Assembly: GCA_041650805.1 (NCBI GenBank)
Contig: JBAZKM010000004.1
Coordinates: forward strand, 41,636-105,635
Reading direction: 5' to 3'
Source of the DNA: Candidatus Omnitrophota bacterium
GTDB lineage: Bacteria; Omnitrophota; Gorgyraeia; 2-01-FULL-45-10
Length of the DNA: 64,000 bases
The notes beneath the pieces are model-generated. The model searched no databases. It saw nothing but the letters and a program-made list of their open reading frames with translations, and was not told where the DNA came from. Positions 1 to 64,000 of this stretch are shown piece by piece. Positions within the stretch are counted from its first letter, which is position 1; the number at the start of each line of letters is the position of its first letter. A program made the translations under genes and the position numbers.

Positions 1-288
1 ATCGGGGGAGATCACCGAGATCCCCTTCTCATCGCTCGCCGCAAGGAGCATCCCCTGGCTCTCTACGCCGCGCAGGACGGCGGGGTCGAGGTTATCGACC
101 ACTATGACCTCGCGCCCTATCAAGTCCTCTTTCTTATAAGACATCTTTATGCCTGCCACAAGCTGTTTCGTCCTGCCGCCCAGATCAACCGTTACGACGT
201 ACAGCTTGTCCGCGTTGGGGTGGTCATTCACCTCTTTGATCTTAGCTATGCGGAATTCCAGTTTTCTGAACTCTTCGATCGTTGCCAT
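1..288 (-). CDS. tRNA-binding domain protein (CsaA/Trbp111/MetRS C-terminal-like), partial; 3' end lies beyond window start
   Basis: Reverse-strand ATG at 286-288 translates MATIEEFRKLEFRIAKIKEVNDHPNADKLYVVTVDLGGRTKQLVAGIKM..., the conserved OB-fold tRNA-binding motif. The ORF runs off the window edge. Confidence 0.55.
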   Translation of the reverse strand, partial: MATIEEFRKLEFRIAKIKEVNDHPNADKLYVVTVDLGGRTKQLVAGIKMSYKKEDLIGREVIVVDNLDPAVLRGVESQGMLLAASDEKGISVISPD

Positions 289-351
289 AAGGCCCCTTAT
301 ATTGCTACTATGATAACATGAAGCGGCCGCATAAACAAGACACTCCGGCCC

Positions 352-639
352 CTAATTCAGCTCGCCCGCGGCGTCGCTTGGGACCACTATGGGAAGGCCA
401 GTATTGGGGTCGTAACTCTGCCACCTGTCCATGGTGCCGTCGCCGTTCTCGTCATAGCCTCTCCTGACCAGCCTACCGGTGTCATCATACGCATCTTTCC
501 CGTCGATGGCCCCGTCGCCGTCCCTGTCGACGTCTATCTCTTTCAACACAACGGTCTTATTATCTTCCGCCTCTCCGGCTACGCATATGCCCGCGCCCAG
601 GAAGGCGGCAAATATCACGGCGATCCACAGATACCTCAT
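352..639 (-). CDS. small secreted protein with EF-hand-like D-x-D-x-D-G calcium-binding motifs
   Basis: N-terminal signal peptide (MRYLWIAVIFAAFLGAGICVAG). Motifs DVDRDGDGAIDGKD and DENGDGTMD. Confidence 0.4.
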   Translation of the reverse strand: MRYLWIAVIFAAFLGAGICVAGEAEDNKTVVLKEIDVDRDGDGAIDGKDAYDDTGRLVRRGYDENGDGTMDRWQSYDPNTGLPIVVPSDAAGELN

Positions 640-661
640 ACGCTCCTCCTTTTTAAGATCC

Positions 662-1423
662 CTATACCTTCAACCGTCTGCCGTTATCGTCAAATATGGG
701 GAACCTTCCCAGCGAATGCTTCTGCAGGAAGTATTTACATGCCGTCGACAGGACGCCGAGGCCGTAAACGATGCTTCTCCGGAGATTTATGGATGAGGAC
801 TCCGAAGTATACCGGGACGGCGCCGTTATCTCGCCTATGCGATAGCCGAAGCGGAACGCCTGCAGCAGTATCTCGTTGTCGAATATGAAGTCGTCGGAGT
901 CCTCTTCGATAGGGAGGCTCAAAAGCACCTCTCTTGAGAAGGCCCTGTACCCGGTGTGGTATTCGGAAAGCTTCTGGCTTATTATATTATTTTCCGCAAG
1001 CGTGAGGAGGCGGTTCGCTACGTACTTATACAGCGGCATCCCGCCTTTCAGGGCGGCGTTGCCGAGTATGCGCGAACCCAGGACGACGTCGAACATCCCG
1101 GAGGTGATGAGGGCCGCCATCGGGGTTATGAGCTTCGGAGGATACTGGTAATCCGGGTGGATCATCACGACCACGTCGGCCCCCAGCCTCAGCGCCTCGC
1201 GGTAACATGTCTTCTGGTTACCCCCGTAGCCTTTGTTTTCATCGTGGACGAATATCTTCAGGTTCAGCCGCTTCGCTATCTCTACGGTCCTGTCGCGCGA
1301 ATGGTCATCCGTCAGTATTATCTCGTCTACTATGTTCTTCGGGATCTCCCCGTATGTCTTTTCGAGCGTCTTCTCCGCGTTGTACGCGGGGAGCACCGCC
1401 ACTATCTTCTTCCCGTCGAGCAT
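662..1423 (-). CDS. family 2 glycosyltransferase, dolichyl-phosphate mannose synthase-like
   Basis: KIVAVLPAYNAEKTL...ILTDDHSRDRT...DVVVMIHPDYQYPP GT2 signature. The start was moved to MLDGKK (ATG at 1421-1423) because the upstream part of the ORF is an alternate-frame artefact of the lpxD 3' end. Confidence 0.7.
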   Translation of the reverse strand: MLDGKKIVAVLPAYNAEKTLEKTYGEIPKNIVDEIILTDDHSRDRTVEIAKRLNLKIFVHDENKGYGGNQKTCYREALRLGADVVVMIHPDYQYPPKLITPMAALITSGMFDVVLGSRILGNAALKGGMPLYKYVANRLLTLAENNIISQKLSEYHTGYRAFSREVLLSLPIEEDSDDFIFDNEILLQAFRFGYRIGEITAPSRYTSESSSINLRRSIVYGLGVLSTACKYFLQKHSLGRFPIFDDNGRRLKV

Positions 1424-1425
1424 CT

Positions 1426-2430
1426 TTATCCTTTTTGTCCGCCGAGCGCTTTCTGCAGATACTTGAAGTTCTTCGTGAGCCATCCCAGGACGGCCATCTG
1501 CTTCTTCGTCTGGGCGATAGGGCGGGCCGGTATCCCCCACACCACCGTCCCCTTCTCTATATCGCCTATGACGCCGCTCTTCGCCCCTATCATCGACTCC
1601 TCGCCTATCCGGAGATTATCGGCGATGCCGACCTGTCCTCCGATCGTGACACCCTCTGCGATGACCGAGCTCCCCGCGACACCGCACTGCGCCGCCATGA
1701 GGACGTTCCTGCCCACCTTTACATTATGCGCCACCTGGCATAAGTTGTCGATCTTTGTGCCGGCTCCGATGACGGTATCGCTCAAAGAGCCCCTGTCGAT
1801 GGTCGTGTTCGCCCCGATCTCTACGTTCTCCTCTATTATCACCTGGCCCAGCTGCGGGAACTTATATATCTTTCCTTTTTCCTTAACGTAGCCGAACCCG
1901 TCTGCGCCCAGCACGACCCCGCTATGGAGCGTCACGTTGTCCTTCAGGACCACGTTTTCGTAAAGCGTGACGTTCGGATAGATGCGGCAGGAAGACCCTA
2001 TTTTACAATTCTTCTTTATGACCGTCTTGCTGTCTATAATAGCATTGTCGCCTATGGTGACACCGTCCTCTATGACCACGTTCGGACCCACCCATACGTC
2101 CTTGCCGAGACGTGCCGAACCGGATATGACCGCCGTTCCGTGGACGAACGCCTCCCTCTTCTCTTTTTGGAAGAACGCGTTATAGACCATTAGGAACGCG
2201 AATTTCGGATTTTTGACCCTTATGAGGCACTTCGCCGATCTGCGGCCGGCATGCCCGGTGAGTATGCAGGAGGCGAGCGTCTTTTCGGCTGCAGAGAGCC
2301 GTTCGTCGTCCGCTGCAAAGGTGAGGTCCCCGCGCTTGGCGGTCTCGATACCGCTCAGGCCCGTTATCTCTATATTACCGTCTCCCTCTACGACGCCGCC
2401 CACCAGAAGCGCAAGATCTTTTGTCCTCAT
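1426..2430 (-). CDS. lpxD: UDP-3-O-acylglucosamine N-acyltransferase
   Basis: Hexapeptide left-handed beta-helix repeats; N-terminal LpxD domain ([12 protein letters not shown]...[15 protein letters not shown]). 334 aa. Confidence 0.8.
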
Positions 2431-2522
2431 AAATATACCCGCCCTTTTTGAGGATGCTACCGATCGCGCTATTATACCTCTAAAGGTCTACAAATTCAAG
2501 ATTGGGTAACGGATAATCTCTT

Positions 2523-3806
2523 TTACCGGCTGGAGCTTTTTTGGTGAGAAAAAAACCTGTGGTAGCCATGCTGCTGCCCGTGCGGCCTCTGATGCCTCGG
2601 CCTGCCGTATTGCCTGGGATGTCCCGGCCGGAAACCGGAACTATGCTGGGGGTACGCCTGGAAGCTCTCCCGCGGCAGTTCGGGATGCGCGGATATCGGC
2701 AGCTGTGTCTTGATGAGCCGTTCTATGCTCTTGACATCGTCGCCCTGATCAGGCGTCGCGAAAGATATGGCATGCCCCGCATGCCCTGCGCGTGCCGTGC
2801 GGCCGATCCTGTGCACGTAATTCTCGGCGTCTTCCGGGAGGTCATAATTTATGACCACCTCTATCCCTGTCACATCTATGCCCCTGGCCGCTATATCGGT
2901 CGCGGCGAGCACCCTGTATTTACCGGACTTGAAACCGTCCAGCGCCTCGCGCCGCTGGGGAAGAGAGCGGTTAGAATGTATCTCCGCCGCGTTATGGCCC
3001 ATCGAGCGGATGAGCCTGGTGACCTTCATCGCGCCTATCTTAGTCCTTGTGAATAACAGGACGGGCCCGTGATACTGGTCTAAAAGTTTGCCGAGAAGCT
3101 TCTGCTTCGCTTCCCTCCTTACGATGAAGAGCTCCTGCGTGATCCCTTCGGCGGTAGTGCCGGACGGCGCTATCTCGACGTGGATAGGCAGCTTCATGTA
3201 TGAGGCGGCTATATGCACTATCTCCGGCGGTATCGTCGCCGAAAATAGCATCGTCTGCCTGTCTTTCGGGATGAATTTAAGGATGCGTTCTATCTGCGGC
3301 ATGAAGCCCATGTCGAGCATGCGGTCTGCCTCGTCCAGCACCAGGGCGTTAACATCGGCAAGCATCACCGTCCGCTGGCTCATGTGGTCTACCAGACGGC
3401 CCGGTGTAGCTATAAGGACGCGCGGATTTTGCCTTAACGCCTGCAGCTGCAGATGCATGGAGGCCCCGCCTATGAGAACTGCCGTCTTTATACCGAAGAG
3501 CGGCGCGAGCTTACGGAACGTTTCATCCACCTGGATCGCGAGTTCCCGGGTGGGCACAAGCACCAGACACCGTCCTTTCTTCTGCGCGAGCCGCTGTATA
3601 ATAGGTATGGCGAACGCGAGCGTCTTGCCCGTGCCTGTCTGCGCGACGGCTATGATGTCCTTGCCCTCGTTCACAACGGGTATGGCTTTATACTGGATGG
3701 GCGTCGGGACCGTGAACTTCATACGGTCCAGCGTCTCGAGTATCCTGGGCGCAATGCCCAGCCCGTAAAAAGAGGAACTTGCCGGCTGCGGATTTTGCTG
3801 TGTCAT
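2523..3806 (-). CDS. DEAD-box ATP-dependent RNA helicase (RhlE/DeaD-like) with Arg/Gly/His-rich C-terminal tail
   Basis: Motifs AQTGTGKT, DEAD (VLDEADRMLDMGF), SAT, HRIGRTARAG. Confidence 0.85.
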   Translation of the reverse strand: MTQQNPQPASSSFYGLGIAPRILETLDRMKFTVPTPIQYKAIPVVNEGKDIIAVAQTGTGKTLAFAIPIIQRLAQKKGRCLVLVPTRELAIQVDETFRKLAPLFGIKTAVLIGGASMHLQLQALRQNPRVLIATPGRLVDHMSQRTVMLADVNALVLDEADRMLDMGFMPQIERILKFIPKDRQTMLFSATIPPEIVHIAASYMKLPIHVEIAPSGTTAEGITQELFIVRREAKQKLLGKLLDQYHGPVLLFTRTKIGAMKVTRLIRSMGHNAAEIHSNRSLPQRREALDGFKSGKYRVLAATDIAARGIDVTGIEVVINYDLPEDAENYVHRIGRTARAGHAGHAISFATPDQGDDVKSIERLIKTQLPISAHPELPRESFQAYPQHSSGFRPGHPRQYGRPRHQRPHGQQHGYHRFFSHQKSSSR

Positions 3807-3827
3807 ATTATATTCGGCCCTCTGTCC

Positions 3828-4040
3828 TTACACCGTTTCCTGGACGACGCGCACATTTATCGCGCGGGGTCCTTTATCGGACTTTTCGACTTCGAATTCC
3901 AGGGCCTGGTCCTCATTCAGCGTCTCAAATTTTATGTCGACGAGGCTGTTCCTGTGAAAGAATACCTCCCTGCCGTCAGTATCATTGATGAAGCCGAATC
4001 CCCTGTCCCTGACCAGCTTCTTTATCTTGCCTTTATGCAT
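3828..4040 (-). CDS. cold-shock protein, CspA family
   Basis: 70 aa with the RNP motifs of the cold-shock domain (KGFGFI, VFFH). Sits immediately upstream of the DEAD-box helicase. Confidence 0.85.
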   Translation of the reverse strand: MHKGKIKKLVRDRGFGFINDTDGREVFFHRNSLVDIKFETLNEDQALEFEVEKSDKGPRAINVRVVQETV

Positions 4041-4281
4041 ATCGGTTCCTCCTTTTTATTACATTAATAACTGAATATGCCTGAAAAGATAAAAGCCGCA
4101 GGTTACATCAATCCTCACCTTGCGGCCAAGATCCATATTCTACCTTTAAGTCATAATCGATTGTACCCCTTTTTGTTACGTCTGTCCAGCACTATTTAAA
4201 AATAATTTAATACCACCTTTTCTCCGATTTCTGATATAATATGGTTCGATTCTATACAATCGAAAGGACGGCGATGACGCT

Positions 4282-5277
4282 ATGGAGATAAAAAAACTGG
4301 CGATACTGGTAGAAGGGGCGATCGAAGGCGACGGCGATGTCGATATCACGGGCCTGAGCGGCCTGGAGACCGCAAAATTGGGCGATCTGACGTTTGCGAT
4401 GGACGAGGAGCGTCTCGCTATAGCCGAAAAAGGCAACGCATCATGTATCCTCACCGGCCGGCTTACCAGGAAATCGACAAAACCGCTCATAAGGGTAGCA
4501 AATCCAAAGCTCTCATTCCTCATCATTTACAATAAATTCCATACCCCGGAGAGCAGAGGCGCGTTTGTCCACCCGACCGCCGTCGTTTCGCCGTCCGCCG
4601 GGATCGGCACCAACGTCTGGATAGGCGCGGGCGTGGTGATAGAAGATGGCGTAACCATAGGCGACCATGTGATAATCGAGAGCAATTCCGCGATAAAGAA
4701 AAATTGCTCTATAGGGTCATTTTGCCACCTCTACCCGAATGTCACCCTCTACGAGAATACTAAATTGAAGAAGAATGTCACCCTGCACGCCGGGGTCGTA
4801 ATAGGCTCTGACGGGTTCGGTTACGTGAAAGAAGGCGGTAAGATATATAAATTCCCCCAGCTGGGATCGGTCATAATAGAAGATGACGTCGAGATAGGGG
4901 CCAATAGCACGGTGGACAGGGGCTCCTTAAGCGATACCGTCATCGGCGCCGGCACGAAGATCGACAACCTCTGCCAGATCGCCCATAACGTGAAGATGGG
5001 CAGGAACAACCTGATAGCGGCCCAATGCGGCATCTCCGGGAGCACGACGATCGGGAACGATGTCACGATGGGAGGCCAGGCCGGGGTGGTCGATAATGTC
5101 AATGTGGGCGACAATGTTATGGTAGGCGCCAAGAGCGCCGTCATAGGCAGCATTGAGAAGAACTCTGTGGTGTGGGGGATACCGGCCCGCCCTATCGCCC
5201 AGACGAAGAAACAGATGGCCGTCCTGGGATGGCTCACCAAAAATTTCAAATCGCTCTCAAGGCTCGCCAGAGAATAA
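4282..5277 (+). CDS. lpxD: UDP-3-O-acylglucosamine N-acyltransferase, second paralog
   Basis: 331 aa, about 75% aa identity to the 1426-2430 copy, in inverted orientation. The last ~71 nt are essentially identical to the other copy. Confidence 0.8.
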
Positions 5278-5286
5278 AGAAGGGCA

Positions 5287-5649
5287 TCACTCTATACGAT
5301 CCGACCCCTCATCAGGGGTTGCGCCTGAAGCCGTTATCCAGTCCTTCAATTTTTTCTTATCCTCATCGGACATATCCAGAAACTCGAGGTGGAGTTTATA
5401 TATCTCCGCATCCTTTGTGTTGGGGTATATCGATGCAACTCTTGCGTTACAGAATACGGAGCCCGACTCTTCTCCCAGGATGAGCTCCAGGCCGACGGTC
5501 TCTTCGGTATTATAGTATTTCTGTATATTATATATGGCGACGCCGCCCAGGCTTATGTCGGCGGTCTCCGCATGTTCGTTATAAGGATGGTGTATCACTG
5601 CGGGGATGACTATCTTGAAACGCGGGTACTTTCTTCTCTCGATAGGCAT
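5287..5649 (-). CDS. PilZ domain protein (putative c-di-GMP receptor)
   Basis: RRKYPRFKI (RxxxR) and DISLGGVAI (DxSxxG) motifs. Confidence 0.6.
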   Translation of the reverse strand: MPIERRKYPRFKIVIPAVIHHPYNEHAETADISLGGVAIYNIQKYYNTEETVGLELILGEESGSVFCNARVASIYPNTKDAEIYKLHLEFLDMSDEDKKKLKDWITASGATPDEGSDRIE

Positions 5650-5670
5650 ACTCTTGTTTCGGGCATGTGG

Positions 5671-6111
5671 TTAATAGCAGATGACGCCGCGCTCTTCCAT
5701 CTTCTTTATATCTTCTTTGGTGGGTAAGACCGGGTCTCCCCGTTCGGGCGGGTATGCGCCTTTTCCGGCAACGGGCCTTTCCGTCCCGGCCGCCGCTTCC
5801 TCCGCGGGCTTATTCGCCCGCCGCTCTTTTTCGCTTTCAAATTCGGCCAGTTCCGCCTCAAGCTCTCTTCTCCTGCTATCCCTCCTGCCGATACTTTCCT
5901 CTATATCTTCGAGCGCGGGTATGGCATTTGACGGCATCTGCTGCTTTATCCGGGCTTCCATGTCGCCCGGCAGGGATGCCCGGGAAGCGCCGGGCGCGTT
6001 CACGCCGCCCTCTCTGATCAGGATGATAGGCATGACCATTATGACGATGATCGTTATGATTATGACGGCTAAAAATATCCTGATGGTCCCCATATTATCG
6101 TTGCCGGCCAT
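5671..6111 (-). CDS. hypothetical membrane-anchored coiled-coil protein
   Basis: One N-terminal TM helix (IFLAVIIITIIVIMVMPIILI) followed by a charged coiled-coil region. Co-oriented with the pilin genes. Confidence 0.3.
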   Translation of the reverse strand: MAGNDNMGTIRIFLAVIIITIIVIMVMPIILIREGGVNAPGASRASLPGDMEARIKQQMPSNAIPALEDIEESIGRRDSRRRELEAELAEFESEKERRANKPAEEAAAGTERPVAGKGAYPPERGDPVLPTKEDIKKMEERGVICY

Positions 6112-6141
6112 GTTACACTCGCCTTTTTCTATGTATGGTCT

Positions 6142-7416
6142 TCACAGTTCGCTCCATACTATTTTAAGATACACGATCCTGCCGTTACTATCCACCGCGG
6201 GAGGGAAGTAAAGGGGCGCTACGTTCGCAAACCTGTCATCATACATGTAATTTTTTGTATAGCCGCTCACCTTTTGATTGGTACTGGCATTGAAAGTCCC
6301 TACGCCGCCCCTCCTCTGCTGCGTCATGCCCCCATAAAGGGTCAGCGTTCCCTTGAGCACCGAGTCATAACCCTGCACCGAGAACGATGAGTTGAGGGCG
6401 ACTATATACGCATCGATCTCCATATTGAAAGGAGCGTTTATATCCACCAGCACGTTGTTTTGGGATACCAGGCCGAGGGCATCCGAGCTGTCCGGGTTTA
6501 TACGCGGGTCGTCATTGTACCTTAAGTTATTGACCACATATATGTTGTTATCCGTCCCCACCGTAAGCTGGCCGCTGAGCGTGCCCGATATATCCACATA
6601 ACCGCCGGAGACGAAGAGGGCCCCGTTCGGGGGAAGCGGCATATTCTGGCTTATCCAACCCTGCGCCGCATTAGTGACATTCATCGTCCCATCCGGCAGG
6701 AGCGTCATTATGGTATTCCCCGTAAGATAAACGCCGTTGGGCTGCTGCGCGGCGGCCTTCACGTCGTTGACAAAGGACGGCAGCTGGATGACCGGCGCAC
6801 CCAGAGTCAGCGAATCCTGGAAATCGGGATCGTCGGTCGGGGGCCCGCCGTGATAGTAATTTATGCTCGAGGCCGCGCTTGAGACCGCGCCTTCGAATAC
6901 GGGGCTTCCGGATATATTGAGCTGGTCGTTGCTGTATACCGGGCCTGTCAGCCTGTCTCCGGTCACGAACCATATCGGCTGCGAGCCCCACCAGAACATG
7001 AGATCTTCGCTGTTGCTCAAATACGCGTACCTGGCGCACGATATCTGCTTAAGCGTCAAAGACACCCTTTCGCTCACGTTGCGGTAAGTGCCTGTCGAAT
7101 CGAGCCGGTATGTCGGGAAGAGCCCGCCGCTCACCTGTGTCACCGTCACAGAATAACTCCCGGTGTTCCCTGCGGCTATGGTAAAAGTCCCGGAGAGGGA
7201 TGACGTGCTCCCTGACCTCAGGTCCATGAATTTTCTCGCCAGTCCCGCCTCGGCTATATAATACGCGCGCATGGTATTGCACGTCCTGTTGGCCATAGAC
7301 AGGCTGCTGTAAGCGATAGACGAGAAAGCGGTTATTATCAGCACCAGTAGGAAGACGAACATAAAGGTGTATATGATGGCAAACCCCTTATTGTCGCTTA
7401 CGGGCCTTTTACTCAT
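6142..7416 (-). CDS. PilX-like type IV pilus minor pilin / pilus assembly protein
   Basis: N-terminus KGFAIIYTFMFVFLLVLIITAFSSIA resembles the PilX_N hydrophobic segment. Lies downstream of two prepilin-type genes. Confidence 0.45.
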   Translation of the reverse strand: MSKRPVSDNKGFAIIYTFMFVFLLVLIITAFSSIAYSSLSMANRTCNTMRAYYIAEAGLARKFMDLRSGSTSSLSGTFTIAAGNTGSYSVTVTQVSGGLFPTYRLDSTGTYRNVSERVSLTLKQISCARYAYLSNSEDLMFWWGSQPIWFVTGDRLTGPVYSNDQLNISGSPVFEGAVSSAASSINYYHGGPPTDDPDFQDSLTLGAPVIQLPSFVNDVKAAAQQPNGVYLTGNTIMTLLPDGTMNVTNAAQGWISQNMPLPPNGALFVSGGYVDISGTLSGQLTVGTDNNIYVVNNLRYNDDPRINPDSSDALGLVSQNNVLVDINAPFNMEIDAYIVALNSSFSVQGYDSVLKGTLTLYGGMTQQRRGGVGTFNASTNQKVSGYTKNYMYDDRFANVAPLYFPPAVDSNGRIVYLKIVWSEL

Positions 7417-7943
7417 TTAGGCACATTCCTCAGGTTTATATAAGTGGACAGGGACCCGGATATGGTGCGGTTGCCTATTTGCCGGGAGACCGCTATATAG
7501 ATCCCCACCGTTTCGTTATCGGTGACACCCGCGGGTTCCCAAAAACGAAGCGTTACGGACGAACCCGGCGGAGCCGTATAGATTGTCTGCTGATTCGGCG
7601 ATTGCGTGGGGCTGGCGTAGATTATAGAATTACCGTTTAAAAAATAGCTCCGCACATTATCGTCGGTCCCGGTATACTGTATCCTGCTCCCGGCAGGCGT
7701 GACGACCGGGATGGTGAACGAGACGGCGCTGCGGAGCCCTACTATGCTGCCCTGCTCCGGATGGCCCCGGATGATCCTGGCGGCTATCGTATTTACATTC
7801 TGCTGCAGGTTTATCTCCGCCTCCTTGTCCCGGAAGACACCCTTCACCAGCATAAAGGCACCTATAGTGGATGCGAATATGAGAGTGACTATTACCGTAG
7901 AGACCAGGACCTCTATCGTGCTGAAGGCGCTTTTATTCCTCAT
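7413..7943 (-). CDS. prepilin-type N-terminal cleavage/methylation domain protein (PilW-like minor pilin)
   Basis: MRNKSAFSTIEVLVSTVIVTLIF class III signal peptide motif. Confidence 0.55.
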   Translation of the reverse strand: MRNKSAFSTIEVLVSTVIVTLIFASTIGAFMLVKGVFRDKEAEINLQQNVNTIAARIIRGHPEQGSIVGLRSAVSFTIPVVTPAGSRIQYTGTDDNVRSYFLNGNSIIYASPTQSPNQQTIYTAPPGSSVTLRFWEPAGVTDNETVGIYIAVSRQIGNRTISGSLSTYINLRNVPK

Positions 7944-7953
7944 GGCATATCTT

Positions 7954-8376
7954 TCAATTTGCCTGCGGGTCGTTCGCTATATAGGTGCCGCACTGCTCGT
8001 GCATGATCCTGCTTCTTCCCAGGATAGTCTCGTTCCAGCGTATATCCACTATGACCCTTTTGTAATAAGGGGAGTCGTTGTATACGGTGACCGTCTGGGC
8101 GCCCCTGAAATCGTCCGAATAATTGTCGGGTGTGCCTTTGGTGTCGATGCTCACCGCCGAGGTGCCGCCCGCTATGTCCGAGAACGGCCTCTTGCGCATA
8201 TTTTCGATGGTCGCCTGCGCCACATATATGGCCTGCGCCTTATGCTTCGCTATGGAACTGCTGATCGCCCCCACGAAGAAGAGGTCGAACGCGGCTACCC
8301 ATATCAGGGCTATTATCGCCATGCTGAGGACGGCTTCTACCATGGTAAAACCTTTGCCCTGCCCCCTTTTTATCAT
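7954..8376 (-). CDS. prepilin-type minor pilin (PilV/GspI-like)
   Basis: GKGFTMVEAVLSMAIIALI methylation motif. The start was chosen at the internal Met (MIKRGQGKGF). Confidence 0.5.
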   Translation of the reverse strand: MIKRGQGKGFTMVEAVLSMAIIALIWVAAFDLFFVGAISSSIAKHKAQAIYVAQATIENMRKRPFSDIAGGTSAVSIDTKGTPDNYSDDFRGAQTVTVYNDSPYYKRVIVDIRWNETILGRSRIMHEQCGTYIANDPQAN

Positions 8377-8389
8377 AAGGTATCCCGTA

Positions 8390-8920
8390 TCATCGGCCCT
8401 CTTTTTCCATCTTAATGAATTCGCCGTCTTTTTCCATATATCTTTCGCCATTTATTATCACATGTTTTTGTCCGGTTTTCCACTTTAATTCATCGATGCC
8501 CGCGGTTATCCTGTCTCTCACCCTTATCGCCGCCGGAAGATTTTTTTTGAACCACTCTTCCGTCTTTTCAAGGCGTCCTGTCCATTCCTCCCGGCGCCGC
8601 CTCTTCTCGGCCTCTTCCGCCTCTTTCTTCCGGTATGCGCTGTCGATACTCTGGGCCCTCATATTCCTGCGCCGCAATTCCTCGCGCAGCTTGCTATCGG
8701 TGATCTCCGGCCCGCCCGTCTTCTTATCAGAGGTCCCCGTCTTCGGGCACCATTCCGGGTTATTCATATTCACCATGTACTTCTTTTCGGCGAGCGGACA
8801 GCTGGCGCATGCAGGCGTGGCCTTTATGACATCGTTGTCCTCACTGGCGCATGTATGATACGGCGCGCATGCCAGTAAAACGGCGGAAAGCAGCGACATC
8901 CAGGTCTTTTTGTTAATCAT
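8390..8920 (-). CDS. secreted hypothetical protein, Cys-rich N-terminus plus charged coiled-coil
   Basis: Signal peptide MINKKTWMSLLSAVLLACA. No recognisable domain. Confidence 0.35.
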   Translation of the reverse strand: MINKKTWMSLLSAVLLACAPYHTCASEDNDVIKATPACASCPLAEKKYMVNMNNPEWCPKTGTSDKKTGGPEITDSKLREELRRRNMRAQSIDSAYRKKEAEEAEKRRRREEWTGRLEKTEEWFKKNLPAAIRVRDRITAGIDELKWKTGQKHVIINGERYMEKDGEFIKMEKEGR

Positions 8921-9698
8921 CGGTACTGCCGGATAGTTTCTCTTTTAAGATAACCACCAGATCACGATAGAAATGTATGCCGGCGATATTTTTGACAAAA
9001 TATGCATATGGATCATCCGGCCTTGCGGCCCCGGTATGGTTCATGCGGTCCGTAAGGCCTTTAAAGAATCCCATCGTGGTCTCCGGCCTGTCCGGATCTT
9101 TATCGCTTCCGCCCCATTCCGGGAAATATGACGTATTTGTGTCCTCCACGGAATATATGCCGCCGCCCTTCAGCAGGGGAAATAGCGTGGTGAAGGCCGT
9201 TATCACGTCCGCGCCCTTATGGCTTCCGTCGTCTATCACGATGTCCACGGAGCCCATCTCGCTAAAAACATATTCGAGGAACTTCCTGTCTGCCTGGCTG
9301 CCCCTGAATATCCTTATCCGCTCATCCTGCGGCAGTTCTTTTTCATGGATATCTATGGAATAGATCGTGCTGCGGGGAAAGTAATATTTCCACATGCGGA
9401 GGGAATTCCCGCCGGCTTTGGGGTTATCGTATCCGCCTGCGCCTATCTCCAGGATCTTCAGTTTTTTCTTTCTCAGCCCGTGGAAATACTTCATGTAATG
9501 CCTTACATAATCGTGGGCGGGCCCCTTGTCGGAGAAATTGATCACCGATAGCGCATTAAGGTCGGACGAAAATACCCTGGAGGGGATCGGCGCAAGAAAC
9601 TTTATATATGATCTCCTGATATGGTCTAACTGTACGGCGGTTAAGTTATTCTCAAAATACCGCTTAACCTTATTTAACTGGTTAGAGACGGTTTTCAT
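8913..9698 (-). CDS. class I SAM-dependent methyltransferase, CmcI/rhamnosyl-O-methyltransferase-like
   Basis: LEIGAGGYDNPKAGGNSLRMWKYYFP...SIDI...VIDDGSH pattern typical of CmcI-like sugar O-methyltransferases. Confidence 0.5.
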   Translation of the reverse strand: MKTVSNQLNKVKRYFENNLTAVQLDHIRRSYIKFLAPIPSRVFSSDLNALSVINFSDKGPAHDYVRHYMKYFHGLRKKKLKILEIGAGGYDNPKAGGNSLRMWKYYFPRSTIYSIDIHEKELPQDERIRIFRGSQADRKFLEYVFSEMGSVDIVIDDGSHKGADVITAFTTLFPLLKGGGIYSVEDTNTSYFPEWGGSDKDPDRPETTMGFFKGLTDRMNHTGAARPDDPYAYFVKNIAGIHFYRDLVVILKEKLSGSTDD

Positions 9699-9716
9699 GG
9701 TACCCCTGCCGCGTTA

Positions 9717-11153
9717 TTATTCGCCCCTCATGAACGCCAGAAGACCTATCATATTCCGTTTTACGTCTTCCATCGAACGGATCCTTGAGATCCTTTTAAC
9801 TATATAAGAGGGACGAAAATAAAATTTTTTGTAGCTTTTGTCCAGGAGGTCTTCCAGCTGCCGGCGCGTCATCGAATCGGGGACATAGCCGACCTTCAGC
9901 GCGCTATGGTCCTCAAAATCGAATTCTTCGTCACCGCTGACCATATTGAATACCTCTGTCCCGGGAAAGAGCGCCAGCGAACTGAATGCCGCGTAATCCA
10001 GGTCGAGGTCGCATGCGAATTTTATCGTCTCCAGCCCTTCTTCGTACGTTTCGCCGGGTATACCGAAGATCATCGTGCCGTGCGCCTCGATACCCGCCTC
10101 CTTTGTCATCTTCACCGCATTCCTGGTCTGCTCCAGGGTGATCCCCTTCTTCATTATATCGAGGACCCTCTGCGAGCCGCTTTCTATGCCGAAAAGGAGG
10201 CGCCAGCATCCGGCCGCCTTCATCTTCTTCAGCATCTCTTCGTCCAGGCAATCCGCCCGCGCGTTGGCCGCCCATACGAGGTCGTACTTTCTCCTGATCA
10301 GCTCGTCGCATAACTGGAGGTTCCTGTCCCTGAACATGGTGAACGTCTCGTCATAGAAGGTCATATCCTTTATACCGTACCGCTTGACGAGTATGTCGAT
10401 CTCGTCCATTATACTCTTTACGCTCCTCTTTCTGACGACGCAGCTCGAATGGCAGAATATGCACCGGAACGGGCACCCCCTTGAACCTATTATGTCTATC
10501 GCCGGGAGCCGTTTGTAATTTGTGAGGGTGGGCCTGTACCTGTATATGTCGACACCGTCCCAATCCGGGAAGGGTATGTCGTCGATGTTCATTATGTAAT
10601 CGGGCCCGCCGTTATCGACGACCTTCGAGGTCCCGGCGTCTTTCCACGCGAGCCCGTTTATGCCGTCCAGCGGCTTATTGCCGCCGAGGCGCTCGACCAG
10701 GCCAAGCAGCGCATTTTCGCCGTCTCCGTATACCATATAATCTATGAACGGGCTGTCCTTAAAGCAGTTGGTCTTCCATCCGTTCGCGTGCGGCCCGCCG
10801 ATCACTATCCCGGTGCCGGGGAACCTCTTCTTCGTCTTCTCTATCATGAGCTGATCATCGCGCCATCCCGCGCTGTACGTAGATATCCCGAAAAGGCCGT
10901 AGCCGCCCGTCTCCATCTCCCGGAATATCTCTTCTTCCGTCGCGAACATCCCGTTCAATATCCTGGCTTCGTGGCCCGCCCTTTTCAATGCGGCGCTCAG
11001 ATACATCAACCCGAGCGGCGGGAAAGACCCCATTATCCCCTGCCCCTCCACCTTAAAGATCTTTCTTATGAAGCCCAGCCGGTCCTTGGTGGAAAAGAAC
11101 GGGTTGGTCATCTTCGAAAAATCCCAGGGGGTCGTAAAGAGGAGCACTTTCAT
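9717..11153 (-). CDS. B12-binding domain radical SAM protein
   Basis: N-terminal cobalamin-binding Rossmann region, then CPFRCIFC (CxxxCxxC) radical SAM cluster motif. Start set at MKVLLF. Confidence 0.75.
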   Translation of the reverse strand: MKVLLFTTPWDFSKMTNPFFSTKDRLGFIRKIFKVEGQGIMGSFPPLGLMYLSAALKRAGHEARILNGMFATEEEIFREMETGGYGLFGISTYSAGWRDDQLMIEKTKKRFPGTGIVIGGPHANGWKTNCFKDSPFIDYMVYGDGENALLGLVERLGGNKPLDGINGLAWKDAGTSKVVDNGGPDYIMNIDDIPFPDWDGVDIYRYRPTLTNYKRLPAIDIIGSRGCPFRCIFCHSSCVVRKRSVKSIMDEIDILVKRYGIKDMTFYDETFTMFRDRNLQLCDELIRRKYDLVWAANARADCLDEEMLKKMKAAGCWRLLFGIESGSQRVLDIMKKGITLEQTRNAVKMTKEAGIEAHGTMIFGIPGETYEEGLETIKFACDLDLDYAAFSSLALFPGTEVFNMVSGDEEFDFEDHSALKVGYVPDSMTRRQLEDLLDKSYKKFYFRPSYIVKRISRIRSMEDVKRNMIGLLAFMRGE

Positions 11154-11154
11154 G

Positions 11155-12156
11155 TCATCGCCCCGCAAATAGTGATCTCGCCATACCCAGGCATCCCGCA
11201 ACGCTTATCAGCAGAGAAAAAAACAGGTTCATGGCTACCGTATACAGCATGAACAGGAGACCGTATTCCCTGGCCGCCGTTATGAAGATGCCGAGGTGAG
11301 AAGCGGAATACGCCAGGAAGAGGAGTAACGCGATGACGAACGTCGCCGTGATATGGAAGAATGAAAAGAGGAGAAGCGAGAGGAGCAGAAAACCGGCGGT
11401 CAGGCCGCCGAGGGCGGTACGAAAGACGTTCTTCTTTATATACGCCTGCCCGTAACCTTCTCCTCCGACCAGGCCCATCACGTGCAGAGTCCGGCGGAAA
11501 TAGTCCTTACAAAGTTTTTTAAAACCGGCGAAGTGGTGCCTTGTAACTATATCCGCGTCTGCTATCATATTATACCCGCCTTTTACCAGCACCAGGGCAA
11601 GTTTATCCTGTTCGACATCCGCGCCCTTTATCTTCTCGTCAAAACCGCCCACCTTCTCGAAGACCTTTCTCTTGATACCCTCTATCCCCCCGCCTATGAT
11701 CACCTGTCTTATGGGCCCTTTCTTCTGTTCCGCGGTGAATATGAGGTCGTAATAATACGAATGGTCGGCTATGGCCCTGTACCTCTGGGCCCATCCGTCG
11801 TTAAGCGGCCTTACGGAGTATATGCCCGTGACATAATCGACGTCGTCCCTTGTCAGATGCCCGTAGATCTTTCTCAGCGTATCCTTAAAAAATACCACAT
11901 CGGAATCTATGAATACGAGCAGGCCGCCCAGGGCCGCTTTTGCCCCGGCGTTCCTGGCGGCGGCCGCCCCTTTATTCTCCTGGCGTATGACCCTGACACC
12001 CAGGTCTTTTATCTTTTCTGCGGTGCCGTCCGCGGAGCCGTCGTCCACCACTATGACCTCGAATTCCTTATCAAGGTCGGAATCGAGGACGGAGAGCGCG
12101 GCCTCCCTTATGGTATTTTCGGCATTATAGGCCGCGATGATGACGGATATTTCCAT
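11155..12156 (-). CDS. family 2 glycosyltransferase with C-terminal transmembrane segment
   Basis: MEISVIIAAYNAENTI...VIVVDDGSADGT...DSD GT2 motifs. Hydrophobic C-terminus. Confidence 0.7.
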   Translation of the reverse strand: MEISVIIAAYNAENTIREAALSVLDSDLDKEFEVIVVDDGSADGTAEKIKDLGVRVIRQENKGAAAARNAGAKAALGGLLVFIDSDVVFFKDTLRKIYGHLTRDDVDYVTGIYSVRPLNDGWAQRYRAIADHSYYYDLIFTAEQKKGPIRQVIIGGGIEGIKRKVFEKVGGFDEKIKGADVEQDKLALVLVKGGYNMIADADIVTRHHFAGFKKLCKDYFRRTLHVMGLVGGEGYGQAYIKKNVFRTALGGLTAGFLLLSLLLFSFFHITATFVIALLLFLAYSASHLGIFITAAREYGLLFMLYTVAMNLFFSLLISVAGCLGMARSLFAGR

Positions 12157-12244
12157 ATTTATTCTGCATCCCTTTGATTATTATACTCGACGACGAAACT
12201 ACGTCAATCACAATCTGCCCCGGCCATAGCATATGGAGCGGCTT

Positions 12245-13834
12245 TCAGCGCTCACCCCCAAGGGCCTCTTTTATATCGGGATGCCGCCCTAAGAATGAAG
12301 AGGCGAGGGACGGCTTCTCCCGGTACAGCTCCCTGTAAAGGGCTATGGCATTGTCCAATTCCCCCATCTTCCAGTATGTCCAGGCAAGCCAGCTCCTTAC
12401 AAATACGGATCCCGGTTTTATGGCCAAGGCCTTCTCCAGAAATTTTGCCGCTTCGCGGTAGTGCTTGGCAAGATAGCTGGCAGTGCCGGTATACACATGG
12501 AACATATTCTTGCTGTCCAGGCCGAGCGCCTTCTTCATCTCATCGATATCGCGCAGCTTATCCCACCTCCACTTTTCCCGTGGGGCCAGCAGGTTATTCT
12601 TGTATAGGATATTAACGACCTCGAGCGCCATAAGGGCCTGCCCCTCCGGCGACGGGTGTATCTGATCTACGGTGAGGTCATCACCGACTATGCCGTTCGC
12701 GGAATTCTCTTCGAACACCTTTTGGGTCTGTATGACATCGACCCCTTTCATGCCGGCCATCCTTATATTCTCATAAAGCCGGTTTACAAGCGAAGGGGCG
12801 TGGATGGGGAAATAATCATTGTCGTTCGCCAGCACATAGTTGGCGTTGGCCTTATCGGATTCCCCGAGCCGTTCGTAACATTCCGCCGCCCTGTAGTAGG
12901 TGAGCGCGTATGAAGGATCGATATTTATGCACCTGCCGTATAACTCGAGCGCCTTGCCGTACTCTTTCCCGGCAAAGAGACCTTCCGCTTCCGAAAAATA
13001 TCCCTCCCACGATGCAAGGGCATCCTTATCAACGGAGGCGCCGTGGATAGACCTGACCGGCTCATACCCCTTCCACCGGGACAGCCCTTCGAAAAATATG
13101 ACCGGGATGCCGTGCAGACGCGCCGTTTCGATGATCCTGCCCACGTTCTTTTCGAAGTTCCGCGTGACCTCCCTGAACTGCAAAGACCCGGGACGGAGCA
13201 GGTTGGCGTCTTCCCTGAAGGCCTCCGGGCTGTCCGATTCCATGTACCACGGGTCTTCCGCCGCCGCTCTGGCGTCGCGTATCCTGCTGCGTTCGAGCTT
13301 CGCCCGGATCATAAGCCTGTTAAAGATGCTGAGAAGAGCGGACCTCTTTGGAACGGCCCCGAAGAAGTCCTCTATCCTGTGCAGTAACGGTTTTTTTGAA
13401 GAATACCTGAGCCTGTATTCAACGAGGCAAAAATCGTTGTGCACCGTATAGAATACCGCAAGGTCGGGTTTGTAGGGGATCGTCTCCGCGAAGGCGTTGG
13501 CAATAAAGCTGCTGTCCGCCCCCATCCTGCCGAAGTTGACTACGGTGATATCCCTCATGACGTCTTCCGGCAGAAGGTCTGACAGGTAGAGCCTCAGCCA
13601 CTTCCCTATCACCGAACTGGGATATAGCGCCCCTCCGTGCATCGTAGATTCGCCGTACAGGAATATACGGAATTCGCGCGCCTTTTTGTGCCGGGTCAGG
13701 TTGTGTTCGATTATACGCCGTTCAATGTAGTCATAGGAAGACGGTGATGTGAAGACCCTGCTCACGAGCTCCGCGGACCCGAAGATCGCGATGATGATGA
13801 TCGCGCTGAACATTATATTTTTATAGGCCTTCAT
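12245..13834 (-). CDS. SGNH/GDSL-like hydrolase domain fused to C-terminal TPR repeats
   Basis: N-terminal TM anchor, FLYGESTMHGG (GDS-like) block. TPR repeats toward the C-terminus. Confidence 0.5.
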   Translation of the reverse strand: MKAYKNIMFSAIIIIAIFGSAELVSRVFTSPSSYDYIERRIIEHNLTRHKKAREFRIFLYGESTMHGGALYPSSVIGKWLRLYLSDLLPEDVMRDITVVNFGRMGADSSFIANAFAETIPYKPDLAVFYTVHNDFCLVEYRLRYSSKKPLLHRIEDFFGAVPKRSALLSIFNRLMIRAKLERSRIRDARAAAEDPWYMESDSPEAFREDANLLRPGSLQFREVTRNFEKNVGRIIETARLHGIPVIFFEGLSRWKGYEPVRSIHGASVDKDALASWEGYFSEAEGLFAGKEYGKALELYGRCINIDPSYALTYYRAAECYERLGESDKANANYVLANDNDYFPIHAPSLVNRLYENIRMAGMKGVDVIQTQKVFEENSANGIVGDDLTVDQIHPSPEGQALMALEVVNILYKNNLLAPREKWRWDKLRDIDEMKKALGLDSKNMFHVYTGTASYLAKHYREAAKFLEKALAIKPGSVFVRSWLAWTYWKMGELDNAIALYRELYREKPSLASSFLGRHPDIKEALGGER

Positions 13835-14753
13835 AGGATCGGCTCCATATGCCGGCTAGTATGGCGGCGCTTATGATGCACCAGGTGGCGAAGAGGGCAT
13901 TGGGTATAGCGGCCTCCGGCGATGCGTACTTGATGGCGAGGACCGCGCCCAGGCCCGCATTCTGCATGCCCACGCCTATAGCGAGGGTGCGGCACTGCCT
14001 CTTATCGAACCTGAAGAGCACGCCTGCCCAGTATCCCAGGAAGAGCCCCGAGAAGTTAAGCAGCGCGACCGCGGCAAAGGCGATGCCCGTAATGCGCTCG
14101 AGCGATCCCCTGTTCAGCGCCACTACAAGGCCGCAGATGAATGCTATGAATAAGGTGGAAAATGCCGGAAATACCGGCCTCATCTTTTCGATATGCCCGG
14201 GAAAACGATGCCTCACGATGAGCCCGGCAAAGAGAGGGATTATGACCATGAGCATTATGCTCTGCATCATGGGCCAGAATTGGACCGGGATATACTCGCG
14301 GGCAAAGAGGTATGTAAGCATCGGCGTTACGACCGGCGAGATGAGCGTGGTGCCTGTCGTAAGCGCGACGGACAGGGCCACATCCGCCTCCGCTATATAC
14401 GACATCACGCCCGCGGCCATGGCGTCGGGAACGGCGCCTGCGAGGATAAGGCCGAAGGCAAGGGCAGGCGGGAGGTCGAGGACCCGCGCTATTACAAAAG
14501 CGGCGGCCGGCATTATGGTGAACTGCGCAAGTATGCCGAGAAGGAGATACCGGGGCCTTTTAAAGATGGGCTCGAAGTCCTTCATCGAAAGGAGGGCGCC
14601 TATACCGAACATGGTGCAGGCGAAGAACCACTCCATGAACGGTTTGAGCGGCGTAAAGGCCTGCGGGAAGAGATAGGCCATGGCTACGGAGAGCACCACC
14701 CAGACGACCAGGTACCTGGTAAAATAACCGGCTATCCTGTTAATATGGCTCAT
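13821..14753 (-). CDS. bile acid:sodium symporter (BASS/SBF) family transporter
   Basis: About 9-10 TM helices. MQNAGLG and other SBF family blocks. Confidence 0.65.
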   Translation of the reverse strand: MSHINRIAGYFTRYLVVWVVLSVAMAYLFPQAFTPLKPFMEWFFACTMFGIGALLSMKDFEPIFKRPRYLLLGILAQFTIMPAAAFVIARVLDLPPALAFGLILAGAVPDAMAAGVMSYIAEADVALSVALTTGTTLISPVVTPMLTYLFAREYIPVQFWPMMQSIMLMVIIPLFAGLIVRHRFPGHIEKMRPVFPAFSTLFIAFICGLVVALNRGSLERITGIAFAAVALLNFSGLFLGYWAGVLFRFDKRQCRTLAIGVGMQNAGLGAVLAIKYASPEAAIPNALFATWCIISAAILAGIWSRSYEGL

Positions 14754-14799
14754 GACTTACCATATTATAGCACAGAATACGTATTCTTTATGCTATACT

Positions 14800-16278
14800 A
14801 TGGTCCATATGAGACATGCCTGGAACGTCTTTCTGGCGATATTTTTTGCCGGGGTTGTGTCGCTTATACTGGAACTTTCCATCCTCAGGGAATTCACCTA
14901 CGTATTCGGGGCATCATCATTCTCCAACGCTTTCATCATATCTCTCTTCCTGACCGGGCTGGCCGGCGGGACGTATCTTGGCTCCTGGGATAAGTTCAGG
15001 GCAAAGACCCCGGGATCTCCCGCTCTGCAATTTTCATTCTTCCAGTTCCTGGCGATCGTATTCATACTCCTTTTCTATATAACAAAAAAGTATTTCGTTT
15101 ATATCTGCCCGCATAAGGGGGCCGTGATAATCTATTTCGTGGCTTCCACCCTGATCCCGTCGCTGATCGCCGGCCTTACCTACGCCGTTTCGGTGGAGAT
15201 ATTATACGACAAAGGCGAAAAATACATAAAATATATATATGCATTCAGCACCCTCGGCAGCGTCTTTGGGGGCATATCCCACGGTATATTTTTTGTGCCG
15301 TTCTTCGGGATGAAATCGACTTATATCTTCGCGGCCGTATTTGCCGCAGCCGCCCTCTTATTCATGCTCCCGTTCACCAGGCGCCTTCTGATGCTCACAA
15401 CCCTCATCTTCGTGGCCGCGGTCGTCCTTATCATATTGAGCGATCGTTTTACGATCTGTCATAGTTTTAAGAACCTGCTCTTCACCGGGAATAGCCAGTT
15501 CGGCCCCGTGGAGATATGGCAGACGGAAAGCGGCGCCGTCGATATGCGGGTCAACCGTGTACACCAATACTTCAGTTATGACTGGGACACACAAAGGCAC
15601 AGGCAATGGGCGGAAACGACGCTGGAGATAGTGGACCGGCCGTGCAACGTGCTCCTTCTGGGATACGGGAGCGGCGTGAGTTCGGCGGCTTTTTTAGGAT
15701 CGCCCCTTGTAAAGAGAGTGGATACGGTCGAGAATTGCCTGCCTGTCATAGAAGCAAGCAGGGAGGTCTTCCCCGGGGAATATGCGTCGGTTTCCCGGGA
15801 CCCGCGGTCGCATATCATCATACAGGATTTCCGCAGCTACATAAGGTTCACGAAAATAAAATACGATATTATCACGCTCGACCACAGTATCGCGGACCCT
15901 GTATACCACGGTTTTTTTACCACCGATTTCTTTGACAGGTTAAAGGATATAATGAACCCCGGCGGGGTCATAGCATTGCTGGGCCTGGGTATATCGCGCA
16001 ATACCACCTCTTCGTCGTTCAATTATGTCTACAGGAACATCGATCCTGACAAGGAGCCGGGCTTTCGCAGGGGGGTCAACTTCCTGATGATGGAAAAGAT
16101 CGGCGGGAAGGCGGCGGGCAATTACGAGCAGGTCGAAAAGGAACGGTTTTCAGGCGAACCTGTCTATTCGGACGACGACGTGCAGGGCATGGACTTGAAC
16201 GAGATGGGCCGGGTATTCAGGTCAAGACTGAGCCATTTTTTATCATTCCGGGGCAGGATAGCCGCAATGCCGCGCTGA
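14800..16278 (+). CDS. membrane-anchored spermidine synthase-like aminopropyltransferase
   Basis: N-terminal multi-TM domain, then LLLGYGSGVSSAAFL...IIQDFRSY...KYDIITLD SpeE-like fold. The start is ambiguous (the ORF opens at 14752; internal Mets at 14800/14809). Confidence 0.55.
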   Translation: MVHMRHAWNVFLAIFFAGVVSLILELSILREFTYVFGASSFSNAFIISLFLTGLAGGTYLGSWDKFRAKTPGSPALQFSFFQFLAIVFILLFYITKKYFVYICPHKGAVIIYFVASTLIPSLIAGLTYAVSVEILYDKGEKYIKYIYAFSTLGSVFGGISHGIFFVPFFGMKSTYIFAAVFAAAALLFMLPFTRRLLMLTTLIFVAAVVLIILSDRFTICHSFKNLLFTGNSQFGPVEIWQTESGAVDMRVNRVHQYFSYDWDTQRHRQWAETTLEIVDRPCNVLLLGYGSGVSSAAFLGSPLVKRVDTVENCLPVIEASREVFPGEYASVSRDPRSHIIIQDFRSYIRFTKIKYDIITLDHSIADPVYHGFFTTDFFDRLKDIMNPGGVIALLGLGISRNTTSSSFNYVYRNIDPDKEPGFRRGVNFLMMEKIGGKAAGNYEQVEKERFSGEPVYSDDDVQGMDLNEMGRVFRSRLSHFLSFRGRIAAMPR

Positions 16279-16324
16279 TCTGCAAGCCGGCCGAAACAAC
16301 GCGGGGCACCCGCCTACCCTGCCT

Positions 16325-16684
16325 TCACTTCGCAAAGATCGTATAGGCCGCGACGACCGCCAGGAAGATCCCGAACGCCTTTCTAAGGGCGATATTGGAG
16401 AACCATTCCGCTATCGTTGCGCCTAAGAACCCTCCTATAAGGAAACCCACGCAGATGAACGCGGCTATATAAAAATGGACATGGCCGCTATTGTAGTACT
16501 TTATCACCGCGAGAAGCCCTATGGGTAGGAGCATGATGGCAAGCGTCGTCCCCTGCGCCTCATGCTGTGTCAGCCCGGCAAGAAAGACGAGGCCGGGGAT
16601 CAGTATCGTCCCGCCGCCTATACCGAACATGCCGGAGAACGTCCCGGCGGTAAGCCCCAGGATAAGATACAGGATCTCTTTCAT
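16325..16684 (-). CDS. TauE/SafE (DUF81) family membrane protein, half-size
   Basis: GMFGIGGGTILIPGLVFLAG motif; 4 TM helices. Confidence 0.6.
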   Translation of the reverse strand: MKEILYLILGLTAGTFSGMFGIGGGTILIPGLVFLAGLTQHEAQGTTLAIMLLPIGLLAVIKYYNSGHVHFYIAAFICVGFLIGGFLGATIAEWFSNIALRKAFGIFLAVVAAYTIFAK

Positions 16685-16782
16685 AGTCCGCCCTTTCTTC
16701 GATTTTCAGTGCTCATGATATTTTACCGGTCTAATTATAACATGCCGGGCGCTCTCTATGGGGGTAAAATCTCCTATTTTTA

Positions 16783-16811
16783 TTGACTATATTTTCCTGC
16801 GATAGTAATGT
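16783..16811 (+). promoter_or_regulatory. putative sigma70-type promoter for the downstream TMTC-like gene
   Basis: TTGACT (16783-16788), 17-nt spacer, TAATGT (16806-16811). Sits 37 nt upstream of the ATG at 16848. Confidence 0.35.
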
Positions 16812-16847
16812 AATGTCTGGCATACGAAGGAAAATATCGACCGAAGC

Positions 16848-18371
16848 ATGAAAAACGACCATAGCATCTCAGGATACACGCCGGCGCTTCTTGCCATCGG
16901 CATAGTTGCCGTGACCGCCGTTATTTACCACAGTGCGCTATGCGCGGGATTCGTGAACTGGGACGACTCCGTCTACGTCATCAACAACAAGCTGGTCCGC
17001 TCGCTCGCGCCCTCCAATATAGCCCGCATGTGGACCTCCTTTAACGGGGGCTTCTATATACCTCTCGTATGGCTTACGTATGCTGTGACGTACCATTTCT
17101 GGGGGCTCGATCCGCGGATGTACCATCTCGTCAATGTCGCCTTTCACTGCGCGAACGCGGCCCTCGTCTTTATCCTGTTCCGGCGGCTTCTGGCCGTCTC
17201 CGGGCATCGCGACGGATCGGCCCTGCCTGGCCGGGGGACCGGCCTCGCCATCGCGGGCCTTGCCGCGGTCCTCTGGAGTATCCACCCGCTCCGCGTTGAG
17301 AGTGTCGCGTGGGTCACGGAAATGAAGGATGTGGGATGTACCTTCTTCTTTCTATTGAGCCTGCTCGCCTATGTAAGGTACGCGGCCGCCCCGGCGCGCA
17401 ATATGGTATTCGGCGGCATGTCGCTCCTATTCTTCATGCTCTCGCTGCTGTATAAACAGACGGTCATCCTGCTCCCCCTCGTCATGCTCTGCCTCGATAA
17501 ATGGCCGCTCGGAAGGCTCGGACGGATCAAGGATGTCGCAGGTCTCCTCAGGGAAAAGGCGCCTTTCTTCATACTCTCGATCGTGTCCGGGGTCATGCTC
17601 TATGTGGCCCATTCAACCGTGGTGGGTATAACGCCGATAAAGGATATCCCTCTCTCCTTCAGGGTCATGAACGCCTTCCACTCCGCCTTCTTCTATCTGG
17701 CCAAGACCTTCCTGCCCGTAGGGCTATTCCCGCTCTACCCGATACTGCGCCCCCACGAGACCGCCTTCTCTTTCGAGAACGTACTGTCGTGCATCCTCGT
17801 CATCCTCATCTCGGCCGCATCTTTCATATGGGGCAGGGGCAGAAGGTCGTATATCCCGGTGGCATGGCTCATATACCTCTTCACCCTGGTCCCCTCCATA
17901 GGGATAGTGCAGTCGGGCCGCCAGGCGGCGGCAGACCGTTTTTCATACATCCCGGCCATGAGCATCACGTTCCTGGTGAGCGCTGCCATCATCTCATTCC
18001 CGTCGCTATTTAAACGCCGTATCCATGCGCGGATAGCCCGCGCGGCGGTGATCGCAATGATCCCCATCCTGCTTATCACGCTCGGCATCTTGACGGTGAA
18101 CCAGATATCGATCTGGAAGGACCCCATATCTCTGTGGAAACATGCCGCGCGGGGATATCCTGTCGATTCGTCGTTGATACACGGGAACCTGGCGGAGGCG
18201 TATATGGAGGCGGGTGAAACAGATAAGGCGATCGCGGAATACCGCATTGCGATATCGATAGATCCAAAGGAGGCAAAATTCCACCTGGGCCTCCTCAACG
18301 CTCTCCATAAGGCAAACAGACAGGATGAGGCCATGGCGGAACTGATGCAGGCCCTCTCATCGGGGAAATAG
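16848..18371 (+). CDS. TMTC/PMT-like GT-C membrane glycosyltransferase (DUF1736) with C-terminal TPR
   Basis: Multi-pass N-terminal domain (YHSALCAGFVNWDDSVYVINN) typical of bacterial TMTC-like proteins. TPR repeats at the C-terminus. Confidence 0.55.
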   Translation: MKNDHSISGYTPALLAIGIVAVTAVIYHSALCAGFVNWDDSVYVINNKLVRSLAPSNIARMWTSFNGGFYIPLVWLTYAVTYHFWGLDPRMYHLVNVAFHCANAALVFILFRRLLAVSGHRDGSALPGRGTGLAIAGLAAVLWSIHPLRVESVAWVTEMKDVGCTFFFLLSLLAYVRYAAAPARNMVFGGMSLLFFMLSLLYKQTVILLPLVMLCLDKWPLGRLGRIKDVAGLLREKAPFFILSIVSGVMLYVAHSTVVGITPIKDIPLSFRVMNAFHSAFFYLAKTFLPVGLFPLYPILRPHETAFSFENVLSCILVILISAASFIWGRGRRSYIPVAWLIYLFTLVPSIGIVQSGRQAAADRFSYIPAMSITFLVSAAIISFPSLFKRRIHARIARAAVIAMIPILLITLGILTVNQISIWKDPISLWKHAARGYPVDSSLIHGNLAEAYMEAGETDKAIAEYRIAISIDPKEAKFHLGLLNALHKANRQDEAMAELMQALSSGK

Positions 18372-18382
18372 AAGAGACGTTT

Positions 18383-18467
18383 TCCGATCTTATCGGGAAA
18401 CTGTCTGTCGAAACAGCCGGCTAAACAGTCGACGGGTACACCTTCCCGAAGAAAACGGAAAACGTCT
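18383..18467. terminator. long imperfect palindrome between convergent genes (possible bidirectional terminator)
   Basis: AGAGACGTTTTCCG (18383-18396) pairs perfectly with CGGAAAACGTCTCT (18454-18467). Inner pair ATCGGGAA/TTCCCGA. Confidence 0.35.
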
Positions 18468-18492
18468 CTAAGGACTTATCTGATTAAATATG

Positions 18493-19128
18493 CTATGAGA
18501 TTCTCTTTTTTCTTCTTGCCATTGCCATTGCTGCGGCACCAATACCGAATAGCACCATAGTGGCCGGCTCCGGGACAACTCCGGATGGATTTCCATAAGC
18601 CCTATACGCAAAGTCAAGATTATCGTTATCCGAATATGTGCCATAATTAGTAATTAAGGCTTCATCCGGTATCGGGTTTATTGGGTTTCTATCCATCGCG
18701 CCCGTATAAGTATCTCCTGTTCTTACTTCGAAAGCAACCCAATAATTACCGGCCGGCAACGCCCAATTTACGCCGCTTACACCATACCAGCCTGTAGCTG
18801 CTCCAACTAAAAAGTTCTGGTCATATAATTGGCTATTGACGTCTGGGATGATCCCTGAATAAATTCCATCACCATAAATTGCCAGGGTCGCTGTCCCGCT
18901 CACTTGAAGGTGTCTCCATCTTTGGTCTGTAAAGTGAGCTTCGATGTTAGTGAGCGAATAAGGGTCAGACAATGTAAACCTGGCGGCGTATCCTAAGCCG
19001 TTTTCCATATAACCATAGACTGCCGCATCGGGAGGGGTCCCCGTATCAAATATTACTGCCCCATAAGCCTGGCTCGAAATTAACAACATGGTAGCAAGCA
19101 GCGTATTTAATATTATTTTTATTCTCAT
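18493..19128 (-). CDS. PEP-CTERM sorting-domain secreted protein
   Basis: Signal peptide MRIKIILNTLLATMLLISSQAYG. C-terminal VPEPATMVLFGIGAAAMAMARRKKRIS (PEP motif + TM + basic tail). RBS AAGGGGG upstream of the chosen ATG. Confidence 0.7.
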   Translation of the reverse strand: MRIKIILNTLLATMLLISSQAYGAVIFDTGTPPDAAVYGYMENGLGYAARFTLSDPYSLTNIEAHFTDQRWRHLQVSGTATLAIYGDGIYSGIIPDVNSQLYDQNFLVGAATGWYGVSGVNWALPAGNYWVAFEVRTGDTYTGAMDRNPINPIPDEALITNYGTYSDNDNLDFAYRAYGNPSGVVPEPATMVLFGIGAAAMAMARRKKRIS

Positions 19129-19396
19129 CCCTACCCCCTTTTTATGATTGTTTCGATACCGCCATAACTGCCTTATATCATACAATCTAAATACAATATC
19201 TATACAAGCAATAACCGTGCCGATATCAGATACCTTCGTAATTGTTTAAAATGAGATTGGAAAGATGATAGGTATGCCATACTATGACGAGTATGGTGTT
19301 TAAGCGGCTATACACGTGACTAAAATCAGGGCTTGTATAAAAAGCTCGATGGGTCCACCAGGCAGCAGGGCACATTTAAGGATTGTGCCAATTTAC

Positions 19397-19717
19397 TCAA
19401 ACTTTTCGAGGGGACAGGTCTGGGATGCCATCCGGAACCGGTCTGGGATTGGTACGAGAACCGTCCCCGAAAACCGTGGATAAGTATATTCGGCCATCTG
19501 ACAAATGCCCAGTGTCTAATACACTAACGATATTGGCGTGTTCAGCGGCCTTGAGAATTTGTGCTTCATAAAAGAAATTTTTCTGATTAACAATTTTATC
19601 TTTGGGAATAAACTTAACCGCACATTCTGTATTTAATCCAGTGTCTATAGCCAACCAAACCTCTCCAAAATGACCAGAACCCAATTTTTCCTTTAATTCA
19701 AATTTATCTAGCGTCAT
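19397..19717 (-). pseudogene. truncated Ser/Thr protein kinase (N-lobe only)
   Basis: LGSGHFGEVW (Gly loop), AVKFI (beta3 Lys), EAQILK (alphaC Glu), HANIV. Kinase similarity ends after about 90 aa, where the GC content jumps from about 30% to about 60%. The reading frame continues into unrelated sequence. Confidence 0.5.
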
Positions 19718-20171
19718 GAAACGTGCTCCATCCGACTAAAATTGCCTCTTGAATACATGTATCTATTTCAGCAAAGTCTTGGAAAACAGAATAGTCTAAA
19801 TCTGTTTTTAAAGATTGAGTCCTTCCTTTTAATCCCAAATCTTTTGCTATAGTGCAATTAACCTTTTTATAGACTTTAATTCCTTTAATTGCCGCTGCCA
19901 ATTGAATTATGGCCTCATTTTCTGTACGTATTACAAAGGGGCTACCTCTACTTGCCATACCCTCCGTTCCCTTTATCGCTATAGCATCTATTTTATTTTT
20001 TTCTAGAATATCTGTTATTTCTTGAGAAAACCATTTAAGTTCTTGAGGCCTTGTGTAATTCTTGGGAAAGAGTATTCGATTGTGTTGTAAGAGTTTTGGA
20101 GATTTTTTGCTACCATCCAATATAGCAAAACAATAATCTTTCGTGCTACATCTTATTCCCAAAATAATCAT
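19704..20171 (-). CDS. small RNase-H-like-fold protein (possibly DUF3010-like)
   Basis: MIILGIRCSTKDYCFAILDG N-terminus resembles RuvC/YqgF-type beta-strand-1. AT-rich codon usage. Overlaps the kinase start by 14 nt. Confidence 0.3.
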   Translation of the reverse strand: MIILGIRCSTKDYCFAILDGSKKSPKLLQHNRILFPKNYTRPQELKWFSQEITDILEKNKIDAIAIKGTEGMASRGSPFVIRTENEAIIQLAAAIKGIKVYKKVNCTIAKDLGLKGRTQSLKTDLDYSVFQDFAEIDTCIQEAILVGWSTFHDAR

Positions 20172-20283
20172 TATATTTAGCGCCTTATTGTGAAACTGCC
20201 ATTTTGATCACATATTTTTCGTACGGGCAAACATACTATAAAATATAAGGTACTAGTGTTTGTTTCGTAATAATAGATTATAA

Positions 20284-23151
20284 CTAGTAAATGATTTTAT
20301 AATTAAATTTCAGCCAATCACTAATTTCTTTATTAATAAGTGGCATAACATGATCGATTAATCCCAGCTTTCTTTTTAGCAAGTCGCTGAACTTTTTTGT
20401 TACGCTTCGCGGATCTCTATCTGTTGTTACAACTTTTAAAATAATTTCTAAATATTTTCGTCTCATACCAGGGTCTGGTAGTTCGAGTATTATCAGTTTC
20501 ATAAAATCGGTTAAAACATTAAGTTGTGAATCTAGGGTGGTTTCTTTGGATTGCAGTATGTCAATAAATGCGTTAAAATCATTGGACGCTTGAAAACTAT
20601 TTTTTTCTGCACAGTATAATAGCATCTGGGCTGAGATTGAAAGATAATAATACTTTAGGCCTGCTAATTTAATTACCGCATCATAATATTCAGATTCACT
20701 CAGTAGCTTTTTTTGTACAAGCATAGTTAGAAAATTTTGTATGCTAAAGCTGTCTATTTTATAATCATTAAATAATAATTCTTTGAATAAAAGATCATCA
20801 CAAAATAACGGCAGTCTCTTCTCTTTGCATGTTTGTATAGAATAAATGTAGGGTCTCCCCAAAAGCTGTTCTTTAGTTTCTAGGTCTTTTTCTAATAGCT
20901 TATCTAGGCCAATTATATTAAAAGTATTTGCTGCAGCATCTTTGATTTTTTGTAGAAAGTCTATTTTATTTTTGCTACCTTCTGCAGAAAAATTTTGCCT
21001 ATAGGCTTTCCCCTCATGATAAAAGACCGACATTCCTTCACTATCCCCAAATCCTGTTTCATCGGCTATGCTCATATCTATTTCATCTATTGTCGCTCTG
21101 GTGACATAAACCTTATCAAAGTATTTTGTCGGCAATGTTAACATGTCTAAATACGCTAAAGTAAATAAAGAGAGCGGATCCAATAACACCTCTTTAGATT
21201 TATTAATTAATTCCTGTTCTTTTATTTGTTCTACGGCGCTTCCAGAGGCACAAAATAATCTATTGCCCATTGCAATTAAACCAGCCCAGGCAGTAAATAA
21301 ACTAATATTCATAAATTTAGACAATGCGCCTATTGTTAACTTTTTAGATAAATACATTTGGGTTATCTGTGATGCGTATTCCGATTTCCTCTTTACCATT
21401 TCTAGTACTTTTTCAGGATTCGCTTCAATTTTCTGTATTGTTTTATTGCTGGGGAAATATGTATTAAAATTGTTTAGTATACTTTGGAATAATTTTACAT
21501 ATTTACTTTTTATTCCCAAAATTTCAACTACCTCATCTCGCCCGCCTTCTATCTTAATCGTTATTTTATCGCCAATTTTTTTTCCATAAATCGCTTTGCC
21601 TAAATTTGATTCTTTATAGATTTCTGCCCTAACTAATGATGCCCCAGGATCATCTAATAATAAAAACTCGCTTTCTTGACCATCTTTTCTTAATCTTATA
21701 TAAAAATCTTCTTTAACAAATTCTGATTCTAAAATAAGATCGCCTGTTTTCTTGCCTTTTTTGAGAAATAAAAATAAGTATAAAAGCTGTGTCTCAGCAT
21801 CGCTATCAGCAAGGGCTACTACCTTATACGCTTGCTTAATTGCTTCTTCTGTATAATTAGTCCGTGCCAAGAATTTTGTTAGTAAAAGAAGGGTGTCTTT
21901 ATCATTAATACGGTTTTTGATCTCTAAGAGTGATTTTATCTGATGTTCTTTATCGCTCCCCCCGATGTCGTTGACCATTGCTGTGTAATTAATCTTATGC
22001 CTGTAATTTTGTGGTTCTATTTTTACCAATCTTAAATATAGATCCCTAGCTTTATCTAATGAGCCTAATTGTTGGTAAATCGCTGCTTGTAATTCTAACA
22101 CGAATGGGATATCGCCTTGTTTAGCTATTAGATTTTTACATACTTCTAAACATTTTTGTATGTTTTCCGCTCTGTTTTCTTTTGATTCGTATAGACATAT
22201 TAAATAATCTTTTATAAAATCGTCAAATAAAGATTCTGAAACTATAACTTCATATAGCGGTATTGCAGCATCATATGAGCCGATCTTTTTATAATGTTTG
22301 GCCAAATGTATTATTGCAATATTTTTTTCTGGTCCTGTAGCAGTTTTCATCACTTCCGTTATTAGTGATTTAAAAGCCTCTGTTTCTCCTTTAGCCCTTT
22401 TTATCTCTGCATCTAATAGTAGTATTTTTGGGTCTTTACCAAATTTGCTATATAGTTGCTTTAAAATACTGCTTGCTTCATCATAATCTTTTTTTGATAC
22501 GTAGGTTTCTGCTAATAACAAATTGGGTACAATATTTAAACTGAGAAGCTCTTCTTTATAATATTGTTTAATTGCAGCAATTGCTTCCTCAGCTCTCGGC
22601 TCTGGTTGATCTACATACGATGATACTAGGGTTGGCATTATGTCATCTTTACTAGCGCCCCCATCTAAAGCTTTCTTAAAATCTACTATTGCTTCATCTT
22701 GGTTTTTAGTTAATACATTTATTTTTGCTTTATTTGCATATGCAAGAGGGTTTTTAGGATCAATTTCCAATACGGCATTTATGTCGTTAATAGCAAGATC
22801 AAACTTATCTAATATGGCTCTAACGCTAGATCTGTTTATGTAGGCATCTTCTAGTAGGGTCTTTTTATCAGTTGTTTTTAACAAATTGATGGCTTGTGTT
22901 AATAATCGTTCCGATTCTTCTAAGTCTTTTATATTTTCTGAGGATAGACCAAAGCGCCAAGCTCGGCCTTTCATAATAAATTGCAGTAAATGCGAGCCAT
23001 ATGTTAAATAAATTTCTGGTATGTCCTTCGCCGTCTCTAACGCTTTCTGGAAATATTCCTTTGCTTTTACAATTTCGTCTTTTTTTGCATAGGCAAGAGC
23101 AATATTTAGCAAAGCGTTTTTATCTTTTTTAAATCTATCTTTAATTTCCAT
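20284..23151 (-). CDS. large TPR-repeat protein (955 aa) with uncharacterised C-terminal half, low-GC
   Basis: More than 10 TPR-like repeats in the N-terminal about 480 aa. The C-terminal half has a possible PIN-like segment (VLLDPLSLFTLAYLDMLTL...VYVTRATIDEI). GC about 30%. Confidence 0.55.
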   Translation of the reverse strand: MEIKDRFKKDKNALLNIALAYAKKDEIVKAKEYFQKALETAKDIPEIYLTYGSHLLQFIMKGRAWRFGLSSENIKDLEESERLLTQAINLLKTTDKKTLLEDAYINRSSVRAILDKFDLAINDINAVLEIDPKNPLAYANKAKINVLTKNQDEAIVDFKKALDGGASKDDIMPTLVSSYVDQPEPRAEEAIAAIKQYYKEELLSLNIVPNLLLAETYVSKKDYDEASSILKQLYSKFGKDPKILLLDAEIKRAKGETEAFKSLITEVMKTATGPEKNIAIIHLAKHYKKIGSYDAAIPLYEVIVSESLFDDFIKDYLICLYESKENRAENIQKCLEVCKNLIAKQGDIPFVLELQAAIYQQLGSLDKARDLYLRLVKIEPQNYRHKINYTAMVNDIGGSDKEHQIKSLLEIKNRINDKDTLLLLTKFLARTNYTEEAIKQAYKVVALADSDAETQLLYLFLFLKKGKKTGDLILESEFVKEDFYIRLRKDGQESEFLLLDDPGASLVRAEIYKESNLGKAIYGKKIGDKITIKIEGGRDEVVEILGIKSKYVKLFQSILNNFNTYFPSNKTIQKIEANPEKVLEMVKRKSEYASQITQMYLSKKLTIGALSKFMNISLFTAWAGLIAMGNRLFCASGSAVEQIKEQELINKSKEVLLDPLSLFTLAYLDMLTLPTKYFDKVYVTRATIDEIDMSIADETGFGDSEGMSVFYHEGKAYRQNFSAEGSKNKIDFLQKIKDAAANTFNIIGLDKLLEKDLETKEQLLGRPYIYSIQTCKEKRLPLFCDDLLFKELLFNDYKIDSFSIQNFLTMLVQKKLLSESEYYDAVIKLAGLKYYYLSISAQMLLYCAEKNSFQASNDFNAFIDILQSKETTLDSQLNVLTDFMKLIILELPDPGMRRKYLEIILKVVTTDRDPRSVTKKFSDLLKRKLGLIDHVMPLINKEISDWLKFNYKIIY

Positions 23152-23154
23152 TTT

Positions 23155-24147
23155 CTAACCCTCTTTACGATATAACGTCATCGCTTCTTCTGTCTTATCA
23201 GCAGCCATTAGTAATTCGAATTTTATATTAATTGCTTCGTTATCATTTGGATCCATTATTATAGCTGCATCTATATATGGTAGACCATCCAAAGGCTTGT
23301 CCTCAAATAAACATGCCAATGCTCTATTCTTACAAGCAATAAGTGAGGGTGGAGATATAAAATCATATGCAATTTTAAACATTTTCGACGCTTCTGCTTC
23401 ATCTCCTAATACTACATAACATACGCCAAGATTATTATAAACCTTGAATTTTGCAATCATTGGTACTTTAAGGTCTTTTTTAAAATCATTTATTAATTTT
23501 TCGTATATTATTTTTGCGCTTTCATGCTTGGCGTTATCCATTAAAACTTTGGCGTTATCGATTTCGGTTTTATACTTACACCCCTCTAGCGAATCGATGT
23601 CACTAACTTTGGCAGGTAAAATATTGGATCGAGATGTGCTTATAGATTGTTCATAAGTTAATTCTGTCGATGGTTTCTTTTCGAGCGTTTTTGCTATATT
23701 AGTTCGAACCTCTATCATCATTTTGTTAGTAGCTTCCATTGTTTGAGAAACAGAAAGAGGCACATGCTCTGCTTTGGGTAATTCTTCCGTAAAAATTTCT
23801 ATAAACCTAGCGCTTATTAACCCTATGTCTCGTTGCTTAAGATTAGTGCATTCCCCACATTTTTCGTTCAAACCTTTAGATATAGCGTCTTGCGCTATTT
23901 GAGGATTTATCTTGTAGTTTTGACCGATTACGGCGATAAGCTCTTTATTATTACTAAGCGTTTCCCATAAAATGATATCAATTCGTCCACTTTTTAATTC
24001 ATTAGAAACTCTTCGTGCAGATATAATAACTGCTTTTAGTATAGGCTCTTTTCTGAACAAAGAGAGGAGCTTTTCAACGGCCTTTTCTCCAAAAACCGTT
24101 GTTATTAACTCTGCTCCCTTTATACATATCTGGAATAATATTTCCAT
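23155..24147 (-). CDS. hypothetical protein with C-terminal TPR repeats, low-GC
   Basis: 330 aa. 4-nt gap to the downstream TPR gene (likely operon). No recognised N-terminal domain. Confidence 0.45.
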   Translation of the reverse strand: MEILFQICIKGAELITTVFGEKAVEKLLSLFRKEPILKAVIISARRVSNELKSGRIDIILWETLSNNKELIAVIGQNYKINPQIAQDAISKGLNEKCGECTNLKQRDIGLISARFIEIFTEELPKAEHVPLSVSQTMEATNKMMIEVRTNIAKTLEKKPSTELTYEQSISTSRSNILPAKVSDIDSLEGCKYKTEIDNAKVLMDNAKHESAKIIYEKLINDFKKDLKVPMIAKFKVYNNLGVCYVVLGDEAEASKMFKIAYDFISPPSLIACKNRALACLFEDKPLDGLPYIDAAIIMDPNDNEAINIKFELLMAADKTEEAMTLYRKEG

Positions 24148-24170
24148 ATAGCAGATTAATCCTATAATAA

Positions 24171-24203
24171 AAAAGCGTTAGAATTAATTCTAACGCCTTA
24201 ACA
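24171..24203 (-). terminator. rho-independent terminator downstream of tRNA-Asp
   Basis: Minus strand GGCGTTAGAAT-T-AATTCTAACGC hairpin followed by TTTTTTAT. Confidence 0.45.
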
Positions 24204-24445
24204 TTCTTAATGTTATGTAATTGCTCTTGATCTCATAACCAACCCTTTGTTGTCTGATATTATAGCAGTATCGAGATATTACTACAAGGATTAGGTTAGA
24301 GCGACAGTTGGCTTCAGTAGAGTAGTTTGACTATTATACTTACGATGAGCGAGGCAAGACACTACGTTGTGACAGGATTGTGACATAAAAAAACTCGCCC
24401 TAAGTATAGAATTAGAGCGAGTCCGCCACTTACTCGACGATAAAC

Positions 24446-24522
24446 TGGCGGGGACGACGGGGATCGAACCCGCGACCTTCAGATCGACAATCTGACGTTC
24501 TAACCAGCTGAACTACGTCCCC
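24446..24522 (-). tRNA. tRNA-Asp (anticodon GTC)
   Basis: 77 nt. GGGGACGTAGTTCAGCTGGTTAGAACG...anticodon loop TTGTCGA...CGGGTTCGATCCCCGTCGTCCCCGCCA. Perfect 7-bp acceptor stem. Close to E. coli tRNA-Asp. Confidence 0.85.
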
Positions 24523-24663
24523 AACAAAAATCCCGATATGATAAAAGTGGTGTTATTTTAGCAATTCCGGCTTGTCTTGTCGAGACAAATTTTTAATCCC
24601 GATTTTGCGTTTAAGGACCGTTAATGTACCCCCCTGGGGGGGCCGGTCCGAAATTTTCCGGCC

Positions 24664-26340
24664 TTATTTCCGGCGGCTCTCTTTTTTGAAGGCTGCCGCG
24701 CCTTCGAAGATGAGAAAGGCCGACAGGGCGAGCAGGATAAAGATAGTGATGTCGTTTGCGCCGATACCGGGCCTGCCCGATGCCAGGCGCACCAATGTGG
24801 GTTTGACCAGCAGGATGAGCGCGGTTATCGAGGTCACAAGCATAAAGACCGTCGCAAGAAGGACATGGAAAAATTTCATCTTACTCTTGAAGAGCCACAG
24901 GCTGATGATCAGGAGCACAAACCCCGCCAGAAGCTGGTTACTGGCGCCGAAGACCGTCCAGAATACCTTCCATGCCGGGATGACGTTGCCGTCCGCGTCA
25001 ACGATCTTCTGCATCAGGAAGACGGCGGGCAAAAGAAGCGTGATGAAGCTCGCGATATACGGGCTGAAACGGTTGCGCATACCGGCCAGTTCTTCAAATA
25101 TGTAACGGCCGAGACGCGTCGCCACATCGAGCGTGTCATACACAAATGTTGCGAACGCAAGGAGCGCAAAATTGAGCGCGAAGGCGTGCGGTATGCCCAG
25201 GCGGTCCAGGAATGTCGCGATACCGCTCGCGTAGATCATGTTCGGATCTTTGAGCGCATTCGCCTGCGACGCCCCGAGAACCATAAGGGTCGAGAGGGCG
25301 ATGATAGCCACCGCGCTTTCCAGGAGCATCCCGCCATACCCGACAGGCGCAGCGTCGGTCTCCTTATGGAGCTGCCGCGAAGTGGTGCCGCTTGCCACCA
25401 GCGCATGAAACCCCGAACATGCGCCGCATGCGATCGTGATGAAGAGTATCGGGAAGAGAGGAAGGCCCGAGGGGTTCTGCCAGGATATGAACGCCGGGTA
25501 CTCGACATGCAGACCCCCGAAGAGCGATCCTATCGCTATACCGATGAAGCTGACAAAGACCGTCCCTGCCAGGAAGAACCCTCCCATATACCCGCGTGGC
25601 TGCAGGAGGAGCCATACCGGGATGACCGAAGCCATAAAGCAGTAACATAAAAGGAGTATATCCCATGTCTGACGCACTTCCATCCCCGGTATCGGCGGGA
25701 TATACAACGGGAAGAGATTCCCCGCATAAATACACCCCAGTATCAACGGCGCAAATATAGCGGTTGCGAGAGCCAGGTTCATCCTGAAACGCTTGACCGC
25801 TATGCCCATCGCCAGAGCAAGGCCGAGGTATAGCATTGAACTCGATGCCACCTTGCCGCCGTTCACCGGCTCAACGAACGTGTTCACCGTAATATCGGTA
25901 AAGACGGTTATTATGTACATGAGCGAAAACCACAGGAAGATGAGGAATACGATAAACGCCCGAGGCGGCATGTAATTCTTGACCACCTCAGCGATCGACC
26001 TTCCCTCGTGCCGTATCGAAGCTACGAGGGCGCCCATATCGTGTACGCCGCCGATAAGGATGCCGCCGATGATTATCCATAACACGGCAGGGCCCCAGCC
26101 GAACCATAGACCCGCCAGGATCGGGCCGACGATCGGGCCCGCCGCGGCGATGGCCGAAAGGTGCTGGCCCAGGAGATAGGTCTTATGGATCGGTTCGTAA
26201 TCCATGCCGTCGCGAAGCGTATGCGCGGGGGTCTTACACCTGTCGTCGAGGCAAAATGATCTCTTCAGGAAAAACCCGTAGATGAAATACCCCGCCGCTA
26301 ACGGCACGAATAAAAGTATGACGGTGAAGAAGAGGTTCAC
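24664..26340 (-). CDS. cstA: carbon starvation protein A (peptide/pyruvate transporter)
   Basis: 558 aa multi-pass protein. MDYEPIHKTYLLGQHLSAIAAAGPIVGPI N-terminal signature. Confidence 0.85.
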   Translation of the reverse strand: MNLFFTVILLFVPLAAGYFIYGFFLKRSFCLDDRCKTPAHTLRDGMDYEPIHKTYLLGQHLSAIAAAGPIVGPILAGLWFGWGPAVLWIIIGGILIGGVHDMGALVASIRHEGRSIAEVVKNYMPPRAFIVFLIFLWFSLMYIITVFTDITVNTFVEPVNGGKVASSSMLYLGLALAMGIAVKRFRMNLALATAIFAPLILGCIYAGNLFPLYIPPIPGMEVRQTWDILLLCYCFMASVIPVWLLLQPRGYMGGFFLAGTVFVSFIGIAIGSLFGGLHVEYPAFISWQNPSGLPLFPILFITIACGACSGFHALVASGTTSRQLHKETDAAPVGYGGMLLESAVAIIALSTLMVLGASQANALKDPNMIYASGIATFLDRLGIPHAFALNFALLAFATFVYDTLDVATRLGRYIFEELAGMRNRFSPYIASFITLLLPAVFLMQKIVDADGNVIPAWKVFWTVFGASNQLLAGFVLLIISLWLFKSKMKFFHVLLATVFMLVTSITALILLVKPTLVRLASGRPGIGANDITIFILLALSAFLIFEGAAAFKKESRRK

Positions 26341-26414
26341 AAATACCCTTTCTTTTAAGCATCCATTACATTACAACTCTTTTGAGGGGCCATCTTGTTG
26401 GAATCGGTGTGATA

Positions 26415-26436
26415 TGGCTGGCGGAACAGGGCTCGG
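26415..26436 (-). repeat. partial direct repeat of the tRNA-Val(TAC) 3' end (att-like remnant)
   Basis: TGGCTGGCGGAACAGGGCTCGG versus the tRNA 3' end TGGTGGGCGGAACAGGGCTCGA (20/22 matches). Confidence 0.5.
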
Positions 26437-26444
26437 TCCTCCGC

Positions 26445-26561
26445 ATAAACTAATCTCTCTTTTGTGGCCCGCCTTCGCAATCAACTGTCAAACGAATCGG
26501 TGCTTCGGCGGGCTCATCCGCCGAAGCCTTCTGTCGTCTGCCTGTTGTTGGCGAAGGCGGA
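26445..26561 (-). repeat. 117-nt conserved structured element immediately 3' of tRNA-Val (copy A)
   Basis: Near-identical to 55246-55362 apart from 2-3 substitutions in the first 20 nt and a few at the distal end. Outer stem CCGCCTTCG/CGAAGGCGG; inner hairpin GGCTTCGGCGG-ATGAGC-CCGCCGAAGC. Confidence 0.6.
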
Positions 26562-26637
26562 TGGTGGGCGGAACAGGGCTCGAACCTGTGACCTCTTGAA
26601 TGTAAGTCAAGCGTTCTACCAGCTGAACTATCCGCCC
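26562..26637 (-). tRNA. tRNA-Val (anticodon TAC)
   Basis: 76 nt. GGGCGGATAGTTCAGCTGGTAGAACGCTTGACTTACATTCAAGAGGTCACAGGTTCGAGCCCTGTTCCGCCCACCA. Confidence 0.85.
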
Positions 26638-26645
26638 GAAAAGGG

Positions 26646-27224
26646 TTATTTATGGTCCGGCCGCGAGCCGGGCTTCATTACGGGGATGCCCTTCCTGCAC
26701 ATAGGGCATGCCTTTTCGTCAAACGTCTCGACGCGTATCTTAGCAAGCGCCTCGAACCTGACGCCGAGATCCGCGCCGTTATCGCTCCTATCGATGATGG
26801 CGCCCGCGCCTGCTATCTTACCGCCGGAGCCCTTCACGACCTCCATGACCTCTCTGGTCGAGCCGCCGGTCGTCACCACGTCCTCTACTACCAGCGCACG
26901 CTCCCCCGGATTGACTGAAAACCCCCTGCGGAGGACCATCGCTTTGTCCTGCCTCTCGGCGAATATGCCGCGCACGCCTAGCGCGCGGGCGACTTCATAC
27001 CCCAGGGTGATTCCGCCGAGGGCGGGGCCGACCACAAGATCGACCTTATCTTTGGAAAACCTGGCCGCAAGTTCCTTCGCGAGCCTTTCGGCGACCTCCG
27101 GATGCTGCAGTATGAGGGCACACTGGAGATACTTCCCGCTGTGGAGCCCGCTCGAAAGACGGAAGTGTCCCTCCAGGAGGGCACCATACTTATCGAACAG
27201 CTTTAAAACGTCCTTTTCGGTCAT
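26646..27224 (-). CDS. pyrE: orotate phosphoribosyltransferase
   Basis: VVGPALGGITLG...VVEDVVTTGGS PRTase motifs. Confidence 0.85.
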   Translation of the reverse strand: MTEKDVLKLFDKYGALLEGHFRLSSGLHSGKYLQCALILQHPEVAERLAKELAARFSKDKVDLVVGPALGGITLGYEVARALGVRGIFAERQDKAMVLRRGFSVNPGERALVVEDVVTTGGSTREVMEVVKGSGGKIAGAGAIIDRSDNGADLGVRFEALAKIRVETFDEKACPMCRKGIPVMKPGSRPDHK

Positions 27225-27934
27225 ATCGTCATCTCTTCTATGATCTCTTTTGCCGCCCGGACAGGGTCGGCCGCCTCGGTGATCGGCCGGCCCACGACGA
27301 TGAAGTTCGCGCCGTTCCTTACCGCTTCCGCCGGGGTCGCTATCCTCTTCTGGTCGTTCTTTGCCGCCCAGGCGGGCCTGACGCCGGGCGTCACTATGAT
27401 AAAACCCTCTCCCGCGTTCTCCCTTATGAGTTTGGCTTCGGACGGAGAGGCGACGACACCGTCGGCCCCCGCATCTTTGGCGATCAACGCAAGCCGGACG
27501 ACTTCTTTCTGTATGGTATCATGTATGCCTACCTTCTTCAACCCATTTTCATCCATGCTCGTAAGGATCGTGACGGCAAGGACCCTCGGCCTCTCTATGC
27601 CGAGGCGCTGGGCCTCGAGCTTCACCGCGCCGCATGCCTCTTTCATCATGTCGTAGCCGCCCAGGGCATGCACATTTAAGATGAATACACCGAGCCGGGT
27701 CACAGACGCGGCGGCCCTGGCGACGGTATTCGGTATATCATGGAATTTCAGGTCGAGGAATATGTCCCGCTCCCGCTCCTTTATCGCCTCCAATATGCCC
27801 GGCCCGCATGACGAGAAGAGCTCAAGACCCACCTTGAACACCCTCACATCGTTCCTGAGCTTGTCTACCAGCGCAAGCGCCTTCTTTTCGCTGTCGACAT
27901 CGAGCGCAACTATAAGCCTATCGTTCGCCTTCAT
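27221..27934 (-). CDS. pyrF: orotidine 5'-phosphate decarboxylase
   Basis: LIVALDV...FLDLKFHDIPNTV signature. Confidence 0.85.
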   Translation of the reverse strand: MKANDRLIVALDVDSEKKALALVDKLRNDVRVFKVGLELFSSCGPGILEAIKERERDIFLDLKFHDIPNTVARAAASVTRLGVFILNVHALGGYDMMKEACGAVKLEAQRLGIERPRVLAVTILTSMDENGLKKVGIHDTIQKEVVRLALIAKDAGADGVVASPSEAKLIRENAGEGFIIVTPGVRPAWAAKNDQKRIATPAEAVRNGANFIVVGRPITEAADPVRAAKEIIEEMTI

Positions 27935-28842
27935 CCGGTCCTCAGCTTTCCGACAATGCCTTTTACATTCTCTATCCCGTGTTCTTTCATGTACTCTTCG
28001 ATACCTCTCGCTGTGGCTGCCGCTGCGCCCGGATCCACAAAATTGGCGGTACCCACCTGGATGGCCGCTGCGCCCGCGAGCATGAACTCGAGCGCATCTT
28101 TATGGTCCATGATCCCGCCCATCCCTATTACGGGGATGCGGACCTTATTATAAACGGTCCAGACCATGCGAAGCGCGAGCGGCTTTATCGCCGGGCCGCT
28201 CAAACCGCCCGTGACATTTCCCAGCACCGGTCTTTGTGCCTCTATATCAACGGCCATTCCCAGAAACGTGTTCACGAGGGAGACCGCGTCCGCGCCCGCT
28301 TCCTCGGCGGCCTTCGCTATCCTGGAGATATCGGTCACGTTGGGGGATAGTTTTGCTATGACGGTAAGGCCTGTCGCGCGCCGGACCGCCTTGACCGTCT
28401 CGTACGTACCTTTCTCGTCCTGGGCTATCAGACGGTCCTTACCGCCGTACCGTATATTCGGGCAGGAGAGGTTCAGTTCGAGCGCTGCGGCTTTAGTGCC
28501 GACGGCCTTTGCCAGCTCCTTGAACTCGTCTTCATCATCCCCCGCGATACTTGCTATCACCGGGGTCCCGAACTTTTTAAGGGACGGGAGCGTCTTCTTA
28601 AGGAATATATCTACACCTTTATTCTCGAGCCCGATCGAATTTAGCATACCGGAAGGCGTCTCTATGACACGGGGCGGCGGGTTGCCTATCCTGGGGCGCA
28701 GGGTGACCGTCTTGGCCACGATAGCGCCCAACGACCGGATGTCGGTCAGTTCTCCGTACCCGTCCCCGAACGTCCCCGACGCCGCCATGACGGGGTTCTT
28801 CAGTTTCAGCTTTCCTATCTTTACGCTCAGATCCGGCTTCAC
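27931..28842 (-). CDS. pyrD: dihydroorotate dehydrogenase, class 1B catalytic subunit
   Basis: NPVMAASGTFG...SIGLENKG...GGI motifs. Confidence 0.85.
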   Translation of the reverse strand: MKPDLSVKIGKLKLKNPVMAASGTFGDGYGELTDIRSLGAIVAKTVTLRPRIGNPPPRVIETPSGMLNSIGLENKGVDIFLKKTLPSLKKFGTPVIASIAGDDEDEFKELAKAVGTKAAALELNLSCPNIRYGGKDRLIAQDEKGTYETVKAVRRATGLTVIAKLSPNVTDISRIAKAAEEAGADAVSLVNTFLGMAVDIEAQRPVLGNVTGGLSGPAIKPLALRMVWTVYNKVRIPVIGMGGIMDHKDALEFMLAGAAAIQVGTANFVDPGAAAATARGIEEYMKEHGIENVKGIVGKLRTG

Positions 28843-29687
28843 CAGATTATCTCCTTTGCGTTAAATACCGGCCCGTCCTTACAGACCATCTTGTATTCGT
28901 ATTGGGTATTGGGTATAGGGTATCGGGTATCGGGTTTGGTAAATTGCGATCTGACTTTTACCGGACAGCCGAGGCAGACTCCCACGCCGCAGGCCATCTT
29001 CTCTTCGAGCGAGACCTGGCAATCGGCGTTATGCGCCGCGGCGATCTTAGCTACCGCTTTCAACATTGCGTTAGGACCGCAAGCGTATACGGTCCATGGT
29101 CCATGGTCGACGGTCGACAGTAAAGACCCTAAGATTTCAGTGATGAATCCTTTGCACCCTTCGCTCCCGTCTTCCGTTGAAACTAATGTTTCTATGCCAA
29201 GTTCTTTAAACTCTTTTTTGCAAATTAACTGTTTTTTTGTTTTTGCGCCTATTAAGGCGTATATTTTTTTACCGTGGGCCGTGGACTGTGGACTGTGGAC
29301 TAATTTTTCTGCCAGCGCAACGAGCGGCGCGACCCCCATGCCGCCGGCGACGAGTACAACTGTGGACCGTGGACTGTGGACTGTGGACTTAATGTCGAAC
29401 CCTTTCCCCAGCGGCCCGATCACGTCGAGAAGCTCTCCCGGTTTACGCCTAGCCAATATCTCCGTGCCCTTGCCCACGACCTCATATAATATCTCGATCC
29501 CGCCCCTTATTATCCTGTGTACGCTGAAAGGCCTGCGAAGCAGCGGATCGACAGCGTCGGAAGGGCGCACCTCTATAAATTGGCCCGGTGCCGTCGCGCG
29601 CGCAAGATACGGCGCCCCGAGCCGCATCTTGTAGTACCGCGGCCCTGCCTTCCTGTTCTCCAGTATCTTCGCGCTAAGTTGTCTCAT
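28839..29687 (-). CDS. pyrK: dihydroorotate dehydrogenase electron-transfer subunit, carrying in-frame heptamer-repeat insertions
   Basis: FAD/NAD-binding ferredoxin-reductase fold and C-terminal Cys cluster (CGVGVCLGC). Contains the repeat-encoded peptides HSPRSTV, HSPQSTA, VDHGPWTV and PDTRYPIPNTQY. Confidence 0.8.
   Translation of the reverse strand: MRQLSAKILENRKAGPRYYKMRLGAPYLARATAPGQFIEVRPSDAVDPLLRRPFSVHRIIRGGIEILYEVVGKGTEILARRKPGELLDVIGPLGKGFDIKSTVHSPRSTVVLVAGGMGVAPLVALAEKLVHSPQSTAHGKKIYALIGAKTKKQLICKKEFKELGIETLVSTEDGSEGCKGFITEILGSLLSTVDHGPWTVYACGPNAMLKAVAKIAAAHNADCQVSLEEKMACGVGVCLGCPVKVRSQFTKPDTRYPIPNTQYEYKMVCKDGPVFNAKEIIW
28893..28938. repeat. heptamer tandem array (GTATNGG) x5 to x6, in-frame inside pyrK
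   Basis: gtattcg tattggg tattggg tataggg tatcggg tatcggg. On the pyrK strand this encodes KPDTRYPIPNTQYEYK. Confidence 0.7.
29274..29389. repeat. two heptamer arrays (GTGGACT/GTGGACC) inside pyrK (29274-29301 and 29360-29389), plus a related (GGTCCAT) array at 29091-29118
   Basis: Direct reading gives gtgggcc gtggact gtggact gtggact. Each array is a multiple of 21 nt in-frame, encoding 7-aa units (V)HSP(R/Q)ST(V/A). Confidence 0.7.
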
Positions 29688-29690
29688 ATT

Positions 29691-30923
29691 TCAGAAAAAG
29701 CTCAGCTGCTTCTCGGGGTCTTCCTCGCCCTTCCTGAAGACACCCACCTTCCCGTATTCCCCGTCGTAACCGGGCATTATCTCCACTTCCCCTTTGCGCG
29801 TGTTCATGATCCCTTTCGCTATCTTCGCGGGGCATCTCTCTTTCAACTCTTCTTCGGGGGCATCGAGCAGTATCGCGAACTCGTTCCCGAAATTCTTTAT
29901 CATCTGGAAATACTCCTTCTCCACGGTCATCGAATCGGGGCTGAAGCCGAGCGCGTCGCCGATGATCTCGGCGAGCGGCACCATGCTCTTGAAAGGCGGG
30001 CTCGACTCCGACACGAAGCCCTCCGGCCTGTCGGCAAGGCCCTCGAGCCGGTGGAGGACGCCTATCGTTACCGGCTTGCCGCATACGGGACACTTATTAT
30101 TCACCCTCATCGCCTCTTTCGGCTCCAGGCGTGTCTTGCATACCCTGTGGCCGTCCCAGTGGTATTTACCCTCCTCCGGGAAGAACTCTATGGTGTAGAG
30201 AAATCTCGACCTGTCTTTCTTCTTCAATATATCTATGAGCTCCTTATACCCGAACCTCGTCTTAAAGACATTTGCCTCTCTCCCTATTTTGGAAGGCGAA
30301 TGGGAATCGGAATTCGAGGTGAGGCAGAACCTGTCAAGCTTTGACCATCTCCAGTTCATGGCCGGGTCGCTGGAGAGGCCCGTCTCTATCGAAAATACCT
30401 TGGGCGTCTCCGCCTCGAAGCACTCCTCGGGGGAGTCAAACCCGGAATTCGAGCCGAATATGCTGAAGTGCGGCGTCCACGCGTGGCTCGGCACGACGAA
30501 TATATCGGGATCTATGGCAGTGAGGAGGCGCACCATCCTGTCGCACTCCAGTGCCAGTATGGGCCGCCCGTCGCTCGCGAGGTCGCCGTATTCGCCTACG
30601 GCCCTGTTTATCTCTTCGACGGCATTGAAGCTGGGCGCGAATATTATATTATGGACCTTCCGGGTCCTGCCCGCCTTGAAGTATATATTGGACACCTCGG
30701 CCGTAAGGATGAAATATACGCCGTCATGAAGATAGATGCCGTACTCGGTCTCCTGGAGCTTGTTCTTCAGCTCCGAAAGCCACATGGGGTGGGTGAAGTC
30801 GCCGGTGCCGAGCATCGACATCCCTTTTATCTTAGCCCACCTGGCAAGCGATGCCAGCTCCATCTCCCTGGATGTGGCGCGCGAGTATTTCGAGTGTATG
30901 TGGAAGTCGGCTATGAACGGCAT
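29691..30923 (-). CDS. endonuclease Q-like PHP-domain protein (TIGR00375 family)
   Basis: ADFHIHSKYSRATS and LGTGDFTHPMW PHP motifs, HAWTPH, SNSDSHSPSKIGREANVF, GKYHWDGHRVC, and CPVCGKP zinc finger. All are co-linear with archaeal EndoQ blocks. Confidence 0.65.
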   Translation of the reverse strand: MPFIADFHIHSKYSRATSREMELASLARWAKIKGMSMLGTGDFTHPMWLSELKNKLQETEYGIYLHDGVYFILTAEVSNIYFKAGRTRKVHNIIFAPSFNAVEEINRAVGEYGDLASDGRPILALECDRMVRLLTAIDPDIFVVPSHAWTPHFSIFGSNSGFDSPEECFEAETPKVFSIETGLSSDPAMNWRWSKLDRFCLTSNSDSHSPSKIGREANVFKTRFGYKELIDILKKKDRSRFLYTIEFFPEEGKYHWDGHRVCKTRLEPKEAMRVNNKCPVCGKPVTIGVLHRLEGLADRPEGFVSESSPPFKSMVPLAEIIGDALGFSPDSMTVEKEYFQMIKNFGNEFAILLDAPEEELKERCPAKIAKGIMNTRKGEVEIMPGYDGEYGKVGVFRKGEEDPEKQLSFF

Positions 30924-30930
30924 CGTCGTC

Positions 30931-32214
30931 TCATATCTTCCCGTCTTTCACGGCAGGCCGGCCGCCGGCAAAGACGTGCGTGACCTGTGACCTCAATCTC
31001 CAGCCGATGAAAGGAGAATTTTTCGATCTTGATTCTATCGAATCTCTGGCATAGACGTATTCCCCGGCGGGGTCGATCACTACCACATCTGCCGGGCTTC
31101 CCTTTTCCAGCGTCCCTGCCGTAAGGCCGAGAAGCTTCGCCGGGTTGAGCGACATCTTCTCGATAAGCCCCGGCCACGAGATGATGCCTTTATCCACAAG
31201 CTCCATCACAGAAATGCTGAGAGCGGTCTCAAGGCCGATTATGCCGAACGGCGCGAAGTCGAACTCGACGTCCTTCTCGCTATCCGTGTGAGGGGCATGG
31301 TCCGTCGCGATCACGTCGATCGTGCCGTCGCCCAGGCCTCTCTTCACCGCCTCGACATCGTCTCCGGTCCTTAAGGGAGGGTTCATCTTCGTATTGGTAT
31401 CATACGTGACGCAGCACCCGTCTGTCAGCGCAAAATAATGCGGGGCCGTCTCTGCGCTCACCTTCAGGCCCTCCTTCTTCGCCTTCCTTATAAGCTCTAC
31501 GGACTCCTTACAGCTGACGTGGGCTATATGCAGTGGGGACGATGCCCTGCCGGCCAGTTCGAGGTCCCTCTTCACCCTCTCGTATTCGGCCCTGCGCGGT
31601 ATCCCCTTAAGCCCCATCTTCGTAGATATGAAACCTTCGTTCACGACACCTTTGCCCGATATCTTCCTGTCTTCGCAGTGCACTATCACAAGGACCGAGT
31701 TCTTGCCGGCGTCCTTTAGCGCTTCCAGCATGAGGGCCCCGTCATCGACGGACGAGCCGTCGTCCGATATCGCAACTATCCCTTCTTTCTTCATGCCGCC
31801 TATATCGGCTAATTCCTTCCCCGCCCTCTTTAAGGTTATCGCGCCGACCATAACGACCCTTGCCATGGCGTCTCTCTTTATGGCAGCCGAGAGCTCCTTC
31901 ACCGCTTCAGGGCTGTCTATGGCCGGGTCGGTATTGGGCATGCATGCGACGGCCGTAAAACCGCCGCGCAGGGCTGCGCGGGTCCCCGTCAGGATCGTCT
32001 CCTCGTCCTCCCTGCCGGGCTCCCTCAGGTGTACGTGCATGTCGACAAACCCGGGTGCTACTATCCTGCCGGAGGCGTCTATGACCTCGCCCCCGTTTAT
32101 TTTCAAACCCTTCCCGACGGCTTCGATCTTTCCGCCGGAGATGACTATATCAGAAACGGCGTCTATCTTATTCTTAGGGTCGATGACCCGGCCGCTCTTT
32201 ATCAGATATTTCAT
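30931..32214 (-). CDS. pyrC: dihydroorotase
   Basis: APGFVDMHVHLREPG metal-binding motif. Start set at [13 protein letters not shown]; the ORF track's upstream 56 codons are Arg-rich and overlap pyrB. Confidence 0.8.
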   Translation of the reverse strand: MKYLIKSGRVIDPKNKIDAVSDIVISGGKIEAVGKGLKINGGEVIDASGRIVAPGFVDMHVHLREPGREDEETILTGTRAALRGGFTAVACMPNTDPAIDSPEAVKELSAAIKRDAMARVVMVGAITLKRAGKELADIGGMKKEGIVAISDDGSSVDDGALMLEALKDAGKNSVLVIVHCEDRKISGKGVVNEGFISTKMGLKGIPRRAEYERVKRDLELAGRASSPLHIAHVSCKESVELIRKAKKEGLKVSAETAPHYFALTDGCCVTYDTNTKMNPPLRTGDDVEAVKRGLGDGTIDVIATDHAPHTDSEKDVEFDFAPFGIIGLETALSISVMELVDKGIISWPGLIEKMSLNPAKLLGLTAGTLEKGSPADVVVIDPAGEYVYARDSIESRSKNSPFIGWRLRSQVTHVFAGGRPAVKDGKI

Positions 32215-33167
32215 GATACCTCTTTTGCCGTAGCGACAAGGTAAAGGACCGCCATCCTCACCGCTATGCCGTTCGTGACCTGTTCCAGTATCACGGAATT
32301 GGCCCCGTCGGCCACCTCGCTCGACATCTCTACCCCGCGGTTTATGGGGCCGGGGTGCATGACGACGATATCCTTCTTGCACTTTTTGAGCCTCTCTACG
32401 GTGAGGCCGTACTGTTTGAAATATTCCAGCTTCGACGGGAAGGCGAGCGCTTCATCCCGCTCGAACTGCATCCTGAGGACGTTGACGGCATCGGCGCATT
32501 TGAGCGCGTCGTCTATATCGTGCGTCACCCGCACCCCCATCTTATCTATGCCGGGCGGTATGAGCATCTCCGGGGCGCATACGGTGACGCGGGCGCCCAG
32601 TTTCGTCAGACCCCATATATTTGACCTGGCGACCCGGGAGTGGGAGATGTCGCCCACTATGCTCACGTTGAGGCCTTCGATCCTGCCCAGTTTCGACTTC
32701 AGGGTGAACATATCGAGAAGCGCCTGGGTAGGATGCTCGTGCCATCCGTCGCCGGCGTTCACCACGCTCGACTTCACCGCGCGCGAGAGGATGTTGGGGG
32801 CGCCGGAACAGTTATGCCTGACCACTATTATATCTATCCTTAGGGCTTCTATATTCCTGCCCGTGTCTATGAGCGTCTCGCCCTTCCTCACGCTCGACGA
32901 TTCCACCTCTATATTTATGACGTCGGCCGAAAGCCGCTTTGCGGCGAGCTCGAAACTTGTGCGCGTCCTAGTCGACGGTTCATAGAAGAGGTTGACGACG
33001 GTCTTGCCGCGTAGCGCCGGCACCTTCTTTATCTGGCGCGTCGTGACCTCCTTGAAGCTCCCGGCGGTATAAAGTATATGCTCTATCTCTTCCCTCGACA
33101 GCTCTTCGAGCCCCAGGAGGTCCTTCCTTGTCCAGACCATCTTTTTTTCCATTATACCTTCTCGCAT
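32211..33167 (-). CDS. pyrB: aspartate carbamoyltransferase catalytic subunit
   Basis: STRTR, HPTQ, HPGP motifs. Confidence 0.85.
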
Positions 33168-33697
33168 ACGACCGCCTCATCGATCCCGTCCGTCTCCGAC
33201 AACCGGACCTCGACGACTTCTTTGGGCGACGTGGGCACGTTCTTGCCCACATAGTCCGCCCGTATCGGGAGCTCCCGGTGGCCCCTGTCGATCAGGACGG
33301 CGAGCTGTATCTGCCCGGGCCTCCCGAAATCTATGAGGGCATCGAGCGCGCACCGGACCGTCCTGCCCGTATAGAGGACGTCGTCCACCAGTATCAGCCG
33401 CTTCCCTTCGATGTCGAACGGTATCTCCGTGGCATGCACGACCGGCTGCTCCGAGGCCTGGGTGAGGTCATCCCTGTAGAGCGTGATGTCGAGGGCCCCT
33501 ACCGGGGGCCTCTTCCCGGTGATCGCCTTTATGCTATCGGCAAGCCGTACGGCAAGGTGCGCCCCGCGGTTCTTGATCCCCACTATGGCGACATCTTCCA
33601 GCGGCCTGGCCTTCTCCACTATCTCGTGGGCGACCCTTTCAAGCGTCTTCGCCATAGAACCCTTGTCCAGTATCTTCGACTTCTCTTTAAGCGTCAT
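33152..33697 (-). CDS. pyrR: bifunctional pyr operon regulator / uracil phosphoribosyltransferase
   Basis: 181 aa PRTase-fold. [18 protein letters not shown]. Confidence 0.85.
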
Positions 33698-33699
33698 CT

Positions 33700-33810
33700 A
33701 TCCACCCCATAGGCATAAAAAAACCCGCCTCTCTCTTCGACAGGTGGGTCATATATTTCCATCTTTTTGCTCCTTTCCCGGCCTCTCAGGACCGGATTTA
33801 AAAGGGCCTA
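33700..33810 (-). promoter_or_regulatory. putative PyrR-binding attenuator in the pyrR leader
   Basis: Minus-strand RNA contains AUCCGG-UCCUGAGAGGCC-GGGA, matching the PyrR binding-loop consensus (RUCCNGNGAGGYU). It is followed by a CCCACCU...AGGCGGG hairpin plus U7, about 20 nt before the pyrR ATG. Confidence 0.4.
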
Positions 33811-33895
33811 TTTCGCCTGAAAACAATATTATGCTACCATAACATACGGGCATTGTCAACTACTTTTTCCCTGCGCGCGGGCTCATGAAGGCATG

Positions 33896-34558
33896 TCAGA
33901 TGATGACCACGAACTCTCCCTTTGGCTCTTTTGACCCAAAGTGTTCTATTGCGGCGCTCACTTTACCCCTGATAAGTTCTTCGAATTTCTTGGTCAACTC
34001 CCTGGCCAGCACTATCTCGACATCGCCGTAGACCTCGAGTATATCGGCCAGGAGCCTGGCGATCCTGTGCGGCGACTCGTAGAGGATGACGGTCCTCCCT
34101 TCGCTCTGTAATCTGGCCAGCTGGTTCTTCCTCTTTATGGGTTTATTTGACAGGAACCCTTCGAACGTGAACGCGTTGGTCGGTTTACCCGATATCGTAA
34201 GGGCCGCCACAAGGCCTGAAGGGCCGGGTATGGGCACGACCGGGATATTCTCCCCTATAGCCAGTCGTATTATGCTGTAACCGGGGTCCGAAATGCCGGG
34301 CGTGCCGGCATCAGAGACGAGGGCGACGGACTTCCCCTCTTTCAATAACCCTATGATATAGTCGGCCTTCCGCACCTTATTGTATTCGAAGTAGCTCGTG
34401 GTGGGGGTCTTTATCTGGTACCTCTCCAGCAATATCCTGGTGTGGCGGGTGTCTTCGGCGGCTATCATGTAGACCGACTTCAACGTCTCGATCGCCCGGA
34501 GCGTGATATCCCCGAGATTACCGATAGGAGTAGCGACGATGTATAACGTACCGGGCAT
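33896..34558 (-). CDS. rsmI: 16S rRNA (cytidine1402-2'-O)-methyltransferase
   Basis: Tetrapyrrole-methylase fold. LYIVATPIGNLGDIT...AAEDTR. Confidence 0.8.
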   Translation of the reverse strand: MPGTLYIVATPIGNLGDITLRAIETLKSVYMIAAEDTRHTRILLERYQIKTPTTSYFEYNKVRKADYIIGLLKEGKSVALVSDAGTPGISDPGYSIIRLAIGENIPVVPIPGPSGLVAALTISGKPTNAFTFEGFLSNKPIKRKNQLARLQSEGRTVILYESPHRIARLLADILEVYGDVEIVLARELTKKFEELIRGKVSAAIEHFGSKEPKGEFVVII

Positions 34559-34561
34559 AGT

Positions 34562-34633
34562 TAGTTAGGGGTTTGGGGTTAGGAGCTTGGAGTGTTGGGA
34601 ATTCTTCTCCCAACCCCATACTCCTAACTCCCG
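34562..34633. repeat. heptamer-based palindromic (REP-like) intergenic element
   Basis: gttaggg gtttggg gttagga gcttgga ...tgggaattcttctccca... then the inverted arm tcccaac cccatac tcctaac tcccgac. Lies between rsmI and glmS. Confidence 0.5.
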
Positions 34634-34637
34634 ACTA

Positions 34638-36497
34638 TCATTCAACCGTCACCGATTTCGCCAGGTTCCGGGGCTGGTCGATATCGTATCCGAACTCTTT
34701 GGCGACGTAATACGCCAGAAGCTGCAAAGGTATGACCACGAGAAGCGGGGAGAAGAGCTCATCTATCCTGGGGACCTCTATCAGGTAATTTATCTTGTGA
34801 TGGAGTATCTCTTTGTCCCCCTCCGTAGCTATGGCTATGACTATCCCGCCGCGCGCCTTTATCTCCTGTATGTTGGAGAGCATCTTATCATAGGTCTTCG
34901 ACCGGACCGCGATACAGACGACCCATGGGTTTTCATCTATGAGCGCTATCGGGCCGTGCTTCATCTCTCCGGCGGGGTAACCCTCGGCGCTTATATAGGA
35001 TATCTCTTTCAGTTTCAGCGCCCCTTCGAGCGCGTTTGGATAGTTTATGTTCCTCGCCAGGTACAGGAAACATGACTTATTCTGTTTCTCTATATAATAC
35101 CGCTTGAATTCTTCCGCATAAGCCGCGATCGTATGATAATCCGACTTATACTCGAGGAGTATCTCTTCCATGAGACCGGGCGCTTTCCTGAACTCCCTGA
35201 GCAGGGACTTGTGCCTTGAAGGGGGGATCGTCTTCCGCAGCCGTGCCAGATAGAGAGTGACGAGATACAGGATGGCCAGCTGCGCCGTATACGCCTTTGT
35301 GGATGCGACCGCTATCTCCGGCCCGGCGTGCGTGTATATGACCCCGTCCGATTCGCGCGCGATCGAGCTCCCCACCACATTGCATATAGCAAGAGTCTTC
35401 GCGCCTCTTTCCCTGGCCCTCCTCTGGGCCGCAAGGGTATCGGCCGTCTCGCCCGACTGCGATATTATGATGACGAGCGTATCCTTGTCGACCACAGGAT
35501 ATTTGTACCGGAATTCGCTCGAGGTATCGACCATGCACGGTATCCCCAGGCACTCTTCGAGCATATATTTGCCCGTCAGGCCGGCATGATAGGCGGTGCC
35601 GCAGGCGACTATGGCGATGCTCTTCAGGCGCTTCAGGTCCCATTCTTTTATTTTGAGCTCGTCAAATGAGACCTCATCTTTTTTAACGCGTTCCCCTATG
35701 ATCTTTTCGAGAATATCGCCCTGTTCGAATATCTCCTTCAGCATGAAATGGCGGTAACCCGCCTTCTCCGCCTGGCTGATGTCCCATGTGACCTTTGAGG
35801 GCTTTTTATAAACAACGTTGCCTGCCGAGTCCTTTACGATGACCTTTTCCTTCGTAGCGATAGCTATCTGATGATTTTCCAGATATATGACATCTTTCGT
35901 ATAATCGAGAAGGGCCGTCGGGTCGCTTGCGAGGAAATTCTCGTTTTGGCCTACGCCTACGATAAGGGGGGAGTCGCGGCGGGCCCCTACCAGCCTCCCG
36001 GGCTCGCCCTTGTGGATGACGGCGACGGCGTACGAACCGGTGAGTATCTTCACGACCTTCCTCACCGTTTCTTCAAGGTCCCCTTTATAGAACTTTTCGA
36101 TGAGGTGCGATATGACCTCGGTGTCGGTATCCGAGGTGAATTTATGCCCTTCTCTCAGGAGCGACTTCTTGAGCTCCATGTAATTTTCTATGATGCCGTT
36201 GTGGACGACCGCGATATTTCCTTTGCAGTCGAGATGGGGGTGGGCATTCGTCTCATTAGGTATACCGTGCGTCGCCCAGCGGGTGTGGCCGATCCCGAAA
36301 GTCCCGCCTATGGGCCGGGCGGTGAGGTCCTCTGCCAGGACCCTCAATTTCCCCTGCTTTTTATTGACGTAGATATCGCCGTCCTTAAAGATGGCGACGC
36401 CGGCCGAGTCGTACCCCCTGTATTCAAGGCGGGACAACCCTTTCATCAACACGTCCTGGGCCTTTCTCTCTCCTACGTACCCCACTATCCCGCACAT
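34638..36497 (-). CDS. glmS: glutamine--fructose-6-phosphate aminotransferase
   Basis: MCGIVGYVG N-terminal nucleophile; two SIS domains. 619 aa. Confidence 0.9.
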   Translation of the reverse strand: MCGIVGYVGERKAQDVLMKGLSRLEYRGYDSAGVAIFKDGDIYVNKKQGKLRVLAEDLTARPIGGTFGIGHTRWATHGIPNETNAHPHLDCKGNIAVVHNGIIENYMELKKSLLREGHKFTSDTDTEVISHLIEKFYKGDLEETVRKVVKILTGSYAVAVIHKGEPGRLVGARRDSPLIVGVGQNENFLASDPTALLDYTKDVIYLENHQIAIATKEKVIVKDSAGNVVYKKPSKVTWDISQAEKAGYRHFMLKEIFEQGDILEKIIGERVKKDEVSFDELKIKEWDLKRLKSIAIVACGTAYHAGLTGKYMLEECLGIPCMVDTSSEFRYKYPVVDKDTLVIIISQSGETADTLAAQRRARERGAKTLAICNVVGSSIARESDGVIYTHAGPEIAVASTKAYTAQLAILYLVTLYLARLRKTIPPSRHKSLLREFRKAPGLMEEILLEYKSDYHTIAAYAEEFKRYYIEKQNKSCFLYLARNINYPNALEGALKLKEISYISAEGYPAGEMKHGPIALIDENPWVVCIAVRSKTYDKMLSNIQEIKARGGIVIAIATEGDKEILHHKINYLIEVPRIDELFSPLLVVIPLQLLAYYVAKEFGYDIDQPRNLAKSVTVE

Positions 36498-36527
36498 GAT
36501 CTCGCGCCTCCTCCTGCCTGTATATGC

Positions 36528-37511
36528 CTATGCGGCCCTGGCGGCCGCCTTCTTATTGATCTGAGTGCGCCAGTAATTCAGGATATCCTCTAGCGTCTTT
36601 TCGAACGGTATCTCCGGGCGCCACCCGGTCCTCTTCACGAACTTGGTGTTGTCACCCACGAGGATAGGGACGTCGCTCGGACGCATCCTGTCGGGGTCTC
36701 TCTTTACGGAGAAGCCCTTTTTGGAAAACCTCTTCAGTATACCCAGCACCTGCTGTATGGTATACCCCCTGCCTGAGCATATGTTATATACTTCGCCCGG
36801 CTCCCCCTTTTCAAGAGCAAGCCAGTACCCGCGCACTATATCGCGGACATCGCTGAAATCCCTTACGGCCGAAAGGTTCCCGACGCTGATCTCCGGCCTT
36901 TGCAGGCCCGCCTCTATCTTCGCTATCTGATACGCAAAATTGGAGGAGACGAAGACCTCTCCGCGCCTGGGCCCGGTATGGTTAAAGGCGCGTGTCCGCA
37001 CTATCTTCAGGCCGTAACTCTTATGGTACTGGTACCCGAGAAGGTCCTGGCCGACCTTGGAGACGGCATACGGGGAAAGCGGGTGGAGAAGCGTCTTTTC
37101 GTTTATGGGTATCTCTTCTTTCCTGACCTCACCGTACTCTTCGCTCGACCCGGCTATCTGGATGAGCGGGTCTATCTTCAGTTGCCGCACCGCCTCAAAT
37201 ATATTAAGCTCCCCTATTATATTGGTGTCTATCGTCTCGCTCGGCGCGTTCCAGGAAGTCGGGACGAAGCTCTGGGCCGCCAGGTGGAATATCATATTTG
37301 GTCTTATCTCGCCTATGATCTCGCGCACGCTGGAAAAATCTTTGACATCGCATTCTTTGATGGTGACCCTGTCCTTGAGGAACTCGATATTGTCCATCTT
37401 TGAACGCCACCTCTTTATGCCGAATATCTGCACGTCCTTCCTGCCGAGCAGGAACTCGGCCAGGTGGCTCCCGGCAAATCCCGTGATACCGGTTATGAGA
37501 CAGCGTGTCAT
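36528..37511 (-). CDS. GDP-mannose 4,6-dehydratase / GDP-4-keto-6-deoxymannose reductase family SDR (Gmd/Rmd-like)
   Basis: ITGITGFAGSHLAEFLL Rossmann motif, YAVSK catalytic YxxxK, NHTGPRRGEVFV block. Confidence 0.55.
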   Translation of the reverse strand: MTRCLITGITGFAGSHLAEFLLGRKDVQIFGIKRWRSKMDNIEFLKDRVTIKECDVKDFSSVREIIGEIRPNMIFHLAAQSFVPTSWNAPSETIDTNIIGELNIFEAVRQLKIDPLIQIAGSSEEYGEVRKEEIPINEKTLLHPLSPYAVSKVGQDLLGYQYHKSYGLKIVRTRAFNHTGPRRGEVFVSSNFAYQIAKIEAGLQRPEISVGNLSAVRDFSDVRDIVRGYWLALEKGEPGEVYNICSGRGYTIQQVLGILKRFSKKGFSVKRDPDRMRPSDVPILVGDNTKFVKRTGWRPEIPFEKTLEDILNYWRTQINKKAAARAA

Positions 37512-38479
37512 TCTACGACCTTCACCTTTTCTGTCTTATCGGGGGATGAATAGTACCCTATCAGGTACTGTACGGCGCTGAAGTCCTTGTCGGAAAAGAG
37601 GGCGGCGTTGCCGCGCATCCGCTCTTCGAGCTTCTTCATGGCGTCCACATAGTAGGTATCCGCTATCCTGATCTTCGCCTGGGCCCTTTCGAACTCGCCG
37701 GCATAGCTCCCGCTCATGGAATACCCCTGGACCTGCAGGTCGATCGCTTCCTGCCGCTGCTGTATGGCGGTCGAGAAGATATCTATCATCTCGAGAGGCG
37801 GTTTGATGGCCGTCCTGTCATCGAGCTCTTCCAGGAGCTTTGAGCACTTGTCGAAATACTCCTTGGCCAGGTATATCTCGTAGTTCACGTCGTACCGTAT
37901 CGTGGCGCCGCCTTCGTTCTTCACCGCGCCGGTGGCTGAAGCGCCGTTCAGGAACGCGTTGTTCCCGTTCGAATATTCCTTGGATAAGAGATAGATGAAG
38001 TCGATCGCGAGGCGGTAAAAATTGTACTCCGTCTTCGCCGCGTCTATGTTAAGGAGGTTGTTCTGGGCTTCGGCGAAATTCTTGTTCAGCTGCAGCGCCT
38101 GTTGGAACGCCTTCTTGGCGTTCTCAAAGAGCCCCTCTTTCTCGAAGATGAGGCCGAGCATATTGTGGGCCTCCGGCTCCCTGGGGTCGGCATCTATGGC
38201 CTTCCTTATCATCTCTTCCGCATTCTGGAAATCTTTCTTCTTATAATAGGCCGCGCCGAGACCGTAAGAGGCATCGAAATTATCCGGCTCCATGACAAGC
38301 GCCTTCTTGAACTCCTTGATCGCGTCGTTGAGCTTGCCCTTCCCCAGATACCCCTCCCCTGAGGCGACCAGGTCCCCCGCGGTCTTCGTCCCTTCTTTCC
38401 ATTTGGTGCATCCGGTCATTAAATATGCCGCGCAGAAAAAGAGAATCATCGCGAAAATCAATCCTTTAGGCGTTCTCAT
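37508..38479 (-). CDS. TPR-repeat lipoprotein
   Basis: Lipobox (LMTGC) after the signal peptide, then several TPR repeats. Start placed at MRTPKGL to avoid tRNA-Glu. Confidence 0.5.
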   Translation of the reverse strand: MRTPKGLIFAMILFFCAAYLMTGCTKWKEGTKTAGDLVASGEGYLGKGKLNDAIKEFKKALVMEPDNFDASYGLGAAYYKKKDFQNAEEMIRKAIDADPREPEAHNMLGLIFEKEGLFENAKKAFQQALQLNKNFAEAQNNLLNIDAAKTEYNFYRLAIDFIYLLSKEYSNGNNAFLNGASATGAVKNEGGATIRYDVNYEIYLAKEYFDKCSKLLEELDDRTAIKPPLEMIDIFSTAIQQRQEAIDLQVQGYSMSGSYAGEFERAQAKIRIADTYYVDAMKKLEERMRGNAALFSDKDFSAVQYLIGYYSSPDKTEKVKVVE

Positions 38480-38494
38480 GTTTTTCTCCTTAAC

Positions 38495-38572
38495 TGGCGT
38501 CCCCACCCGGATTTGAACCGGGGTCATCAGAATGAAAATCTGATGTCCTAGACCAGGCTAGACGATGGGGAC
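38495..38572 (-). tRNA. tRNA-Glu (anticodon TTC)
   Basis: GTCCCCATCGTCTAGCCTGGTCTAGGACATCAGATTTTCATTCTGATGACCCCGGTTCAAATCCGGGTGGGGACGCCA. Closely resembles E. coli tRNA-Glu. Confidence 0.8.
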
Positions 38573-38634
38573 GCTTTCAAACAATTTCAAATTACCAATG
38601 TCAAATTAATTGGATATTTGTAATTTGTCATTGG

Positions 38635-41109
<2,475 letters not shown>

Positions 41110-41133
41110 TTTTCTCCTCGTTATAGAACCGTT

Positions 41134-41205
41134 GGTCCATAGTCGATAGTCCATGGTCCATAGTAAAAACTTTGGCCGTCGACTGTGGACCGTGGACTGT
41201 TGACC
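41134..41205. repeat. heptamer-based palindromic REP-like element in the gyrB-gyrA intergenic region
   Basis: ggtccat agtcgat agtccat ggtccat ag ...loop... gtcgact gtggacc gtggact gttgacc (imperfect inverted arms). Confidence 0.5.
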
Positions 41206-41222
41206 CGTTCATTTTTCGTATA

Positions 41223-43748
<2,526 letters not shown>

Positions 43749-43756
43749 TTAAGATA

Positions 43757-44059
43757 CTACACATCCCCTATCCTGAACCTCACGTTCCTTATCTTCTTTT
43801 TCTTCAGCTTCACCGAGAGCTTTTTGAGTATATCTTTCTTCTTCAGCGTCAATTCGTACAGCCACCCCGAGTCGTCCACGTTCACCACGAGCTCCGCCCT
43901 TCGTATGGCGACGGGCCGCGTGTGGCAGGCGGCCTTCCTGCCGGCCGCCCGGCGCCATGCGGCCCTTATATCCTCCTCCGTGACCGCCTTATCTTTCTTC
44001 AGGCCGGCTATTATATTTTCCAGTACGCCGTCCAGCGGCCCCTTAGGAGATCCGGCCAT
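43757..44059 (-). CDS. dciA: DUF721 / DciA-like protein (putative replicative helicase loader)
   Basis: 100-aa basic protein between dnaN and gyrB, the typical DUF721 position and size. Confidence 0.5.
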   Translation of the reverse strand: MAGSPKGPLDGVLENIIAGLKKDKAVTEEDIRAAWRRAAGRKAACHTRPVAIRRAELVVNVDDSGWLYELTLKKKDILKKLSVKLKKKKIRNVRFRIGDV

Positions 44060-44069
44060 GGCGCATCAC

Positions 44070-45167
44070 TTACGTAAGCTGCATCGGTAATACGACATAT
44101 ACATACTCGGTGCCTATCCTAACGACGCCCGGCTTCTCGGGATCGGCTACCTCAAAATGTATCTCGCCGACATCCGCGTTCTTCAGTATGTCCACGAGAT
44201 AGTCGGGGTTGAACCCTATGGAGATATCCTTCCCTTTATAATCGACGTCGAGCTCTACGCGCGCCTCCCCAAGATACGGCGCGCTCTTCAACAGGACCAT
44301 CTTGTCGCGCGCGAGGTCCAGCTTCACCGCCTTCGACTCCGGGTTGGTGAAGAGCGCCACCCTCTTCAGCGCCGATAAAAATTTATCCCTGGAGACGACT
44401 ATCTTCTCTTTCGTCTCTTTGGGCACAACCTGTTCATAATTGGGGAAATCACCTTCTATCAACCTTGATATGACGCGGGTGGACCCGACCTCGAAGAGCG
44501 TCTGGTTATCCCCGAAACTTATCTTCACTTCGCCTTCGTCCGTCAAGACCCTGAGCAACTCATTCACGGTCTTTGTGGGCACTATCATCTTTCTCTCCAG
44601 CGCCTTCGGGAACTGCATCTTCTCTTCCACCATCGCGAGCCGTCTCCCGTCGGTGGCAACGAGCCGTATATATGCCGGTTTTATCACGAAGAGTACGCCG
44701 TTCAGGACATACCTGGTCTCGTCGCTGCTTATGGCGAATACCGTCATGCCCAGCATCGCTTTTAACTTCTTCTGTTCCAGCATGATGAAGTCCTTGTTTT
44801 TAAACTCCGGGAGTTGCGGGAACTCGTCTTTGGGCAGCCCCATTATCTTAAAGGTGTTTTTGTCGCATTCAATGTGGATCATGTTGTTCTTTTTGACCGA
44901 CACGGATATATCTTCGTTTTCCGGCAGCTCTTTTATGATGTCGGCGAATTTCTTCGCGGGGATCGTTATGTTCCCTTCGATCGCGGGTTTTATCTGGATA
45001 GCCGATACTATACCTATATCGAAATCTGTTGCCGTAAATACGATATTTTCGCCGGCTGCTTCAACGAGTATGTTGGTCAATATAGGTGAGCTGCTCTTTG
45101 CGTTGATAGCGTTCTGGACGCTTTGTATGCCTTTAAGTAAGATATCTTTTTTTGTGTTGAATTTCAT
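44070..45167 (-). CDS. dnaN: DNA polymerase III beta sliding clamp
   Basis: 365 aa three-domain clamp. MKFNTKKDILLKGIQSVQNAI. Confidence 0.9.
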   Translation of the reverse strand: MKFNTKKDILLKGIQSVQNAINAKSSSPILTNILVEAAGENIVFTATDFDIGIVSAIQIKPAIEGNITIPAKKFADIIKELPENEDISVSVKKNNMIHIECDKNTFKIMGLPKDEFPQLPEFKNKDFIMLEQKKLKAMLGMTVFAISSDETRYVLNGVLFVIKPAYIRLVATDGRRLAMVEEKMQFPKALERKMIVPTKTVNELLRVLTDEGEVKISFGDNQTLFEVGSTRVISRLIEGDFPNYEQVVPKETKEKIVVSRDKFLSALKRVALFTNPESKAVKLDLARDKMVLLKSAPYLGEARVELDVDYKGKDISIGFNPDYLVDILKNADVGEIHFEVADPEKPGVVRIGTEYVYVVLPMQLT

Positions 45168-45334
45168 TATCTTTCGTCTCCTGTTAGTTCTACTTATCTT
45201 TTATAACAAATAGCAGCAGCACTTAGCAGTAGGGTCTGTTGATAAGTGAGTAAGTCATCAACCCCAATAGGAACAACGGATTGAAACCCGGGAGCATGAG
45301 CAATATTATAAATACTTATCAACATGATCAACAA

Positions 45335-46711
45335 TCAACTTTTAATATTTTTAATAAGCTTGTCGGTTATATCCCTTAAACCCTCTTTTGACTTAAGGTC
45401 GTTCTCTATCTTTTCACAGGCGTGTATAACGGTCGTGTGGTCCCTGCCCCCGAAGTTCTCACCTATCTCAGGTAAAGAGTAATCGGTCAGTTTGCGCGTG
45501 AGGTACATCGCGATCTGGCGCGGGTAAGCGACCGCCTTACTCCTGTTCTTCGCCTTCATGACAGAAAGTTTTATGTCGAAATATTCGCTCACCTTCTTCT
45601 GGATGAGCTCGATGGTGATCTTCTTCTCCCCCTCCACTATCATATCTTTCAGCACCTCCCTGGCAAGGTCCAGGGAGACATCCCTTCCTATGAGCTTGGA
45701 ATAAGCGACTACGCGTATAAGCGCGCCTTCCAGTTCCCTGATATTCGTCTTTATCTTCTCTCCCAGGAAGTAGAAAACGTCGTCGGGGAGCGCGATCGTC
45801 TCTTTTTCGGACTTCTTTTTCAGTATGGCGATCCTCGTCTCAAAATCGGGCGGCTGTATATCGGTGACGAGTCCCCACTCGAACCGCGATACGAGCCGGT
45901 CCTCGAGGTTCTGGATCTCTTTCGGCGGCCGGTCGCTGGAGACGACGATCTGCTTATGGGCGTCGAAAAGGGCGTTGAACGTGTGGAAGAACTCTTCCTG
46001 CGTCGACTCCTTGCCGGCGATGAACTGGATATCGTCTATCAGAAGGATGTCCACGTACCTGTACTTCTCCCGGAATTTCTGGGTGGTCCTGTTCTGGATG
46101 GCGCCTATGAGCTGGTTCGTGAACTCCTCGCTCGATATGTAGAGGATCTTCGTCTTGGGGAACTTCTGGACGGCGCTCTGCCCTATGGCGTGCATCAGGT
46201 GCGTTTTGCCCAATCCTACACCGCCGTATATGAAGAGCGGGTTGTACGCCTTTGCGGGGGATTCGCAGACGGCCATCGACGCGGCATGGGCGAACCGGTT
46301 GCTTGACCCGACGACGAAGCTCTCGAACGTATACTTGGGGTTGAGGCCTATCTCTTTCGGCGAGTCCGGGTTCTGGCGCGCGAACGGCCAGAACGGCTTC
46401 TCTTTCTTCGGCTCTTTTTTACGCGCGGGGTCTTCCCGCAGGGCCTCTTCGTCGCCCATCTCCTTGAGAGCGAATTCTACGCCGAGCTCTTTGCCGACGG
46501 CCTTTGCTATGCACGAACGTATCACATCCATGTACCGCTCGAGAAGCCAGCTCTTGAAGAACTTATTCGGGACTTCCAAAGTTATCGTGTCGGCGTTTAT
46601 GGATGAGCACCGTATCGGGCCGAACCAGATATCGAACGTCCGGTCGTTAGCGAGCTCCTTTTTGATCATCTCCCGGGCCTTGACCCATACGGCTCCGCCG
46701 TCAATCGCCAT
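45335..46711 (-). CDS. dnaA: chromosomal replication initiator protein
   Basis: Walker A GGVGLGKTHL, AAA+ boxes, C-terminal DnaA-box binding HTH (RDHTTVIHACEKI). Confidence 0.9.
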   Translation of the reverse strand: MAIDGGAVWVKAREMIKKELANDRTFDIWFGPIRCSSINADTITLEVPNKFFKSWLLERYMDVIRSCIAKAVGKELGVEFALKEMGDEEALREDPARKKEPKKEKPFWPFARQNPDSPKEIGLNPKYTFESFVVGSSNRFAHAASMAVCESPAKAYNPLFIYGGVGLGKTHLMHAIGQSAVQKFPKTKILYISSEEFTNQLIGAIQNRTTQKFREKYRYVDILLIDDIQFIAGKESTQEEFFHTFNALFDAHKQIVVSSDRPPKEIQNLEDRLVSRFEWGLVTDIQPPDFETRIAILKKKSEKETIALPDDVFYFLGEKIKTNIRELEGALIRVVAYSKLIGRDVSLDLAREVLKDMIVEGEKKITIELIQKKVSEYFDIKLSVMKAKNRSKAVAYPRQIAMYLTRKLTDYSLPEIGENFGGRDHTTVIHACEKIENDLKSKEGLRDITDKLIKNIKS

Positions 46712-46966
46712 AATATAGGACCTTACTTTGAGTTATCCACAACCCAATAACAACTTTTCAACACGAAAAAGGGGTTATCCACAAGTTACAAACAAGCATC
46801 GCAGCCGCGACGTTCAGTTATTATAGTAGATTATATAAAGTAGTGCAAGAGAAAAATGAGCCCGCCATTAAATGTATTGACTCAATTATTCTTTATGATA
46901 TAATTTAGCACACGCAATTTTGCTTTCGGGGGAAGACCGTCAGCTTAAAACAGGAAAGGGATGACC
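46712..46966. promoter_or_regulatory. oriC-like region with DnaA boxes
   Basis: Perfect TTATCCACA at 46733-46741 and 46775-46783, plus an AT-rich stretch at 46815-46860. Variant boxes TTATCAACA also occur in the dnaA-dnaN spacer (about 45215-45320). Confidence 0.55.
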
Positions 46967-47104
46967 ATGAAGTATACGCTAAGGGCGAAATCGAACCTCA
47001 GGAGAAAGAGAAAGCACGGGTTCAGGAAGAGGATGAAGGACCGCTGGGGCAGGGCCGTTCTGAAGAGGAGACGACAGAAAGGCCGGCACAAGCTCACCGT
47101 ATGA
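46967..47104 (+). CDS. rpmH: 50S ribosomal protein L34
   Basis: [45 protein letters not shown]. The ORF has no stop-free run long enough to appear in the ORF track. Confidence 0.85.
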
Positions 47105-47460
47105 TCTCCGACGGAGATTTTCCGAAAGAAGAACATCTTTTAAAGACAGGGGATTTCAGGAAGGTCTATAAGAACGGGTCGGCCCACAAGAGGGACCCCC
47201 TCTTTTTGTACCGCCTGCCGAACGCCGGGGAGACGATAAGGGTCGGTTTCTCGGTGAGCTCGCGCAGCATAAAACTGGCGACAAGACGGAACAGGATAAA
47301 GCGGCTTTTGCGCGAGGCATACCGGTTGAACAAGGCGAAGCTTAAAAAAGGGTTCGATATAGTCATAGTGGTGCGCAGGGATCCGTCCCCCGCATTGGCT
47401 TATAAAGATATAGAGAAGAAGTTCCTGGGCGTTGCCGGAGAGGCGGGTATATTGAAGTGA
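47101..47460 (+). CDS. rnpA: RNase P protein component
   Basis: ATGA overlap with rpmH. RNR motif region [23 protein letters not shown]. Confidence 0.85.
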
Positions 47461-47666
47461 AGAAGATAGCCATTTGCATGCTGAAGTTATATCGTAACTA
47501 TCTATCACCATTGAAGTTACAATGCTGCAGGTTTTACCCATCCTGTTCGGAATACGCCATCGGGGCCATAGAGAAACACGGCCTTTTATCCGGCGGCCTG
47601 AAGAGCATAAAGCGCATCCTGAGGTGCAACCCGTTCTCGCAAGGCGGGTACGATCCTGTCAAATAA
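47457..47666 (+). CDS. yidD: membrane protein insertion efficiency factor
   Basis: YRNYLSPL...[11 protein letters not shown] signature. Confidence 0.8.
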
Positions 47667-47682
47667 GAGAGAGTAATATATC

Positions 47683-49290
47683 ATGGAAAAACGGCTTGTC
47701 CTGGCAGTGGCATTATCGATATTGATCATCGTCTCATTCCAGTACTTCTTCGTGAAACCTCCTGTCCGCGCGCCGGATGTAAAGGGTGTGGTGAAGGAAG
47801 ATACGGCGCCCGTCCGGGCCGTTGTTAAGGAAGCGGCGGAACTGCCCCCATCCTTAGAGGCGCCCTCAAATATCGCTTTCGAAGAGGAAGAGCTTGAGGC
47901 AGATGCCGGGAAATATATCCTAACCTTCAGCAACGTCGGCGGTTCAATAAAAAAGATACGCCTGAAAGAGCATAAGAACCCGCATTCCACCGAAATGTTA
48001 GATTTGGTTGATCTAACAAATCCAAAGATGTATGTATTCTCTTTCTCCGATTCGACAGGCTCCCTCCCTTTCGACACAATAAAATATAATATCGAGAAGA
48101 GCGGTGACGATATAATCGCTTCTGCCAGGATAGGCGATATCGAAGTTGTGAAAAGATATGTATTACATAACTCTAAGCATATCATAGAGTTAGATATAGC
48201 AATAAAGAATATATCCGGCTCCTCGAGATCTTTCGGTTACAGAATAATAGGTGGTTCTGGGCTTAAAGAGCCGGATCCACAGGATGTAAGATTTATTGAA
48301 GTAAGATCCAAGGTGAACGGCATCATATTAAATTTTAAACATCCGAAGAAGGGGCGTATTACAAACCCCGGCATAGTGAGTTGGACCGCCATCAAGAATA
48401 AGTACTTCTGTATCGTGATGAAACCGTTCGGCGCGACGAAAGACCAGTTCTATAGCGAGGCGAAAGACGGTCTATTCAGCACAGGTATAGAATCGCCCTT
48501 GATCGAGATCCCATCGGGATCCGTTGTATCTCAGAAATTCATTCTTTATGCGGGGCCAAGCCAGATATCCCTGCTGAAGGAAGTGGGATTCGAATTTGCA
48601 GAGAGTGTAGATTATGGATTTTTCGGCGGGATAAGCAGGGCGCTCATAGCTGTGATGCGATTCTTCTATTTCCTTTTACATAGTTGGGGTCTATCCATAA
48701 TCCTCCTCTCCATATTTTTAAACCTTATACTATCCCCTCTCACATTTAAAAGTTTTAAATCTATGCAGAAGATGCAGGCCCTCCATCCGCAGATGGAGAA
48801 ATTGAAGGCACAGCATAAAGACAACCCGCAGAAATTGAATAAAGAGATGCTGGAGTTGTATAAAAAATATAAGATAAATCCTTTAAGCGGCTGTCTGCCG
48901 ATGCTCCTGCAGATGCCGATATTCATCGCCCTGTATAACGCGCTTATACGGTCTATAGAATTACGCGGGAGCACATTCTTATGGATAAGAGATCTCTCTC
49001 TGCCGGATGCGGTTAAGATCCCGATCACATTACCGATATTCGGTGACAGCATAAATATTCTGCCGCTCCTGATGGTCGGAGCCATGGTACTTCAACAGAA
49101 TATGTCTACAAAGCAGATGGGCAGCGCCGTTACCGATGAGCAGAAACAGCAACAGCGGATGATGTTGATAGTTATGCCTATCGTATTCGGGTTCATATTC
49201 TATAATATGCCATCCGGGCTCGTGTTATACTGGATAATAAATACGGTATTGACCGTTGTCGAGCAATACGCGATATTTAAGAATATATAA
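47683..49290 (+). CDS. yidC: membrane protein insertase YidC
   Basis: Periplasmic domain followed by the 5-TM core. Sits in the conserved rpmH-rnpA-yidD-yidC context. Confidence 0.85.
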   Translation: MEKRLVLAVALSILIIVSFQYFFVKPPVRAPDVKGVVKEDTAPVRAVVKEAAELPPSLEAPSNIAFEEEELEADAGKYILTFSNVGGSIKKIRLKEHKNPHSTEMLDLVDLTNPKMYVFSFSDSTGSLPFDTIKYNIEKSGDDIIASARIGDIEVVKRYVLHNSKHIIELDIAIKNISGSSRSFGYRIIGGSGLKEPDPQDVRFIEVRSKVNGIILNFKHPKKGRITNPGIVSWTAIKNKYFCIVMKPFGATKDQFYSEAKDGLFSTGIESPLIEIPSGSVVSQKFILYAGPSQISLLKEVGFEFAESVDYGFFGGISRALIAVMRFFYFLLHSWGLSIILLSIFLNLILSPLTFKSFKSMQKMQALHPQMEKLKAQHKDNPQKLNKEMLELYKKYKINPLSGCLPMLLQMPIFIALYNALIRSIELRGSTFLWIRDLSLPDAVKIPITLPIFGDSINILPLLMVGAMVLQQNMSTKQMGSAVTDEQKQQQRMMLIVMPIVFGFIFYNMPSGLVLYWIINTVLTVVEQYAIFKNI

Positions 49291-49305
49291 AAGATCGTCA
49301 AAAGC

Positions 49306-49334
49306 TTGACAAAAGACGGTTATTCAGGTATATT
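49306..49334 (+). promoter_or_regulatory. putative sigma70 promoter for parAB
   Basis: TTGACA (49306-49311), 17-nt spacer, TATATT (49329-49334). Confidence 0.4.
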
Positions 49335-49370
49335 TCTAGTAAAACGTTCCCCGTGGAACATTCCATAGAC

Positions 49371-50219
49371 ATGGCTAAAGTAATAGCGATATGTAATCAA
49401 AAAGGCGGTGTTGGAAAGACGACAACCGCAATAAATCTCGCCACTTGCCTTGCCTTATCAGGTATAAAGATACTGCTCATCGATATAGACCCACAGGGCA
49501 ACGCTACAAGCGGTTTAGGAATAGACAAGCATACTATAAAGACGAGCGTCTACGACCTCCTGGTGGACGAATCCGACCCAAAATCGGTCATTTTAAAGAC
49601 CGGCATAGATAACCTTTCCATCATACCGTCAAATTTGAATCTTACAGGCGCAGAGGTTGAGTTGGTTGGCATTATGGGTAGAGAGTATCGGCTCAAAAAG
49701 GCTCTTGCCGCAATAAGCCAGGATTACGATTTCATATTGATAGACTGTCCGCCATCGCTCGGTTTATTGACCATAAATGCTTTATCATCAGCATATTCCG
49801 TACTTATACCGATACAATGCGAATATTATGCACTTGAAGGGCTGAGTCAACTCTCTAATACTATAAATCTGGTAAGAGAAAACCTGAATCCTTCGCTGCT
49901 CATAGAAGGCGTTCTTCTTACGATGGCAGATTTCAGGACTAAGCTTACCAATGAAGTTATAAATGAAGTAAGGAACTTTTTTAAAGAGAAAGTATATAAC
50001 ACTGTGATACCCAGGAATATACGTTTAACAGAAGCGCCCGGTTTTGGGAAACCGATCGCCCTATATGATAAAAATTCGATCGGCGCTCAGAAGTACCAGG
50101 ATTTCACAAATGAATTTTTAGGAGTAAAGAAAGACGGCTCTGTTACTAGCCAGACAAATTTACATAACGATAGTATTGATAGTAACTTACAAAAAGTTGA
50201 GGAAGGAGAAGTTAAATGA
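49371..50219 (+). CDS. parA: chromosome partitioning ATPase ParA/Soj
   Basis: KVIAICNQKGGVGKTTTAINLA deviant Walker A. Confidence 0.85.
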   Translation: MAKVIAICNQKGGVGKTTTAINLATCLALSGIKILLIDIDPQGNATSGLGIDKHTIKTSVYDLLVDESDPKSVILKTGIDNLSIIPSNLNLTGAEVELVGIMGREYRLKKALAAISQDYDFILIDCPPSLGLLTINALSSAYSVLIPIQCEYYALEGLSQLSNTINLVRENLNPSLLIEGVLLTMADFRTKLTNEVINEVRNFFKEKVYNTVIPRNIRLTEAPGFGKPIALYDKNSIGAQKYQDFTNEFLGVKKDGSVTSQTNLHNDSIDSNLQKVEEGEVK

Positions 50220-51076
50220 CTCAAAGCCGAGCTTTAGGTAAAGGGTTGAGCGCACTCATCCCACAAAGGGAAGCGGCAGGTCCGGGTCCCCAGGAACAGG
50301 TGATGAACATCCCGATCTCACAGATAAGGACCAGTAAATATCAACCGCGCCTTGAGTTCAACCAGGAGAGGCTGAATGAACTGGTGAGCTCCATACGGGA
50401 GAAGGGAGTGGTGCAGCCGGTATTGGTCCGGCGTGTCGATAACGGCTATGAGTTGATCGCCGGAGAGCGGAGGCTGCGGGCCGTAAAGAATCTCGGGATC
50501 GCCAACATCCCCGCCATAGTCAGGGAGGTGGGGGAGATCGACATGCTAGAAATGGCGCTCATCGAGAACATACAGCGGGAAGGGCTGAACCCGATGGAGG
50601 AGGCCAACGCATTCCAGCGGTTCGCGACCGATTTTAATTTCACCCAGGAGAAGATAGCAAAGGTCCTCGGCAAGGACCGTTCTACCATTGCAAATACGCT
50701 TCGCCTTCTCGCCCTCCCGAAAAAGATACAGGAGTACATCTCCAAGAATATCCTGACGGCAGGACATGCGAAGGCGCTCCTTGCCCTCCCGACGGAGAGC
50801 GAGCAGCTGCGTGTCGCCACGCTCATAATAAAGAAAGCCCTCTCGGTACGGGAGACGGAACAACTGGTATCCAAAAGGGTCTCCGGCACCAAGAGGAGAC
50901 AGGCGCTCAAGGACCCCCACATAGGGGAGATCGAATCGCGCCTTCAGCAGGCGCTGGGGACCAGGGTGAAGATATTCCACGGGAAGAAGCGCGGGAGGAT
51001 ACAGATCGAATACTATTCTTACGAGGACCTTAACCGCCTCGTCGATATCTTTGCCCAGAAACCGGGCGCCAACTAA
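50216..51076 (+). CDS. parB: chromosome partitioning protein ParB/Spo0J
   Basis: GERR arginine patch (LIAGERRLRA), HTH, C-terminal dimerisation domain. Confidence 0.85.
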   Translation: MTQSRALGKGLSALIPQREAAGPGPQEQVMNIPISQIRTSKYQPRLEFNQERLNELVSSIREKGVVQPVLVRRVDNGYELIAGERRLRAVKNLGIANIPAIVREVGEIDMLEMALIENIQREGLNPMEEANAFQRFATDFNFTQEKIAKVLGKDRSTIANTLRLLALPKKIQEYISKNILTAGHAKALLALPTESEQLRVATLIIKKALSVRETEQLVSKRVSGTKRRQALKDPHIGEIESRLQQALGTRVKIFHGKKRGRIQIEYYSYEDLNRLVDIFAQKPGAN

Positions 51077-51139
51077 TCGGTTGACAGAGAGAGGGTTTTA
51101 TAGTTAAATAAGCATTCCGCATTCCACGGGGGAGGGTAA

Positions 51140-51637
51140 ATGGACCAACAGACGCTTGTATTGATAAAACCGGACGGTCTTAAGAAATCGCTCACCGGCA
51201 ATGTCCTGACCAGGTTATCCGAGACGAAGCTCGATATCGTGGCTGCCAAGATAGTCAAAGTATCGCGCGAGCTCGCCGAGCAGCACTATATATCGCTGAA
51301 AGATAAGCCGTTCTTCGAAGAGCTTCTGAAATATCTCATGGGGGAGTACCATAAGAAGAAGGTCATGGCGCTCGTATACTGGGGGGAGGATGCGATAAAG
51401 AAGGTCAGGACCATCTGCGGCGCGACAAACCCGGAAGAGGCGGATCCCGTCTCCATCAGGGGCGCATACGGCAGGATCACCACGAAGGGTGTCTACGAAA
51501 ACGTCATACACGCCTCGACGAATGACCAGGAATCGGAGCGCGAGATAAAGTTGTGGTTCCAGCCCGACGAGATCATCCTCGACCTCTACCCGACCAAGAC
51601 CGTAAAGACATCGGCCCAGCGGAGAGTGTGGGCGTAA
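51140..51637 (+). CDS. ndk: nucleoside diphosphate kinase
   Basis: LVLIKPDG..., NVIHAS (NxxHxSD-like) active-site region. Confidence 0.75.
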   Translation: MDQQTLVLIKPDGLKKSLTGNVLTRLSETKLDIVAAKIVKVSRELAEQHYISLKDKPFFEELLKYLMGEYHKKKVMALVYWGEDAIKKVRTICGATNPEEADPVSIRGAYGRITTKGVYENVIHASTNDQESEREIKLWFQPDEIILDLYPTKTVKTSAQRRVWA

Positions 51638-51642
51638 AAAGC

Positions 51643-51715
51643 GGTCCACAGTCGACTGTCCATGGTCGACCGTATAAAGCATTTACTGTGGACCATCGAC
51701 TATGGACCGTGGACT
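51643..51715. repeat. heptamer-based palindromic REP-like element between ndk and yicC
   Basis: ggtccac agtcgac tgtccat ggtcgac c ...loop... ctgtggacc atcgact atggacc gtggact (inverted arms). Confidence 0.5.
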
Positions 51716-51738
51716 AACGTAGTTATTACGAGGCGTAA

Positions 51739-52617
51739 ATGATACGATCGATGACAGGGTTCGGGCGGGGCGACGCCAGGGTGAAGAACGGCCAGATCAC
51801 CATCGAAATAAAGACGGTCAATCATAAATTTTTTGACGCCACGTTAAAGCTGCCCAATAATATCTCCACGTTCGAGGACAAGATAAAAGAGGTGATGCAG
51901 AAGAGCGTGGCGCGCGGGAAGATATATATCAACCTCATATATGACGGCGCGCTGGCCAAGGAAGAACGTATAAGCATCAATAAAAGTATCGTTAAAAATT
52001 ATTACGACGAGCTGAAGCGCCTTAAAAAGCATCTCGGGCTGAAAGACGATATCACCATAAAGGATCTGGCCGCGCTCCCCGGGGTCATAAATTATGAAGT
52101 GCGCGAAAAAGGCCTCGGCGAACTCTGGCCGAAGATAAAGAAGGCGCTCGATAAGGCGATCGCGCGGCTCACCGCCGACAGGGAAAAAGAGGGCAGGTCT
52201 ATTTATAACGATCTCAATGCCAGGGCCGGGAAGATAGAAAAGATGCTGACCGTCATAAAGTCGAGAGCGCACACCGGTCTGGACGAGTACCGTAAAAGAT
52301 TCGCGGAGCGCGTGAAGGACATCACCGGCGGGCGCGATATAGACAGGGGCCGGCTCGAGATGGAGGTCGCCATATTCGCGAAGAACAGCGATATATCCGA
52401 AGAGATCACGCGGCTCAAGAGCCACCTGGTGAATTTTAAGAAGACGATATCCGGGAGCGGCGACGTAGGGAAGAAGCTCGATTTCATAGCGCAGGAACTC
52501 CACAGGGAGATCAATACCATCGGTTCCAAGGCGGGCGACTTCAAAATATCGAAGAACGTCATCGAGATAAAGGGCGAGATAGAAAAGATCAGGGAACAGG
52601 CAAAGAACGTAGAGTAG
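51739..52617 (+). CDS. yicC: YicC family stress-induced protein
   Basis: MIRSMTGFGRG hallmark N-terminus. DUF1732 C-terminus. Confidence 0.8.
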   Translation: MIRSMTGFGRGDARVKNGQITIEIKTVNHKFFDATLKLPNNISTFEDKIKEVMQKSVARGKIYINLIYDGALAKEERISINKSIVKNYYDELKRLKKHLGLKDDITIKDLAALPGVINYEVREKGLGELWPKIKKALDKAIARLTADREKEGRSIYNDLNARAGKIEKMLTVIKSRAHTGLDEYRKRFAERVKDITGGRDIDRGRLEMEVAIFAKNSDISEEITRLKSHLVNFKKTISGSGDVGKKLDFIAQELHREINTIGSKAGDFKISKNVIEIKGEIEKIREQAKNVE

Positions 52618-52620
52618 ACG

Positions 52621-53226
52621 GTGAGCTCTCATGCAAAAGGCACGTTATTCATAATCTCCGCGCCATCCGGCTCGGGAAAGACGACCCTGTGCAAAAAGCT
52701 CCTGGCCGACGGCCTCGACCTCGTGCCGTCGGTATCGGTCACGACCAGGCCCCCGAGGCCGGGTGAGAAGAACGGCGCAGATTACCACTTCATAAAGAAC
52801 GGAAAATTCAAGGAACTGATAAGGCACGGGGGCTTTCTCGAGCACGAGGAGAATTTCGGTAACCTGTACGGCACCCCGAAAAAATTTATAAAAGACGCTC
52901 TCGACAAAGGGAAGTCGGTCGTTTTAAGTATCGACGTAAAGGGCGCGATGAAGGTGAGGGGCGCGTACCCGAAGAACAGCGTCATGATATTCATCCTCCC
53001 GCCTTCGATGAGGATCCTGAAGAAGCGTCTCCGCGAAAGGATGTCGGACGGCGAAGAGACGATGGCAGTGAGGTTGCGGCTGGCAAGGAAGGAGATGGCG
53101 TGTAAAGATAGATACGATTACAGGGTCGTTAACGATGAATTGCACACGGCATACCGCAAGTTAAAAAATATAATCAAAAGAGAGATCAAAAAGAGACAGG
53201 AGAGATCATGCAGGCAGCACCCATAG
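52621..53226 (+). CDS. gmk: guanylate kinase
   Basis: P-loop ISAPSGSGKTTL. GTG start assumed. Confidence 0.8.
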   Translation: MSSHAKGTLFIISAPSGSGKTTLCKKLLADGLDLVPSVSVTTRPPRPGEKNGADYHFIKNGKFKELIRHGGFLEHEENFGNLYGTPKKFIKDALDKGKSVVLSIDVKGAMKVRGAYPKNSVMIFILPPSMRILKKRLRERMSDGEETMAVRLRLARKEMACKDRYDYRVVNDELHTAYRKLKNIIKREIKKRQERSCRQHP

Positions 53227-53411
53227 ATAAGTTATACGACAAGGCAGGCAGTACCTATAAGCTGGTGATAATGGCATCCCGCCGGGCGGTGGAGCTTAAC
53301 GAAGGGGCGGGCAAGCTCGTCGACGCGACACCGGACATGAAGCCGGGGGCGATCGCCCTGAAAGAGATACTCGAAGGGAAGATCTCGTTCAAGATCAAAG
53401 AGGAGAAATGA
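53208..53411 (+). CDS. rpoZ: DNA-directed RNA polymerase subunit omega
   Basis: 67 aa. YKLVIMASRRARELN-like block. Confidence 0.8.
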   Translation: MQAAPIDKLYDKAGSTYKLVIMASRRAVELNEGAGKLVDATPDMKPGAIALKEILEGKISFKIKEEK

Positions 53412-53953
53412 CCGCACGTCCGAAGTCGGTGATCCTGGGGGTAACGGGGGGCATAGCCGCTTACAGGGCATGCGAGATCATCACCATGTTGAGAAGGGAT
53501 GCCGTCGACGTCACCGTCCTCCTTACGCGGGAGGCGAAAGAGTTCATAGCTCCGCTTACGCTCCAGACGCTATCCGGCAATAAGGTCATATCCGATATGT
53601 TCGAGCTGCCCGATGAATGGAACCCCGTACATACGTCCCTGGCGGATAAGGCAGACCTTGTCATCATAGCTCCGGCGAGCGCAAATATACTGGGCAAGAT
53701 GGCCCACGGGATATGCGACGACATCATCACGTGCACCGTACTGGCTACGAAGGCACCCGTCCTGATAGCCCCTGCCATGAACGAGAAGATGTATAAGCAT
53801 AAAGCCGTCCGGGAAAATATAGAGCGGCTCAAATCCTTCGGTTACAACTTCGTAGGGCCGATCAAAGGGCGCCTCGCCTGCGGGCACGAAGATATAGGCC
53901 ACATCGCCGATACAAAAGAGATCGTAAGGGAAGCGAAACGGTTTCTACGGTGA
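53408..53953 (+). CDS. coaC: phosphopantothenoylcysteine decarboxylase (flavoprotein), separate gene
   Basis: VILGVTGGIAAYRA...APAMNEKMY motifs. Confidence 0.75.
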   Translation: MTARPKSVILGVTGGIAAYRACEIITMLRRDAVDVTVLLTREAKEFIAPLTLQTLSGNKVISDMFELPDEWNPVHTSLADKADLVIIAPASANILGKMAHGICDDIITCTVLATKAPVLIAPAMNEKMYKHKAVRENIERLKSFGYNFVGPIKGRLACGHEDIGHIADTKEIVREAKRFLR

Positions 53954-54624
53954 ACCCCGCATCCAGCAAAAGACCCAAATATATAGTGGTGACGGCCGGA
54001 CCGACCCGGGAGAAGATAGACCCGGTCCGTTTCATATCCAACTACTCGACGGGGACGTTCGGGTACGAGATCGCCGGGGAGGCGCGCCGCAGGGGCCATC
54101 GCGTAACGCTCGTGAGCGGGCCTGCATGCCTCAAGAGGCCGGCAGGCGTCAGGCGGATCATGGTCGAGAGCGCGACGGAGATGCGTTCTGCGCTCTCGGG
54201 GGAGTTCAAAAAGGCCGACTGCGTGATAATGGCGGCGGCCGTATCCGATTGGAGGCCGCTGTCGAGCCGGTCGAGAAAGATGAAGAGGGCCACCGGCAGG
54301 AAGATCGTGCTAGAGATGGCCGAGAACCCGGACATACTTGCAGGGCTCGGCCGTAAAAAAGGGAATAAGGTGCTGGTAGGGTTTGCCCTGGAGACCGAGC
54401 ATATGTATACAAATGCCCTGAAGAAATTAAGAGAGAAGAATCTCGACCTTATAGTCGCGAACAGGTGTTCAAAGGGCGGCACGGCTTTCGGTCCCGGGAA
54501 GACGGATATAGCGATCATCGACAGGCGGGGAGGCCGGACCTCTGCGCGCGGGAGATCGAAGCGCGAACTCGCCAAAATTATTCTTGACAAGGTTCTTGAC
54601 CGCACGTATAGTGGCAAATTATGA
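53950..54624 (+). CDS. coaB: phosphopantothenate--cysteine ligase, separate gene
   Basis: VVTAGPTREKIDPVRFISNYSTGTFG. GTGA overlap with the coaC stop. Confidence 0.7.
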   Translation: MNPASSKRPKYIVVTAGPTREKIDPVRFISNYSTGTFGYEIAGEARRRGHRVTLVSGPACLKRPAGVRRIMVESATEMRSALSGEFKKADCVIMAAAVSDWRPLSSRSRKMKRATGRKIVLEMAENPDILAGLGRKKGNKVLVGFALETEHMYTNALKKLREKNLDLIVANRCSKGGTAFGPGKTDIAIIDRRGGRTSARGRSKRELAKIILDKVLDRTYSGKL

Positions 54625-55061
54625 GGATGATGAAAAGTTCGCGGGGTTTCACTATAATAGAGGTGGTAGTCGTCGTCGCGGTATTCCTTGCGATCATCTC
54701 GATATTGGGACCGTTTGTGCGCATGGTCAAAGACCGGGCCAGCGCGATACAATGCGAAAATAATCTGAGGCGCCTCAGCATCGCGCTGCATACGTACGCC
54801 TCCGAACACGAAGATGCGTTCCCGCCGGATCTCGGGGCGCTCTACCCGGATTACGTCGGGGACCAGAAGGTATTCGACTGCGCGGCGAGCGGCTCTTTCG
54901 GCACACCCGAAAAGCCCGACTATTCGTACGCCCCCGGCCTGACGGAATCGTCGCTTCTCAAGACGCCGATCGTCGAGGACGCCGCCGGTAACCACGGCAG
55001 GAAAGGGAAGAATATCCTCAGGGTGGACGGTTCCGTAGAGTGGGCGGGTAGAAGATTTTAA
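54621..55061 (+). CDS. prepilin-type N-terminal domain pseudopilin with DUF1559 (H-X9-DG) domain
   Basis: GFTIIEVVVVVAVFLAIISIL methylation motif. HGRKGKNILRVDGSVEW C-terminal motif. Confidence 0.6.
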   Translation: MRMMKSSRGFTIIEVVVVVAVFLAIISILGPFVRMVKDRASAIQCENNLRRLSIALHTYASEHEDAFPPDLGALYPDYVGDQKVFDCAASGSFGTPEKPDYSYAPGLTESSLLKTPIVEDAAGNHGRKGKNILRVDGSVEWAGRRF

Positions 55062-55068
55062 CGTACGA

Positions 55069-55143
55069 GGCGGCTTAGCCAAGTGGTAAGGCAAAGGTCT
55101 GCAAAACCTTTATGCTCCGGTTCAAATCCGGAAGCCGCCTCCA
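55069..55143 (+). tRNA. tRNA-Cys (anticodon GCA)
   Basis: GGCGGCTTAGCCAAGTGGTAAGGCAAAGGTCTGCAAAACCTTTATGCTCCGGTTCAAATCCGGAAGCCGCCTCCA. Confidence 0.8.
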
Positions 55144-55168
55144 ATTCTTCAGTAACTTGGCATCATGT

Positions 55169-55245
55169 GGACGCGTAGCTCAGTTGGTTAGAGTGCTTCC
55201 TTGACATGGAAGAGGTCACAGGTTCGACCCCTGTCGCGTCCACCA
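55169..55245 (+). tRNA. tRNA-Val (anticodon GAC)
   Basis: GGACGCGTAGCTCAGTTGGTTAGAGTGCTTCCTTGACATGGAAGAGGTCACAGGTTCGACCCCTGTCGCGTCCACCA. Confidence 0.85.
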
Positions 55246-55362
55246 TCCGCCTTCGTCGACAACAGGCAGACGACAGAAGGCTTCGGCGGATGAGCCCGCC
55301 GAAGCACCGATTCGTTTGACAGTTGATTGCGAAGGCGGGCCACAAAAGAGAGATAAGTTCAT
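55246..55362 (+). repeat. 117-nt conserved structured element immediately 3' of tRNA-Val (copy B)
   Basis: Near-identical reverse complement of 26445-26561. Same position relative to a tRNA-Val 3' end, and the same nested stems. Confidence 0.6.
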
Positions 55363-55620
55363 AGGGAGAGGGTATATCCCCCACCACTTAAATGCCCTCG
55401 CCTTATAATATAGTTATATCTCAAAATTCCCTCTTAATAATAGTTAATACATAAAAAAGCAAGATATTACCTCTTGTCTATATCATAATAAGCAGGTAAA
55501 CTTATGATATAAGACGCTAGAGTGCACATTACTTGCCTGTATGTTAAGCAGATCCGGGCAGGTAAATTTTTTTCATCCGTTGTTTTATGTATTTACAAAG
55601 AGCGAAGGAAACTATTGGAT

Positions 55621-58600
55621 ATGTCAGACGCTAGATCTGGTAGTACTCCTAATGTGATCTTGAATAGACGCCCATTCAGGGTGACGATCGCCATTGTCAC
55701 CCTGTGGGCGTTTTTACTTAATATTGTAGCATACGATCTGGCCTGGGCTGCCGGAACGCCTACAGAGCTTACTAGCGTCGGCCCTGATAGAGCCGGCGGC
55801 CCGGGCGTTGTGAAGGAACTGGACGCTTCGACATTTTCATTACCCCAGTATCTCGGTTCTATCCGCGACTCCTGGTCCCCTAAACCCTATACCCTATACC
55901 CTATACCCAATACTATAATCCACATCCAAGACGCCCACTGCAACTATTATGCCCAGCACAAGATAAAAGAGATAATAGAGTATCTGAATAGAGAATACGG
56001 CGTAGATACCGTAAATCTCGAGGGTGGGGCGATGGGTTACGACCTGTCCCCGTTTACGGATATACGCGACAAAGATATCCGCGAAAAGGCGACCGACCAT
56101 TTCGTGAAAGAGGGTTTGGTGAACGGCGCAGAGTACTTCGCCATCAACAACCCGGAGAAGATAGCGCTTTGGGGGGTAGAGGATGCCCGGCTCTATGTCG
56201 ATAACCTCAATGTCTACAGGAGTTCAGCCGTCCGCAAGGCCGAGATCGAGAAGCATATTAAATCGCTCAACCACATCATCAACAACTTAAAACCGAAGAT
56301 ATATTCGAAAGAGCTTCTCGAGTTCGACCTGGCATATTCCTCATACAAGGCGCACAATTCGGAATTCAAAGATTACCTGTCATACCTCATAACGAAAGCA
56401 AAAGAGAGGGCCATCAACGTAAAACAATTTACAAATATCTACATCCTAAGCCGGACGCTCGGCGAGGAGGGGAAGGTCGATTTTAAAAGAGCGAATATCG
56501 AACGCGACGTTATGATAGATGCGCTCGGGAAACGGCTTTCGAAAAGCGCTCTCGAGGAACTTGTGGTGAAGACGGTTGAATTCAAGGCGGAGAGGATATC
56601 GCAAAAGGAATTTTACGCGTACCTCACAGGTAAGGCGAAAGTCGCCGGCTTGGACATGGACGGCTTCCCCGAACTCCGCAGGTATATTATCTATATCTCT
56701 ATGTACGAAGCGGTCGATAAGCCGAGCGTCATGGAAGAGATAGATGCCCTGGAAGCGAAGCTTCTGGAAGGCCTATATCGGAACGAGGAAGAGAGGACCT
56801 TAAGCCGTCTTTCGAAGAACCTGGCGTTATCGAAGAACATATTCGACATCTCGCTTACCAGGGACGATTACCGTTACTACAAGAAGAACGAGGCGTCGTT
56901 CGATATGCGTAACTACGCCGTGTTCATCGAGCGGGAAGCGCCTGCGCGCGGTATCACGGCAAAGCTCGACAACGATATAGCCCACCTCGACAACTATAGG
57001 CGGGAGATGGCGAAGTTCTACGAGTATTCATTCAAGCGCGATGAGGCGTTCATACGGAATATTAAGTTAGGGGGTATAGGGTATAGGGTATCGGGTATAG
57101 TAACCCGAAAACCAGGGGCCGCGATCCTCGTGACCGGTGGGTTCCATTCCGAGAACCTCGCAGAACTATTCAAGAAGAACGATATCGCCTACGTATCGAT
57201 CATGCCGAACTTCAGATCCGGCGACGAGTATGAGTGCCCGTACTTCAAGATCCTTTCAGGCGAGAAGAATATCAGGATAAAAGAGTCATTACCGGCGGTC
57301 CTCACCGGCATGCTCCCGGTACCGGATCAGCTGAATCCGGCGGTGATGAGAGAGCTCGAAAAAACCCAAAAACCGTTGGGCGCGGGAAGGATGAGGATGC
57401 AGGGGGAGCATGCATTTACACAGTTTTTGACGCGCATAGAACCGCTCCTTCTTATGTCTGAGGCCCTGTTGCCCATAATAATAGACAGGGCCATACAAAG
57501 ATATGAGAGGACGAAAGAGCCGCAGGTTATCAATATAGGGATCGTGGGGGCAGGATATGGCCAGGAACCCGTATCCGTGGCGATCGCCCTTGATAGAAAG
57601 ATAAGAAGTATGCTTGAGGACCGGCGTCTTCCCGGGGATTCTGTGAAGCTTGCAGTCCATATCATGAGCAGGCCGTCCCCCATGCTCGATAAGCTTAGAG
57701 ATAATGGAATAAGGTATCCGGCAGATTCGATCGCGCGACAGATCGCTCTCGGCAATATCTCAGAGACCGAACGGGACAGGTATTTTGAAGATACGGGAAC
57801 AGGGTCAAGGCGCACCCAGGCCCTGAACGATATCATGAAGTTTTATGAAGTCGATCTTTTGGACGATCCGCAGGCAGAGGTGCCGCCTCTCGATGCGCTA
57901 TTGGTCCACAATATCCTGCAGTATCTGATGCCGGGTGATATGCAAAGTGCGCAAGCGGCATTCGGATATCTGGGTTCAATGGTAAAGCCGGGCGGGATCA
58001 TTTCAGTCACGTCCCCGGAAGGAACCGCCGACAGATACGTTAAGGCAGCGTATGATGAGATGTTTAGCGGCCGCGGCGGATATGAGCAAGCGAAATTTGA
58101 AGGGTTACCCGTAGAGACAGTATTTTTTGTGAAGAAGACACCGCCCGCGCCGCAGGCCGGGTTCGGTCGCCTTGAGGTGATCTCAGGCGTAGCGGTGCTG
58201 ACGGCAGCGGCAGCGACTTTCCACGCCGCAGGCATCGCCGCGGCGCTCGTTGTCGGGATCGCCGGCGCGCTCGCAGCAGCGCTCTTATTCAGGTATCTCA
58301 ACCGGGCAACGTCGGAAGAAAAGACGGCCACACCGACACCTCATGAGGCCATGATAAGAGAATTATGGGGAAGCGTTCCGCGACCGATCGGTGATGCGGA
58401 ATTGCGAAAAGCCATCATAGAAAGATCTTTTTCTGGTGAAGCAGCCATGCGATGGGGTGCTGACACGTTGTCGGACCTTATCGATTTTAATAAATCGAGG
58501 GCAGGGACGCTATATATTACGGCTATCATAGAAGCCAGTTTACCCAAGTTAGGGATAATGATACCGGACAATTTTATGTACGGCCCTGCAATGACACCGG

Positions 58601-61600
58601 AAGAGATAAGATCGGCAAAAGAACGCGCAGAACTCCAGGCCATCGAGAATAGGATATCTCGTTTTACCGATGAATTAAGCGCTCTATTTGCAGACCTTGA
58701 TCGCATCCGCGGGCTTATCGAAAAAGACCTGATAACGGCGGAGCAGTTAAAAACAGCCACAAGATTATCCGGCGGAAATATGAAAATAGCCTGTGAGACG
58801 TTTGCCGCATTGGAAGGTTCGATAAGAAGCAGACAGGATATAGAAAATTTAATAAGATCGGCCGAGCGCAATAACAACATATTTATCATAAATGCGGCCA
58901 ATTTTGGTATTAATGACACCTTCAGCTGGCTTGCCCGCCATAGAGAATTTATCAATCGTTATGGGACTAACGGTATAGCTGTTTTAGGGCAGGTGCTGCG
59001 CTCCGGCCGCGTTCTTTTCGGTTCAAATCAATCTGAGAAGATCTGTGATTTTCTGGAAAAAAATGCAAGATATGTCGAATTATACGGGATGGAATATTTA
59101 TGTACTGCGGTAGCCGTATTAAATGATGAGCAGCTTCAGAATATGAGCAGCCCTCGTCGCATTAATATCTTCGAACCTACCCTCAACATCGGCAAGGTTA
59201 TCACAGAGGATAGCATGCTTAACGGTGCAAGGGTATTCTTCGAAGACCTCGTGGCAGCAAATAATGAAAGCGATAGATTGAAGCCAGAGGCCCAATTTAA
59301 CGAGTCTATAATAAGAACGATTAATGAAAATACCATGTCGCGGTACGGTCTTGACAAGATGCTTATCCTAAGCAGATCCCACAACTTAACAGCAGTGGCT
59401 ATTTATTTTACGAGAATAAGGCCTGTGGTAGATAAGGTCGGCATACAGGCGTTTATCGACGCAGTAGAAAATAAGGGCGAGATATCCGCAGATCTCGTGG
59501 CGGCTATCCCGGAACTTCTCAGGGTAGATCTGACCTTTGCCGGCGCGGGCCATCAAAAGGCTCAAGAATATGCCAACTATATATTGGGCACGATAGCGAA
59601 AAGGTCTACCGATGCTCTGCAGGCGCTTGTAGAAGCCACTACAGATACAGATGATGATATAAAAAGAGGCGCATATTCAGTTTTGGATACGGTTATGCCA
59701 AATCTCGGCGCTACTCTCAGATTTCACGGCGACATAGGGCCGGTAGGGCGCAAGATCGTCGTAGAATTTCTGGCCATGTCGGACCTTGAAAGATTAAGCC
59801 CATACAGGTTATATCTGTACATAGGGCGATTGGCCGAGAACGGGAATACTATAGACCGTATAAAGAACGCGGATAGACGCAGGCAGGCGATAAATAATGT
59901 CATAAACAAGGCCGACAGGGATTATGGAAACTTCACAAAAAGCGTGTACTATGGAGGAAAGACCGGGGATTATTCAATGTATGTCGGCCTTCTCAGCATG
60001 CTTTCCGATGAGGATTTTGAGAAAGACGTTCATGATATAGCCGCGGCCCTAAACGTCACCGCAAAAGACAGGAGTATAACTGATACATTGAGCGAGATCG
60101 ATGGAAAAGTCATCACACAACCTGTGAACGTTCAATATGTAAGCGCGTTCGATTTCGAAACAAAAAAGACGGAACTGGCGCTGCCGGACGATTTAGATAT
60201 CGAATTCAAAAATATGATCAGCACGATTTTCGGGTCAGCTGGAGAAGCGGATATTGACACCATCCTGGCGAGGATCACCGCCGTCAAGGCGAGTGTTGAT
60301 GCCCTGGAAGGAAGGGATAAAGCGGAAGTGACCGCGTTTTTCAACGGTAATAATGTACCTGATAACCTCCGGGCGCAGTGGAATACGGAAGATCCTAAAA
60401 GACACGAAACCGCTAAAGTAAATATCAAAAATTTTCTATACACCAGGATGGATATTTCAGACGAAGAGAAGACGGTATTGTTCCTGAAAGTTTTTGAACA
60501 CATGGGCGCGGAATTATTGCGAAAATACATAACTCCCGGGGCCGAGCTTTCCCCGGATGAGAGGAACCTTATCTTTTCGATGCTGAGAGAGGCGGACAGA
60601 CATCTTGCTGATACCATGCAGGAAATGGGGCTTGGCGCGCTGGCCGACAACCTAAAGAAGAAACCCGAATGGAAACTGATGAAGACATTACAGGGTAAGA
60701 TAAAGACGACAGTTGACGGTAATGTAAGGTCTGGCAAAAAAATAGAGCTGGTTTTCAGGGCAAAGAACCTTCTTACCCTCTATCAGGGGGCCTACTCGGG
60801 GACGTGTTTCGGAGACCGCCCTTACGATATAGCGCGACCGGACCTTTTTGTCGTCACTATATTAAGTAACGGAGAGCTTGCGGGTTCTGTCCTGTTCAAT
60901 ATACAAGGCAATAAATTGATAATGCTCGGTTTTGACCCGTCAGAAGCGCTGATGTGCGGCCTTGATGACACAAAGAGAAATGAGCTCGTAGACCATATCA
61001 TGGCCGAGATATTCAGTTTCACCAAAGCGCGTATCGTGGATCAGGACGGCAAAATTACGGCAGAGAACGATTATGAGTTATTGATCACTACAGAAGCAGG
61101 AGGCCTATCGAACAGGGACAAGGTGCAGGATTATATAATAAGTGAATACGTAACCGGGGGTAAGGTAAGAGTGGACCGGAGGACCTATCATCCACTATAT
61201 CAATACAGCGTTACTTCGGCGCAAAAGGCGAAGACAAGAAATGTAAAACCGAAAATGATCAAAACCACGCCTTCACCCGAGGCAGGATTCGGCGGTCTTG
61301 AAGTTATGACAGGCATTGCGGTATTGGGGGCGGCAGTGGCCGCCTTCCACGCCGCAGGCATCGCCGCGGCGCTCGCCGTCGGGATAGGCGGCGCGCTCGC
61401 AGCAGTGCTCTTGTTCAGATACCTCAGCCGCAATATTTCAGTGTCTCCGGCCGTTACCGCATCTACTAAGGGGACATCCCAGAGCAGTATGACCTGGGAC
61501 CCCATCGGATATTTTGACCTTGTAAAGCGTTTTGGAGGGCATGATTATGGCGCCGATCCGGCAGCGGACAAGATGCTGCTTGAACAGACAGGGAAGTGGT

Positions 61601-64000
61601 TCGGGACTAACGAGCCCGACTGGGGCGTCTCATTAAACGAAATGCGGGGCAAGAAAGGCGTTTATATCGGCGTCGCATACGGAGGGCAGAACCTTTCGCG
61701 GCTTTGCTACGGCGATTTTGAACAGGCCCTTATCGTAGACAGCAACCCCTTCGTAACCGAAATATTCATGCCTATAAGGGCGGTCCTTATTGCCATGGCC
61801 AGGTCTCGCGCGGAATATCTCGGTTTTCTTGCCGGCGTACGATTAAATGAGACCGAACTGGAAATGCTCAGGGATGCCGACCTTTCTCATATCGAATCCT
61901 ATATCTCAGGCAGGGCATTCACGGAAAAGGACAGGACGGCCGCGTTCAGAAACGAACTCTGGGGCAGGATACAGGGGATATTCCCTTCTCATTTAGCCGG
62001 ACAGGCAAGCACATTCTGGGAACTTTATGCGCCGGGAGGCTTCGGTCTCTCCTCCATGGTGAGAAATATGGATCGCGGCGACAGCTGGCTGTCAAGCGAA
62101 AGGAATTTCGCCAGGATACGAAAGATGACCTCGGAGGGCAGAATCTACGGTGTAACGGCCGATTGGGCGGACGCAGCGTCGATAAGCCCGATAGCGCGCT
62201 ATATGTCGGATCACGGATTGAAGGCGTCCGTTATTTATGTTTCCAATATCATGGAACGGATCGACGAGATAGAAGACAGGACTAAAAGAGAAAAGACCGC
62301 TAACGCGTTCAGGGGCAATATCCTCTCGATGCCCCGTACAGATGATGCCGTCCTTTTGTCTGTTTCTGTTTCCGAAGGTACCGGTCTCGGCAGGCCTTAT
62401 AAAACAATGACCAGGAGCATAGAGGAAGAGGCAAAGAGGACGGTCTTTGACAGGAGCCGGGGAGATAATTATGCCGTTATTGCCCCTGTTCCGTTCTCCG
62501 CGCAGGCAGGTTTCGGCATGGTCGAGGTCATGACCGGCGTCACGATACTGGGAGCGGCAGCGGCCGCCTTCCACGCCGCAGGCATCGCCGCGGCGCTCGC
62601 CGTCGGGATTGGCGGCACGATCGCAATCATACTCTTCTTAAAATACGCGGGGCGCGCGAAGGCAGGAGAGAAGGTGATCCTATTGGTGCCCGAACCTGCG
62701 CCGTCAAAAGTGTATATGCGCAACGCGGCCATGAATATCCTTTTCCTGGCTGTATTGGCGGTCATCCCCACGGTCCTGAGCCTGCTCGAGCCGAACCTGC
62801 CCATGCTTTCGCTGGTGCTGGACATGTCCCGCGAAACCGGGTTGTCGAAGGTGGTTTTCTACCTGTTAGGGGTAGCAGGCATTACAAAGTTGGTTGCCAA
62901 TACGGCCATGGTGATAATGCGGGACGGATCGGTCAGGGCAATCAGGTCGCTCAGGTCTTTTGGGCGTTTCAACTCACGCGATGTCATTAAGCTCCTCGCG
63001 GTCCTCATCGTCTTTATCGGGGCCGCGGAGTGGAAAGCGGTGAGTTTCATGGCCCGCTCAGATGTCACTACAATAGACGCGCACGGCGCCAGGATCAGGG
63101 TATATTTCGACCCGGCCAGGTCGGTACGGGACGAGGTGGGCAGTTATGTCGGGCGCTATCTGAATAACCTGCCGGCAGGGCACACCGAAGGGCTTGAGCG
63201 CATATCCGTCCTGCCCTATGATGCGCTCGGGGCGTTCGAAACGGCCAACGATTCGGCCGGGACGTATCGTTTTTTAACCGACACGGTCAGGATCAGGGAG
63301 GGCAGGGTCGAAGACGGCAGCGTCGTCTATCATGAGATAGGCCATCACGTCAACGCCGCCGTATTGGGCGCAGGGCAGAAGATGAAGTGGAATGCGCTGC
63401 ACAGGGCAAGCGGGGATAGTGACGCCGGTTACGTCTCAGCATACGCCAAAACTTCCGCATCGGAGGATTTTGCCGAGACGTATGCGGCATACTGCACGGG
63501 CTCGCTCCATTGGTTGGCAGATACGGACGGTATCCTTGCCGAAAAGGTGCTATTCGTCACCCGCCTTTTTATGGAGCAGGGCGCAGGCGGCGCCAGGTAC
63601 CTTGTCTATTTCAGCGATGATAACGAAATAACAGCGTCTACCAAGCATCGTCTCAGGATAGAAGAGAAGTATATGGGGGTCGATTATCTTCGGGAAAGAG
63701 TGGGGGCGCTCAGATGGTTTTTGGAAAAAGACCGCGGCCTGAGAGATATCATGAGTAACGATGATGCGGATACATTCAGAAAGTGGCTCGAGGAGAGACA
63801 TAGCGGGACCGGAATAAATGTCAACAGTACTTATCTTGTCCCGCTTTCCATGGATGACCTATGCAGTATGCGGAGTAACCTTGATTATGCCTCGGAATAC
63901 GTCGCCAGAACCGCGGGCAGGGCGCGGGACGAAAGGATCCAGAGGCAGGCATCTGCCCTTGTCGGCAGCATAGCGGGCTACAAAAAGAAGCTGGGTATAT
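55621..64000 (+). CDS. giant multi-domain membrane protein, N-terminal 2793 codons (continues past window end)
   Basis: Manually translated with no stop from ATG 55621 (RBS GAAGGAAA; in-frame TAA at 55510) to 64000. Signal anchor at the N-terminus. TraB/Tiki-like (IIHIQDAH...VTGGFHSEN), CheR-like (IGIVGAGYGQEP...LVHNILQYL...VKPGGII) and ATLF-like zincin (YHEIGHHV...SEDFAETYAAY) blocks. Three conserved two-helix hydrophobic units (predicted TM hairpins) plus further TM helices near 62.7-63.0 kb. Confidence 0.7.
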   Translation, partial: MSDARSGSTPNVILNRRPFRVTIAIVTLWAFLLNIVAYDLAWAAGTPTELTSVGPDRAGGPGVVKELDASTFSLPQYLGSIRDSWSPKPYTLYPIPNTIIHIQDAHCNYYAQHKIKEIIEYLNREYGVDTVNLEGGAMGYDLSPFTDIRDKDIREKATDHFVKEGLVNGAEYFAINNPEKIALWGVEDARLYVDNLNVYRSSAVRKAEIEKHIKSLNHIINNLKPKIYSKELLEFDLAYSSYKAHNSEFKDYLSYLITKAKERAINVKQFTNIYILSRTLGEEGKVDFKRANIERDVMIDALGKRLSKSALEELVVKTVEFKAERISQKEFYAYLTGKAKVAGLDMDGFPELRRYIIYISMYEAVDKPSVMEEIDALEAKLLEGLYRNEEERTLSRLSKNLALSKNIFDISLTRDDYRYYKKNEASFDMRNYAVFIEREAPARGITAKLDNDIAHLDNYRREMAKFYEYSFKRDEAFIRNIKLGGIGYRVSGIVTRKPGAAILVTGGFHSENLAELFKKNDIAYVSIMPNFRSGDEYECPYFKILSGEKNIRIKESLPAVLTGMLPVPDQLNPAVMRELEKTQKPLGAGRMRMQGEHAFTQFLTRIEPLLLMSEALLPIIIDRAIQRYERTKEPQVINIGIVGAGYGQEPVSVAIALDRKIRSMLEDRRLPGDSVKLAVHIMSRPSPMLDKLRDNGIRYPADSIARQIALGNISETERDRYFEDTGTGSRRTQALNDIMKFYEVDLLDDPQAEVPPLDALLVHNILQYLMPGDMQSAQAAFGYLGSMVKPGGIISVTSPEGTADRYVKAAYDEMFSGRGGYEQAKFEGLPVETVFFVKKTPPAPQAGFGRLEVISGVAVLTAAAATFHAAGIAAALVVGIAGALAAALLFRYLNRATSEEKTATPTPHEAMIRELWGSVPRPIGDAELRKAIIERSFSGEAAMRWGADTLSDLIDFNKSRAGTLYITAIIEASLPKLGIMIPDNFMYGPAMTPEEIRSAKERAELQAIENRISRFTDELSALFADLDRIRGLIEKDLITAEQLKTATRLSGGNMKIACETFAALEGSIRSRQDIENLIRSAERNNNIFIINAANFGINDTFSWLARHREFINRYGTNGIAVLGQVLRSGRVLFGSNQSEKICDFLEKNARYVELYGMEYLCTAVAVLNDEQLQNMSSPRRINIFEPTLNIGKVITEDSMLNGARVFFEDLVAANNESDRLKPEAQFNESIIRTINENTMSRYGLDKMLILSRSHNLTAVAIYFTRIRPVVDKVGIQAFIDAVENKGEISADLVAAIPELLRVDLTFAGAGHQKAQEYANYILGTIAKRSTDALQALVEATTDTDDDIKRGAYSVLDTVMPNLGATLRFHGDIGPVGRKIVVEFLAMSDLERLSPYRLYLYIGRLAENGNTIDRIKNADRRRQAINNVINKADRDYGNFTKSVYYGGKTGDYSMYVGLLSMLSDEDFEKDVHDIAAALNVTAKDRSITDTLSEIDGKVITQPVNVQYVSAFDFETKKTELALPDDLDIEFKNMISTIFGSAGEADIDTILARITAVKASVDALEGRDKAEVTAFFNGNNVPDNLRAQWNTEDPKRHETAKVNIKNFLYTRMDISDEEKTVLFLKVFEHMGAELLRKYITPGAELSPDERNLIFSMLREADRHLADTMQEMGLGALADNLKKKPEWKLMKTLQGKIKTTVDGNVRSGKKIELVFRAKNLLTLYQGAYSGTCFGDRPYDIARPDLFVVTILSNGELAGSVLFNIQGNKLIMLGFDPSEALMCGLDDTKRNELVDHIMAEIFSFTKARIVDQDGKITAENDYELLITTEAGGLSNRDKVQDYIISEYVTGGKVRVDRRTYHPLYQYSVTSAQKAKTRNVKPKMIKTTPSPEAGFGGLEVMTGIAVLGAAVAAFHAAGIAAALAVGIGGALAAVLLFRYLSRNISVSPAVTASTKGTSQSSMTWDPIGYFDLVKRFGGHDYGADPAADKMLLEQTGKWFGTNEPDWGVSLNEMRGKKGVYIGVAYGGQNLSRLCYGDFEQALIVDSNPFVTEIFMPIRAVLIAMARSRAEYLGFLAGVRLNETELEMLRDADLSHIESYISGRAFTEKDRTAAFRNELWGRIQGIFPSHLAGQASTFWELYAPGGFGLSSMVRNMDRGDSWLSSERNFARIRKMTSEGRIYGVTADWADAASISPIARYMSDHGLKASVIYVSNIMERIDEIEDRTKREKTANAFRGNILSMPRTDDAVLLSVSVSEGTGLGRPYKTMTRSIEEEAKRTVFDRSRGDNYAVIAPVPFSAQAGFGMVEVMTGVTILGAAAAAFHAAGIAAALAVGIGGTIAIILFLKYAGRAKAGEKVILLVPEPAPSKVYMRNAAMNILFLAVLAVIPTVLSLLEPNLPMLSLVLDMSRETGLSKVVFYLLGVAGITKLVANTAMVIMRDGSVRAIRSLRSFGRFNSRDVIKLLAVLIVFIGAAEWKAVSFMARSDVTTIDAHGARIRVYFDPARSVRDEVGSYVGRYLNNLPAGHTEGLERISVLPYDALGAFETANDSAGTYRFLTDTVRIREGRVEDGSVVYHEIGHHVNAAVLGAGQKMKWNALHRASGDSDAGYVSAYAKTSASEDFAETYAAYCTGSLHWLADTDGILAEKVLFVTRLFMEQGAGGARYLVYFSDDNEITASTKHRLRIEEKYMGVDYLRERVGALRWFLEKDRGLRDIMSNDDADTFRKWLEERHSGTGINVNSTYLVPLSMDDLCSMRSNLDYASEYVARTAGRARDERIQRQASALVGSIAGYKKKLGI
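55885..55913. repeat. heptamer array (CCTATAC) x4 inside the giant ORF, inverted relative to 57074-57100
   Basis: ccctata ccctata ccctata cccaatac encodes PYTLYPIPNT. Confidence 0.6.
57074..57100. repeat. heptamer array (GTATNGG) x4 inside the giant ORF
   Basis: gtatagg gtatagg gtatcgg gtatag encodes GIGYRVSGI. The C in the third unit avoids an in-frame TAG. Confidence 0.6.
58150..58300 (+). repeat. intragenic repeat R1 encoding the hydrophobic hairpin unit AGFGRLEVISGVAVLTAAAATFHAAGIAAALVVGIAGALAAALLFRYL
   Basis: Shares an identical 31-nt core (ttccacgccgcaggcatcgccgcggcgctcg) with R2 and R3. Confidence 0.7.
61282..61431 (+). repeat. intragenic repeat R2 (AGFGGLEVMTGIAVLGAAVAAFHAAGIAAALAVGIGGALAAVLLFRYL)
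   Basis: Same 31-nt core; about 85% nt identity overall to R1 and R3. Confidence 0.7.
62504..62649 (+). repeat. intragenic repeat R3 (AGFGMVEVMTGVTILGAAAAAFHAAGIAAALAVGIGGTIAIILFLKY)
   Basis: Same 31-nt core. Followed by additional TM helices. Confidence 0.7.

Follow-up and report, generated by a model that had tools for sequence, protein, structure and literature searches.

Introduction

The closest described systems are the archaeal endonuclease Q (EndoQ) enzymes and their Bacillus counterparts. Residue roles in the metal site and the lesion pocket have been assigned for the Pyrococcus furiosus protein (PfuEndoQ; PMC5961232), and archaeal EndoQ is stimulated by PCNA through a PIP box, clamp motifs having been noted in bacterial EndoQ as well (PMC4858679). 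As cited in two reports, the Bacillus enzyme (Shiraishi et al., 2017) nicks DNA 5′ of dU, dI and abasic (AP) sites, and the specificity of Bacillus pumilus EndoQ is the same as that of the archaeal enzyme (PMC5961232, PMC6202378). The reaction ascribed to the family is an incision placed immediately 5′ of dU, dI, dX or an AP site. Literature searches on TIGR00375, and on Omnitrophota EndoQ or a pyr operon in connection with DNA repair, returned nothing relevant.

The subject of the present analysis is a 64-kb stretch of DNA from a Candidatus Omnitrophota bacterium (hereafter, the window), in which a first-pass annotation had placed an EndoQ homologue inside an operon for pyrimidine biosynthesis. 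The protein is an ordinary, already annotated member of its family; its genomic context appears to be undescribed so far, and we consider it moderately interesting.

Structure and homology of the predicted protein

The endoQ open reading frame occupies positions 29691-30923 of the window on the minus strand, starts with ATG and encodes a protein of 410 residues with PHP catalytic, zinc-binding and C-terminal helical domains. Position and length are as first annotated, and the motifs on which the original assignment was based are all found in the translation (D6-F-H8-I-H10-S, LGTGD, SHAWTPH, SNSDSHSP, EEGKYH, CPVCG and PLAEII). The TIGR00375 profile, named at the outset as a check, is matched with an E-value of 1.8e-55 over positions 2-374 of 374, but the score of 188.9 bits lies below the curated cutoff of 326.6, and because of this shortfall the protein is assigned at the family level only. 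A phmmer comparison with PfuEndoQ (PDB 5ZB8) aligns residues 5-395 with residues 5-382 of the chain (E 7e-53), with 34% identity across 374 aligned residues. An identical protein from a Candidatus Omnitrophota MAG is listed at NCBI under the name "endonuclease Q family protein", the precomputed Pfam annotation is PF27218 (MJ0043_C), and a Pfam-A search returned only a sub-threshold match to PHP_C.

The AlphaFold model of the protein (pLDDT 81, pTM 0.83) is matched by Foldseek to the PfuEndoQ structures 5ZB8 and 7K30 with TM scores of 0.79-0.83 over approximately 400 columns, the next-best fold being that of a PHP phosphoesterase at a TM score of only 0.33. The full-length matches to TIGR00375 and 5ZB8, the matching fold and the conservation of the catalytic PHP residues uphold the identification as an EndoQ homologue and support a genuine endonuclease Q family member of the bacterial/DPANN clade. 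No defence-system match was returned by PADLOC for EndoQ or for two proteins of a low-GC island. We rejected the idea that the protein is what was left after truncation of a helicase fusion, since intact homologues that stand alone and have a conserved C-terminal tail number more than 120.

Catalytic residues and C-terminal tail

All seven metal ligands of PfuEndoQ (H8, H10, E76, H84, H139, D193 and H195) have counterparts in the window protein (H8, H10, E76, H91, H147, D206 and H208, respectively); each of these occurs in 156-160 of 160 sequences from the family, and a set of 41 close homologues shows no variation at them. The agreement extends to the lesion pocket, for which eight Pfu residues were compared (H139, T142, E167, L168, G169, L170, N191 and D193) and seven are identical here (H147, T150, E180, G182, L183, N204 and D206). 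The single change, from Pfu L168 to T181, is one that most of the bacterial/DPANN clade shares (154 of 160 sequences), and the pocket loops that comprise residues 181-188 and 193-200 are modeled with pLDDT values below 50. What had been described as a CPxCG zinc finger is recovered in part: the CPVCG knuckle is kept, but the first predicted ligand is H259, so that the candidate site is of the H-C-C-C type (H259, C262, C278 and C281) rather than the C4 type of PfuEndoQ (C249, C252, C268 and C271). Within the bacterial/DPANN clade, a histidine as first ligand is the norm (151 of 160 sequences).

The chain ends in the pentapeptide QLSFF (residues 406-410, encoded at 29694-29708 on the minus strand), which by motif comparison is of the beta-clamp-binding type. 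The pattern Q..[LFMIV][FLMIY] closes the chain in every one of 120 close homologues and, across the 82 loci, in 67; the DPANN archaeal members carry PIP-box-like tails in its place. Most likely, judging from the motif and by analogy, the QLSFF tail tethers EndoQ to the beta sliding clamp, in a manner that would parallel the PIP-box tethering of archaeal EndoQ to PCNA. The cognate clamp is encoded by dnaN (44070-45167).

The pyr locus

The genes that surround endoQ were identified with NCBIfam profiles, their boundaries being those of gene calls on the source contig, and all of them are encoded on the minus strand. Upstream of endoQ lie pyrR (33152-33697; bifunctional regulator and uracil phosphoribosyltransferase; NF003549, 247.8 bits versus a cutoff of 138), pyrB (32211-33152; aspartate carbamoyltransferase catalytic subunit, 313 aa; NF002032, 413.9 bits versus 263) and pyrC (30931-32214; dihydroorotase, 427 aa; TIGR00857, 406 bits versus 279). 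Downstream are pyrK (28839-29687; dihydroorotate dehydrogenase electron-transfer subunit), which is matched by NF000799 at 195 bits (E 9.4e-58), under the equivalog cutoff, and also by the Pfam families NAD_binding_1 and DHODB_Fe-S_bind, followed by pyrD (27931-28842; dihydroorotate dehydrogenase 1B catalytic subunit; NF005574, 390.6 bits versus 269), pyrF (27221-27934; OMP decarboxylase; NF001273, 288.5 bits versus 193) and pyrE (26646-27224; orotate phosphoribosyltransferase; TIGR01367, 230 bits versus 150). A tRNA gene directly 3′ of pyrE (26565-26637, minus strand; RF00005, 74 bits) lies where the transcription unit probably ends. The order pyrR-pyrB-pyrC-endoQ-pyrK-pyrD-pyrF-pyrE is exactly that given in the first-pass annotation.

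The packing of these genes is tight, and from pyrR to pyrE they form a contiguous array with overlaps or gaps of at most 7 nt throughout. The pyrC stop codon is followed after 7 nt by the endoQ ATG and the end of endoQ after 3 nt by the pyrK ATG; the remaining pyr genes overlap by 4 nt (for example, pyrC and pyrB), and the start of pyrB overlaps the end of pyrR. A promoter and terminator scan revealed no terminator-like sites at the pyrC-endoQ and endoQ-pyrK junctions, and nothing above chance in the region as a whole. The endoQ gene is packed between pyrC and pyrK, and it would therefore be transcribed within the pyrR-pyrE unit from one promoter. A recent horizontal insertion of endoQ was rejected on the grounds of a GC content that matches the neighboring genes and of synteny across the phylum. 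A tblastn search of the 64-kb window for carB, Fpg, SLOG4, UPF0047 and a UvrD-type helicase found none of these.

A candidate PyrR attenuator

Upstream of pyrR is a promoter-like site of the sigma-70 type (TTGACA-17-TAGCAT, TG-extended; 33831-33859, minus strand), which is a 10/12 consensus match only and is the best site of the scanned region, in which 6 promoter-like sites were found against 4.4 expected. It is followed by the pyr leader RNA (33715-33809, minus strand), in which a candidate PyrR-binding hairpin at 33769-33808 (CCCUUUUAAAU-CCGGUC-CUGAGA-GGCCGG-GAAAGG) and an intrinsic terminator (ACCCACCUGUCGAAGAGAGAGGCGGGU and a seven-U run), the latter seen in the minimum-free-energy fold, precede pyrR. 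At the gathering threshold an Rfam search of the window returned tRNAs only; the leader element, RF00515, surfaced in E-value mode, with a score of 52.7 bits versus a gathering score of 54 (E 2.6e-5, model positions 1-115). The same element is present upstream of pyrR in the related loci L021, L008, L009 and L004 (53.7, 51.5, 50.7 and 43.5 bits, respectively), all of the matches falling just below the gathering score.

A two-tier hairpin with an invariant outer stem, a GAGAG or GAGAA loop and compensating inner stems occurs in all 15 of 15 Omnitrophota leaders, in which terminator hairpins with U runs are also visible, as judged from single-sequence folds. When the leader hairpins were simply aligned with MAFFT, the alignment was out of register and RNAalifold predicted no structure from it. 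Furthermore, the central antiterminator hairpin of the RF00515 model is deleted in the leader alignment, and constrained and truncated folds of the leader produced no convincing alternative antiterminator. Because the RF00515 matches are sub-gathering, the central hairpin is missing and no antiterminator was found in these folds, PyrR-dependent switching at this leader is something that we infer. The initial suggestion that EndoQ expression is coupled to the uracil/UMP pool through PyrR attenuation gains direct support from a promoter-like site and from an RF00515-type hairpin with terminator, an element that recurs at the same position in relatives, but the coupling to the UMP pool is a reading of gene order and leader. 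Only one PyrR site was found per locus, at the leader, and co-transcription of endoQ with the pyr genes under PyrR control is a well-supported prediction.

Distribution and genomic context in relatives

The first-pass annotation had described EndoQ as uncommon in bacteria, a statement that reflects the literature of 2015-2018 and no longer holds: no fewer than 599 species-level genomes encode relatives, their hosts being Omnitrophota, WOR-3, Patescibacteria, Nitrospirota, Aminicenantes and DPANN archaea, among others, and the relatives make up 3766 clusters at 50% identity. Some of the homologues contain inteins. A neighbor-joining tree, which is crude and carries no support values, shows the pyr-linked EndoQ sequences to be of the Omnitrophota type throughout and sets the bacterial clade apart from PfuEndoQ by a long branch.

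Synteny in relatives bears out the association with pyrimidine genes. Of the 21 Omnitrophota-type loci, 19 have pyrC upstream of endoQ, with EndoQ identities that range from 52% to 100%; the two exceptions (L014 and L019) still have carB within approximately 2 kb. Among loci from other phyla, 35 of which extend for at least 3 kb on both sides, pyr genes near endoQ were found in 0 of 62. The pyrC-endoQ arrangement is ancestral and conserved within the Omnitrophota, with none seen outside the phylum. The operon itself varies: a sister clade possesses a longer version to which carB and an Fpg/Nei glycosylase gene are added, and the extra genes of Omnitrophota pyr operons include those for a flavodoxin, a Mut7-C RNase, a PEMT-like methyltransferase, UPF0047, SLOG cluster 4 and even a tRNA. 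The tRNA gene that follows pyrE in the window has a counterpart at the same position in L004.

Discussion

The most probable interpretation of this locus is that it encodes an EndoQ-type repair nuclease with a clamp tail, co-transcribed with the pyr genes behind a PyrR leader in an arrangement that is ancestral in the Omnitrophota. Such a three-domain, metal-dependent PHP nuclease would flip a deaminated or missing base (uracil, hypoxanthine or an AP site) into a pocket by a two-metal centre and then, by homology, nick the backbone immediately 5′ of the lesion, a specificity that is predicted from sequence. By analogy with Bacillus subtilis, PyrR loaded with UMP or UTP would bind the leader hairpin and favor termination, and the direction and strength of control are presumed from the same analogy. 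Under scarcity of uridine nucleotides EndoQ would be made together with the enzymes of de novo pyrimidine synthesis, and when these nucleotides are plentiful both would be shut down.

It is gene order that points to a functional link between endoQ and the pyr genes, and a selective benefit may arise from tying uracil repair to pyrimidine supply. The most far-reaching form of this proposal, in which base-damage repair in the Omnitrophota is wired into the pyrimidine regulon such that one UMP/UTP-sensing PyrR attenuator controls pyrimidine synthesis together with EndoQ (and, in the sister clade, Fpg/Nei), is put forward as a tentative and somewhat doubtful suggestion. A stronger contender, which we rate at a little under an even chance, is that the repair nuclease is co-transcribed with the pyr genes as a neutral hitch-hiker, its location being without regulatory meaning and its order inherited within a syntenic, origin-proximal region. 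In fact, L001, L004, L007, L015 and L076 likewise retain gyrA-glmS-rsmI upstream, and because the flanking synteny is partly conserved in this way, the persistence of endoQ could reflect inheritance rather than selection. The mixed and apparently unrelated nature of the extra genes in the expanded operons is in keeping with such neutrality, as is the observation that pyr linkage occurs in no other phylum sampled. However, the pyrC-endoQ adjacency outlasts the flanking synteny, since it is kept in L008, L009, L011, L013, L016, L018 and L021 despite the loss of glmS-rsmI adjacency in these loci, and it survives large rearrangements downstream of endoQ. Also difficult to reconcile with neutrality are the second base-damage repair gene (Fpg/Nei) in the sister-clade operon and the retention of endoQ beside carB in the loci that are without pyrRBC.

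A different question is whether the EndoQ fold performs the EndoQ reaction in this clade, or instead acts on other lesions or structures than uracil, hypoxanthine and AP sites or supplies the nicking activity for an excision pathway driven by a helicase. The clade-specific T181 and H-C-C-C zinc site and the long branch to PfuEndoQ are compatible with a changed function, and in most of the closest 50%-identity clusters EndoQ is part of a fusion with a UvrD/REP helicase: among the 150 best cluster representatives, 116 are longer than 900 aa, those that were checked carry UvrD/REP helicase domains, and a helicase gene adjoins endoQ in L060 and L064. We nevertheless consider a changed function unlikely in view of the near-identity of the pocket to that of PfuEndoQ (7 of 8 residues), the archaeal specificity reported for the B. 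pumilus enzyme and the absence of a helicase gene from the window.

With regard to expression, an internal promoter in pyrC could drive endoQ together with pyrKDFE and so leave EndoQ largely uncoupled from PyrR attenuation. A promoter-like sequence is indeed found approximately 480 nt upstream of endoQ (CTGACA-18-TATGAT, a 10/12 match; 31399-31428, minus strand), but such matches occur in the region at chance level, the endoQ ATG follows the pyrC stop after a mere 7 nt, and the sole PyrR site found in each locus is at the leader, so that independent expression seems distinctly improbable. Although PHP domains include nucleotide phosphoesterases, the operon is a metabolic one and the model has weak structural matches to 3E0F, 2YB1 and RNase AM, a phosphoesterase that acts on a nucleotide or intermediate of pyrimidine metabolism rather than on DNA is very hard to credit given a three-domain EndoQ match over the full length, to which the zinc-binding domain and the DNA-binding domain at the C-terminus both belong (TM 0.8 versus 0.33), the conserved clamp-binding-type tail and the fusion of relatives to helicases.

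For the repair nuclease embedded in the pyr operon, the consequences extend in two directions. If the arrangement has been selected, it offers a testable case of nucleotide-pool sensing that controls DNA base repair; if it has not, it illustrates cleanly how a hitch-hiking gene can persist in an operon over long times. Were the regulon proposal true, the capacity to repair bases that are deaminated or misincorporated would track the nucleotide pool, and the locus would connect nucleotide metabolism to DNA repair through dedicated regulation, a link of which no prior description was found. Independently of this, the published view of EndoQ as an archaeal enzyme with few bacterial representatives is outdated, the family being widespread in uncultivated phyla and often fused to UvrD. 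Also significant is the observation that the type of clamp tail follows the domain of the host (QLxLF in bacteria, PIP-like in DPANN archaea), a pattern that predicts clamp-dependent repair in organisms beyond culture.

Relation to known systems

Direct incision at uracil or hypoxanthine, with the glycosylase step bypassed, is a property of Mth212 (an ExoIII-type dU endonuclease) and of endonuclease V, which the window protein would share; their folds are, however, unrelated to that of EndoQ, and endonuclease V incises at the second bond on the 3′ side of the damaged base. We know of no pyr operon that contains either enzyme. The EndoQ proteins of B. pumilus and B. subtilis resemble the window protein as stand-alone bacterial proteins of approximately 400 aa; to our knowledge, no pyr-operon context has been described for them.

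Compared with P. furiosus EndoQ (PF1551; PDB 5ZB8 and 7K30-7K33), the window protein has the same three domains in co-linear order, a CPxCG motif and a C-terminal clamp-interaction motif. The differences comprise three replacements (W144 by H152, L168 by T181 and Cys249 by His259), a tail of the beta-clamp type (QLSFF) where PfuEndoQ has a PIP box, a host that is an uncultivated bacterium of mesophilic type and the location of the gene inside a biosynthetic operon. The EndoQ-UvrD/REP fusions (approximately 1000-1200 aa), which are the architecture met most often in the nearest 50%-identity clusters, show 46-52% identity with the window protein over their N-terminal 400 aa and share with it T181, the H-C-C-C site and tails of the QL.LF type; in contrast to these, the window protein lacks a helicase domain, nor is there a UvrD-like gene in the 64-kb window.

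The operon, for its part, is most readily compared with the pyr operon of B. subtilis, in which pyrR is likewise the first gene, a leader hairpin is followed by a terminator, and pyrB-pyrC precede pyrK-pyrD-pyrF-pyrE. The B. subtilis operon has three attenuators and includes pyrP, whereas the operon described here has one candidate attenuator and no pyrP, and the clade of the window is without carA and carB. It is the carA/carB (pyrAA/pyrAB) position of the B. subtilis operon that endoQ occupies. Unlike in B. subtilis, a DNA repair gene is embedded among the pyrimidine genes, and to this the sister clade adds a second, the Fpg/Nei glycosylase.

Conserved placement of endoQ in the pyrimidine operon

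The pyrimidine operon of the window runs on the minus strand in the order pyrR (33152-33697), pyrB (32211-33152), pyrC (30931-32214), endoQ (29691-30923), pyrK (28839-29687), pyrD (27931-28842), pyrF (27221-27934) and pyrE (26646-27224), followed by a tRNA gene (26565-26637). This order, as described in the first-pass annotation, is supported by NCBIfam matches (pyr genes), an open reading frame (endoQ) and the source-contig gene calls throughout. The genes are tightly packed, with 7 nt from the stop codon of pyrC to the ATG of endoQ, 3 nt from the stop codon of endoQ to the ATG of pyrK, and mutual overlaps of 1-4 nt among the remaining pyr genes.

The same gene order surrounds a 69%-identical homologue on two independent contigs. 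When the window Pyr proteins were compared by tblastn with 83 fetched loci carrying EndoQ homologues (L numbers below), pyrC, usually as pyrR-pyrB-pyrC, was found directly upstream of endoQ in 19 of 21 Omnitrophota-type loci (EndoQ identity 52-100%), bearing out the synteny that the first-pass annotation had proposed to look for in relatives, versus 0 of 62 loci from other phyla, even at E 1e-3 (35 of these 62 include 3 kb or more of flanking sequence on each side). Furthermore, carB still lies within ~2 kb of endoQ in two Omnitrophota loci without pyrRBC (L014 and L019). On these grounds the link between endoQ and the pyrimidine genes is judged, from sequence comparison, to be old and phylum-specific.

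Two forms of the operon are found. In the compact form (the window, L001/L002, L004-L006, L008, L009, L013 and L059), endoQ is directly followed by pyrK-D-F-E, and the expanded form (L007, L011, L015, L016, L021 and L076) reads endoQ-(flavodoxin)-SLOG cluster 4-(carA)-carB-(UPF0047)-Fpg/Nei glycosylase-(PEMT-like)-pyrK-D-F-E, with the SLOG cluster 4 gene regularly present after endoQ. The Fpg/Nei gene (Fapy_DNA_glyco, H2TH, zf-FPG) between carB and pyrK (L007 13486-14286; L021 15863-16663; also L011, L015, L016, L019 and L076) adds another gene for base-damage repair to the operon of endoQ in part of the Omnitrophota. A Mut7-C (PIN-like) RNase-domain gene separates pyrC from endoQ in some Omnitrophota (L017 3702-4148; L018 9065-9511; L076 9549-9998), and in L021 a tRNA gene (11715-11786) lies between endoQ/flavodoxin and SLOG4-carB, so that the long form may not be a single mRNA.

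The main rival to an adaptive reading, in which coupling to pyrimidine synthesis would bring some benefit, is neutral hitch-hiking of endoQ in the pyr operon, which is compatible with all of the observations. The several apparently unrelated genes of the expanded operons, even including a tRNA, also caution against over-reading the link, as does the upstream gyrA-glmS-rsmI synteny retained in some genomes. This upstream synteny is lost in other genomes that still keep pyrC-endoQ.

The PyrR leader

A promoter-like site, TTGACA-17-TAGCAT, lies upstream of pyrR, and downstream of this site is a match to the Rfam PyrR binding-site model (33715-33809; E 2.6e-5), the score of which, 52.7 bits against a gathering score of 54, is borderline alone. 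The match comprises the binding hairpin with its characteristic UCCUGAGAGG loop and then a terminator with seven U residues. Four other loci match the model at the same position, once per locus (53.7, 51.5, 50.7 and 43.5 bits), and the same two-tier hairpin is formed by 15/15 available Omnitrophota leaders, each folded singly, with an invariant outer stem (CCUUU/AAGG), a loop reading GAGAG or GAGAA, and inner stems whose sequences vary while pairing is kept (e.g. CCGGUC/GGCCGG, UCAGC/GCUGA, GCUGGCU/AGUCAGC and CCAGCC/GGCUGG). Because relatives share its position and hairpin, the PyrR element of the window is considered well supported despite the borderline score.

The PyrR attenuation proposed in the first-pass annotation therefore stands as regards a conserved leader hairpin and a terminator; because the Rfam model's central antiterminator hairpin has no counterpart in the window leader, and folding gave no convincing substitute, the switching step can only be inferred, by analogy with the Bacillus subtilis paradigm. 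EndoQ and the pyrimidine enzymes would then be translated from one PyrR-attenuated transcript and, by virtue of that position, the EndoQ level would rise at low UMP/UTP and fall at high. In a rival reading, endoQ is driven by an internal promoter within pyrC; a scan of the region found no terminator-like sites at the pyrC-endoQ and endoQ-pyrK junctions, and both promoter-like and terminator-like matches were at chance level.

Identity, fold and active site of the EndoQ homologue

The endoQ gene is a real open reading frame with an ATG start, encoding 410 amino acids, and its translation contains all of the motifs first noticed (DFHIHS, LGTGD, SHAWTPH, SNSDSHSP, EEGKYH, CPVCG and PLAEII). TIGR00375 (NCBIfam) is matched over the whole profile with E 1.8e-55, but the 188.9 bits obtained fall below the curated, trusted cutoff of 326.6 bits. 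Crystallised Pyrococcus furiosus (Pfu) EndoQ matches residues 5-395 (E 7e-53; 34% identity over 374 aligned positions), and an AlphaFold2 model from 41 homologues (pLDDT 81, pTM 0.83) superposes on the PfuEndoQ crystal structure (5ZB8) and an EndoQ DNA complex (7K30) with TM 0.79-0.83 over ~400 columns; the runner-up, the fold of a plain PHP phosphoesterase, scores only TM 0.33. Together with the retained metal ligands, these matches support the EndoQ identity, which is not new: in NCBI, the name "endonuclease Q family protein" is already attached to the identical sequence, which derives from a Candidatus Omnitrophota MAG, and the protein is an annotated member of a known family.

With residue roles as assigned by Miyazono et al. 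(2018; PMC5961232), the metal ligands H8, H10, E76, H91, H147, D206 and H208 are all kept, and the PHP catalytic residues, on whose conservation the first-pass annotation had staked the assignment, are essentially invariant among 160 family sequences. The predicted CPxCG zinc finger needs correction: CPVCG is present, but the putative site is H259-C262-C278-C281 instead of C4. Seven of eight lesion-pocket residues are the same as in Pfu, the sole change being L168 to T181; as T181 occurs in 154/160 and the His zinc ligand in 151/160 sequences, both represent the normal state of the clade. W144 of Pfu EndoQ, which is replaced by H152, was formerly proposed as a wedge, but the DNA complex, as reviewed in PMC11354406, revealed no wedging by side chains. 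Model confidence is low in the pocket loops 181-200, and the pocket geometry is consequently not readable from the model. By homology, the product would be an EndoQ-type, clamp-tethered endonuclease nicking 5' of uracil, hypoxanthine or AP sites; a clade with shifted specificity or a helicase-dependent role is a rival reading.

The C-terminal tail

The protein ends in QLSFF, which conforms to the type of pentapeptide (QL[SD]LF) by which bacterial proteins bind the beta clamp. A tail of the form Q..[LFMIV][FLMIY] is present in 120/120 close homologues and 67/82 loci, with exact QLSLF in many bacterial members. Tail type tracks the host domain, bacterial members ending in beta-clamp-type QLxLF and the DPANN archaeal members (L023, L031, L049, L056, L071, L073 and L082) having PIP-box-like Q..L..FF ends, e.g. 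QKSLDEFF and QKGLSSFF, yet being nested among bacterial sequences. In archaeal EndoQ the C-terminal PIP box binds PCNA and stimulates cleavage, and beta-clamp motifs in bacterial homologues have been remarked (Shiraishi et al., 2016; PMC4858679). The conserved tail argues strongly, at the level of sequence, that the protein acts on DNA, probably tethered to the clamp, and speaks against a role as a non-DNA, small-molecule phosphoesterase, a rival reading judged very unlikely.

Family distribution and architectures

EndoQ had been called uncommon in bacteria, a view that does not hold: scanning a single genome of each GTDB species for a sequence pattern gave at least 600 stretches (at least 599 of them confirmed) in many phyla. 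Hosts among the matches listed include Omnitrophota, WOR-3, many Patescibacteria, Nitrospirota/Thermodesulfovibrionia, Aminicenantes, Elusimicrobia, Bacillota and Chloroflexi, as well as the archaeal Micr-, Aenigm- and Nanoarchaeota, and in a crude NJ tree sequences from one phylum mostly fall together. The closest genome hits among the matches listed (L004, L005 and L006; 63-74% identity, same operon) are recorded as 'uncultured Planctomycetia bacterium', labels that are probably wrong because the sequences group with the window protein, which is itself labelled Omnitrophota.

Representatives of clusters formed at 50% identity were searched exhaustively; 3766 clusters matched at E <= 1e-3, and 993 of these reached E <= 1e-30. 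Proteins of more than 900 aa account for 116 of the 150 best-matching representatives, and the long ones checked are fusions of EndoQ with a UvrD/REP helicase. This architecture, with EndoQ N-terminal (~1000-1200 aa; P0125-P0270, and fused in L067, L078, L079 and L081), is the commonest in the nearest clusters and probably explains the label 'DNA helicase UvrD' on a stand-alone homologue (P0007); in L060 and L064 a separate helicase gene lies directly downstream. Two family sequences (P0121 and P0127) carry LAGLIDADG-type inteins (Intein_splicing and LAGLIDADG_3) within the PHP domain, of which the EndoQ literature examined makes no mention.

Other features of the window

A low-GC island (19000-24200; GC 0.32-0.33 vs 0.51-0.58 around it), probably horizontally acquired, carries genes for a 955-aa PIN-TPR-GreABC protein (20284-23151, minus strand), a 330-aa product without Pfam hit (23155-24147, minus strand), a 155-aa product and a 106-aa protein-kinase fragment; it adjoins a tRNA gene (24449-24522, minus strand) and gave no PADLOC hit. 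The chromosomal replication-origin region (38600-51100) has dnaA (45335-46711), dnaN (44070-45167), a DciA gene, gyrB and gyrA on the minus strand facing rnpA-yidD-yidC-parA-parB on the plus strand, and the GC skew changes sign at ~46-47 kb. The pyr-endoQ operon, ~12-20 kb from dnaA, is directed away from it, as would be expected of genes on the leading strand. A giant plus-strand gene (6413 aa on the source contig; FHA, DUF7790 and faint CheR hits) starts at ~55621, right behind a pair of tRNA genes (55069-55242), and extends beyond the right end at 64000.

Comparison with known pyrimidine operons

A PyrR-controlled pyrimidine operon is a known type; what is new is the conserved placement of endoQ within it, together with Fpg in relatives, and searches of the literature turned up no paper linking EndoQ to pyr genes. 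This placement matters as a testable case. The 64-kb window contains no carB, fpg or UvrD-type helicase gene. In being without carA and carB, the compact operon (26646-33697) differs both from the sister clade, in which these genes follow endoQ, and from Bacillus subtilis, in which they lie between pyrC and pyrK.

Follow-up and report, generated by a model that had tools for sequence, protein, structure and literature searches.

What are the imperfect palindromes, built of tandem heptamers, that occupy several intergenic spacers of this Omnitrophota genome, are they regulatory elements of the operons in which they lie, and by which process did they arise? The question is raised by three sites in the window, i.e., the whole stretch of 64,000 nucleotides that was analysed, located in the rsmI-glmS, gyrB-gyrA and ndk-yicC spacers. 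A first-pass annotation had described them as REP-like palindromic elements, probably acting as transcript-stabilizing hairpins or terminators and potentially targeted by a REP-associated (RAYT-like) transposase. PyrK and GyrA of the window are 100% identical to proteins recorded at NCBI under a Candidatus Omnitrophota MAG, and the contig corresponds to ENA ERZ27247363 k141_736944 (203.7 kb). The GC skew changes sign at ∼46–47 kb, between dnaA and rnpA, so that the window spans the replication origin.

Heptamers are reported to be the most abundant class of long simple sequence repeats (SSRs) in prokaryotes and have been described in cyanobacteria (where they are called STRR), Beggiatoaceae, Bacteroidetes and Xanthomonas (PMC4679880, PMC4692102). 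In general, these repeats are intergenic, with occasional copies at peripheral positions of ORFs, and generate 7-nt indels between strains (PMC4679880, PMC4692102); their phylogenetic distribution is patchy, and their origin and function are unknown (PMC4679880). For one published class, a preference for four units and for a position between co-directional ORFs has been reported (PMC4692102). In the literature searched, no report of heptamer repeats in Omnitrophota was found. The reading that we favor, and hold to be probable though by a good way not certain, is that the elements of the window are short tandem heptanucleotide modules, which belong broadly with the STRR and long simple sequence repeats of cyanobacteria, and that they are selfish or neutral insertions.

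Four Intergenic Hairpins With Heptameric Arms

The three sites are present at the positions first reported, and each of their arms consists of four heptamers plus 3 nt (31 nt). The labels of the flanking genes are also correct, as judged from Pfam domains: RsmI (TP_methylase), GlmS (GATase and SIS), GyrB, GyrA, NDK and YicC. Further copies do exist in the window, namely a fourth hairpin (38582–38640) and six arrays internal to ORFs, which the first-pass annotation had overlooked. The four hairpins are the following:

Hairpin 1, 34562–34633, no strand assigned, in the 79-nt spacer between the glmS stop and the rsmI start.
Hairpin 2, 41134–41205, no strand assigned, in the 113-nt spacer between the gyrB stop and the gyrA start.
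Hairpin 3, 51643–51715, no strand assigned, in the 101-nt spacer between the ndk stop and the yicC start.
Hairpin 4, 38582–38640, no strand assigned, in the 62-nt spacer between the gyrA stop and tRNA-Glu.

Hairpin 1 has a G-rich arm of the GGGKTWR type (GTTAGGG GTTTGGG GTTAGGA GCTTGGA …) and a C-rich arm that is its complement, and is directly adjoined by the rsmI ATG at 34558. Hairpins 2 and 3 each have two 31-nt arms of the RGTCSAY family. In hairpin 2 the left arm reads GGTCCAT AGTCGAT AGTCCAT GGTCCAT AGT, which the right arm repeats imperfectly as the reverse complement, and the loop is AAAGTTTTT (sense strand), while in hairpin 3 an arm GGTCCAC AGTCGAC TGTCCAT GGTCGAC CGT is followed by the loop region CGTATAAAGCATTT and then by the complement. 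Hairpin 4 is made of units of an AT-rich family, ATTKGTM. The longest ORF of gyrA begins within a hairpin.

The description of the three original sites as imperfect hairpins withstands a comparison with dinucleotide shuffles, which gave z-scores of –3.2 to –6.4 on either strand. Hairpin 1 reaches –35.8 kcal/mol on the sense (minus) strand (z = –4.4) and –41.0 kcal/mol on the plus strand (z = –4.7), hairpin 2 reaches –30.0 kcal/mol in sense (z = –3.2) and –40.7 in antisense (z = –6.4), and hairpin 3 reaches –35.1 kcal/mol in sense (z = –4.7) and –36.9 in antisense; the values of hairpin 4 are –13.9 kcal/mol in sense vs. –14.5 in antisense, with z about –3.1. In all four, the fold of the sense (mRNA) strand is equal to or weaker than that of the antisense strand, the largest gap being 10.7 kcal/mol at site 2. 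The hairpins can be expected to fold in the polycistronic mRNA. With Rfam covariance models, only tRNAs reached the gathering score, and even with E relaxed to 1 the hairpins had no match; a BLAST search of a plasmid collection with hairpin 3 as query returned no match.

Heptamer Arrays Across the Window and Beyond

A period scan of the 64-kb window found nine period-7 arrays vs. 0.2 expected and eight period-14 arrays vs. 0.1 expected, and none of period 4, 5, 8 or 9; (GTCSAYN)x3 matched 12 times where 0.00 matches were expected, and period-7 rows were also reported by TRF. Taken together, TRF and our own scan yielded 14 arrays belonging to about three unit families, RGTCSAY (seven arrays), GGGTATN-like or GGGTWTN-like (five) and ATTKGTM (two). 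The modal length, for the hairpin arms and in-gene arrays of the window as well as for the arrays in eight pyrK genes of relatives, is 31 nt. The typical module is made of four tandem heptamers plus 3 nt (∼31 nt), located between genes or in frame within conserved genes, and two such modules in inverted orientation give a hairpin of 60–80 nt.

Outside the window, (GTCSAYN)x4 is found at 120 loci or more in many phyla when one genome per species is considered. A spread of one shared system across phyla was considered and rejected, as permuted units are about as common in viral contigs: RGTCSAY gave 78 stretches, permuted units gave 31, 93 and 51, and arrays of period 8 and period 10 gave 24 and 56. 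That permuted units are about as common as RGTCSAY points to a generic heptamer process and not to a sequence-specific factor; the broad occurrence reflects how common tandem arrays are whatever the heptamer, and does not mark this unit as special or as shared by descent. The numbers of units at the (GTCSAYN)x4 loci follow a geometric fall-off (108, 23, 6, …) and are uninformative on any preference for four units, the loci having been preselected for at least four. The length variation of GyrA, which had been a candidate for further arrays, is instead due, in the homologues, to a lysine-rich C-terminal tail and to inteins.

Insertion History of the Hairpins

The window was compared with four syntenic loci of relatives (L206–L209), in which GyrA is 84–86% identical. 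The gyrB-gyrA junction measures 10–38 nt in L206–L209 vs. 113 nt in the window, the glmS-rsmI junction –4 to 31 nt vs. 79 nt, and the gyrA-tRNA-Glu spacer 3–9 nt in L206–L208 vs. 62 nt; at these three places, almost all of the spacer of the window is hairpin. In L209, the gyrA-tRNA-Glu spacer holds a different 63-nt stretch with a heptamer-like periodicity, and at the glmS-rsmI junction L208 keeps only CCCTAAACCCAAAATAC, a sequence that may have seeded the C-rich arm of hairpin 1. Since the junctions of the relatives are nearly abutting, this comparison of sequences indicates that the four intergenic hairpins are recent, lineage-specific insertions and not conserved regulatory structures.

Two of the insertions are related to each other. 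An alignment of sites 2 and 3 in gene orientation has 113 columns and an identity of 84%; the loop (AAAG..TTTACT) is part of the match, as is a 3′ tail (AACG..TATWACGAGG), the exact 10-mer TATWACGAGG of this tail having no further occurrence in the window. This makes hairpins 2 and 3 copies of a single element. Both are also flanked by direct repeats:

Hairpin 2, right copy, CGTACATTTTTC, 41103–41114 (plus-strand coordinates), no strand assigned, including the gyrA start codon.
Hairpin 2, left copy, CGTTCATTTTTC, 41206–41217, no strand assigned.
Hairpin 3, left copy, GGCGTAAA (8 nt), 51631–51638, plus strand, including the ndk stop codon.
Hairpin 3, right copy, GGCGTAAA, 51732–51739, plus strand, running into the yicC ATG.

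The repeat of hairpin 2, CGT[A/T]CATTTTTC, is 12 nt long with 92% identity (one mismatch; 8 nt are exact) and a spacing of 103 nt, and that of hairpin 3 has a spacing of 101 nt; an exact repeat of at least 8 nt in such a geometry is met at about 4% of random positions. [quoted passage not shown] At sites 1 and 4 no flanking duplication was found. Moreover, part of the 3′ tail of site 2, TATAACGAGGAG, is the native gyrA leader in L208, which has no hairpin. The limits of the site 2 duplication are therefore ambiguous, and site 3 may have been copied segmentally from the gyrB-gyrA hairpin together with part of its flank, with uncertain boundaries, rather than being a transposon with defined ends.

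These data bear on two explanations by transposition. The first is a MITE-like non-autonomous transposon, with the arms as terminal inverted repeats, a DDE transposase encoded elsewhere and a target duplication of 8–12 bp. It would fit the near-equal spacing of the direct repeats (101 and 103 nt), the 84% identity of the two copies and the empty sites in the relatives. It is nonetheless very unlikely in our view, as the flanking repeats are seen at only two of the four hairpins and the ends of the element are asymmetric; as the 3′ tail shared by site 3 resembles the native gyrA leader of L208, which suggests segmental copying; as the window holds no transposase or IS; and as it cannot explain the solitary arms found in frame at orthologous loops (see below).

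The second is the one implied by the term REP-like. Of that description, the part by which the elements are dispersed and inserted is borne out by the empty spacers of the relatives and by the paralogy of sites 2 and 3, while the assignment to the REP/RAYT class is not. REP/REPIN-like elements moved by a RAYT encoded elsewhere in the genome would account for several imperfect intergenic palindromes, two of them clearly related, that are inserted with respect to the junctions of the relatives, but we give this origin hardly any credence. Y1/HUH transposition (REP, IS200/IS605-type) leaves no target duplication, whereas sites 2 and 3 each lie between direct repeats of 8–12 nt. Neither a GTAG-like head nor any flanking tetranucleotide is common to the four hairpins. 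Their arms, 31 nt long and internally tandem-repetitive, are unlike REPs, and the three families have in common the period only. Finally, the REP-like reading leaves unaccounted for the solitary arms, drawn from these heptamer families, that are translated in frame as part of pyrK and of a giant ORF. As had already been remarked, the window encodes no RAYT-like transposase, neither Y1_Tnp (PF01797) nor any other transposase being found by Pfam among the ∼50 genes checked.

Arrays Read in Frame Within pyrK and a Giant ORF

The heptamer modules are not confined to spacers. The pyrK-like gene (28839–29687, minus strand) contains four of them, all in frame:

Array D, 29359–29389, minus strand, (AGTCCAC)x4 + AGT on the mRNA, translated KSTVHSPRSTV.
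Array C, 29272–29301, minus strand, AGTCCAC x3, GGCCCAC GG, translated VHSPQSTAHG.
Array B, 29091–29121, minus strand, ACTGTCG ACCGTCG ACCATGG ACCATGG ACC on the mRNA, translated LSTVDHGPWT.
Array A, 28899–28935, minus strand, GGGTATN family, translated KPDTRYPIPNTQY.

Array B belongs to the family of D and C (RGTCSAY) in the opposite orientation, and array A reads, on the mRNA, ACCCGAT ACCCGAT ACCCTAT ACCCAAT ACCCAAT AC. In an alignment of 29 PyrK proteins of Omnitrophota, each of the four arrays occupies an indel-prone position flanked by invariant blocks. In an AF2 model of PyrK (pLDDT 83.8, pTM 0.86), these positions are predicted to lie between the main strands and helices, the 10-residue blocks having mean pLDDT of 65, 67, 79 and 55; array D would form the loop between strands 86–93 and 109–115 (mean pLDDT of its block, 65).

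Two further arrays are located in a giant ORF, which starts at 55621 and runs off the end of the window:

Array 1, 55878–55913, plus strand, CCCTAAA CCCTATA x3 CCCAATA, translated SPKPYTLYPIPNT.
Array 2, 57072–57098, plus strand, GGGTATA GGGTATA GGGTATC GGGTAT, translated GGIGYRVSGI.

By alignment, both arrays are in-frame insertions of 6–11 residues in variable loops, with the conserved motif IHIQDAHCNY following directly on array 1 and the conserved motif VTGGFH coming after array 2. Together with the modeled PyrK structure, these alignments indicate that single modules sit in frame in what are predicted to be surface loops of conserved proteins, where they are read through as 7–10 extra residues.

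The same four loops of PyrK carry heptamer-encoded peptides in homologues, but the unit families are others. This was confirmed on the pyrK DNA of five closer and three more distant genes, with units such as TAGCGTA, CTTACAG, GTCAGAA, AGCTTTC, ACGATAC and GCTNCAC, among others, in arrays that are nearly always ∼31 nt long; among the matches listed in a metagenome scan for pyrK loci, all relatives were at most 53% identical. In L206 and in L208, 22 kb contain a single strong array, which in both lies in pyrK, and outside this gene L206–L209 are nearly devoid of arrays, vs. 14 arrays in the 64 kb of the window. Array A is seven residues (21 nt, three units) longer than the array of the same family in L208, which fits a change of length in frame-preserving steps, and site D of the homologue P0012 has about eight units vs. 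four in others. The occurrence in PyrK orthologues of arrays at the same four surface loops with different heptamer families looks to be new, as does the mutual complementarity that arrays C and B keep in five of six genes (see below).

Complementary Pairs of Arrays

In the pyrK gene of the window, array B is complementary to D at 24 of 31 positions and to C at 22 of 31, where 200 random 31-mers gave a best match of usually 16–20 and at most 23; array A has no complementary partner within 2.5 kb. The two arrays of the giant ORF are likewise inverted partners, 1.16 kb apart, with a complementarity of 29/36 and 25/27. Among six pyrK genes, C and B are 75–88% complementary in five, the exception being L205 (0.44), and unrelated pairs taken across genes reach 0.32–0.6. 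The complementary C/B pairs are ∼150 nt apart and span three unit families, GTCCAY, TAGCGKA and GCTNCAC. In L203, array A also has a pairing partner, an inverted array located in pyrD, the gene downstream.

Units inferred from the peptides of 120 PyrK homologues gave 5 of 37 pairs with at least 6 of 7 complementary positions vs. 1.3 after re-pairing, a count reached in 5 of 2,000 permutations, in a test that rests on a noisy inference and ignores the relatedness of the sequences; the outcome is suggestive and points in the same direction as the DNA. The complementarity of C and B could stem from shared ancestry together with inverted-repeat homogenization by intrastrand template switching, or it could reflect selection for a helix.

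Do the Hairpins Act on the mRNA?

As stated above, a role as terminators had been proposed. This does not agree with the sense strand, on which no U-run follows the stem at any of the four hairpins (0/4), nor with the relatives, in which three of the hairpins would fall between cistrons that nearly abut. T-runs do follow hairpins 2, 3 and 4 on the antisense strand, where site 3 alone was called terminator-like.

A broader possibility is that the hairpins are selected intercistronic RNA elements, which protect the upstream cistron from 3′–5′ exonucleases, provide RNase III/E processing sites, set the gyrB:gyrA or ndk:yicC ratio or terminate antisense transcripts. The folds are very stable, all four hairpins are located between co-directional genes, hairpin 3 places an SD-like ACGAGG before yicC, and the antisense T-runs just mentioned also speak for it. 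Position carries no weight, however, since 48 of the 55 junctions of the window are co-directional, and a positional bias toward such junctions was accordingly rejected as non-significant. The four relatives with GyrA 84–86% identical have the same junctions without hairpins, the sense strand lacks a U-tract, and the mRNA-sense fold is no more stable than the antisense one, the opposite of what is expected if the mRNA hairpin were selected. On balance, we regard such a selected function as unlikely. Considering the absence of the hairpins in relatives together with this equal or weaker sense fold, we infer that the operons tolerate them as insertions and that any effect on the operon mRNA is incidental; the putative stabilization of transcripts, the other role originally suggested, is possible.

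The G-rich arrays call for a separate comment. GGGTATN-type arrays and the G-rich arm of hairpin 1 could be G-quadruplex (G4) regulatory repeats, as proposed for the GGGNATC repeats, of which GGGTATC is an instance and which prefer four units and positions between co-directional ORFs (PMC4692102). By sequence criterion, four to five G3 tracts separated by 4-nt loops are present in the arrays at 28899–28935 and 57072–57098, with four in the latter (array 2 of the giant ORF). Yet RGTCSAY and ATTKGTM share the four-unit design without G tracts, and in hairpin 1 and in the giant-ORF pair a C-rich partner would compete with G4 folding, so that we rate this function, which would concern these arrays only, as highly improbable.

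Proposed Origin of the Modules

If the modules are selfish or neutral heptanucleotide repeats, their history could be outlined as follows. Slippage in a 7-nt register would create the modules and alter their length, and within genes only steps of 21 nt (three units) would survive. Intrastrand template switching or gene conversion would make the inverted copies or keep them alike, and whole hairpins with some of their flank would occasionally be copied into new junctions. The modules, being essentially selfish or neutral, would be tolerated only in spacers and loops. The resulting hairpins would be neither terminators nor RAYT substrates and at most incidental intercistronic stem-loops, acting, for example, as an exonuclease barrier or in the uncoupling of translation.

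Some observations sit uneasily with pure slippage. The arms are uniformly ∼31 nt also where they are non-coding and the frame imposes no constraint; a four-unit array has to arise within an ORF without lethal frameshift intermediates; the PyrK orthologues have different families at the same four loops; and the complementarity of C and B persists through at least three family states. The slippage/neutral explanation also has to accommodate the lack of flanking duplications at sites 1 and 4 and the ambiguous boundaries at site 2. An alternative is that the modules are installed or rewritten as units by a dedicated copy-paste or conversion process, or are held by selection for long-range mRNA helices. 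The fixed size of four units plus 3 nt in coding and non-coding DNA, the ORF arrays without viable frameshift intermediates, the change of families at the same four PyrK loops across Omnitrophota, and the co-switching of C and B, 75–88% complementary in three family states, are all pointers in this direction; even so, we consider installation as units or helix selection quite unlikely.

In cyanobacteria, heptanucleotide repeats were described decades ago, with no origin or function established since, and they are here extended to Omnitrophota. The locus offers favorable material for their study, namely insertions that can be dated because syntenic relatives have empty junctions, two copies of one element each flanked by a duplication, and a housekeeping gene, pyrK, in which four loops have repeatedly hosted arrays of changing sequence and constant size and pairing. 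Whether slippage or an active installing or converting process is at work is directly testable with existing metagenomes. In practical terms, the arrays add peptide loops to conserved enzymes, can mislead gene callers, as exemplified by the ORF of gyrA, and probably fragment assemblies.

Comparison With Known Repeat Systems

The closest likeness of the modules, in keeping with the heptanucleotide-repeat reading, is to the STRR (STRR1–3 in cyanobacteria) and long simple sequence repeats (LSSR), including the TAACTGA repeats of Beggiatoaceae, cyanobacteria and Bacteroidetes and those of Mrazek's survey. Both consist of 7-nt units arranged head to tail, with several families per genome, are mostly intergenic with some copies at tolerated positions of ORFs, and differ between relatives in length by steps of 7 nt; accordingly, an excess of period 7, several dispersed families and differences in unit number between relatives were all found here. 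Unlike them, the Omnitrophota arrays have a near-fixed size of four units plus 3 nt and are regularly paired in inverted orientation into hairpins, and they often lie in frame in housekeeping genes, at orthologous loops at which the family differs between orthologues. One unit of the window, ATTGGTC, is a rotation of STRR2 (TTGGTCA), and ACTGTTG read on the opposite strand gives STRR3 (CAACAGT).

The GGGNATC repeats of Xanthomonas and Nostoc (Rehm et al., 2015; PMC4692102) are likewise heptameric, prefer four units and lie near stop and start codons between co-directional ORFs, and the units GGGTATC and GGGTATA of the window fit or nearly fit their consensus. In contrast to them, most arrays of the window are devoid of G tracts, the G-rich ones have complementary partners, and some are translated.

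With REP/REPIN the elements share the nature of multi-copy, intergenic, imperfect palindromes that may stabilize the upstream mRNA, and they differ in their arms of tandem heptamers, in their target-like duplications, in the solitary arms within ORFs and in having no GTAG head. The in-frame arrays, finally, recall the Rickettsia palindromic elements (RPE), repeat DNA inserted in frame in conserved genes, which adds a surface peptide and does not destroy the protein. RPE are whole palindromic elements of about 100–150 bp belonging to one sequence family, whereas each insert described here consists of one heptamer array of 31 nt, in some cases complementary to a partner that lies hundreds of nucleotides away.

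Folding of the heptamer hairpins and the gyrA start

In all four heptamer hairpins (34562, 38582, 41134 and 51643), folding of the mRNA strand is matched or exceeded by that of its antisense strand, with the largest advantage (10.7 kcal/mol) at site 2, the hairpin at 41134-41205 in the gyrB-gyrA spacer; a position that forms a G-U pair in one strand becomes an A-C mismatch in the opposite strand. The longest gyrA ORF begins inside this hairpin 2, at the ATG at 41152-41154, while a further ATG at 41109 is preceded by GAGGAG and gives the N-terminus MYARNEKV, common to the closest GyrA homologues. The true start of gyrA is the ATG at 41109, not that of the hairpin, and start-codon calling can be misled by heptamer arrays. 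Several Omnitrophota GyrA proteins (P0174, P0199, P0208 and others) reach about 1,300-1,375 aa and contain intein/LAGLIDADG domains (PF14890, PF14528), domains absent from the GyrA of the window.

The giant ORF that holds two in-frame heptamer arrays (55621-64000, +) exceeds 2,790 codons and continues beyond the window end. Proteins homologous to its first 600 residues come solely from Omnitrophota, and nearly all of them lack a Pfam domain. Three near-identical hydrophobic segments occur within the ORF, AGFGxLEVxxGxAVLxAAxAxFHAAGIAAAL...

Replication origin

Both GC skew and AT skew switch sign at about 46700-47100, between the following genes:

45335-46711, -, dnaA, on one side of the switch
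+, rnpA/yidD/yidC, on the other side

Since the sign changes between these genes, the window spans the replication origin, from which the genes on both sides diverge. AsdA is an antisense RNA of the dnaA mRNA, and a sub-threshold Rfam match to it (46148-46228, +; 35.4 bits, below the gathering threshold of 52 bits; E 0.00046) sits within the dnaA coding region.

Other inverted repeats and tRNA-associated elements

The two tRNA-Val genes (anticodons tac and gac), one on each side of the origin, are each followed directly at the 3' end by a repeat of about 105 nt, whose copies are 97% identical:

26455-26570, -, repeat copy
55240-55350, +, repeat copy

Within this sequence, two 43-nt arms with 74% complementarity form a long, imperfect inverted repeat; no Rfam family matches the sequence at the gathering score.

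The region 18000-24500, adjoining tRNA-Asp, is a low-GC island (GC 0.33-0.42 vs about 0.54 elsewhere) that was probably acquired horizontally. Its genes encode:

a 955-aa TPR protein with a PIN-TPR-GreABC domain (PF20698)
a 330-aa protein without a Pfam match
a truncated protein-kinase fragment
a PEP-CTERM protein

The convergent spacer between the genes of a TPR protein and a PEP-CTERM protein contains an inverted repeat (18373-18469; 32-nt arms, 81% complementary, separated by 33 nt), which is not built of heptamers and may be a bidirectional terminator.

Finally, at 12690-12870 of L207, the syntenic locus of a relative, the 3' end of tRNA-Glu (GAATCCCCGTGGGGACGCCA) recurs about 150 nt downstream of the tRNA-Glu gene, an arrangement of the kind left when a small element has integrated at a tRNA.

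Follow-up and report, generated by a model that had tools for sequence, protein, structure and literature searches.

Several described systems resemble, each in part, the element reported here. MITEs such as Correia/NEMIS, ERIC, and RUP are non-coding, near-perfect palindromes of about 100 nt with long terminal inverted repeats; on co-transcription they form hairpins that RNase III can cleave, and they differ in presence or absence at orthologous sites. tRNA genes serve as attachment sites of integrative elements, including the non-autonomous remnants termed CIMEs. Hairpin substrates of RNase P and RNAs from tRNA 3' trailers are exemplified by the 4.5S RNA precursor, the C4 RNA of phages P1 and P7, and 3'ETS-leuZ. 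The REP unit is a short imperfect palindrome of 20–40 bp that occurs in tens to hundreds of copies per genome, and the gene for RAYT, a Y1 transposase, is flanked by such repeats. REP elements, the REP dimers or BIMEs, and REPINs are RAYT-associated repeats (PMC3733652, PMC3116915, PMC2817692), and in REPs one end bears a tag, GTAG or CGTC, that is conserved and unpaired (PMC3733652).

The window, which is the whole 64,000-nt stretch analyzed here, comes from a contig of 203.7 kb in a Candidatus Omnitrophota MAG and holds two copies of a palindromic element. Copy B stands in a small tRNA cluster that opens with tRNA-Cys(GCA) at 55069..55143 on the plus strand (ARAGORN; Rfam tRNA, 68.7 bits). 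The tRNA-Val(GAC) gene (55169..55245, plus strand; ARAGORN and Rfam) has its CCA encoded, and copy B begins at the following base. By fold, covariance model R1, and alignment, it is a 94-nt palindromic doublet, that is, a long imperfect hairpin, at 55246..55339 (plus strand). In alignment A2 its 5' unit (TCCGCCTTCG...GCTTCGGCGGA) spans 55246..55290 and is separated by the loop TGAG (55291-55294) from the 3' unit (CCCGCCGAAGC...GCGAAGGCGGG, 55295..55339), which by identity and pairing is an inverted, diverged copy of the first; all three parts are on the plus strand. A CCA (55340-55342) and a tail, GCCACAAaAGA..ATAAG, follow at 55340..55368 (plus strand); this tail is common to copy A and is partly present in an orthologous copy at locus L236 of a relative. 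Copy A is on the minus strand, with its doublet at 26468..26561 (R1, 105.9 bits) directly 3' of its host tRNA-Val(TAC) (26562..26637, minus strand; ARAGORN and Rfam). The CCA and tail, placed by alignment, are at 26439..26467 (minus strand), and a degenerate direct repeat of the tRNA-Val(TAC) 3' end (19/22) at 26414..26440 (minus strand) is found at this copy only.

The sequence-only reading had described 55246-55362 as the reverse-complement twin of 26445-26561, starting at the base right after CCA behind two valine isoacceptors, TAC and GAC, and the tRNA ends given by ARAGORN and Rfam at both copies bear this out. Over that interval the copies are identical at 113 of 117 positions, compared with 92/94 for the hairpin and 117/123 for the full block, the likeness ending near 55368/26439. 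The two differences within the hairpin are at element positions 11 and 13, near the element start, where they had been noted. With an overall identity of 95–98%, the prospect that alignment would find the copies dissimilar came to nothing. The repeat search returned one 180-nt inverted repeat at 90% (26439-26618 versus 55189-55368), which extends into the similar 3' halves of both tRNA-Val genes; the shared block takes in the tail and adjoins a tRNA segment, AAGAGGTCACAGGTTCGA, identical in both. A core 27-mer has exactly two occurrences in the window and was absent from all 100 shuffles, and both copies matched R1, the covariance model of the family, with E ~1e-22 (103 bits and E 1.4e-22 for copy B). 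An assembly artefact can be dismissed, since a Logan contig obtained independently from a different run (L003) breaks off within the T-arm segment that both tRNAs share, as a true repeat would make it do. The tRNA 3'-end repeat of copy A (19/22) lies ~125–126 nt downstream, against a shuffle maximum of 15/22. Copy B had been said to have no such duplicate, and none that was significant was found in the 8.7 kb to the window end, where the best match, 13/22, equalled that of shuffles. A degenerate tRNA-end repeat considered after copy B (CCCCCACCA, 55378-55386) was not above chance and was discarded.

Both copies precede genes on their own strand, as had also been observed: downstream of copy A is cstA (24664-26340, minus strand), and downstream of copy B is an ORF of 6413 aa that runs from 55622 through 64000 and beyond the window end (plus strand). 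The region of the replication origin is at 44070-51076 (dnaN, dnaA (-), rnpA, yidC, parA, parB (+)), and the cumulative GC-skew minimum, at ~46–47 kb, falls amid dnaA, dnaN, rnpA, yidC, and parAB. The copies occupy opposite replication arms, at distances of ~20 kb (left) and ~8.5 kb (right) from the origin, and are both directed away from it; they are therefore reverse-complement twins. A consensus scan of 55246-55621 gave no promoter and no terminator, and specifically no sigma-70 promoter inside or just 3' of the element. By eye, a weak candidate for a terminator-like hairpin could be seen at 55529..55584 (plus strand), ~40 nt before the giant ORF, with an 11-bp stem, a 15-nt loop and then a U7 run (fold –16.4 kcal/mol, z –1.6), and it was missed by the scan because of its loop length. 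The spacer 3' of copy B is AT-rich.

Other features of the window were recorded alongside. A low-GC island at 19000-24400 (30–34% versus ~55%) adjoins tRNA-Asp (24446-24522, minus strand) and codes for a 955-aa protein with TPR, GreA/B-C, and PIN parts (Pfam PIN-TPR-GreABC), a TPR protein of 330 aa, and a fragment of a protein kinase, with no integrase seen. Tandem 7-nt repeats, either GGGTATA/GGGTATC or GGACTGT/GGACCGT in type and often paired in inverted orientation where genes meet, form arrays at 28897-28942, 29089-29114, 29271-29389, 41132-41212, 51648-51716, 55878-55913, and 57072-57100. One inverted pair (CCCTATA x5 and GGGTATA x4, 1.16 kb apart) is within the 5' part of the giant ORF, and similar runs occur in the relative L233 at 880-1230. 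An inverted repeat of 484 nt with 78% identity (1463-1946 and 4766-5249) presumably consists of two diverged paralogous gene segments.

On the strand of the tRNA, copy B is predicted by RNA folding to form a single long imperfect hairpin at 55247-55338 (–54.5 kcal/mol, z –7.05), and the opposite strand folds at –50.2 kcal/mol. The element as a whole is a 94-nt palindromic doublet made of two inverted, diverged units of ~45 nt around a 4-nt loop, followed directly by CCA and then by a tail of ~25 nt. In copy B the 5' unit shares 76% identity with the reverse-complemented 3' unit, and across the family the doublet arms are 71–78% identical as inverted copies. The basic unit of ~45 nt (TCCGCCTTCGCA ... 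TGCTTCGGCGGA) is palindromic at its ends only: a terminal stem of 6 bp (TCCGCC/GGCGGA) leads through a 3x3 mismatch to 3 bp more and a loop of ~21 nt. In all members the outer 11–17 nt are complementary as terminal inverted repeats. Single units are 78–91% identical to the 5' unit of other family members.

All 10 members that were folded gave hairpins of 25–38 bp, in which the middle of the stem varies in sequence yet stays complementary. In alignment A2, 91.7% of the cells are paired, versus 36–49% when the structure is slid, double changes occur at 7 of the 29 pairs, and no shuffle reached the observed covariation score. A strand-specific excess of G-U pairs, looked for as a sign of selection at the RNA level, was not seen: with the closing pair left out, a manual tally of the stems gave 10 G-U against 8 A-C. 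The tRNA-sense strand folds better in nine of 10 members, by only 0.2–6.6 kcal/mol, so that the hairpin energy is similar on both strands; both hairpin substitutions between copies A and B turn Watson–Crick pairs into G-U on the sense strand. The pairing constraint is thus real, yet it singles out no RNA strand as the selected molecule. Neither alignment A2 nor the flanks of the single units contain a conserved GTAG or CGTC tag of the REP kind. The flanks of family members are A...T or CCA...CCA, with CCA on both sides in six copies; other flanks are CCA/CTA (L137), CCA/CCG (L053), and TA/TA (L078 and L225), the last of which may be an extension of the palindrome. GCCA or ACCA stands directly 3' of the 3' arm in 6 of the 11 doublets, all tRNA-linked and both window copies included, and the same six have a 10–11-bp stem with a 3' NCCA and a U at –1.

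Relatives were found with patterns internal to the element in one genome scan and one metagenome scan, and by nhmmer and the covariance model on the fetched loci. The first genome scan, made with the palindromic core pattern, gave 109 matches, mostly unrelated GC-rich hairpins, with six true members; the metagenome scan, whose listed matches were mostly due to chance, gave at least two doublets and at least seven single units. Altogether the family comprises 11 full doublets and at least eight single units among the matches listed, from MAGs labelled in their records as Omnitrophota or Planctomycetia. In seven of the 11 doublets the first base is the one next to the CCA of an intact tRNA gene, and six tRNA identities are represented: Val-TAC (copy A and L236), Val-GAC (copy B), Val-CAC (L067), Arg-ACG (L037), Pro-GGG (L081), and Thr-CGT (L137). 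In every tRNA-linked copy the hairpin foot is at +1/+2 after the CCA. The sequence-only reading had proposed an element that targets tRNA-Val; the link to the tRNA 3' end stands, and the restriction to valine does not, because scans with internal sequence located members directly behind Arg(ACG), Pro(GGG), and Thr(CGT) tRNAs of other genomes, as well as behind Val(CAC), and other members, full or single, have no tRNA in their vicinity. The association is with tRNA 3' ends in general and is not absolute.

With regard to the members away from tRNAs, the L053 doublet is preceded by a CCA-ending sequence that is not a tRNA, and a search for a hidden upstream tRNA gave none. The L078 doublet sits behind a terminator, and those of L225 and L041 have no nearby tRNA. 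Single units, found in both orientations, occupy the space from accB to accC in two genomes, sites behind terminators, and a site in front of a promoter; one is 3' of the PyrR leader of L257, and some are composites with another palindrome. In that leader region (L257, 3098-3293), a terminator stands behind the PyrR-binding structure (Rfam RF00515, 54.7 bits), and past that terminator, before the first pyr gene, is a composite of another palindrome and one family unit; this composite recurs in L154, likewise behind a terminator. Copy number is low in the sequence covered, with two copies in the 64-kb window and about three in ~290 kb of the relatives' loci.

Nothing in the databases corresponded to the element, which had been the other possible objection, namely that it belonged to a common, annotated family. 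At the gathering score, Rfam reported only tRNAs and one PyrR leader in the window and eight related loci, and at E up to 10 only noise of the microRNA type was added to the tRNAs. BLAST against plasmids and phages gave no element match, and two pattern scans of viral contigs had no family member among their matches. In the sequence reached (~64 kb of this genome, with 16 window proteins scanned, and loci of up to 20 kb), no copy had a transposase, RAYT, or integrase gene in its neighborhood, and none of the 16 window proteins scanned was a Y1 transposase. The literature search on tRNA-adjacent palindromic repeats and on Omnitrophota repeats yielded nothing that matched.

The orthologous tRNA sites of the relatives show turnover. 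In L260 the tRNA-Val(GAC) site downstream of coaBC is empty, with tRNA-Cys, tRNA-Val(GAC), 11 nt, and another tRNA in succession, and behind that tRNA-Val in L262 stands an unrelated ~142-nt insert, which ends in a repeat of the tRNA 3' end (18/22, at +143). The tRNA-Val(TAC) site downstream of pyrE is occupied by this palindromic doublet family in the window and in L236, by the ~142-nt type with a tRNA-end repeat in L254 and L257 (21/22 at +142 in L257), and by a third hairpin type in L256 and L258/L259; L233–L235 have no tRNA after pyrE. The L236 copy retains its 5' end, the apex (CTTCGGCGGATGAGCCCGCC), a 3' end that includes GCCAC, and some of the tail, with TCCGCCTTCG and GGAAGGCGGGCCACAA among the conserved stretches, and the rest is replaced; its mid-stem has a different sequence with complementarity kept.

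Because several families adjoin CCA ends, the tRNA 3' flanks of this group can be said to hold different small hairpin elements repeatedly. The ~142-nt type, 3' of tRNA-Val(TAC) or tRNA-Val(GAC) (L257 10654-10816, L262 7562-7725, L254 10644-10800), is rich in hairpins and has the tRNA 3' end directly repeated at its close, in degenerate form in L254; it gives the impression of a miniature integrated module whose size is constant. The third type stands directly 3' of the CCA of tRNA-Val, tRNA-Cys, and tRNA-Leu (L256 10655-10720; L258 10684-10760; L262 7323-7385 and 7872-7945, the L262 copies following tRNA-Cys and tRNA-Leu) and consists of an A/T-rich hairpin (AATTTTGCC..GGCAAAATT) and then TGATCCTGAG...CGAAGGACC. 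A CGAAGG/CCTTCG motif is common to all three types. In an unrelated metagenome contig (L188, 9469-9834), a minus-strand cluster of Pro, Leu, and Arg tRNAs has spacers that each hold a ~130-nt palindromic module starting from the CCA end, with one family unit inside; the module follows two of the tRNAs. At L204 (2115-2180, minus strand) a tRNA-like 3' end (TGGAGCGGGAGATGGGGATCGAACCC...), missed by ARAGORN, is followed by GTCCGCCTTCGC, and a related element may have interrupted a tRNA gene here. Genes for GIY-YIG proteins of 80–84 aa were seen immediately 3' of tRNA-linked elements in L037 (1264-1506) and L236 (11520-11762), and also at syntenic positions in L256 (10760-11005) and L259 (10796-11050). 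As the L037 and L236 proteins appear dissimilar by eye, the link was taken as coincidence or synteny.

The reading that we prefer, and to which we give roughly an even chance, is that of a non-autonomous palindromic repeat, similar to REPINs and MITEs, that favors tRNA 3' ends and that underwent a recent copying from one Val locus to the other. The distribution of its members suggests that the family spreads as DNA, with the first base past the tRNA CCA as its preferred site. A block of ~123 nt would have been copied between the tRNA-Val(TAC) and tRNA-Val(GAC) loci, in either direction; that this was recent is suggested by the 95–98% identity of copies A and B as against the strongly diverged ortholog. 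The route could be transposition by a factor acting in trans or recombination primed by the identical T-arm segment. Once in place, the element would be transcribed as the 3' trailer of the tRNA, and the trailer would probably form a long duplex to be cut away by RNase III, RNase P, or both, freeing the CCA end; it may also buffer the tRNA from the downstream transcription unit. A repeat is the best fit to the coexistence of singles and doublets, the two orientations of the singles, and the many contexts, and likewise to the turnover of sites and to near-identity within a genome as opposed to divergence between genomes. Against it are the lack of a transposase, RAYT, or integrase gene near the copies in the sequence reached, the low copy number there, and the absence of GTAG and CGTC tags. 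The target-site duplication is ambiguous, since CCA/CCA fits six copies and the other copies do not conform. The L236 hairpin, with its compensatory changes and invariant apex and tail, could equally reflect long-term selection in place, and the unrelated hairpin families that abut CCA in relatives could reflect functional convergence rather than an insertion preference.

A different proposal is that the element is a functional structured RNA from the tRNA 3' trailer, in which a hairpin ending in (G/A)CCA and placed after a U mimics an acceptor end. An RNase P cut at the 5' side of this hairpin would make the CCA (or CCA+U) end of the upstream tRNA, and the products would be a stable hairpin RNA of ~97 nt or a downstream mRNA capped by a 5' hairpin. 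The position of the hairpin foot, +1/+2 past CCA in all tRNA-linked copies, would be expected of such an RNA, as would the GCCA/ACCA directly behind the 3' arm in 6/11 doublets, all tRNA-linked. The L236 ortholog, which keeps TCCGCCTTCG, CTTCGGCGGATGAGCCCGCC, and GGAAGGCGGGCCACAA while its mid-stem is swapped yet complementary, the seven double-change pairs, and the 91.7% of cells paired (36–49% slid) point the same way, and so do the better fold of the sense strand in 9/10 members, the G-U pairs made there by both A/B substitutions, and the absence of an intrinsic terminator 3' of the element in the consensus scan. However, the CCA tail is absent from the tRNA-linked L137 as well as from L078, L225, and L041, and the overall balance of G-U and A-C has no strand bias. 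Orthologous tRNA sites are empty or carry unrelated inserts, and the Rfam tRNA model sees no tRNA-like hairpin, even with E up to 10. Singles in both orientations stand outside tRNA-led transcripts, and those at accB/accC, behind terminators, and before promoters argue for dispersed DNA repeats over one RNA function; we consider a trailer RNA unlikely. A simpler transcript-level role, as a plain terminator or a stabilizing hairpin of the tRNA-Cys/tRNA-Val operon, is highly improbable. A long GC-rich hairpin does stand right behind the last tRNA, and a T-run follows two members (L081, GCCACGAATTTTTT; L053, GCCGGTTTTTT), but the window copies run into GCCACAAAAGAGAG without a U-tract and the scan calls no terminator. 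Ordinary terminators with a hairpin and T-run exist in these genomes, for example after tRNA-Asp, and the units of L078, L154, L193, and L257 are behind a bona fide terminator, others being between genes of one operon.

The bracketing of copy A by the tRNA 3' end and a 19/22 repeat 125 nt downstream raises yet another explanation: an integrative element, recombining into tRNA 3' ends, of which the palindromic element would be a remnant or cis-mobilizable mini-derivative. The palindromic element would then be the attL-proximal arm left beside a rebuilt tRNA end, with cargo beyond it, possibly the giant gene at copy B. Unrelated inserts in relatives are laid out alike (21/22 at +142 in L257; 18/22 at +143 in L262), tRNA-Val and tRNA-Asp of this neighborhood appear as integration hot spots, the low-GC island adjoins the tRNA-Asp of the window, a serine recombinase and prophage genes adjoin tRNA-Asp in L236 and L257, and an AT-rich spacer is behind copy B. 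Set against this, a tRNA-end repeat is missing from the sequence at hand for copy B and five more tRNA-linked members, six different tRNAs would need six matching att variants for a non-coding element of 100 nt, and singles and doublets also occur far from tRNAs. No integrase is adjacent to any copy in the loci reached, and there was no match to a phage, plasmid, or viral contig; an integrative origin seems quite unlikely. A broader and speculative idea, doubtful at present, takes the several CCA-abutting hairpin families together: they would form a new class of miniature elements, guided to the tRNA 3' end by recognition or mimicry of the acceptor end with its hairpin and NCCA, a form of targeted insertion not described in bacteria, or else trailer RNAs released by RNase P that aid CCA maturation.

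For the palindromic repeat favored here, the novel and unusual feature is its start at exactly the base behind CCA, on tRNAs of six identities. If the preference for tRNA ends is mechanistic, a small non-coding repeat targets the CCA end with base precision across many tRNAs, which was not found in the literature compared, the REP survey included (PMC3733652), and a trans-acting enzyme in Omnitrophota would be indicated. If the hairpin is a processed RNA, it would represent a new tRNA-linked RNA class and would show maturation of a tRNA 3' end with a stable helix starting at +1. In practical terms, these repeats interrupt short-read assemblies at tRNA genes, as in L003, and the 180-nt inverted repeat across the origin is a possible substrate for inversion between the replication arms.

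Compared with the known systems, the element resembles REPs and REPINs as a short palindromic intergenic unit that occurs as singletons and as inverted dimers folding to one stem-loop, with arms diverged as in a "heterodimer," and that is found at gene ends, within operons, and in mosaics with other palindromes (the L154 and L257 composites). It differs from them in having no GTAG/CGTC tag, a longer unit loop (~21 nt), a low copy density in the sequence covered, no RAYT seen, and an exact start past the tRNA CCA, which is not described for REPs in the survey (PMC3733652). With MITEs it shares a size of ~100 nt, terminal inverted repeats of 11–17 nt, and differences at orthologous sites; it is set apart in that its target-site duplication is not consistent, that no parent IS whose ends match was seen among the fetched loci, and that it has half-size single units and tRNA-end specificity, both unusual for MITEs. 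The position at the tRNA 3' end and the tRNA-end direct repeat that bounds copy A recall integrative elements and CIMEs, but the element is only ~125 nt long, copy B and most relatives have no repeat, the host tRNAs are many, and no integrase was seen near the copies in the loci reached. As in RNase P substrates and trailer RNAs, a long hairpin is positioned as a trailer, and one subfamily has what reads as a 3' NCCA with U at –1; there is, however, no sequence or Rfam similarity, and CCA is not universal in the family. We therefore file the element neither as a REPIN nor under a named MITE, and regard it as belonging to that general kind, its association with tRNA ends being the new feature.

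Follow-up and report, generated by a model that had tools for sequence, protein, structure and literature searches.

The giant gene and its surroundings

On the plus strand of the window (the whole stretch of 64,000 nucleotides that was analyzed) a reading frame that starts at ATG 55621 runs uninterrupted to the edge of the window at 64000. Translation gave 2,793 codons without a stop, as claimed in an earlier sequence-only reading, and the frame is absent from the list of open reading frames because the lister leaves out those that run off the window. The closest in-frame stop codon 5' of the ATG is at 55510, and a Shine-Dalgarno-like sequence, GAAGGAAAC, lies 8-15 nt 5' of the ATG. At ~51% GC the chance of a stop-free run of 2,793 codons is about (61/64)^2793, or ~1e-58.

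The earlier reading proposed to extend the contig, and the 3' end was recovered on ENA contig ERZ27247363:k141_736944 (L081). This contig matches the window without a single mismatch, both along the 8,380 nt that the frame occupies in the window and along the 10 kb 5' of the frame. The full gene is 6,413 codons followed by a TAA stop codon, and ends at 74862 in window-style coordinates. Based on the stop-free frame and the identical ENA DNA, 55621..64000 (+) holds the 5' 44% of the gene (2,793/6,413 codons), with 3,620 residues encoded beyond the window.

The gene is not unannotated, as had been stated, but deposited in NCBI, JGI and ENA. NCBI protein MFA5146512.1, from a Candidatus Omnitrophota MAG, has 6,400 aa and starts at TTG 55660, while a second protein record (P0156) has 6,413 aa and starts at ATG 55621. 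We favor ATG 55621 since the N-terminus M-x-x-ARS is conserved in the family. The NCBI entry is named "FHA domain-containing protein", a name taken from a minor domain. This record and the named homologs bear out the suggestion of an Omnitrophota-like organism.

The genes 5' of the giant gene (yidC-parAB-ndk-gmk-coaBC) and 3' of it (thrS-infC-rplT-pheST) are housekeeping genes, and oriC is located ~9 kb away. A scan for sigma-70 promoters and terminators 5' of the gene gave no matches, and neither did the defense-system (PADLOC) and phage-protein (PHROGs) libraries. No synteny of these neighbors was kept at the compared family loci. A single small prepilin-like gene is found near the giant gene, without flanking type II secretion genes. 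Linkage to type IV pilins or type II secretion was rejected as a family trait, with a prepilin motif near only 1-2 of 80 loci.

The open frame is part of a single genuine gene of 6,413 codons, chromosomal and vertically inherited, in a Candidatus Omnitrophota bacterium. It is very improbable that adjacent genes were fused by an assembly or sequencing error, or that the frame is translated in parts from internal starts. The contig is present in one assembly only, and the full protein contains an internal, canonical-looking twin-arginine signal, MSRRDFLKMGAKAAVVALAAATL, that starts with the Met at aa 4742. However, no Shine-Dalgarno-like sequence is located 5' of this Met, the single frame is stop-free over 19.2 kb, the same layout of head plus tail (see below) is found in hundreds of independent assemblies, and complete long-read Omnitrophota genomes confirm long single ORFs.

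Leader and head domain

Hydropathy and family-wide features identify aa 1-43 (55621..55749, +) as a Sec-type leader or signal anchor. The hydrophobic segment, aa 18-43, bears out the N-terminal signal anchor proposed before. The leader is made up of a basic n-region, NRRPFR, and a hydrophobic core of ~23 aa, followed by AWA/AG. In 106 leader-bearing family members the mean number of K+R is 4.3 before the core versus 1.8 after it; AxA is found in 84 and AWA in 68 of the 106.

The head domain (aa 62-552; 55804..57276, +) is predicted to have the alpha/beta core of the Tiki/TraB/ChaN/erythromycin-esterase fold, interrupted by an all-helical insert of ~290 aa. Invariant head residues are Q103-D-A-H106, E134 (in NLEGG) and T505-G-G-F-H509. 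Across 32 sequences D104-x-H106, E134 and H509 never vary, and they are located at strand ends; compared to the TIKI 2His/2Glu set, defined as E-x-H, E, H, the first Glu is replaced by Asp. The earlier assignment to a TraB/GumN/Tiki-like domain fits with respect to the alpha/beta fold, which is built around a central parallel beta-sheet, but not at the profile level, as aa 1-600 gave no Pfam or NCBIfam match at E<=1, including PF01963 and the erythromycin esterase profiles. The head-family profile did not match any PDB sequence, and the best Foldseek result for the head against the PDB was not significant (E=0.13). We consider that the head has about as good a chance as not of being a Tiki/TraB/ChaN/erythromycin-esterase fold with intact predicted catalytic-type residues (D-x-H, E, H), a judgment made jointly with the whole explanation given below.

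A family with a constant head and variable tails

The search for homologs in Omnitrophota that the earlier reading had called for found the head at the N-terminus of at least 288 proteins and at least 410 loci in species-representative genomes. The 288 proteins match only over aa ~1-570, with 45-61% identity, and their tails are unrelated. Nearly every family member carries the head at its N-terminus. Named carriers are all Omnitrophota, save some MAGs auto-labeled 'uncultured Planctomycetia', and several genomes have more than one head gene, with 2-3 per genome among the best 80 of the 410 loci. Family genes with the same layout range from 0.9 to >4.5 kAA.

Tails of paralogs carry kinases, HATPase, PEP-utilizers and GNAT domains, and paralog P0103 has an ART-PolyVal domain. 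P0033, P0039 and others have no internal TM segment, yet carry ATP- or PEP-dependent modules behind the leader. Other family members have self-similar TM units of their own. One paralog lineage has etfAB/acd/fabFG upstream at 13 loci, and this stable synteny disfavors a reading of the genes as mobile cargo. Altogether, the giant gene belongs to a large paralogous family that combines a Sec-type leader and a head of ~500 aa with unrelated enzyme and binding modules.

Modules behind the head

A CheR-like class I SAM methyltransferase with motif I IVGAGYGQEP is located at aa 640-846 (57538..58158, +). The CheR-type domain proposed from the sequence was recovered as a marginal and partial match to PF01739 (E=3.8e-7, 30.2 bits versus a gathering score of 27), covering only positions 89-171 of the 195 in the profile. 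The module also had weak PDB matches to O-methyltransferase and CheR. CheR_N was not matched in Pfam, and NCBIfam PRK10611 scored 15 bits versus a cut-off of 435. The name "CheR-like class I methyltransferase" is preferred because there was no CheR_N or equivalog-level match.

Scarcely any relatives were detected for the segment aa 897-1369 (58309..59727, +) by exhaustive HMMER search, in which nearly all matches begin past query residue ~430; the segment itself had one match (27% identity, in L032). It is followed by a domain of ~500 aa, recognized by its conserved columns and here termed the 'GTCFG' domain (aa 1370-1875; 59728..61245, +), which has no Pfam match. Its conserved motifs are G1723-x3-G-T-C-F-G1731, D1772-x-S1774 and G1827-G-x-S-N1831. 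The domain was found in 34 further representative clusters, at varying positions in long proteins or as stand-alone proteins of 440-530 aa. It was also left unmatched by a Pfam search of these other carriers, and the head is absent from all 34 clusters.

The segment described earlier as about 330 aa of unknown function matches Pfam DUF7790 at aa 1994-2249 (61600..62367, +; PF25046, E=6.8e-15, 55.6 bits versus a gathering score of 23). DUF7790 was also found in 5 of 120 head-family members.

A zincin-like module begins at aa 2480 and runs past the window (aa 2480-2793; 63058..63999, +). It contains H2571-E-I-G-H and E2615-D-F-A-E, which agrees with the general zincin pattern of HExxH and a downstream Glu. 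In the homologous module of P0008, likewise behind a TM block, the corresponding HEVGHH and ELFAE are kept (22% identity, E=8e-8). Peptidase_Mx1 (20.6 bits versus a gathering score of 25.6), Peptidase_Mx and TIGR04549 all matched below threshold, and an AF2 model built from two sequences had a pLDDT of 33. The zincin motifs of the earlier assignment were thus found and kept in one homolog, while its likeness to anthrax lethal factor was not recovered, the protein having no match to ATLF PF07737 at E<=1. A word-indexed homolog search with the zincin segment gave no matches. HExxH occurs three times in the full protein versus 0.10 expected, and beyond the window 2-3 FHA domains were found (E=7e-34).

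Hydrophobic units and transmembrane blocks

Hydropathy supports the earlier claim that the soluble modules are parted by three repeated two-helix hydrophobic units. These are located at aa 845-896 (58153..58308, +), aa 1887-1938 (61279..61434, +) and aa 2295-2346 (62503..62658, +). The pattern AGFGxLEV...FHAAGIAAAL...FRYL is near-identical in all three copies in the window, and the window contains a 31-nt stretch common to the units exactly three times, versus 0 expected. A unit HMM found five strong and one weak copy in the full protein and no match in the other compared proteins and loci, so the unit is private to the giant protein. A search of metagenome contigs did not recover the invariant 31-nt core. 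Most units have K/R on both flanks and an uncharged turn. A sortase-type sorting signal (PEP-CTERM, PGF-CTERM etc.) was also considered for the AGFG units and rejected, as no NCBIfam match was found at E<=1 and also because each unit spans two helices and lies within the chain.

A TM block with three segments (aa 2364-2393, 2408-2433 and 2455-2478) is located at 62710..63054 (+, hydropathy). It had been described as C-terminal but is found mid-protein, because 3,620 further residues follow the part in the window. Hydropathy predicted a leader and about 17 helices for the full 6,413 aa, with no TM segment in the stretch that joins head and methyltransferase.

Membrane orientation and possible function

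The protein is a member of the class of very long, membrane-threaded, multi-enzyme Omnitrophota proteins. It is about evenly balanced, in our view, whether its head is exported and its modules are stapled by hairpins at the envelope. The leader would insert N-in/C-out, so that the head ends up on the outer side of the cytoplasmic membrane and may act there as a hydrolytic enzyme, either a peptidase or an esterase. The duplicated 45-aa units would form helical hairpins with many small residues (GxxxAxxxGxxxA) that staple the chain into the membrane between modules and leave the side unchanged, while odd-numbered TM blocks, e.g., aa 2364-2478, would switch side. A single polypeptide would in this way keep lineage-specific activities at the cell envelope, plausibly to deal with the cell of a host or prey, a role already put forward by others for the class. 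The effector or toxin and the envelope-remodeling machine suggested in the earlier reading are both conceivable.

A periplasmic head followed by true hairpins would, however, put the SAM methyltransferase away from its expected cofactor, and the ATP- and PEP-dependent modules of the TM-less paralogs P0033 and P0039 would be likewise misplaced. The K/R on both flanks of the units moreover suggest cytoplasmic flanks by the positive-inside rule, in conflict with the orientation of the leader. It is possible, if rather unlikely, that the N-terminal segment and the hairpins only tether the chain to the inner side of the cell's own membrane, with all enzyme modules, the zincin included, forming a membrane-bound signaling or metabolic assembly on the cytoplasmic face. 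This agrees with the SAM methyltransferase and the phosphothreonine-binding FHA domains needing cytoplasmic cofactors or ligands, with the kinases, HATPase, PEP-utilizers and GNAT domains of the paralogs, with the charges around the hairpins and their uncharged turn, and with 'TM-only' being the most frequent predicted class among long Omnitrophota proteins. On the other hand, the family leader is strongly N-in/C-out by charge and its AxA is conserved. As no TM segment separates head and methyltransferase, a cytoplasmic methyltransferase also implies a cytoplasmic head, contrary to the leader. Relatives of the head fold are furthermore mostly extracytoplasmic, such as Tiki, PrgY and ChaN, or secreted effectors.

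Another reading is a processed and delivered effector polyprotein resembling MARTX or polymorphic toxins, in which the head traffics and/or self-cleaves, the variable tail is cargo released into a host or prey cell that supplies ATP and SAM, and the hairpins aid insertion into the target membrane. We regard this as unlikely. A constant head with hypervariable tails in at least 288 proteins is a polymorphic-toxin architecture, the fold relatives include the MARTX effector endopeptidase RRSP and the type III effector HopBA1, and several paralogs have cofactor-dependent enzymes behind an export leader without TM segments. The excess of HExxH motifs in the full protein points in the same direction, and cleavage and predation have been suggested by others for the protein class. 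Yet searches of the full protein against Pfam and NCBIfam found no RTX, cysteine protease, Rhs or other known toxin or secretion domain, and the protein has no known cleavage site. The downstream gene is thrS and not immunity-like, the surroundings are housekeeping and syntenic, the PADLOC and PHROGs libraries were without matches, and the FHA, methyltransferase and HEAT-type partners look regulatory rather than toxic. A more specific proposal, that the head is an exported self-processing protease, seems more doubtful still. Such a head would cleave the chain it belongs to in or close to the conserved flanks of the hydrophobic spacers, and lineage-specific enzyme cargo would be freed next to a host or prey cell or inside it.

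The giant gene is a tractable handle on whether such a protein acts as one chain or is cut, on which side of the membrane it resides, and on its effects on hosts. The head is a strongly conserved, foldable domain of ~500 aa with a predicted catalytic site; it marks more than 400 genes and lends itself to expression and mutagenesis apart from the tail. The two-helix spacers are short and duplicated, which makes the topology testable, and the family is of a size that permits a test for diversification of the tails in the manner of conflict genes. The record of the locus is also corrected, from an unannotated gene to a known, deposited gene named for FHA. Should self-processing be true, the family would be a phylum-wide head/cargo platform that corresponds in Omnitrophota to MARTX or polymorphic toxins, and a protease fold would be newly linked to the autoprocessing of giant proteins.

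Comparison with known systems

MARTX, polymorphic toxins and polyvalent proteins likewise keep the N-terminal part constant while the enzymatic modules behind it can be exchanged; MARTX has a TIKI-fold module, RRSP, and the ART-PolyVal domain of P0103 is shared with polyvalent proteins. In contrast to MARTX and polymorphic toxins, the giant gene has no Pfam matches to RTX, the cysteine protease domain or Rhs/YD, no immunity genes and no mobile context, and its protein has TM hairpins between the modules.

The TIKI superfamily was taken as Tiki, TraB/PrgY, GumN, ChaN, the erythromycin esterases, RRSP and HopBA1. The putative catalytic-type residues of the head follow one another as they do in the superfamily ([D/E]-x-H, E, G-x-x-H) and are located where strands end, and the head is membrane-tethered behind a leader, as are Tiki and PrgY. 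It differs from the superfamily in having no profile-level sequence similarity, in the Asp for the first Glu and the ~290-aa helical insert in the core, and in that variable modules, thousands of residues in all, always follow it in the same chain.

Very long multi-enzyme proteins of Omnitrophota have already been described (class 1 in Nielsen and Lui, 2026, preprint; West-Roberts et al., 2023, preprint) and are also noted in the Lipocone-superfamily paper of 2025. Proteins of this class have a multi-enzyme architecture, 94% have TM helices or a signal peptide, and a predation-related role has been proposed for them. The class preprints report C39 and S8 peptidase domains near the N-termini and SecA-like domains. 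At 6,413 aa the giant protein is shorter than the 10-kAA and 30-kAA cut-offs of these studies; the 2026 preprint catalogs proteins from 10,000 aa upward, a limit that the giant protein does not reach and that is operational and not biological. Type II secretion genes do not flank the giant gene, which is a further difference. The giant protein resembles the class in coming from the same phylum, in having many domains without a dominant repeat (TIKI-like head, CheR-like, GTCFG, DUF7790, zincin-like and 2-3 FHA domains), and in its leader, TM helices along the chain (hydropathy) and large Pfam-dark stretches. Text searches of Nielsen and Lui (2026) and West-Roberts et al. (2023) found neither a Tiki/TraB-like head nor a shared N-terminal family. 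The protein class itself is known; what is new here, as judged from the papers searched, is the head family and its pattern of a constant head and a variable tail.

Extent and start of the giant gene

Translation from the ATG at position 55621 (+ strand) to base 64000 gave 2,793 codons without a stop, as the sequence-only reading had claimed, and the nearest in-frame stop upstream of this ATG is at 55510. The ORF was absent from the ORF track, which had been ascribed to its running off the window edge; the behavior of the ORF lister agrees with this. A Shine-Dalgarno-like stretch (GAAGGAAAC) is located 5' of the ATG, and an AT-rich spacer of 375 nt separates the gene from tRNA-Cys/tRNA-Val. 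By an arithmetic estimate, the chance probability of an open frame this long is ~1e-58.

With aa 892-1890 as query, exhaustive HMMER searching retrieved a 100% identical protein of 6,400 aa, NCBI MFA5146512.1, titled 'MAG: FHA domain-containing protein [Candidatus Omnitrophota bacterium]'. The JGI/ENA version has 6,413 aa and starts at ATG 55621; both versions are on a ~204-kb contig. The ENA contig (L081) was found to be identical to the window across the ORF and 10 kb upstream, and supplied the 3' end that was to be recovered by contig extension, the frame ending with TAA after 6,413 codons. The window thus holds the first 44% of an already deposited gene, which is therefore real but not, as had been stated, unannotated, being present as MFA5146512.1 and in JGI/ENA. 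An artefact of assembly or annotation is extremely improbable.

NCBI places the start at TTG 55660 (+; MNRRPF...) and JGI/ENA at ATG 55621 (+; MSDARSGS...). The NCBI start is probably too short by 13 codons, because proteins sharing the N-terminal domain of the giant protein also share the N-terminus M-x-x-A-R-S followed by N, G, or D.

Genomic context

The replication origin region is located inside the window (38635-51076), with the cumulative GC skew minimum and a change of skew sign at ~44-46 kb. The - strand has gyrA, gyrB, dnaN, and dnaA. In divergent orientation to these, the + strand has rnpA, yidD, yidC, parA, and parB, and also ndk, yicC, gmk, rpoZ, coaC, coaB, and a small gene of prepilin-like type. 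On L081, thrS, infC, rplT, pheS, and pheT follow downstream of the giant gene. The giant gene is a leading-strand gene in a core-gene neighborhood, at a distance of ~9 kb from oriC, and no mobile-element signs were found in its gene context.

CoaC (flavoprotein, 53408-53953) and CoaB (DFP, 53950-54624) are encoded by two overlapping genes and not by the usual fused CoaBC. The prepilin-type gene (54621-55061; N-terminal methylation motif GFTIIE, DUF1559-like) is located directly 5' of two tRNAs, which are followed by the giant gene. This adjacency is probably incidental, since among 80 loci encoding the N-terminal domain only 1-2 have a neighbor of this kind. Elsewhere in the window, an island at 19700-24200 has 32-33% GC compared to ~53% in the rest and adjoins tRNA-Asp (24446-24522). 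Its two genes (20284-23151 and 23155-24147, both - strand) encode TPR proteins, one of 955 aa that also has GreA/B-C and PIN domains (Pfam PIN-TPR-GreABC, E = 1.3e-18) and one of 330 aa. The island resembles a conflict-type system gained by horizontal transfer.

The N-terminal head and its family

The search for homologous giant genes in Omnitrophota, suggested by the sequence-only reading, was carried out with the whole window product as query. At least 288 proteins matched, all named ones from Omnitrophota, and every match aligned to aa ~1-570 only, with 45-61% identity. This region comprises a leader (aa 1-43) and a domain that we term the head (aa 62-552). Among the 120 proteins listed of the at least 288 matches, lengths were 1,582-4,541 aa. 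Other Pfam domains in these proteins were extremely diverse and included HATPase_c, UbiB/ABC1 with M48 peptidase, PEP-utilising enzymes, protein kinases, GNAT, several methyltransferases, metallophosphoesterases, patatin, SLT, CheB, CheR, helicase domains, and TPR.

In species-representative genomes the head is encoded at 410 loci, almost always at the N-terminus. Complete head-bearing ORFs were about 0.9-3.6 kAA, and a dozen extended beyond 3.9 kAA. The best 80 of the 410 loci were without exception from Omnitrophota MAGs or MAGs auto-labelled 'uncultured Planctomycetia', and many of these genomes, including the complete chromosome CP070780.1, had 2-3 head loci. One paralogue lineage kept the neighborhood fabG-fabF-acd-etfB-etfA at 13 loci, which indicates vertical inheritance.

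The defining traits of the TIKI superfamily are its parallel-sheet core and a catalytic set of 2His/2Glu, E-x-H...E...H. The head alignment showed D104-A-H106, E134, and H509 to be invariant, and these come after model strands 59-65, 91-94, and 461-467, respectively; a helical insert of ~290 residues splits the core into two halves. Foldseek ranked BcR135 first, with EreC and HopBA1 among the top eight, all with non-significant E-values. Homology to TIKI is supported by fold and motif order, not by profile statistics, and we read the head as a divergent TIKI-type hydrolase that is probably active. The original assignment as TraB/GumN/Tiki-like was therefore essentially right, although the proposed match to PF01963 was not obtained.

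In 106 members with complete N-termini, K+R averaged 4.3 on the N-terminal side of the leader's hydrophobic core; on the C-terminal side the averages were 1.8 for K+R and 3.0 for acidic residues. AxA followed the core in 84 members, 68 having AWA. These features mark the leader as a Sec-type signal of N-in/C-out orientation, which may be cleaved and which predicts an extracytoplasmic head. The established placement of Tiki, PrgY, and ChaN fits this.

Other modules of the giant protein

The hydrophobic features described from the sequence were all found, namely the N-terminal segment (aa 18-43), three AGFGxLEV...FRYL units, and three later segments (aa 2364-2478). The CheR-like class I SAM methyltransferase (aa 640-846) gave a partial PF01739 match of 30.2 bits, above the gathering score of 27, but neither a CheR_N domain nor an equivalog match was found in Pfam/NCBIfam. 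The module that had been called an anthrax-lethal-factor-like zincin (aa 2480 onward) has HEIGH and EDFAE motifs; Pfam gave only Peptidase_Mx1/Mx below threshold and no ATLF match. A homologous module in another head-family protein (P0008) retains both motifs at 22% identity and also directly follows a TM block. The module is a probable zincin of unspecified family.

Between them, aa 897-1369 are virtually without relatives. The following ~500 aa (aa 1370-1875; 59728-61245, + strand) form a Pfam-dark domain in which the motif G-x3-GTCFG is conserved. The domain recurs in 34 other representative clusters, in some as part of long proteins that have HEAT repeats or GNAT, in others as stand-alone proteins of 440-530 aa. 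It is a separate, undescribed domain family. None of its carriers in these clusters has the head, and modules therefore shuffle among different long-protein families. DUF7790 (E = 6.8e-15) occupies aa 1994-2249.

Beyond the window, the protein has two more hairpin units of the AGFGxLEV...FRYL type and one degenerate unit, further TM segments, two or three FHA domains (E = 7e-34), and ~2,000 residues without a Pfam match. At aa ~4400-5400, three copies of a LPPMGGGMSPEQ(V/I)RSGLE.GTLK.EDL... repeat are each followed by a Pfam-dark region of ~250 aa. A canonical-looking twin-arginine signal, M-SRRDFLK-MGAKAAVVALAAATL, lies mid-frame at aa 4742 (L081 ~24224), with no Shine-Dalgarno-like sequence 5' of its Met; it may be what is left of an exported protein that was once separate, or may serve for targeting from within the chain.

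The full protein contains three HExxH motifs (0.10 expected), those additional to HEIGH being at aa 4914 and 6044. A processed, delivered effector polyprotein, like MARTX or polymorphic toxins, is unlikely, and an autoprocessing TIKI-protease platform carrying swappable cargo appears improbable.

Hairpin units

Units 1-3 (aa 845-896, 1887-1938, and 2295-2346) are near-identical, with the order AGFGxLEV, helix, FHAAG, helix, FRYL. Each has ~42 hydrophobic residues, F-H-A-A-G at its center, and small residues spaced G-x3-A-x3-G-x3-A, which fits a tight helical hairpin that would keep the flanking modules on one membrane side. A unit HMM found six copies within the giant protein, five of them strong and one weak, and none in 155 other proteins and 80 loci; the giant protein thus has the unit to itself, and the unit does not serve as a family signature. 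P0008 (aa 1605-1680 and 2223-2299) and a further head-family protein, P0035 (aa 1015-1087 and 1744-1820), have their own internally duplicated TM units, unrelated to those of the giant protein and with a common second helix (...(M)PWGWIA... / ...GMWGLIIAG...). Repeated private TM spacers seem a recurring design in the family. Among 120 members, 41 had hairpin-like internal TM clusters and 42 had no internal TM.

The soluble modules flanking the units are mutually unrelated, so the unit alone was duplicated or homogenised, not whole modules. DNA identity between units 1-3 is 68-77%, yet ten consecutive codons (F-H-A-A-G-I-A-A-A-L) lack any synonymous difference, forming an identical 31-nt stretch at 58219-58249, 61345-61375, and 62569-62599. 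Neighboring codons vary freely, and units 4-5 vary at sites within the stretch. Gene conversion acting locally, or a constraint at the nucleotide level, could account for the identity.

Topology

Hydropathy showed no TM segment between head and methyltransferase. With the leader placing the head outside and hairpins conserving the side, all of aa 44-2345 would be extracytoplasmic, in conflict with the need of the methyltransferase for SAM and with the K/R residues on both sides of most hairpin flanks. In paralogues without internal TM, ATP- or PEP-dependent modules come straight after the leader. Set between these observations and the Sec-type leader, a scaffold confined to the cytoplasmic face is a doubtful alternative, though one to be reckoned with.

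The most likely reading, to which we give an even chance, is a modular envelope-resident protein, in which the TIKI-type head would be exported, hairpins would staple modules to the membrane, and TM blocks with an odd helix number would switch side, so that tools specific to the lineage would be kept at the cell surface for interaction with host or prey. Published views of the long Omnitrophota protein class agree with such a role, and the topology paradox has been noted for the whole class. The paradox can be escaped if the modules work inside the host or prey cell, if the leader is other than it appears, or if the domains serve as binders and not enzymes.

Comparison with known long Omnitrophota proteins

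Both the family of the head and the pattern of 'constant head, variable tail' look undescribed within the literature searched, since the words TraB, Tiki, and esterase are absent from the text of both giant-protein preprints (West-Roberts et al., 2023; Nielsen and Lui, 2026), searching texts for Omnitrophota together with TraB gave nothing relevant, and neither Pfam nor NCBIfam has a head model. For N-terminal regions, the passages found in these preprints name C39 and S8 peptidase domains only. The useful lead from the giant gene is this family and its pattern. The ORF per se is ordinary for Omnitrophota, but the head offers a testable way into an open question on long proteins. Very long, TM-studded, multi-enzyme Omnitrophota proteins have already been catalogued and discussed as predation gear, and the giant gene is a further member of this known class, with a shorter product.
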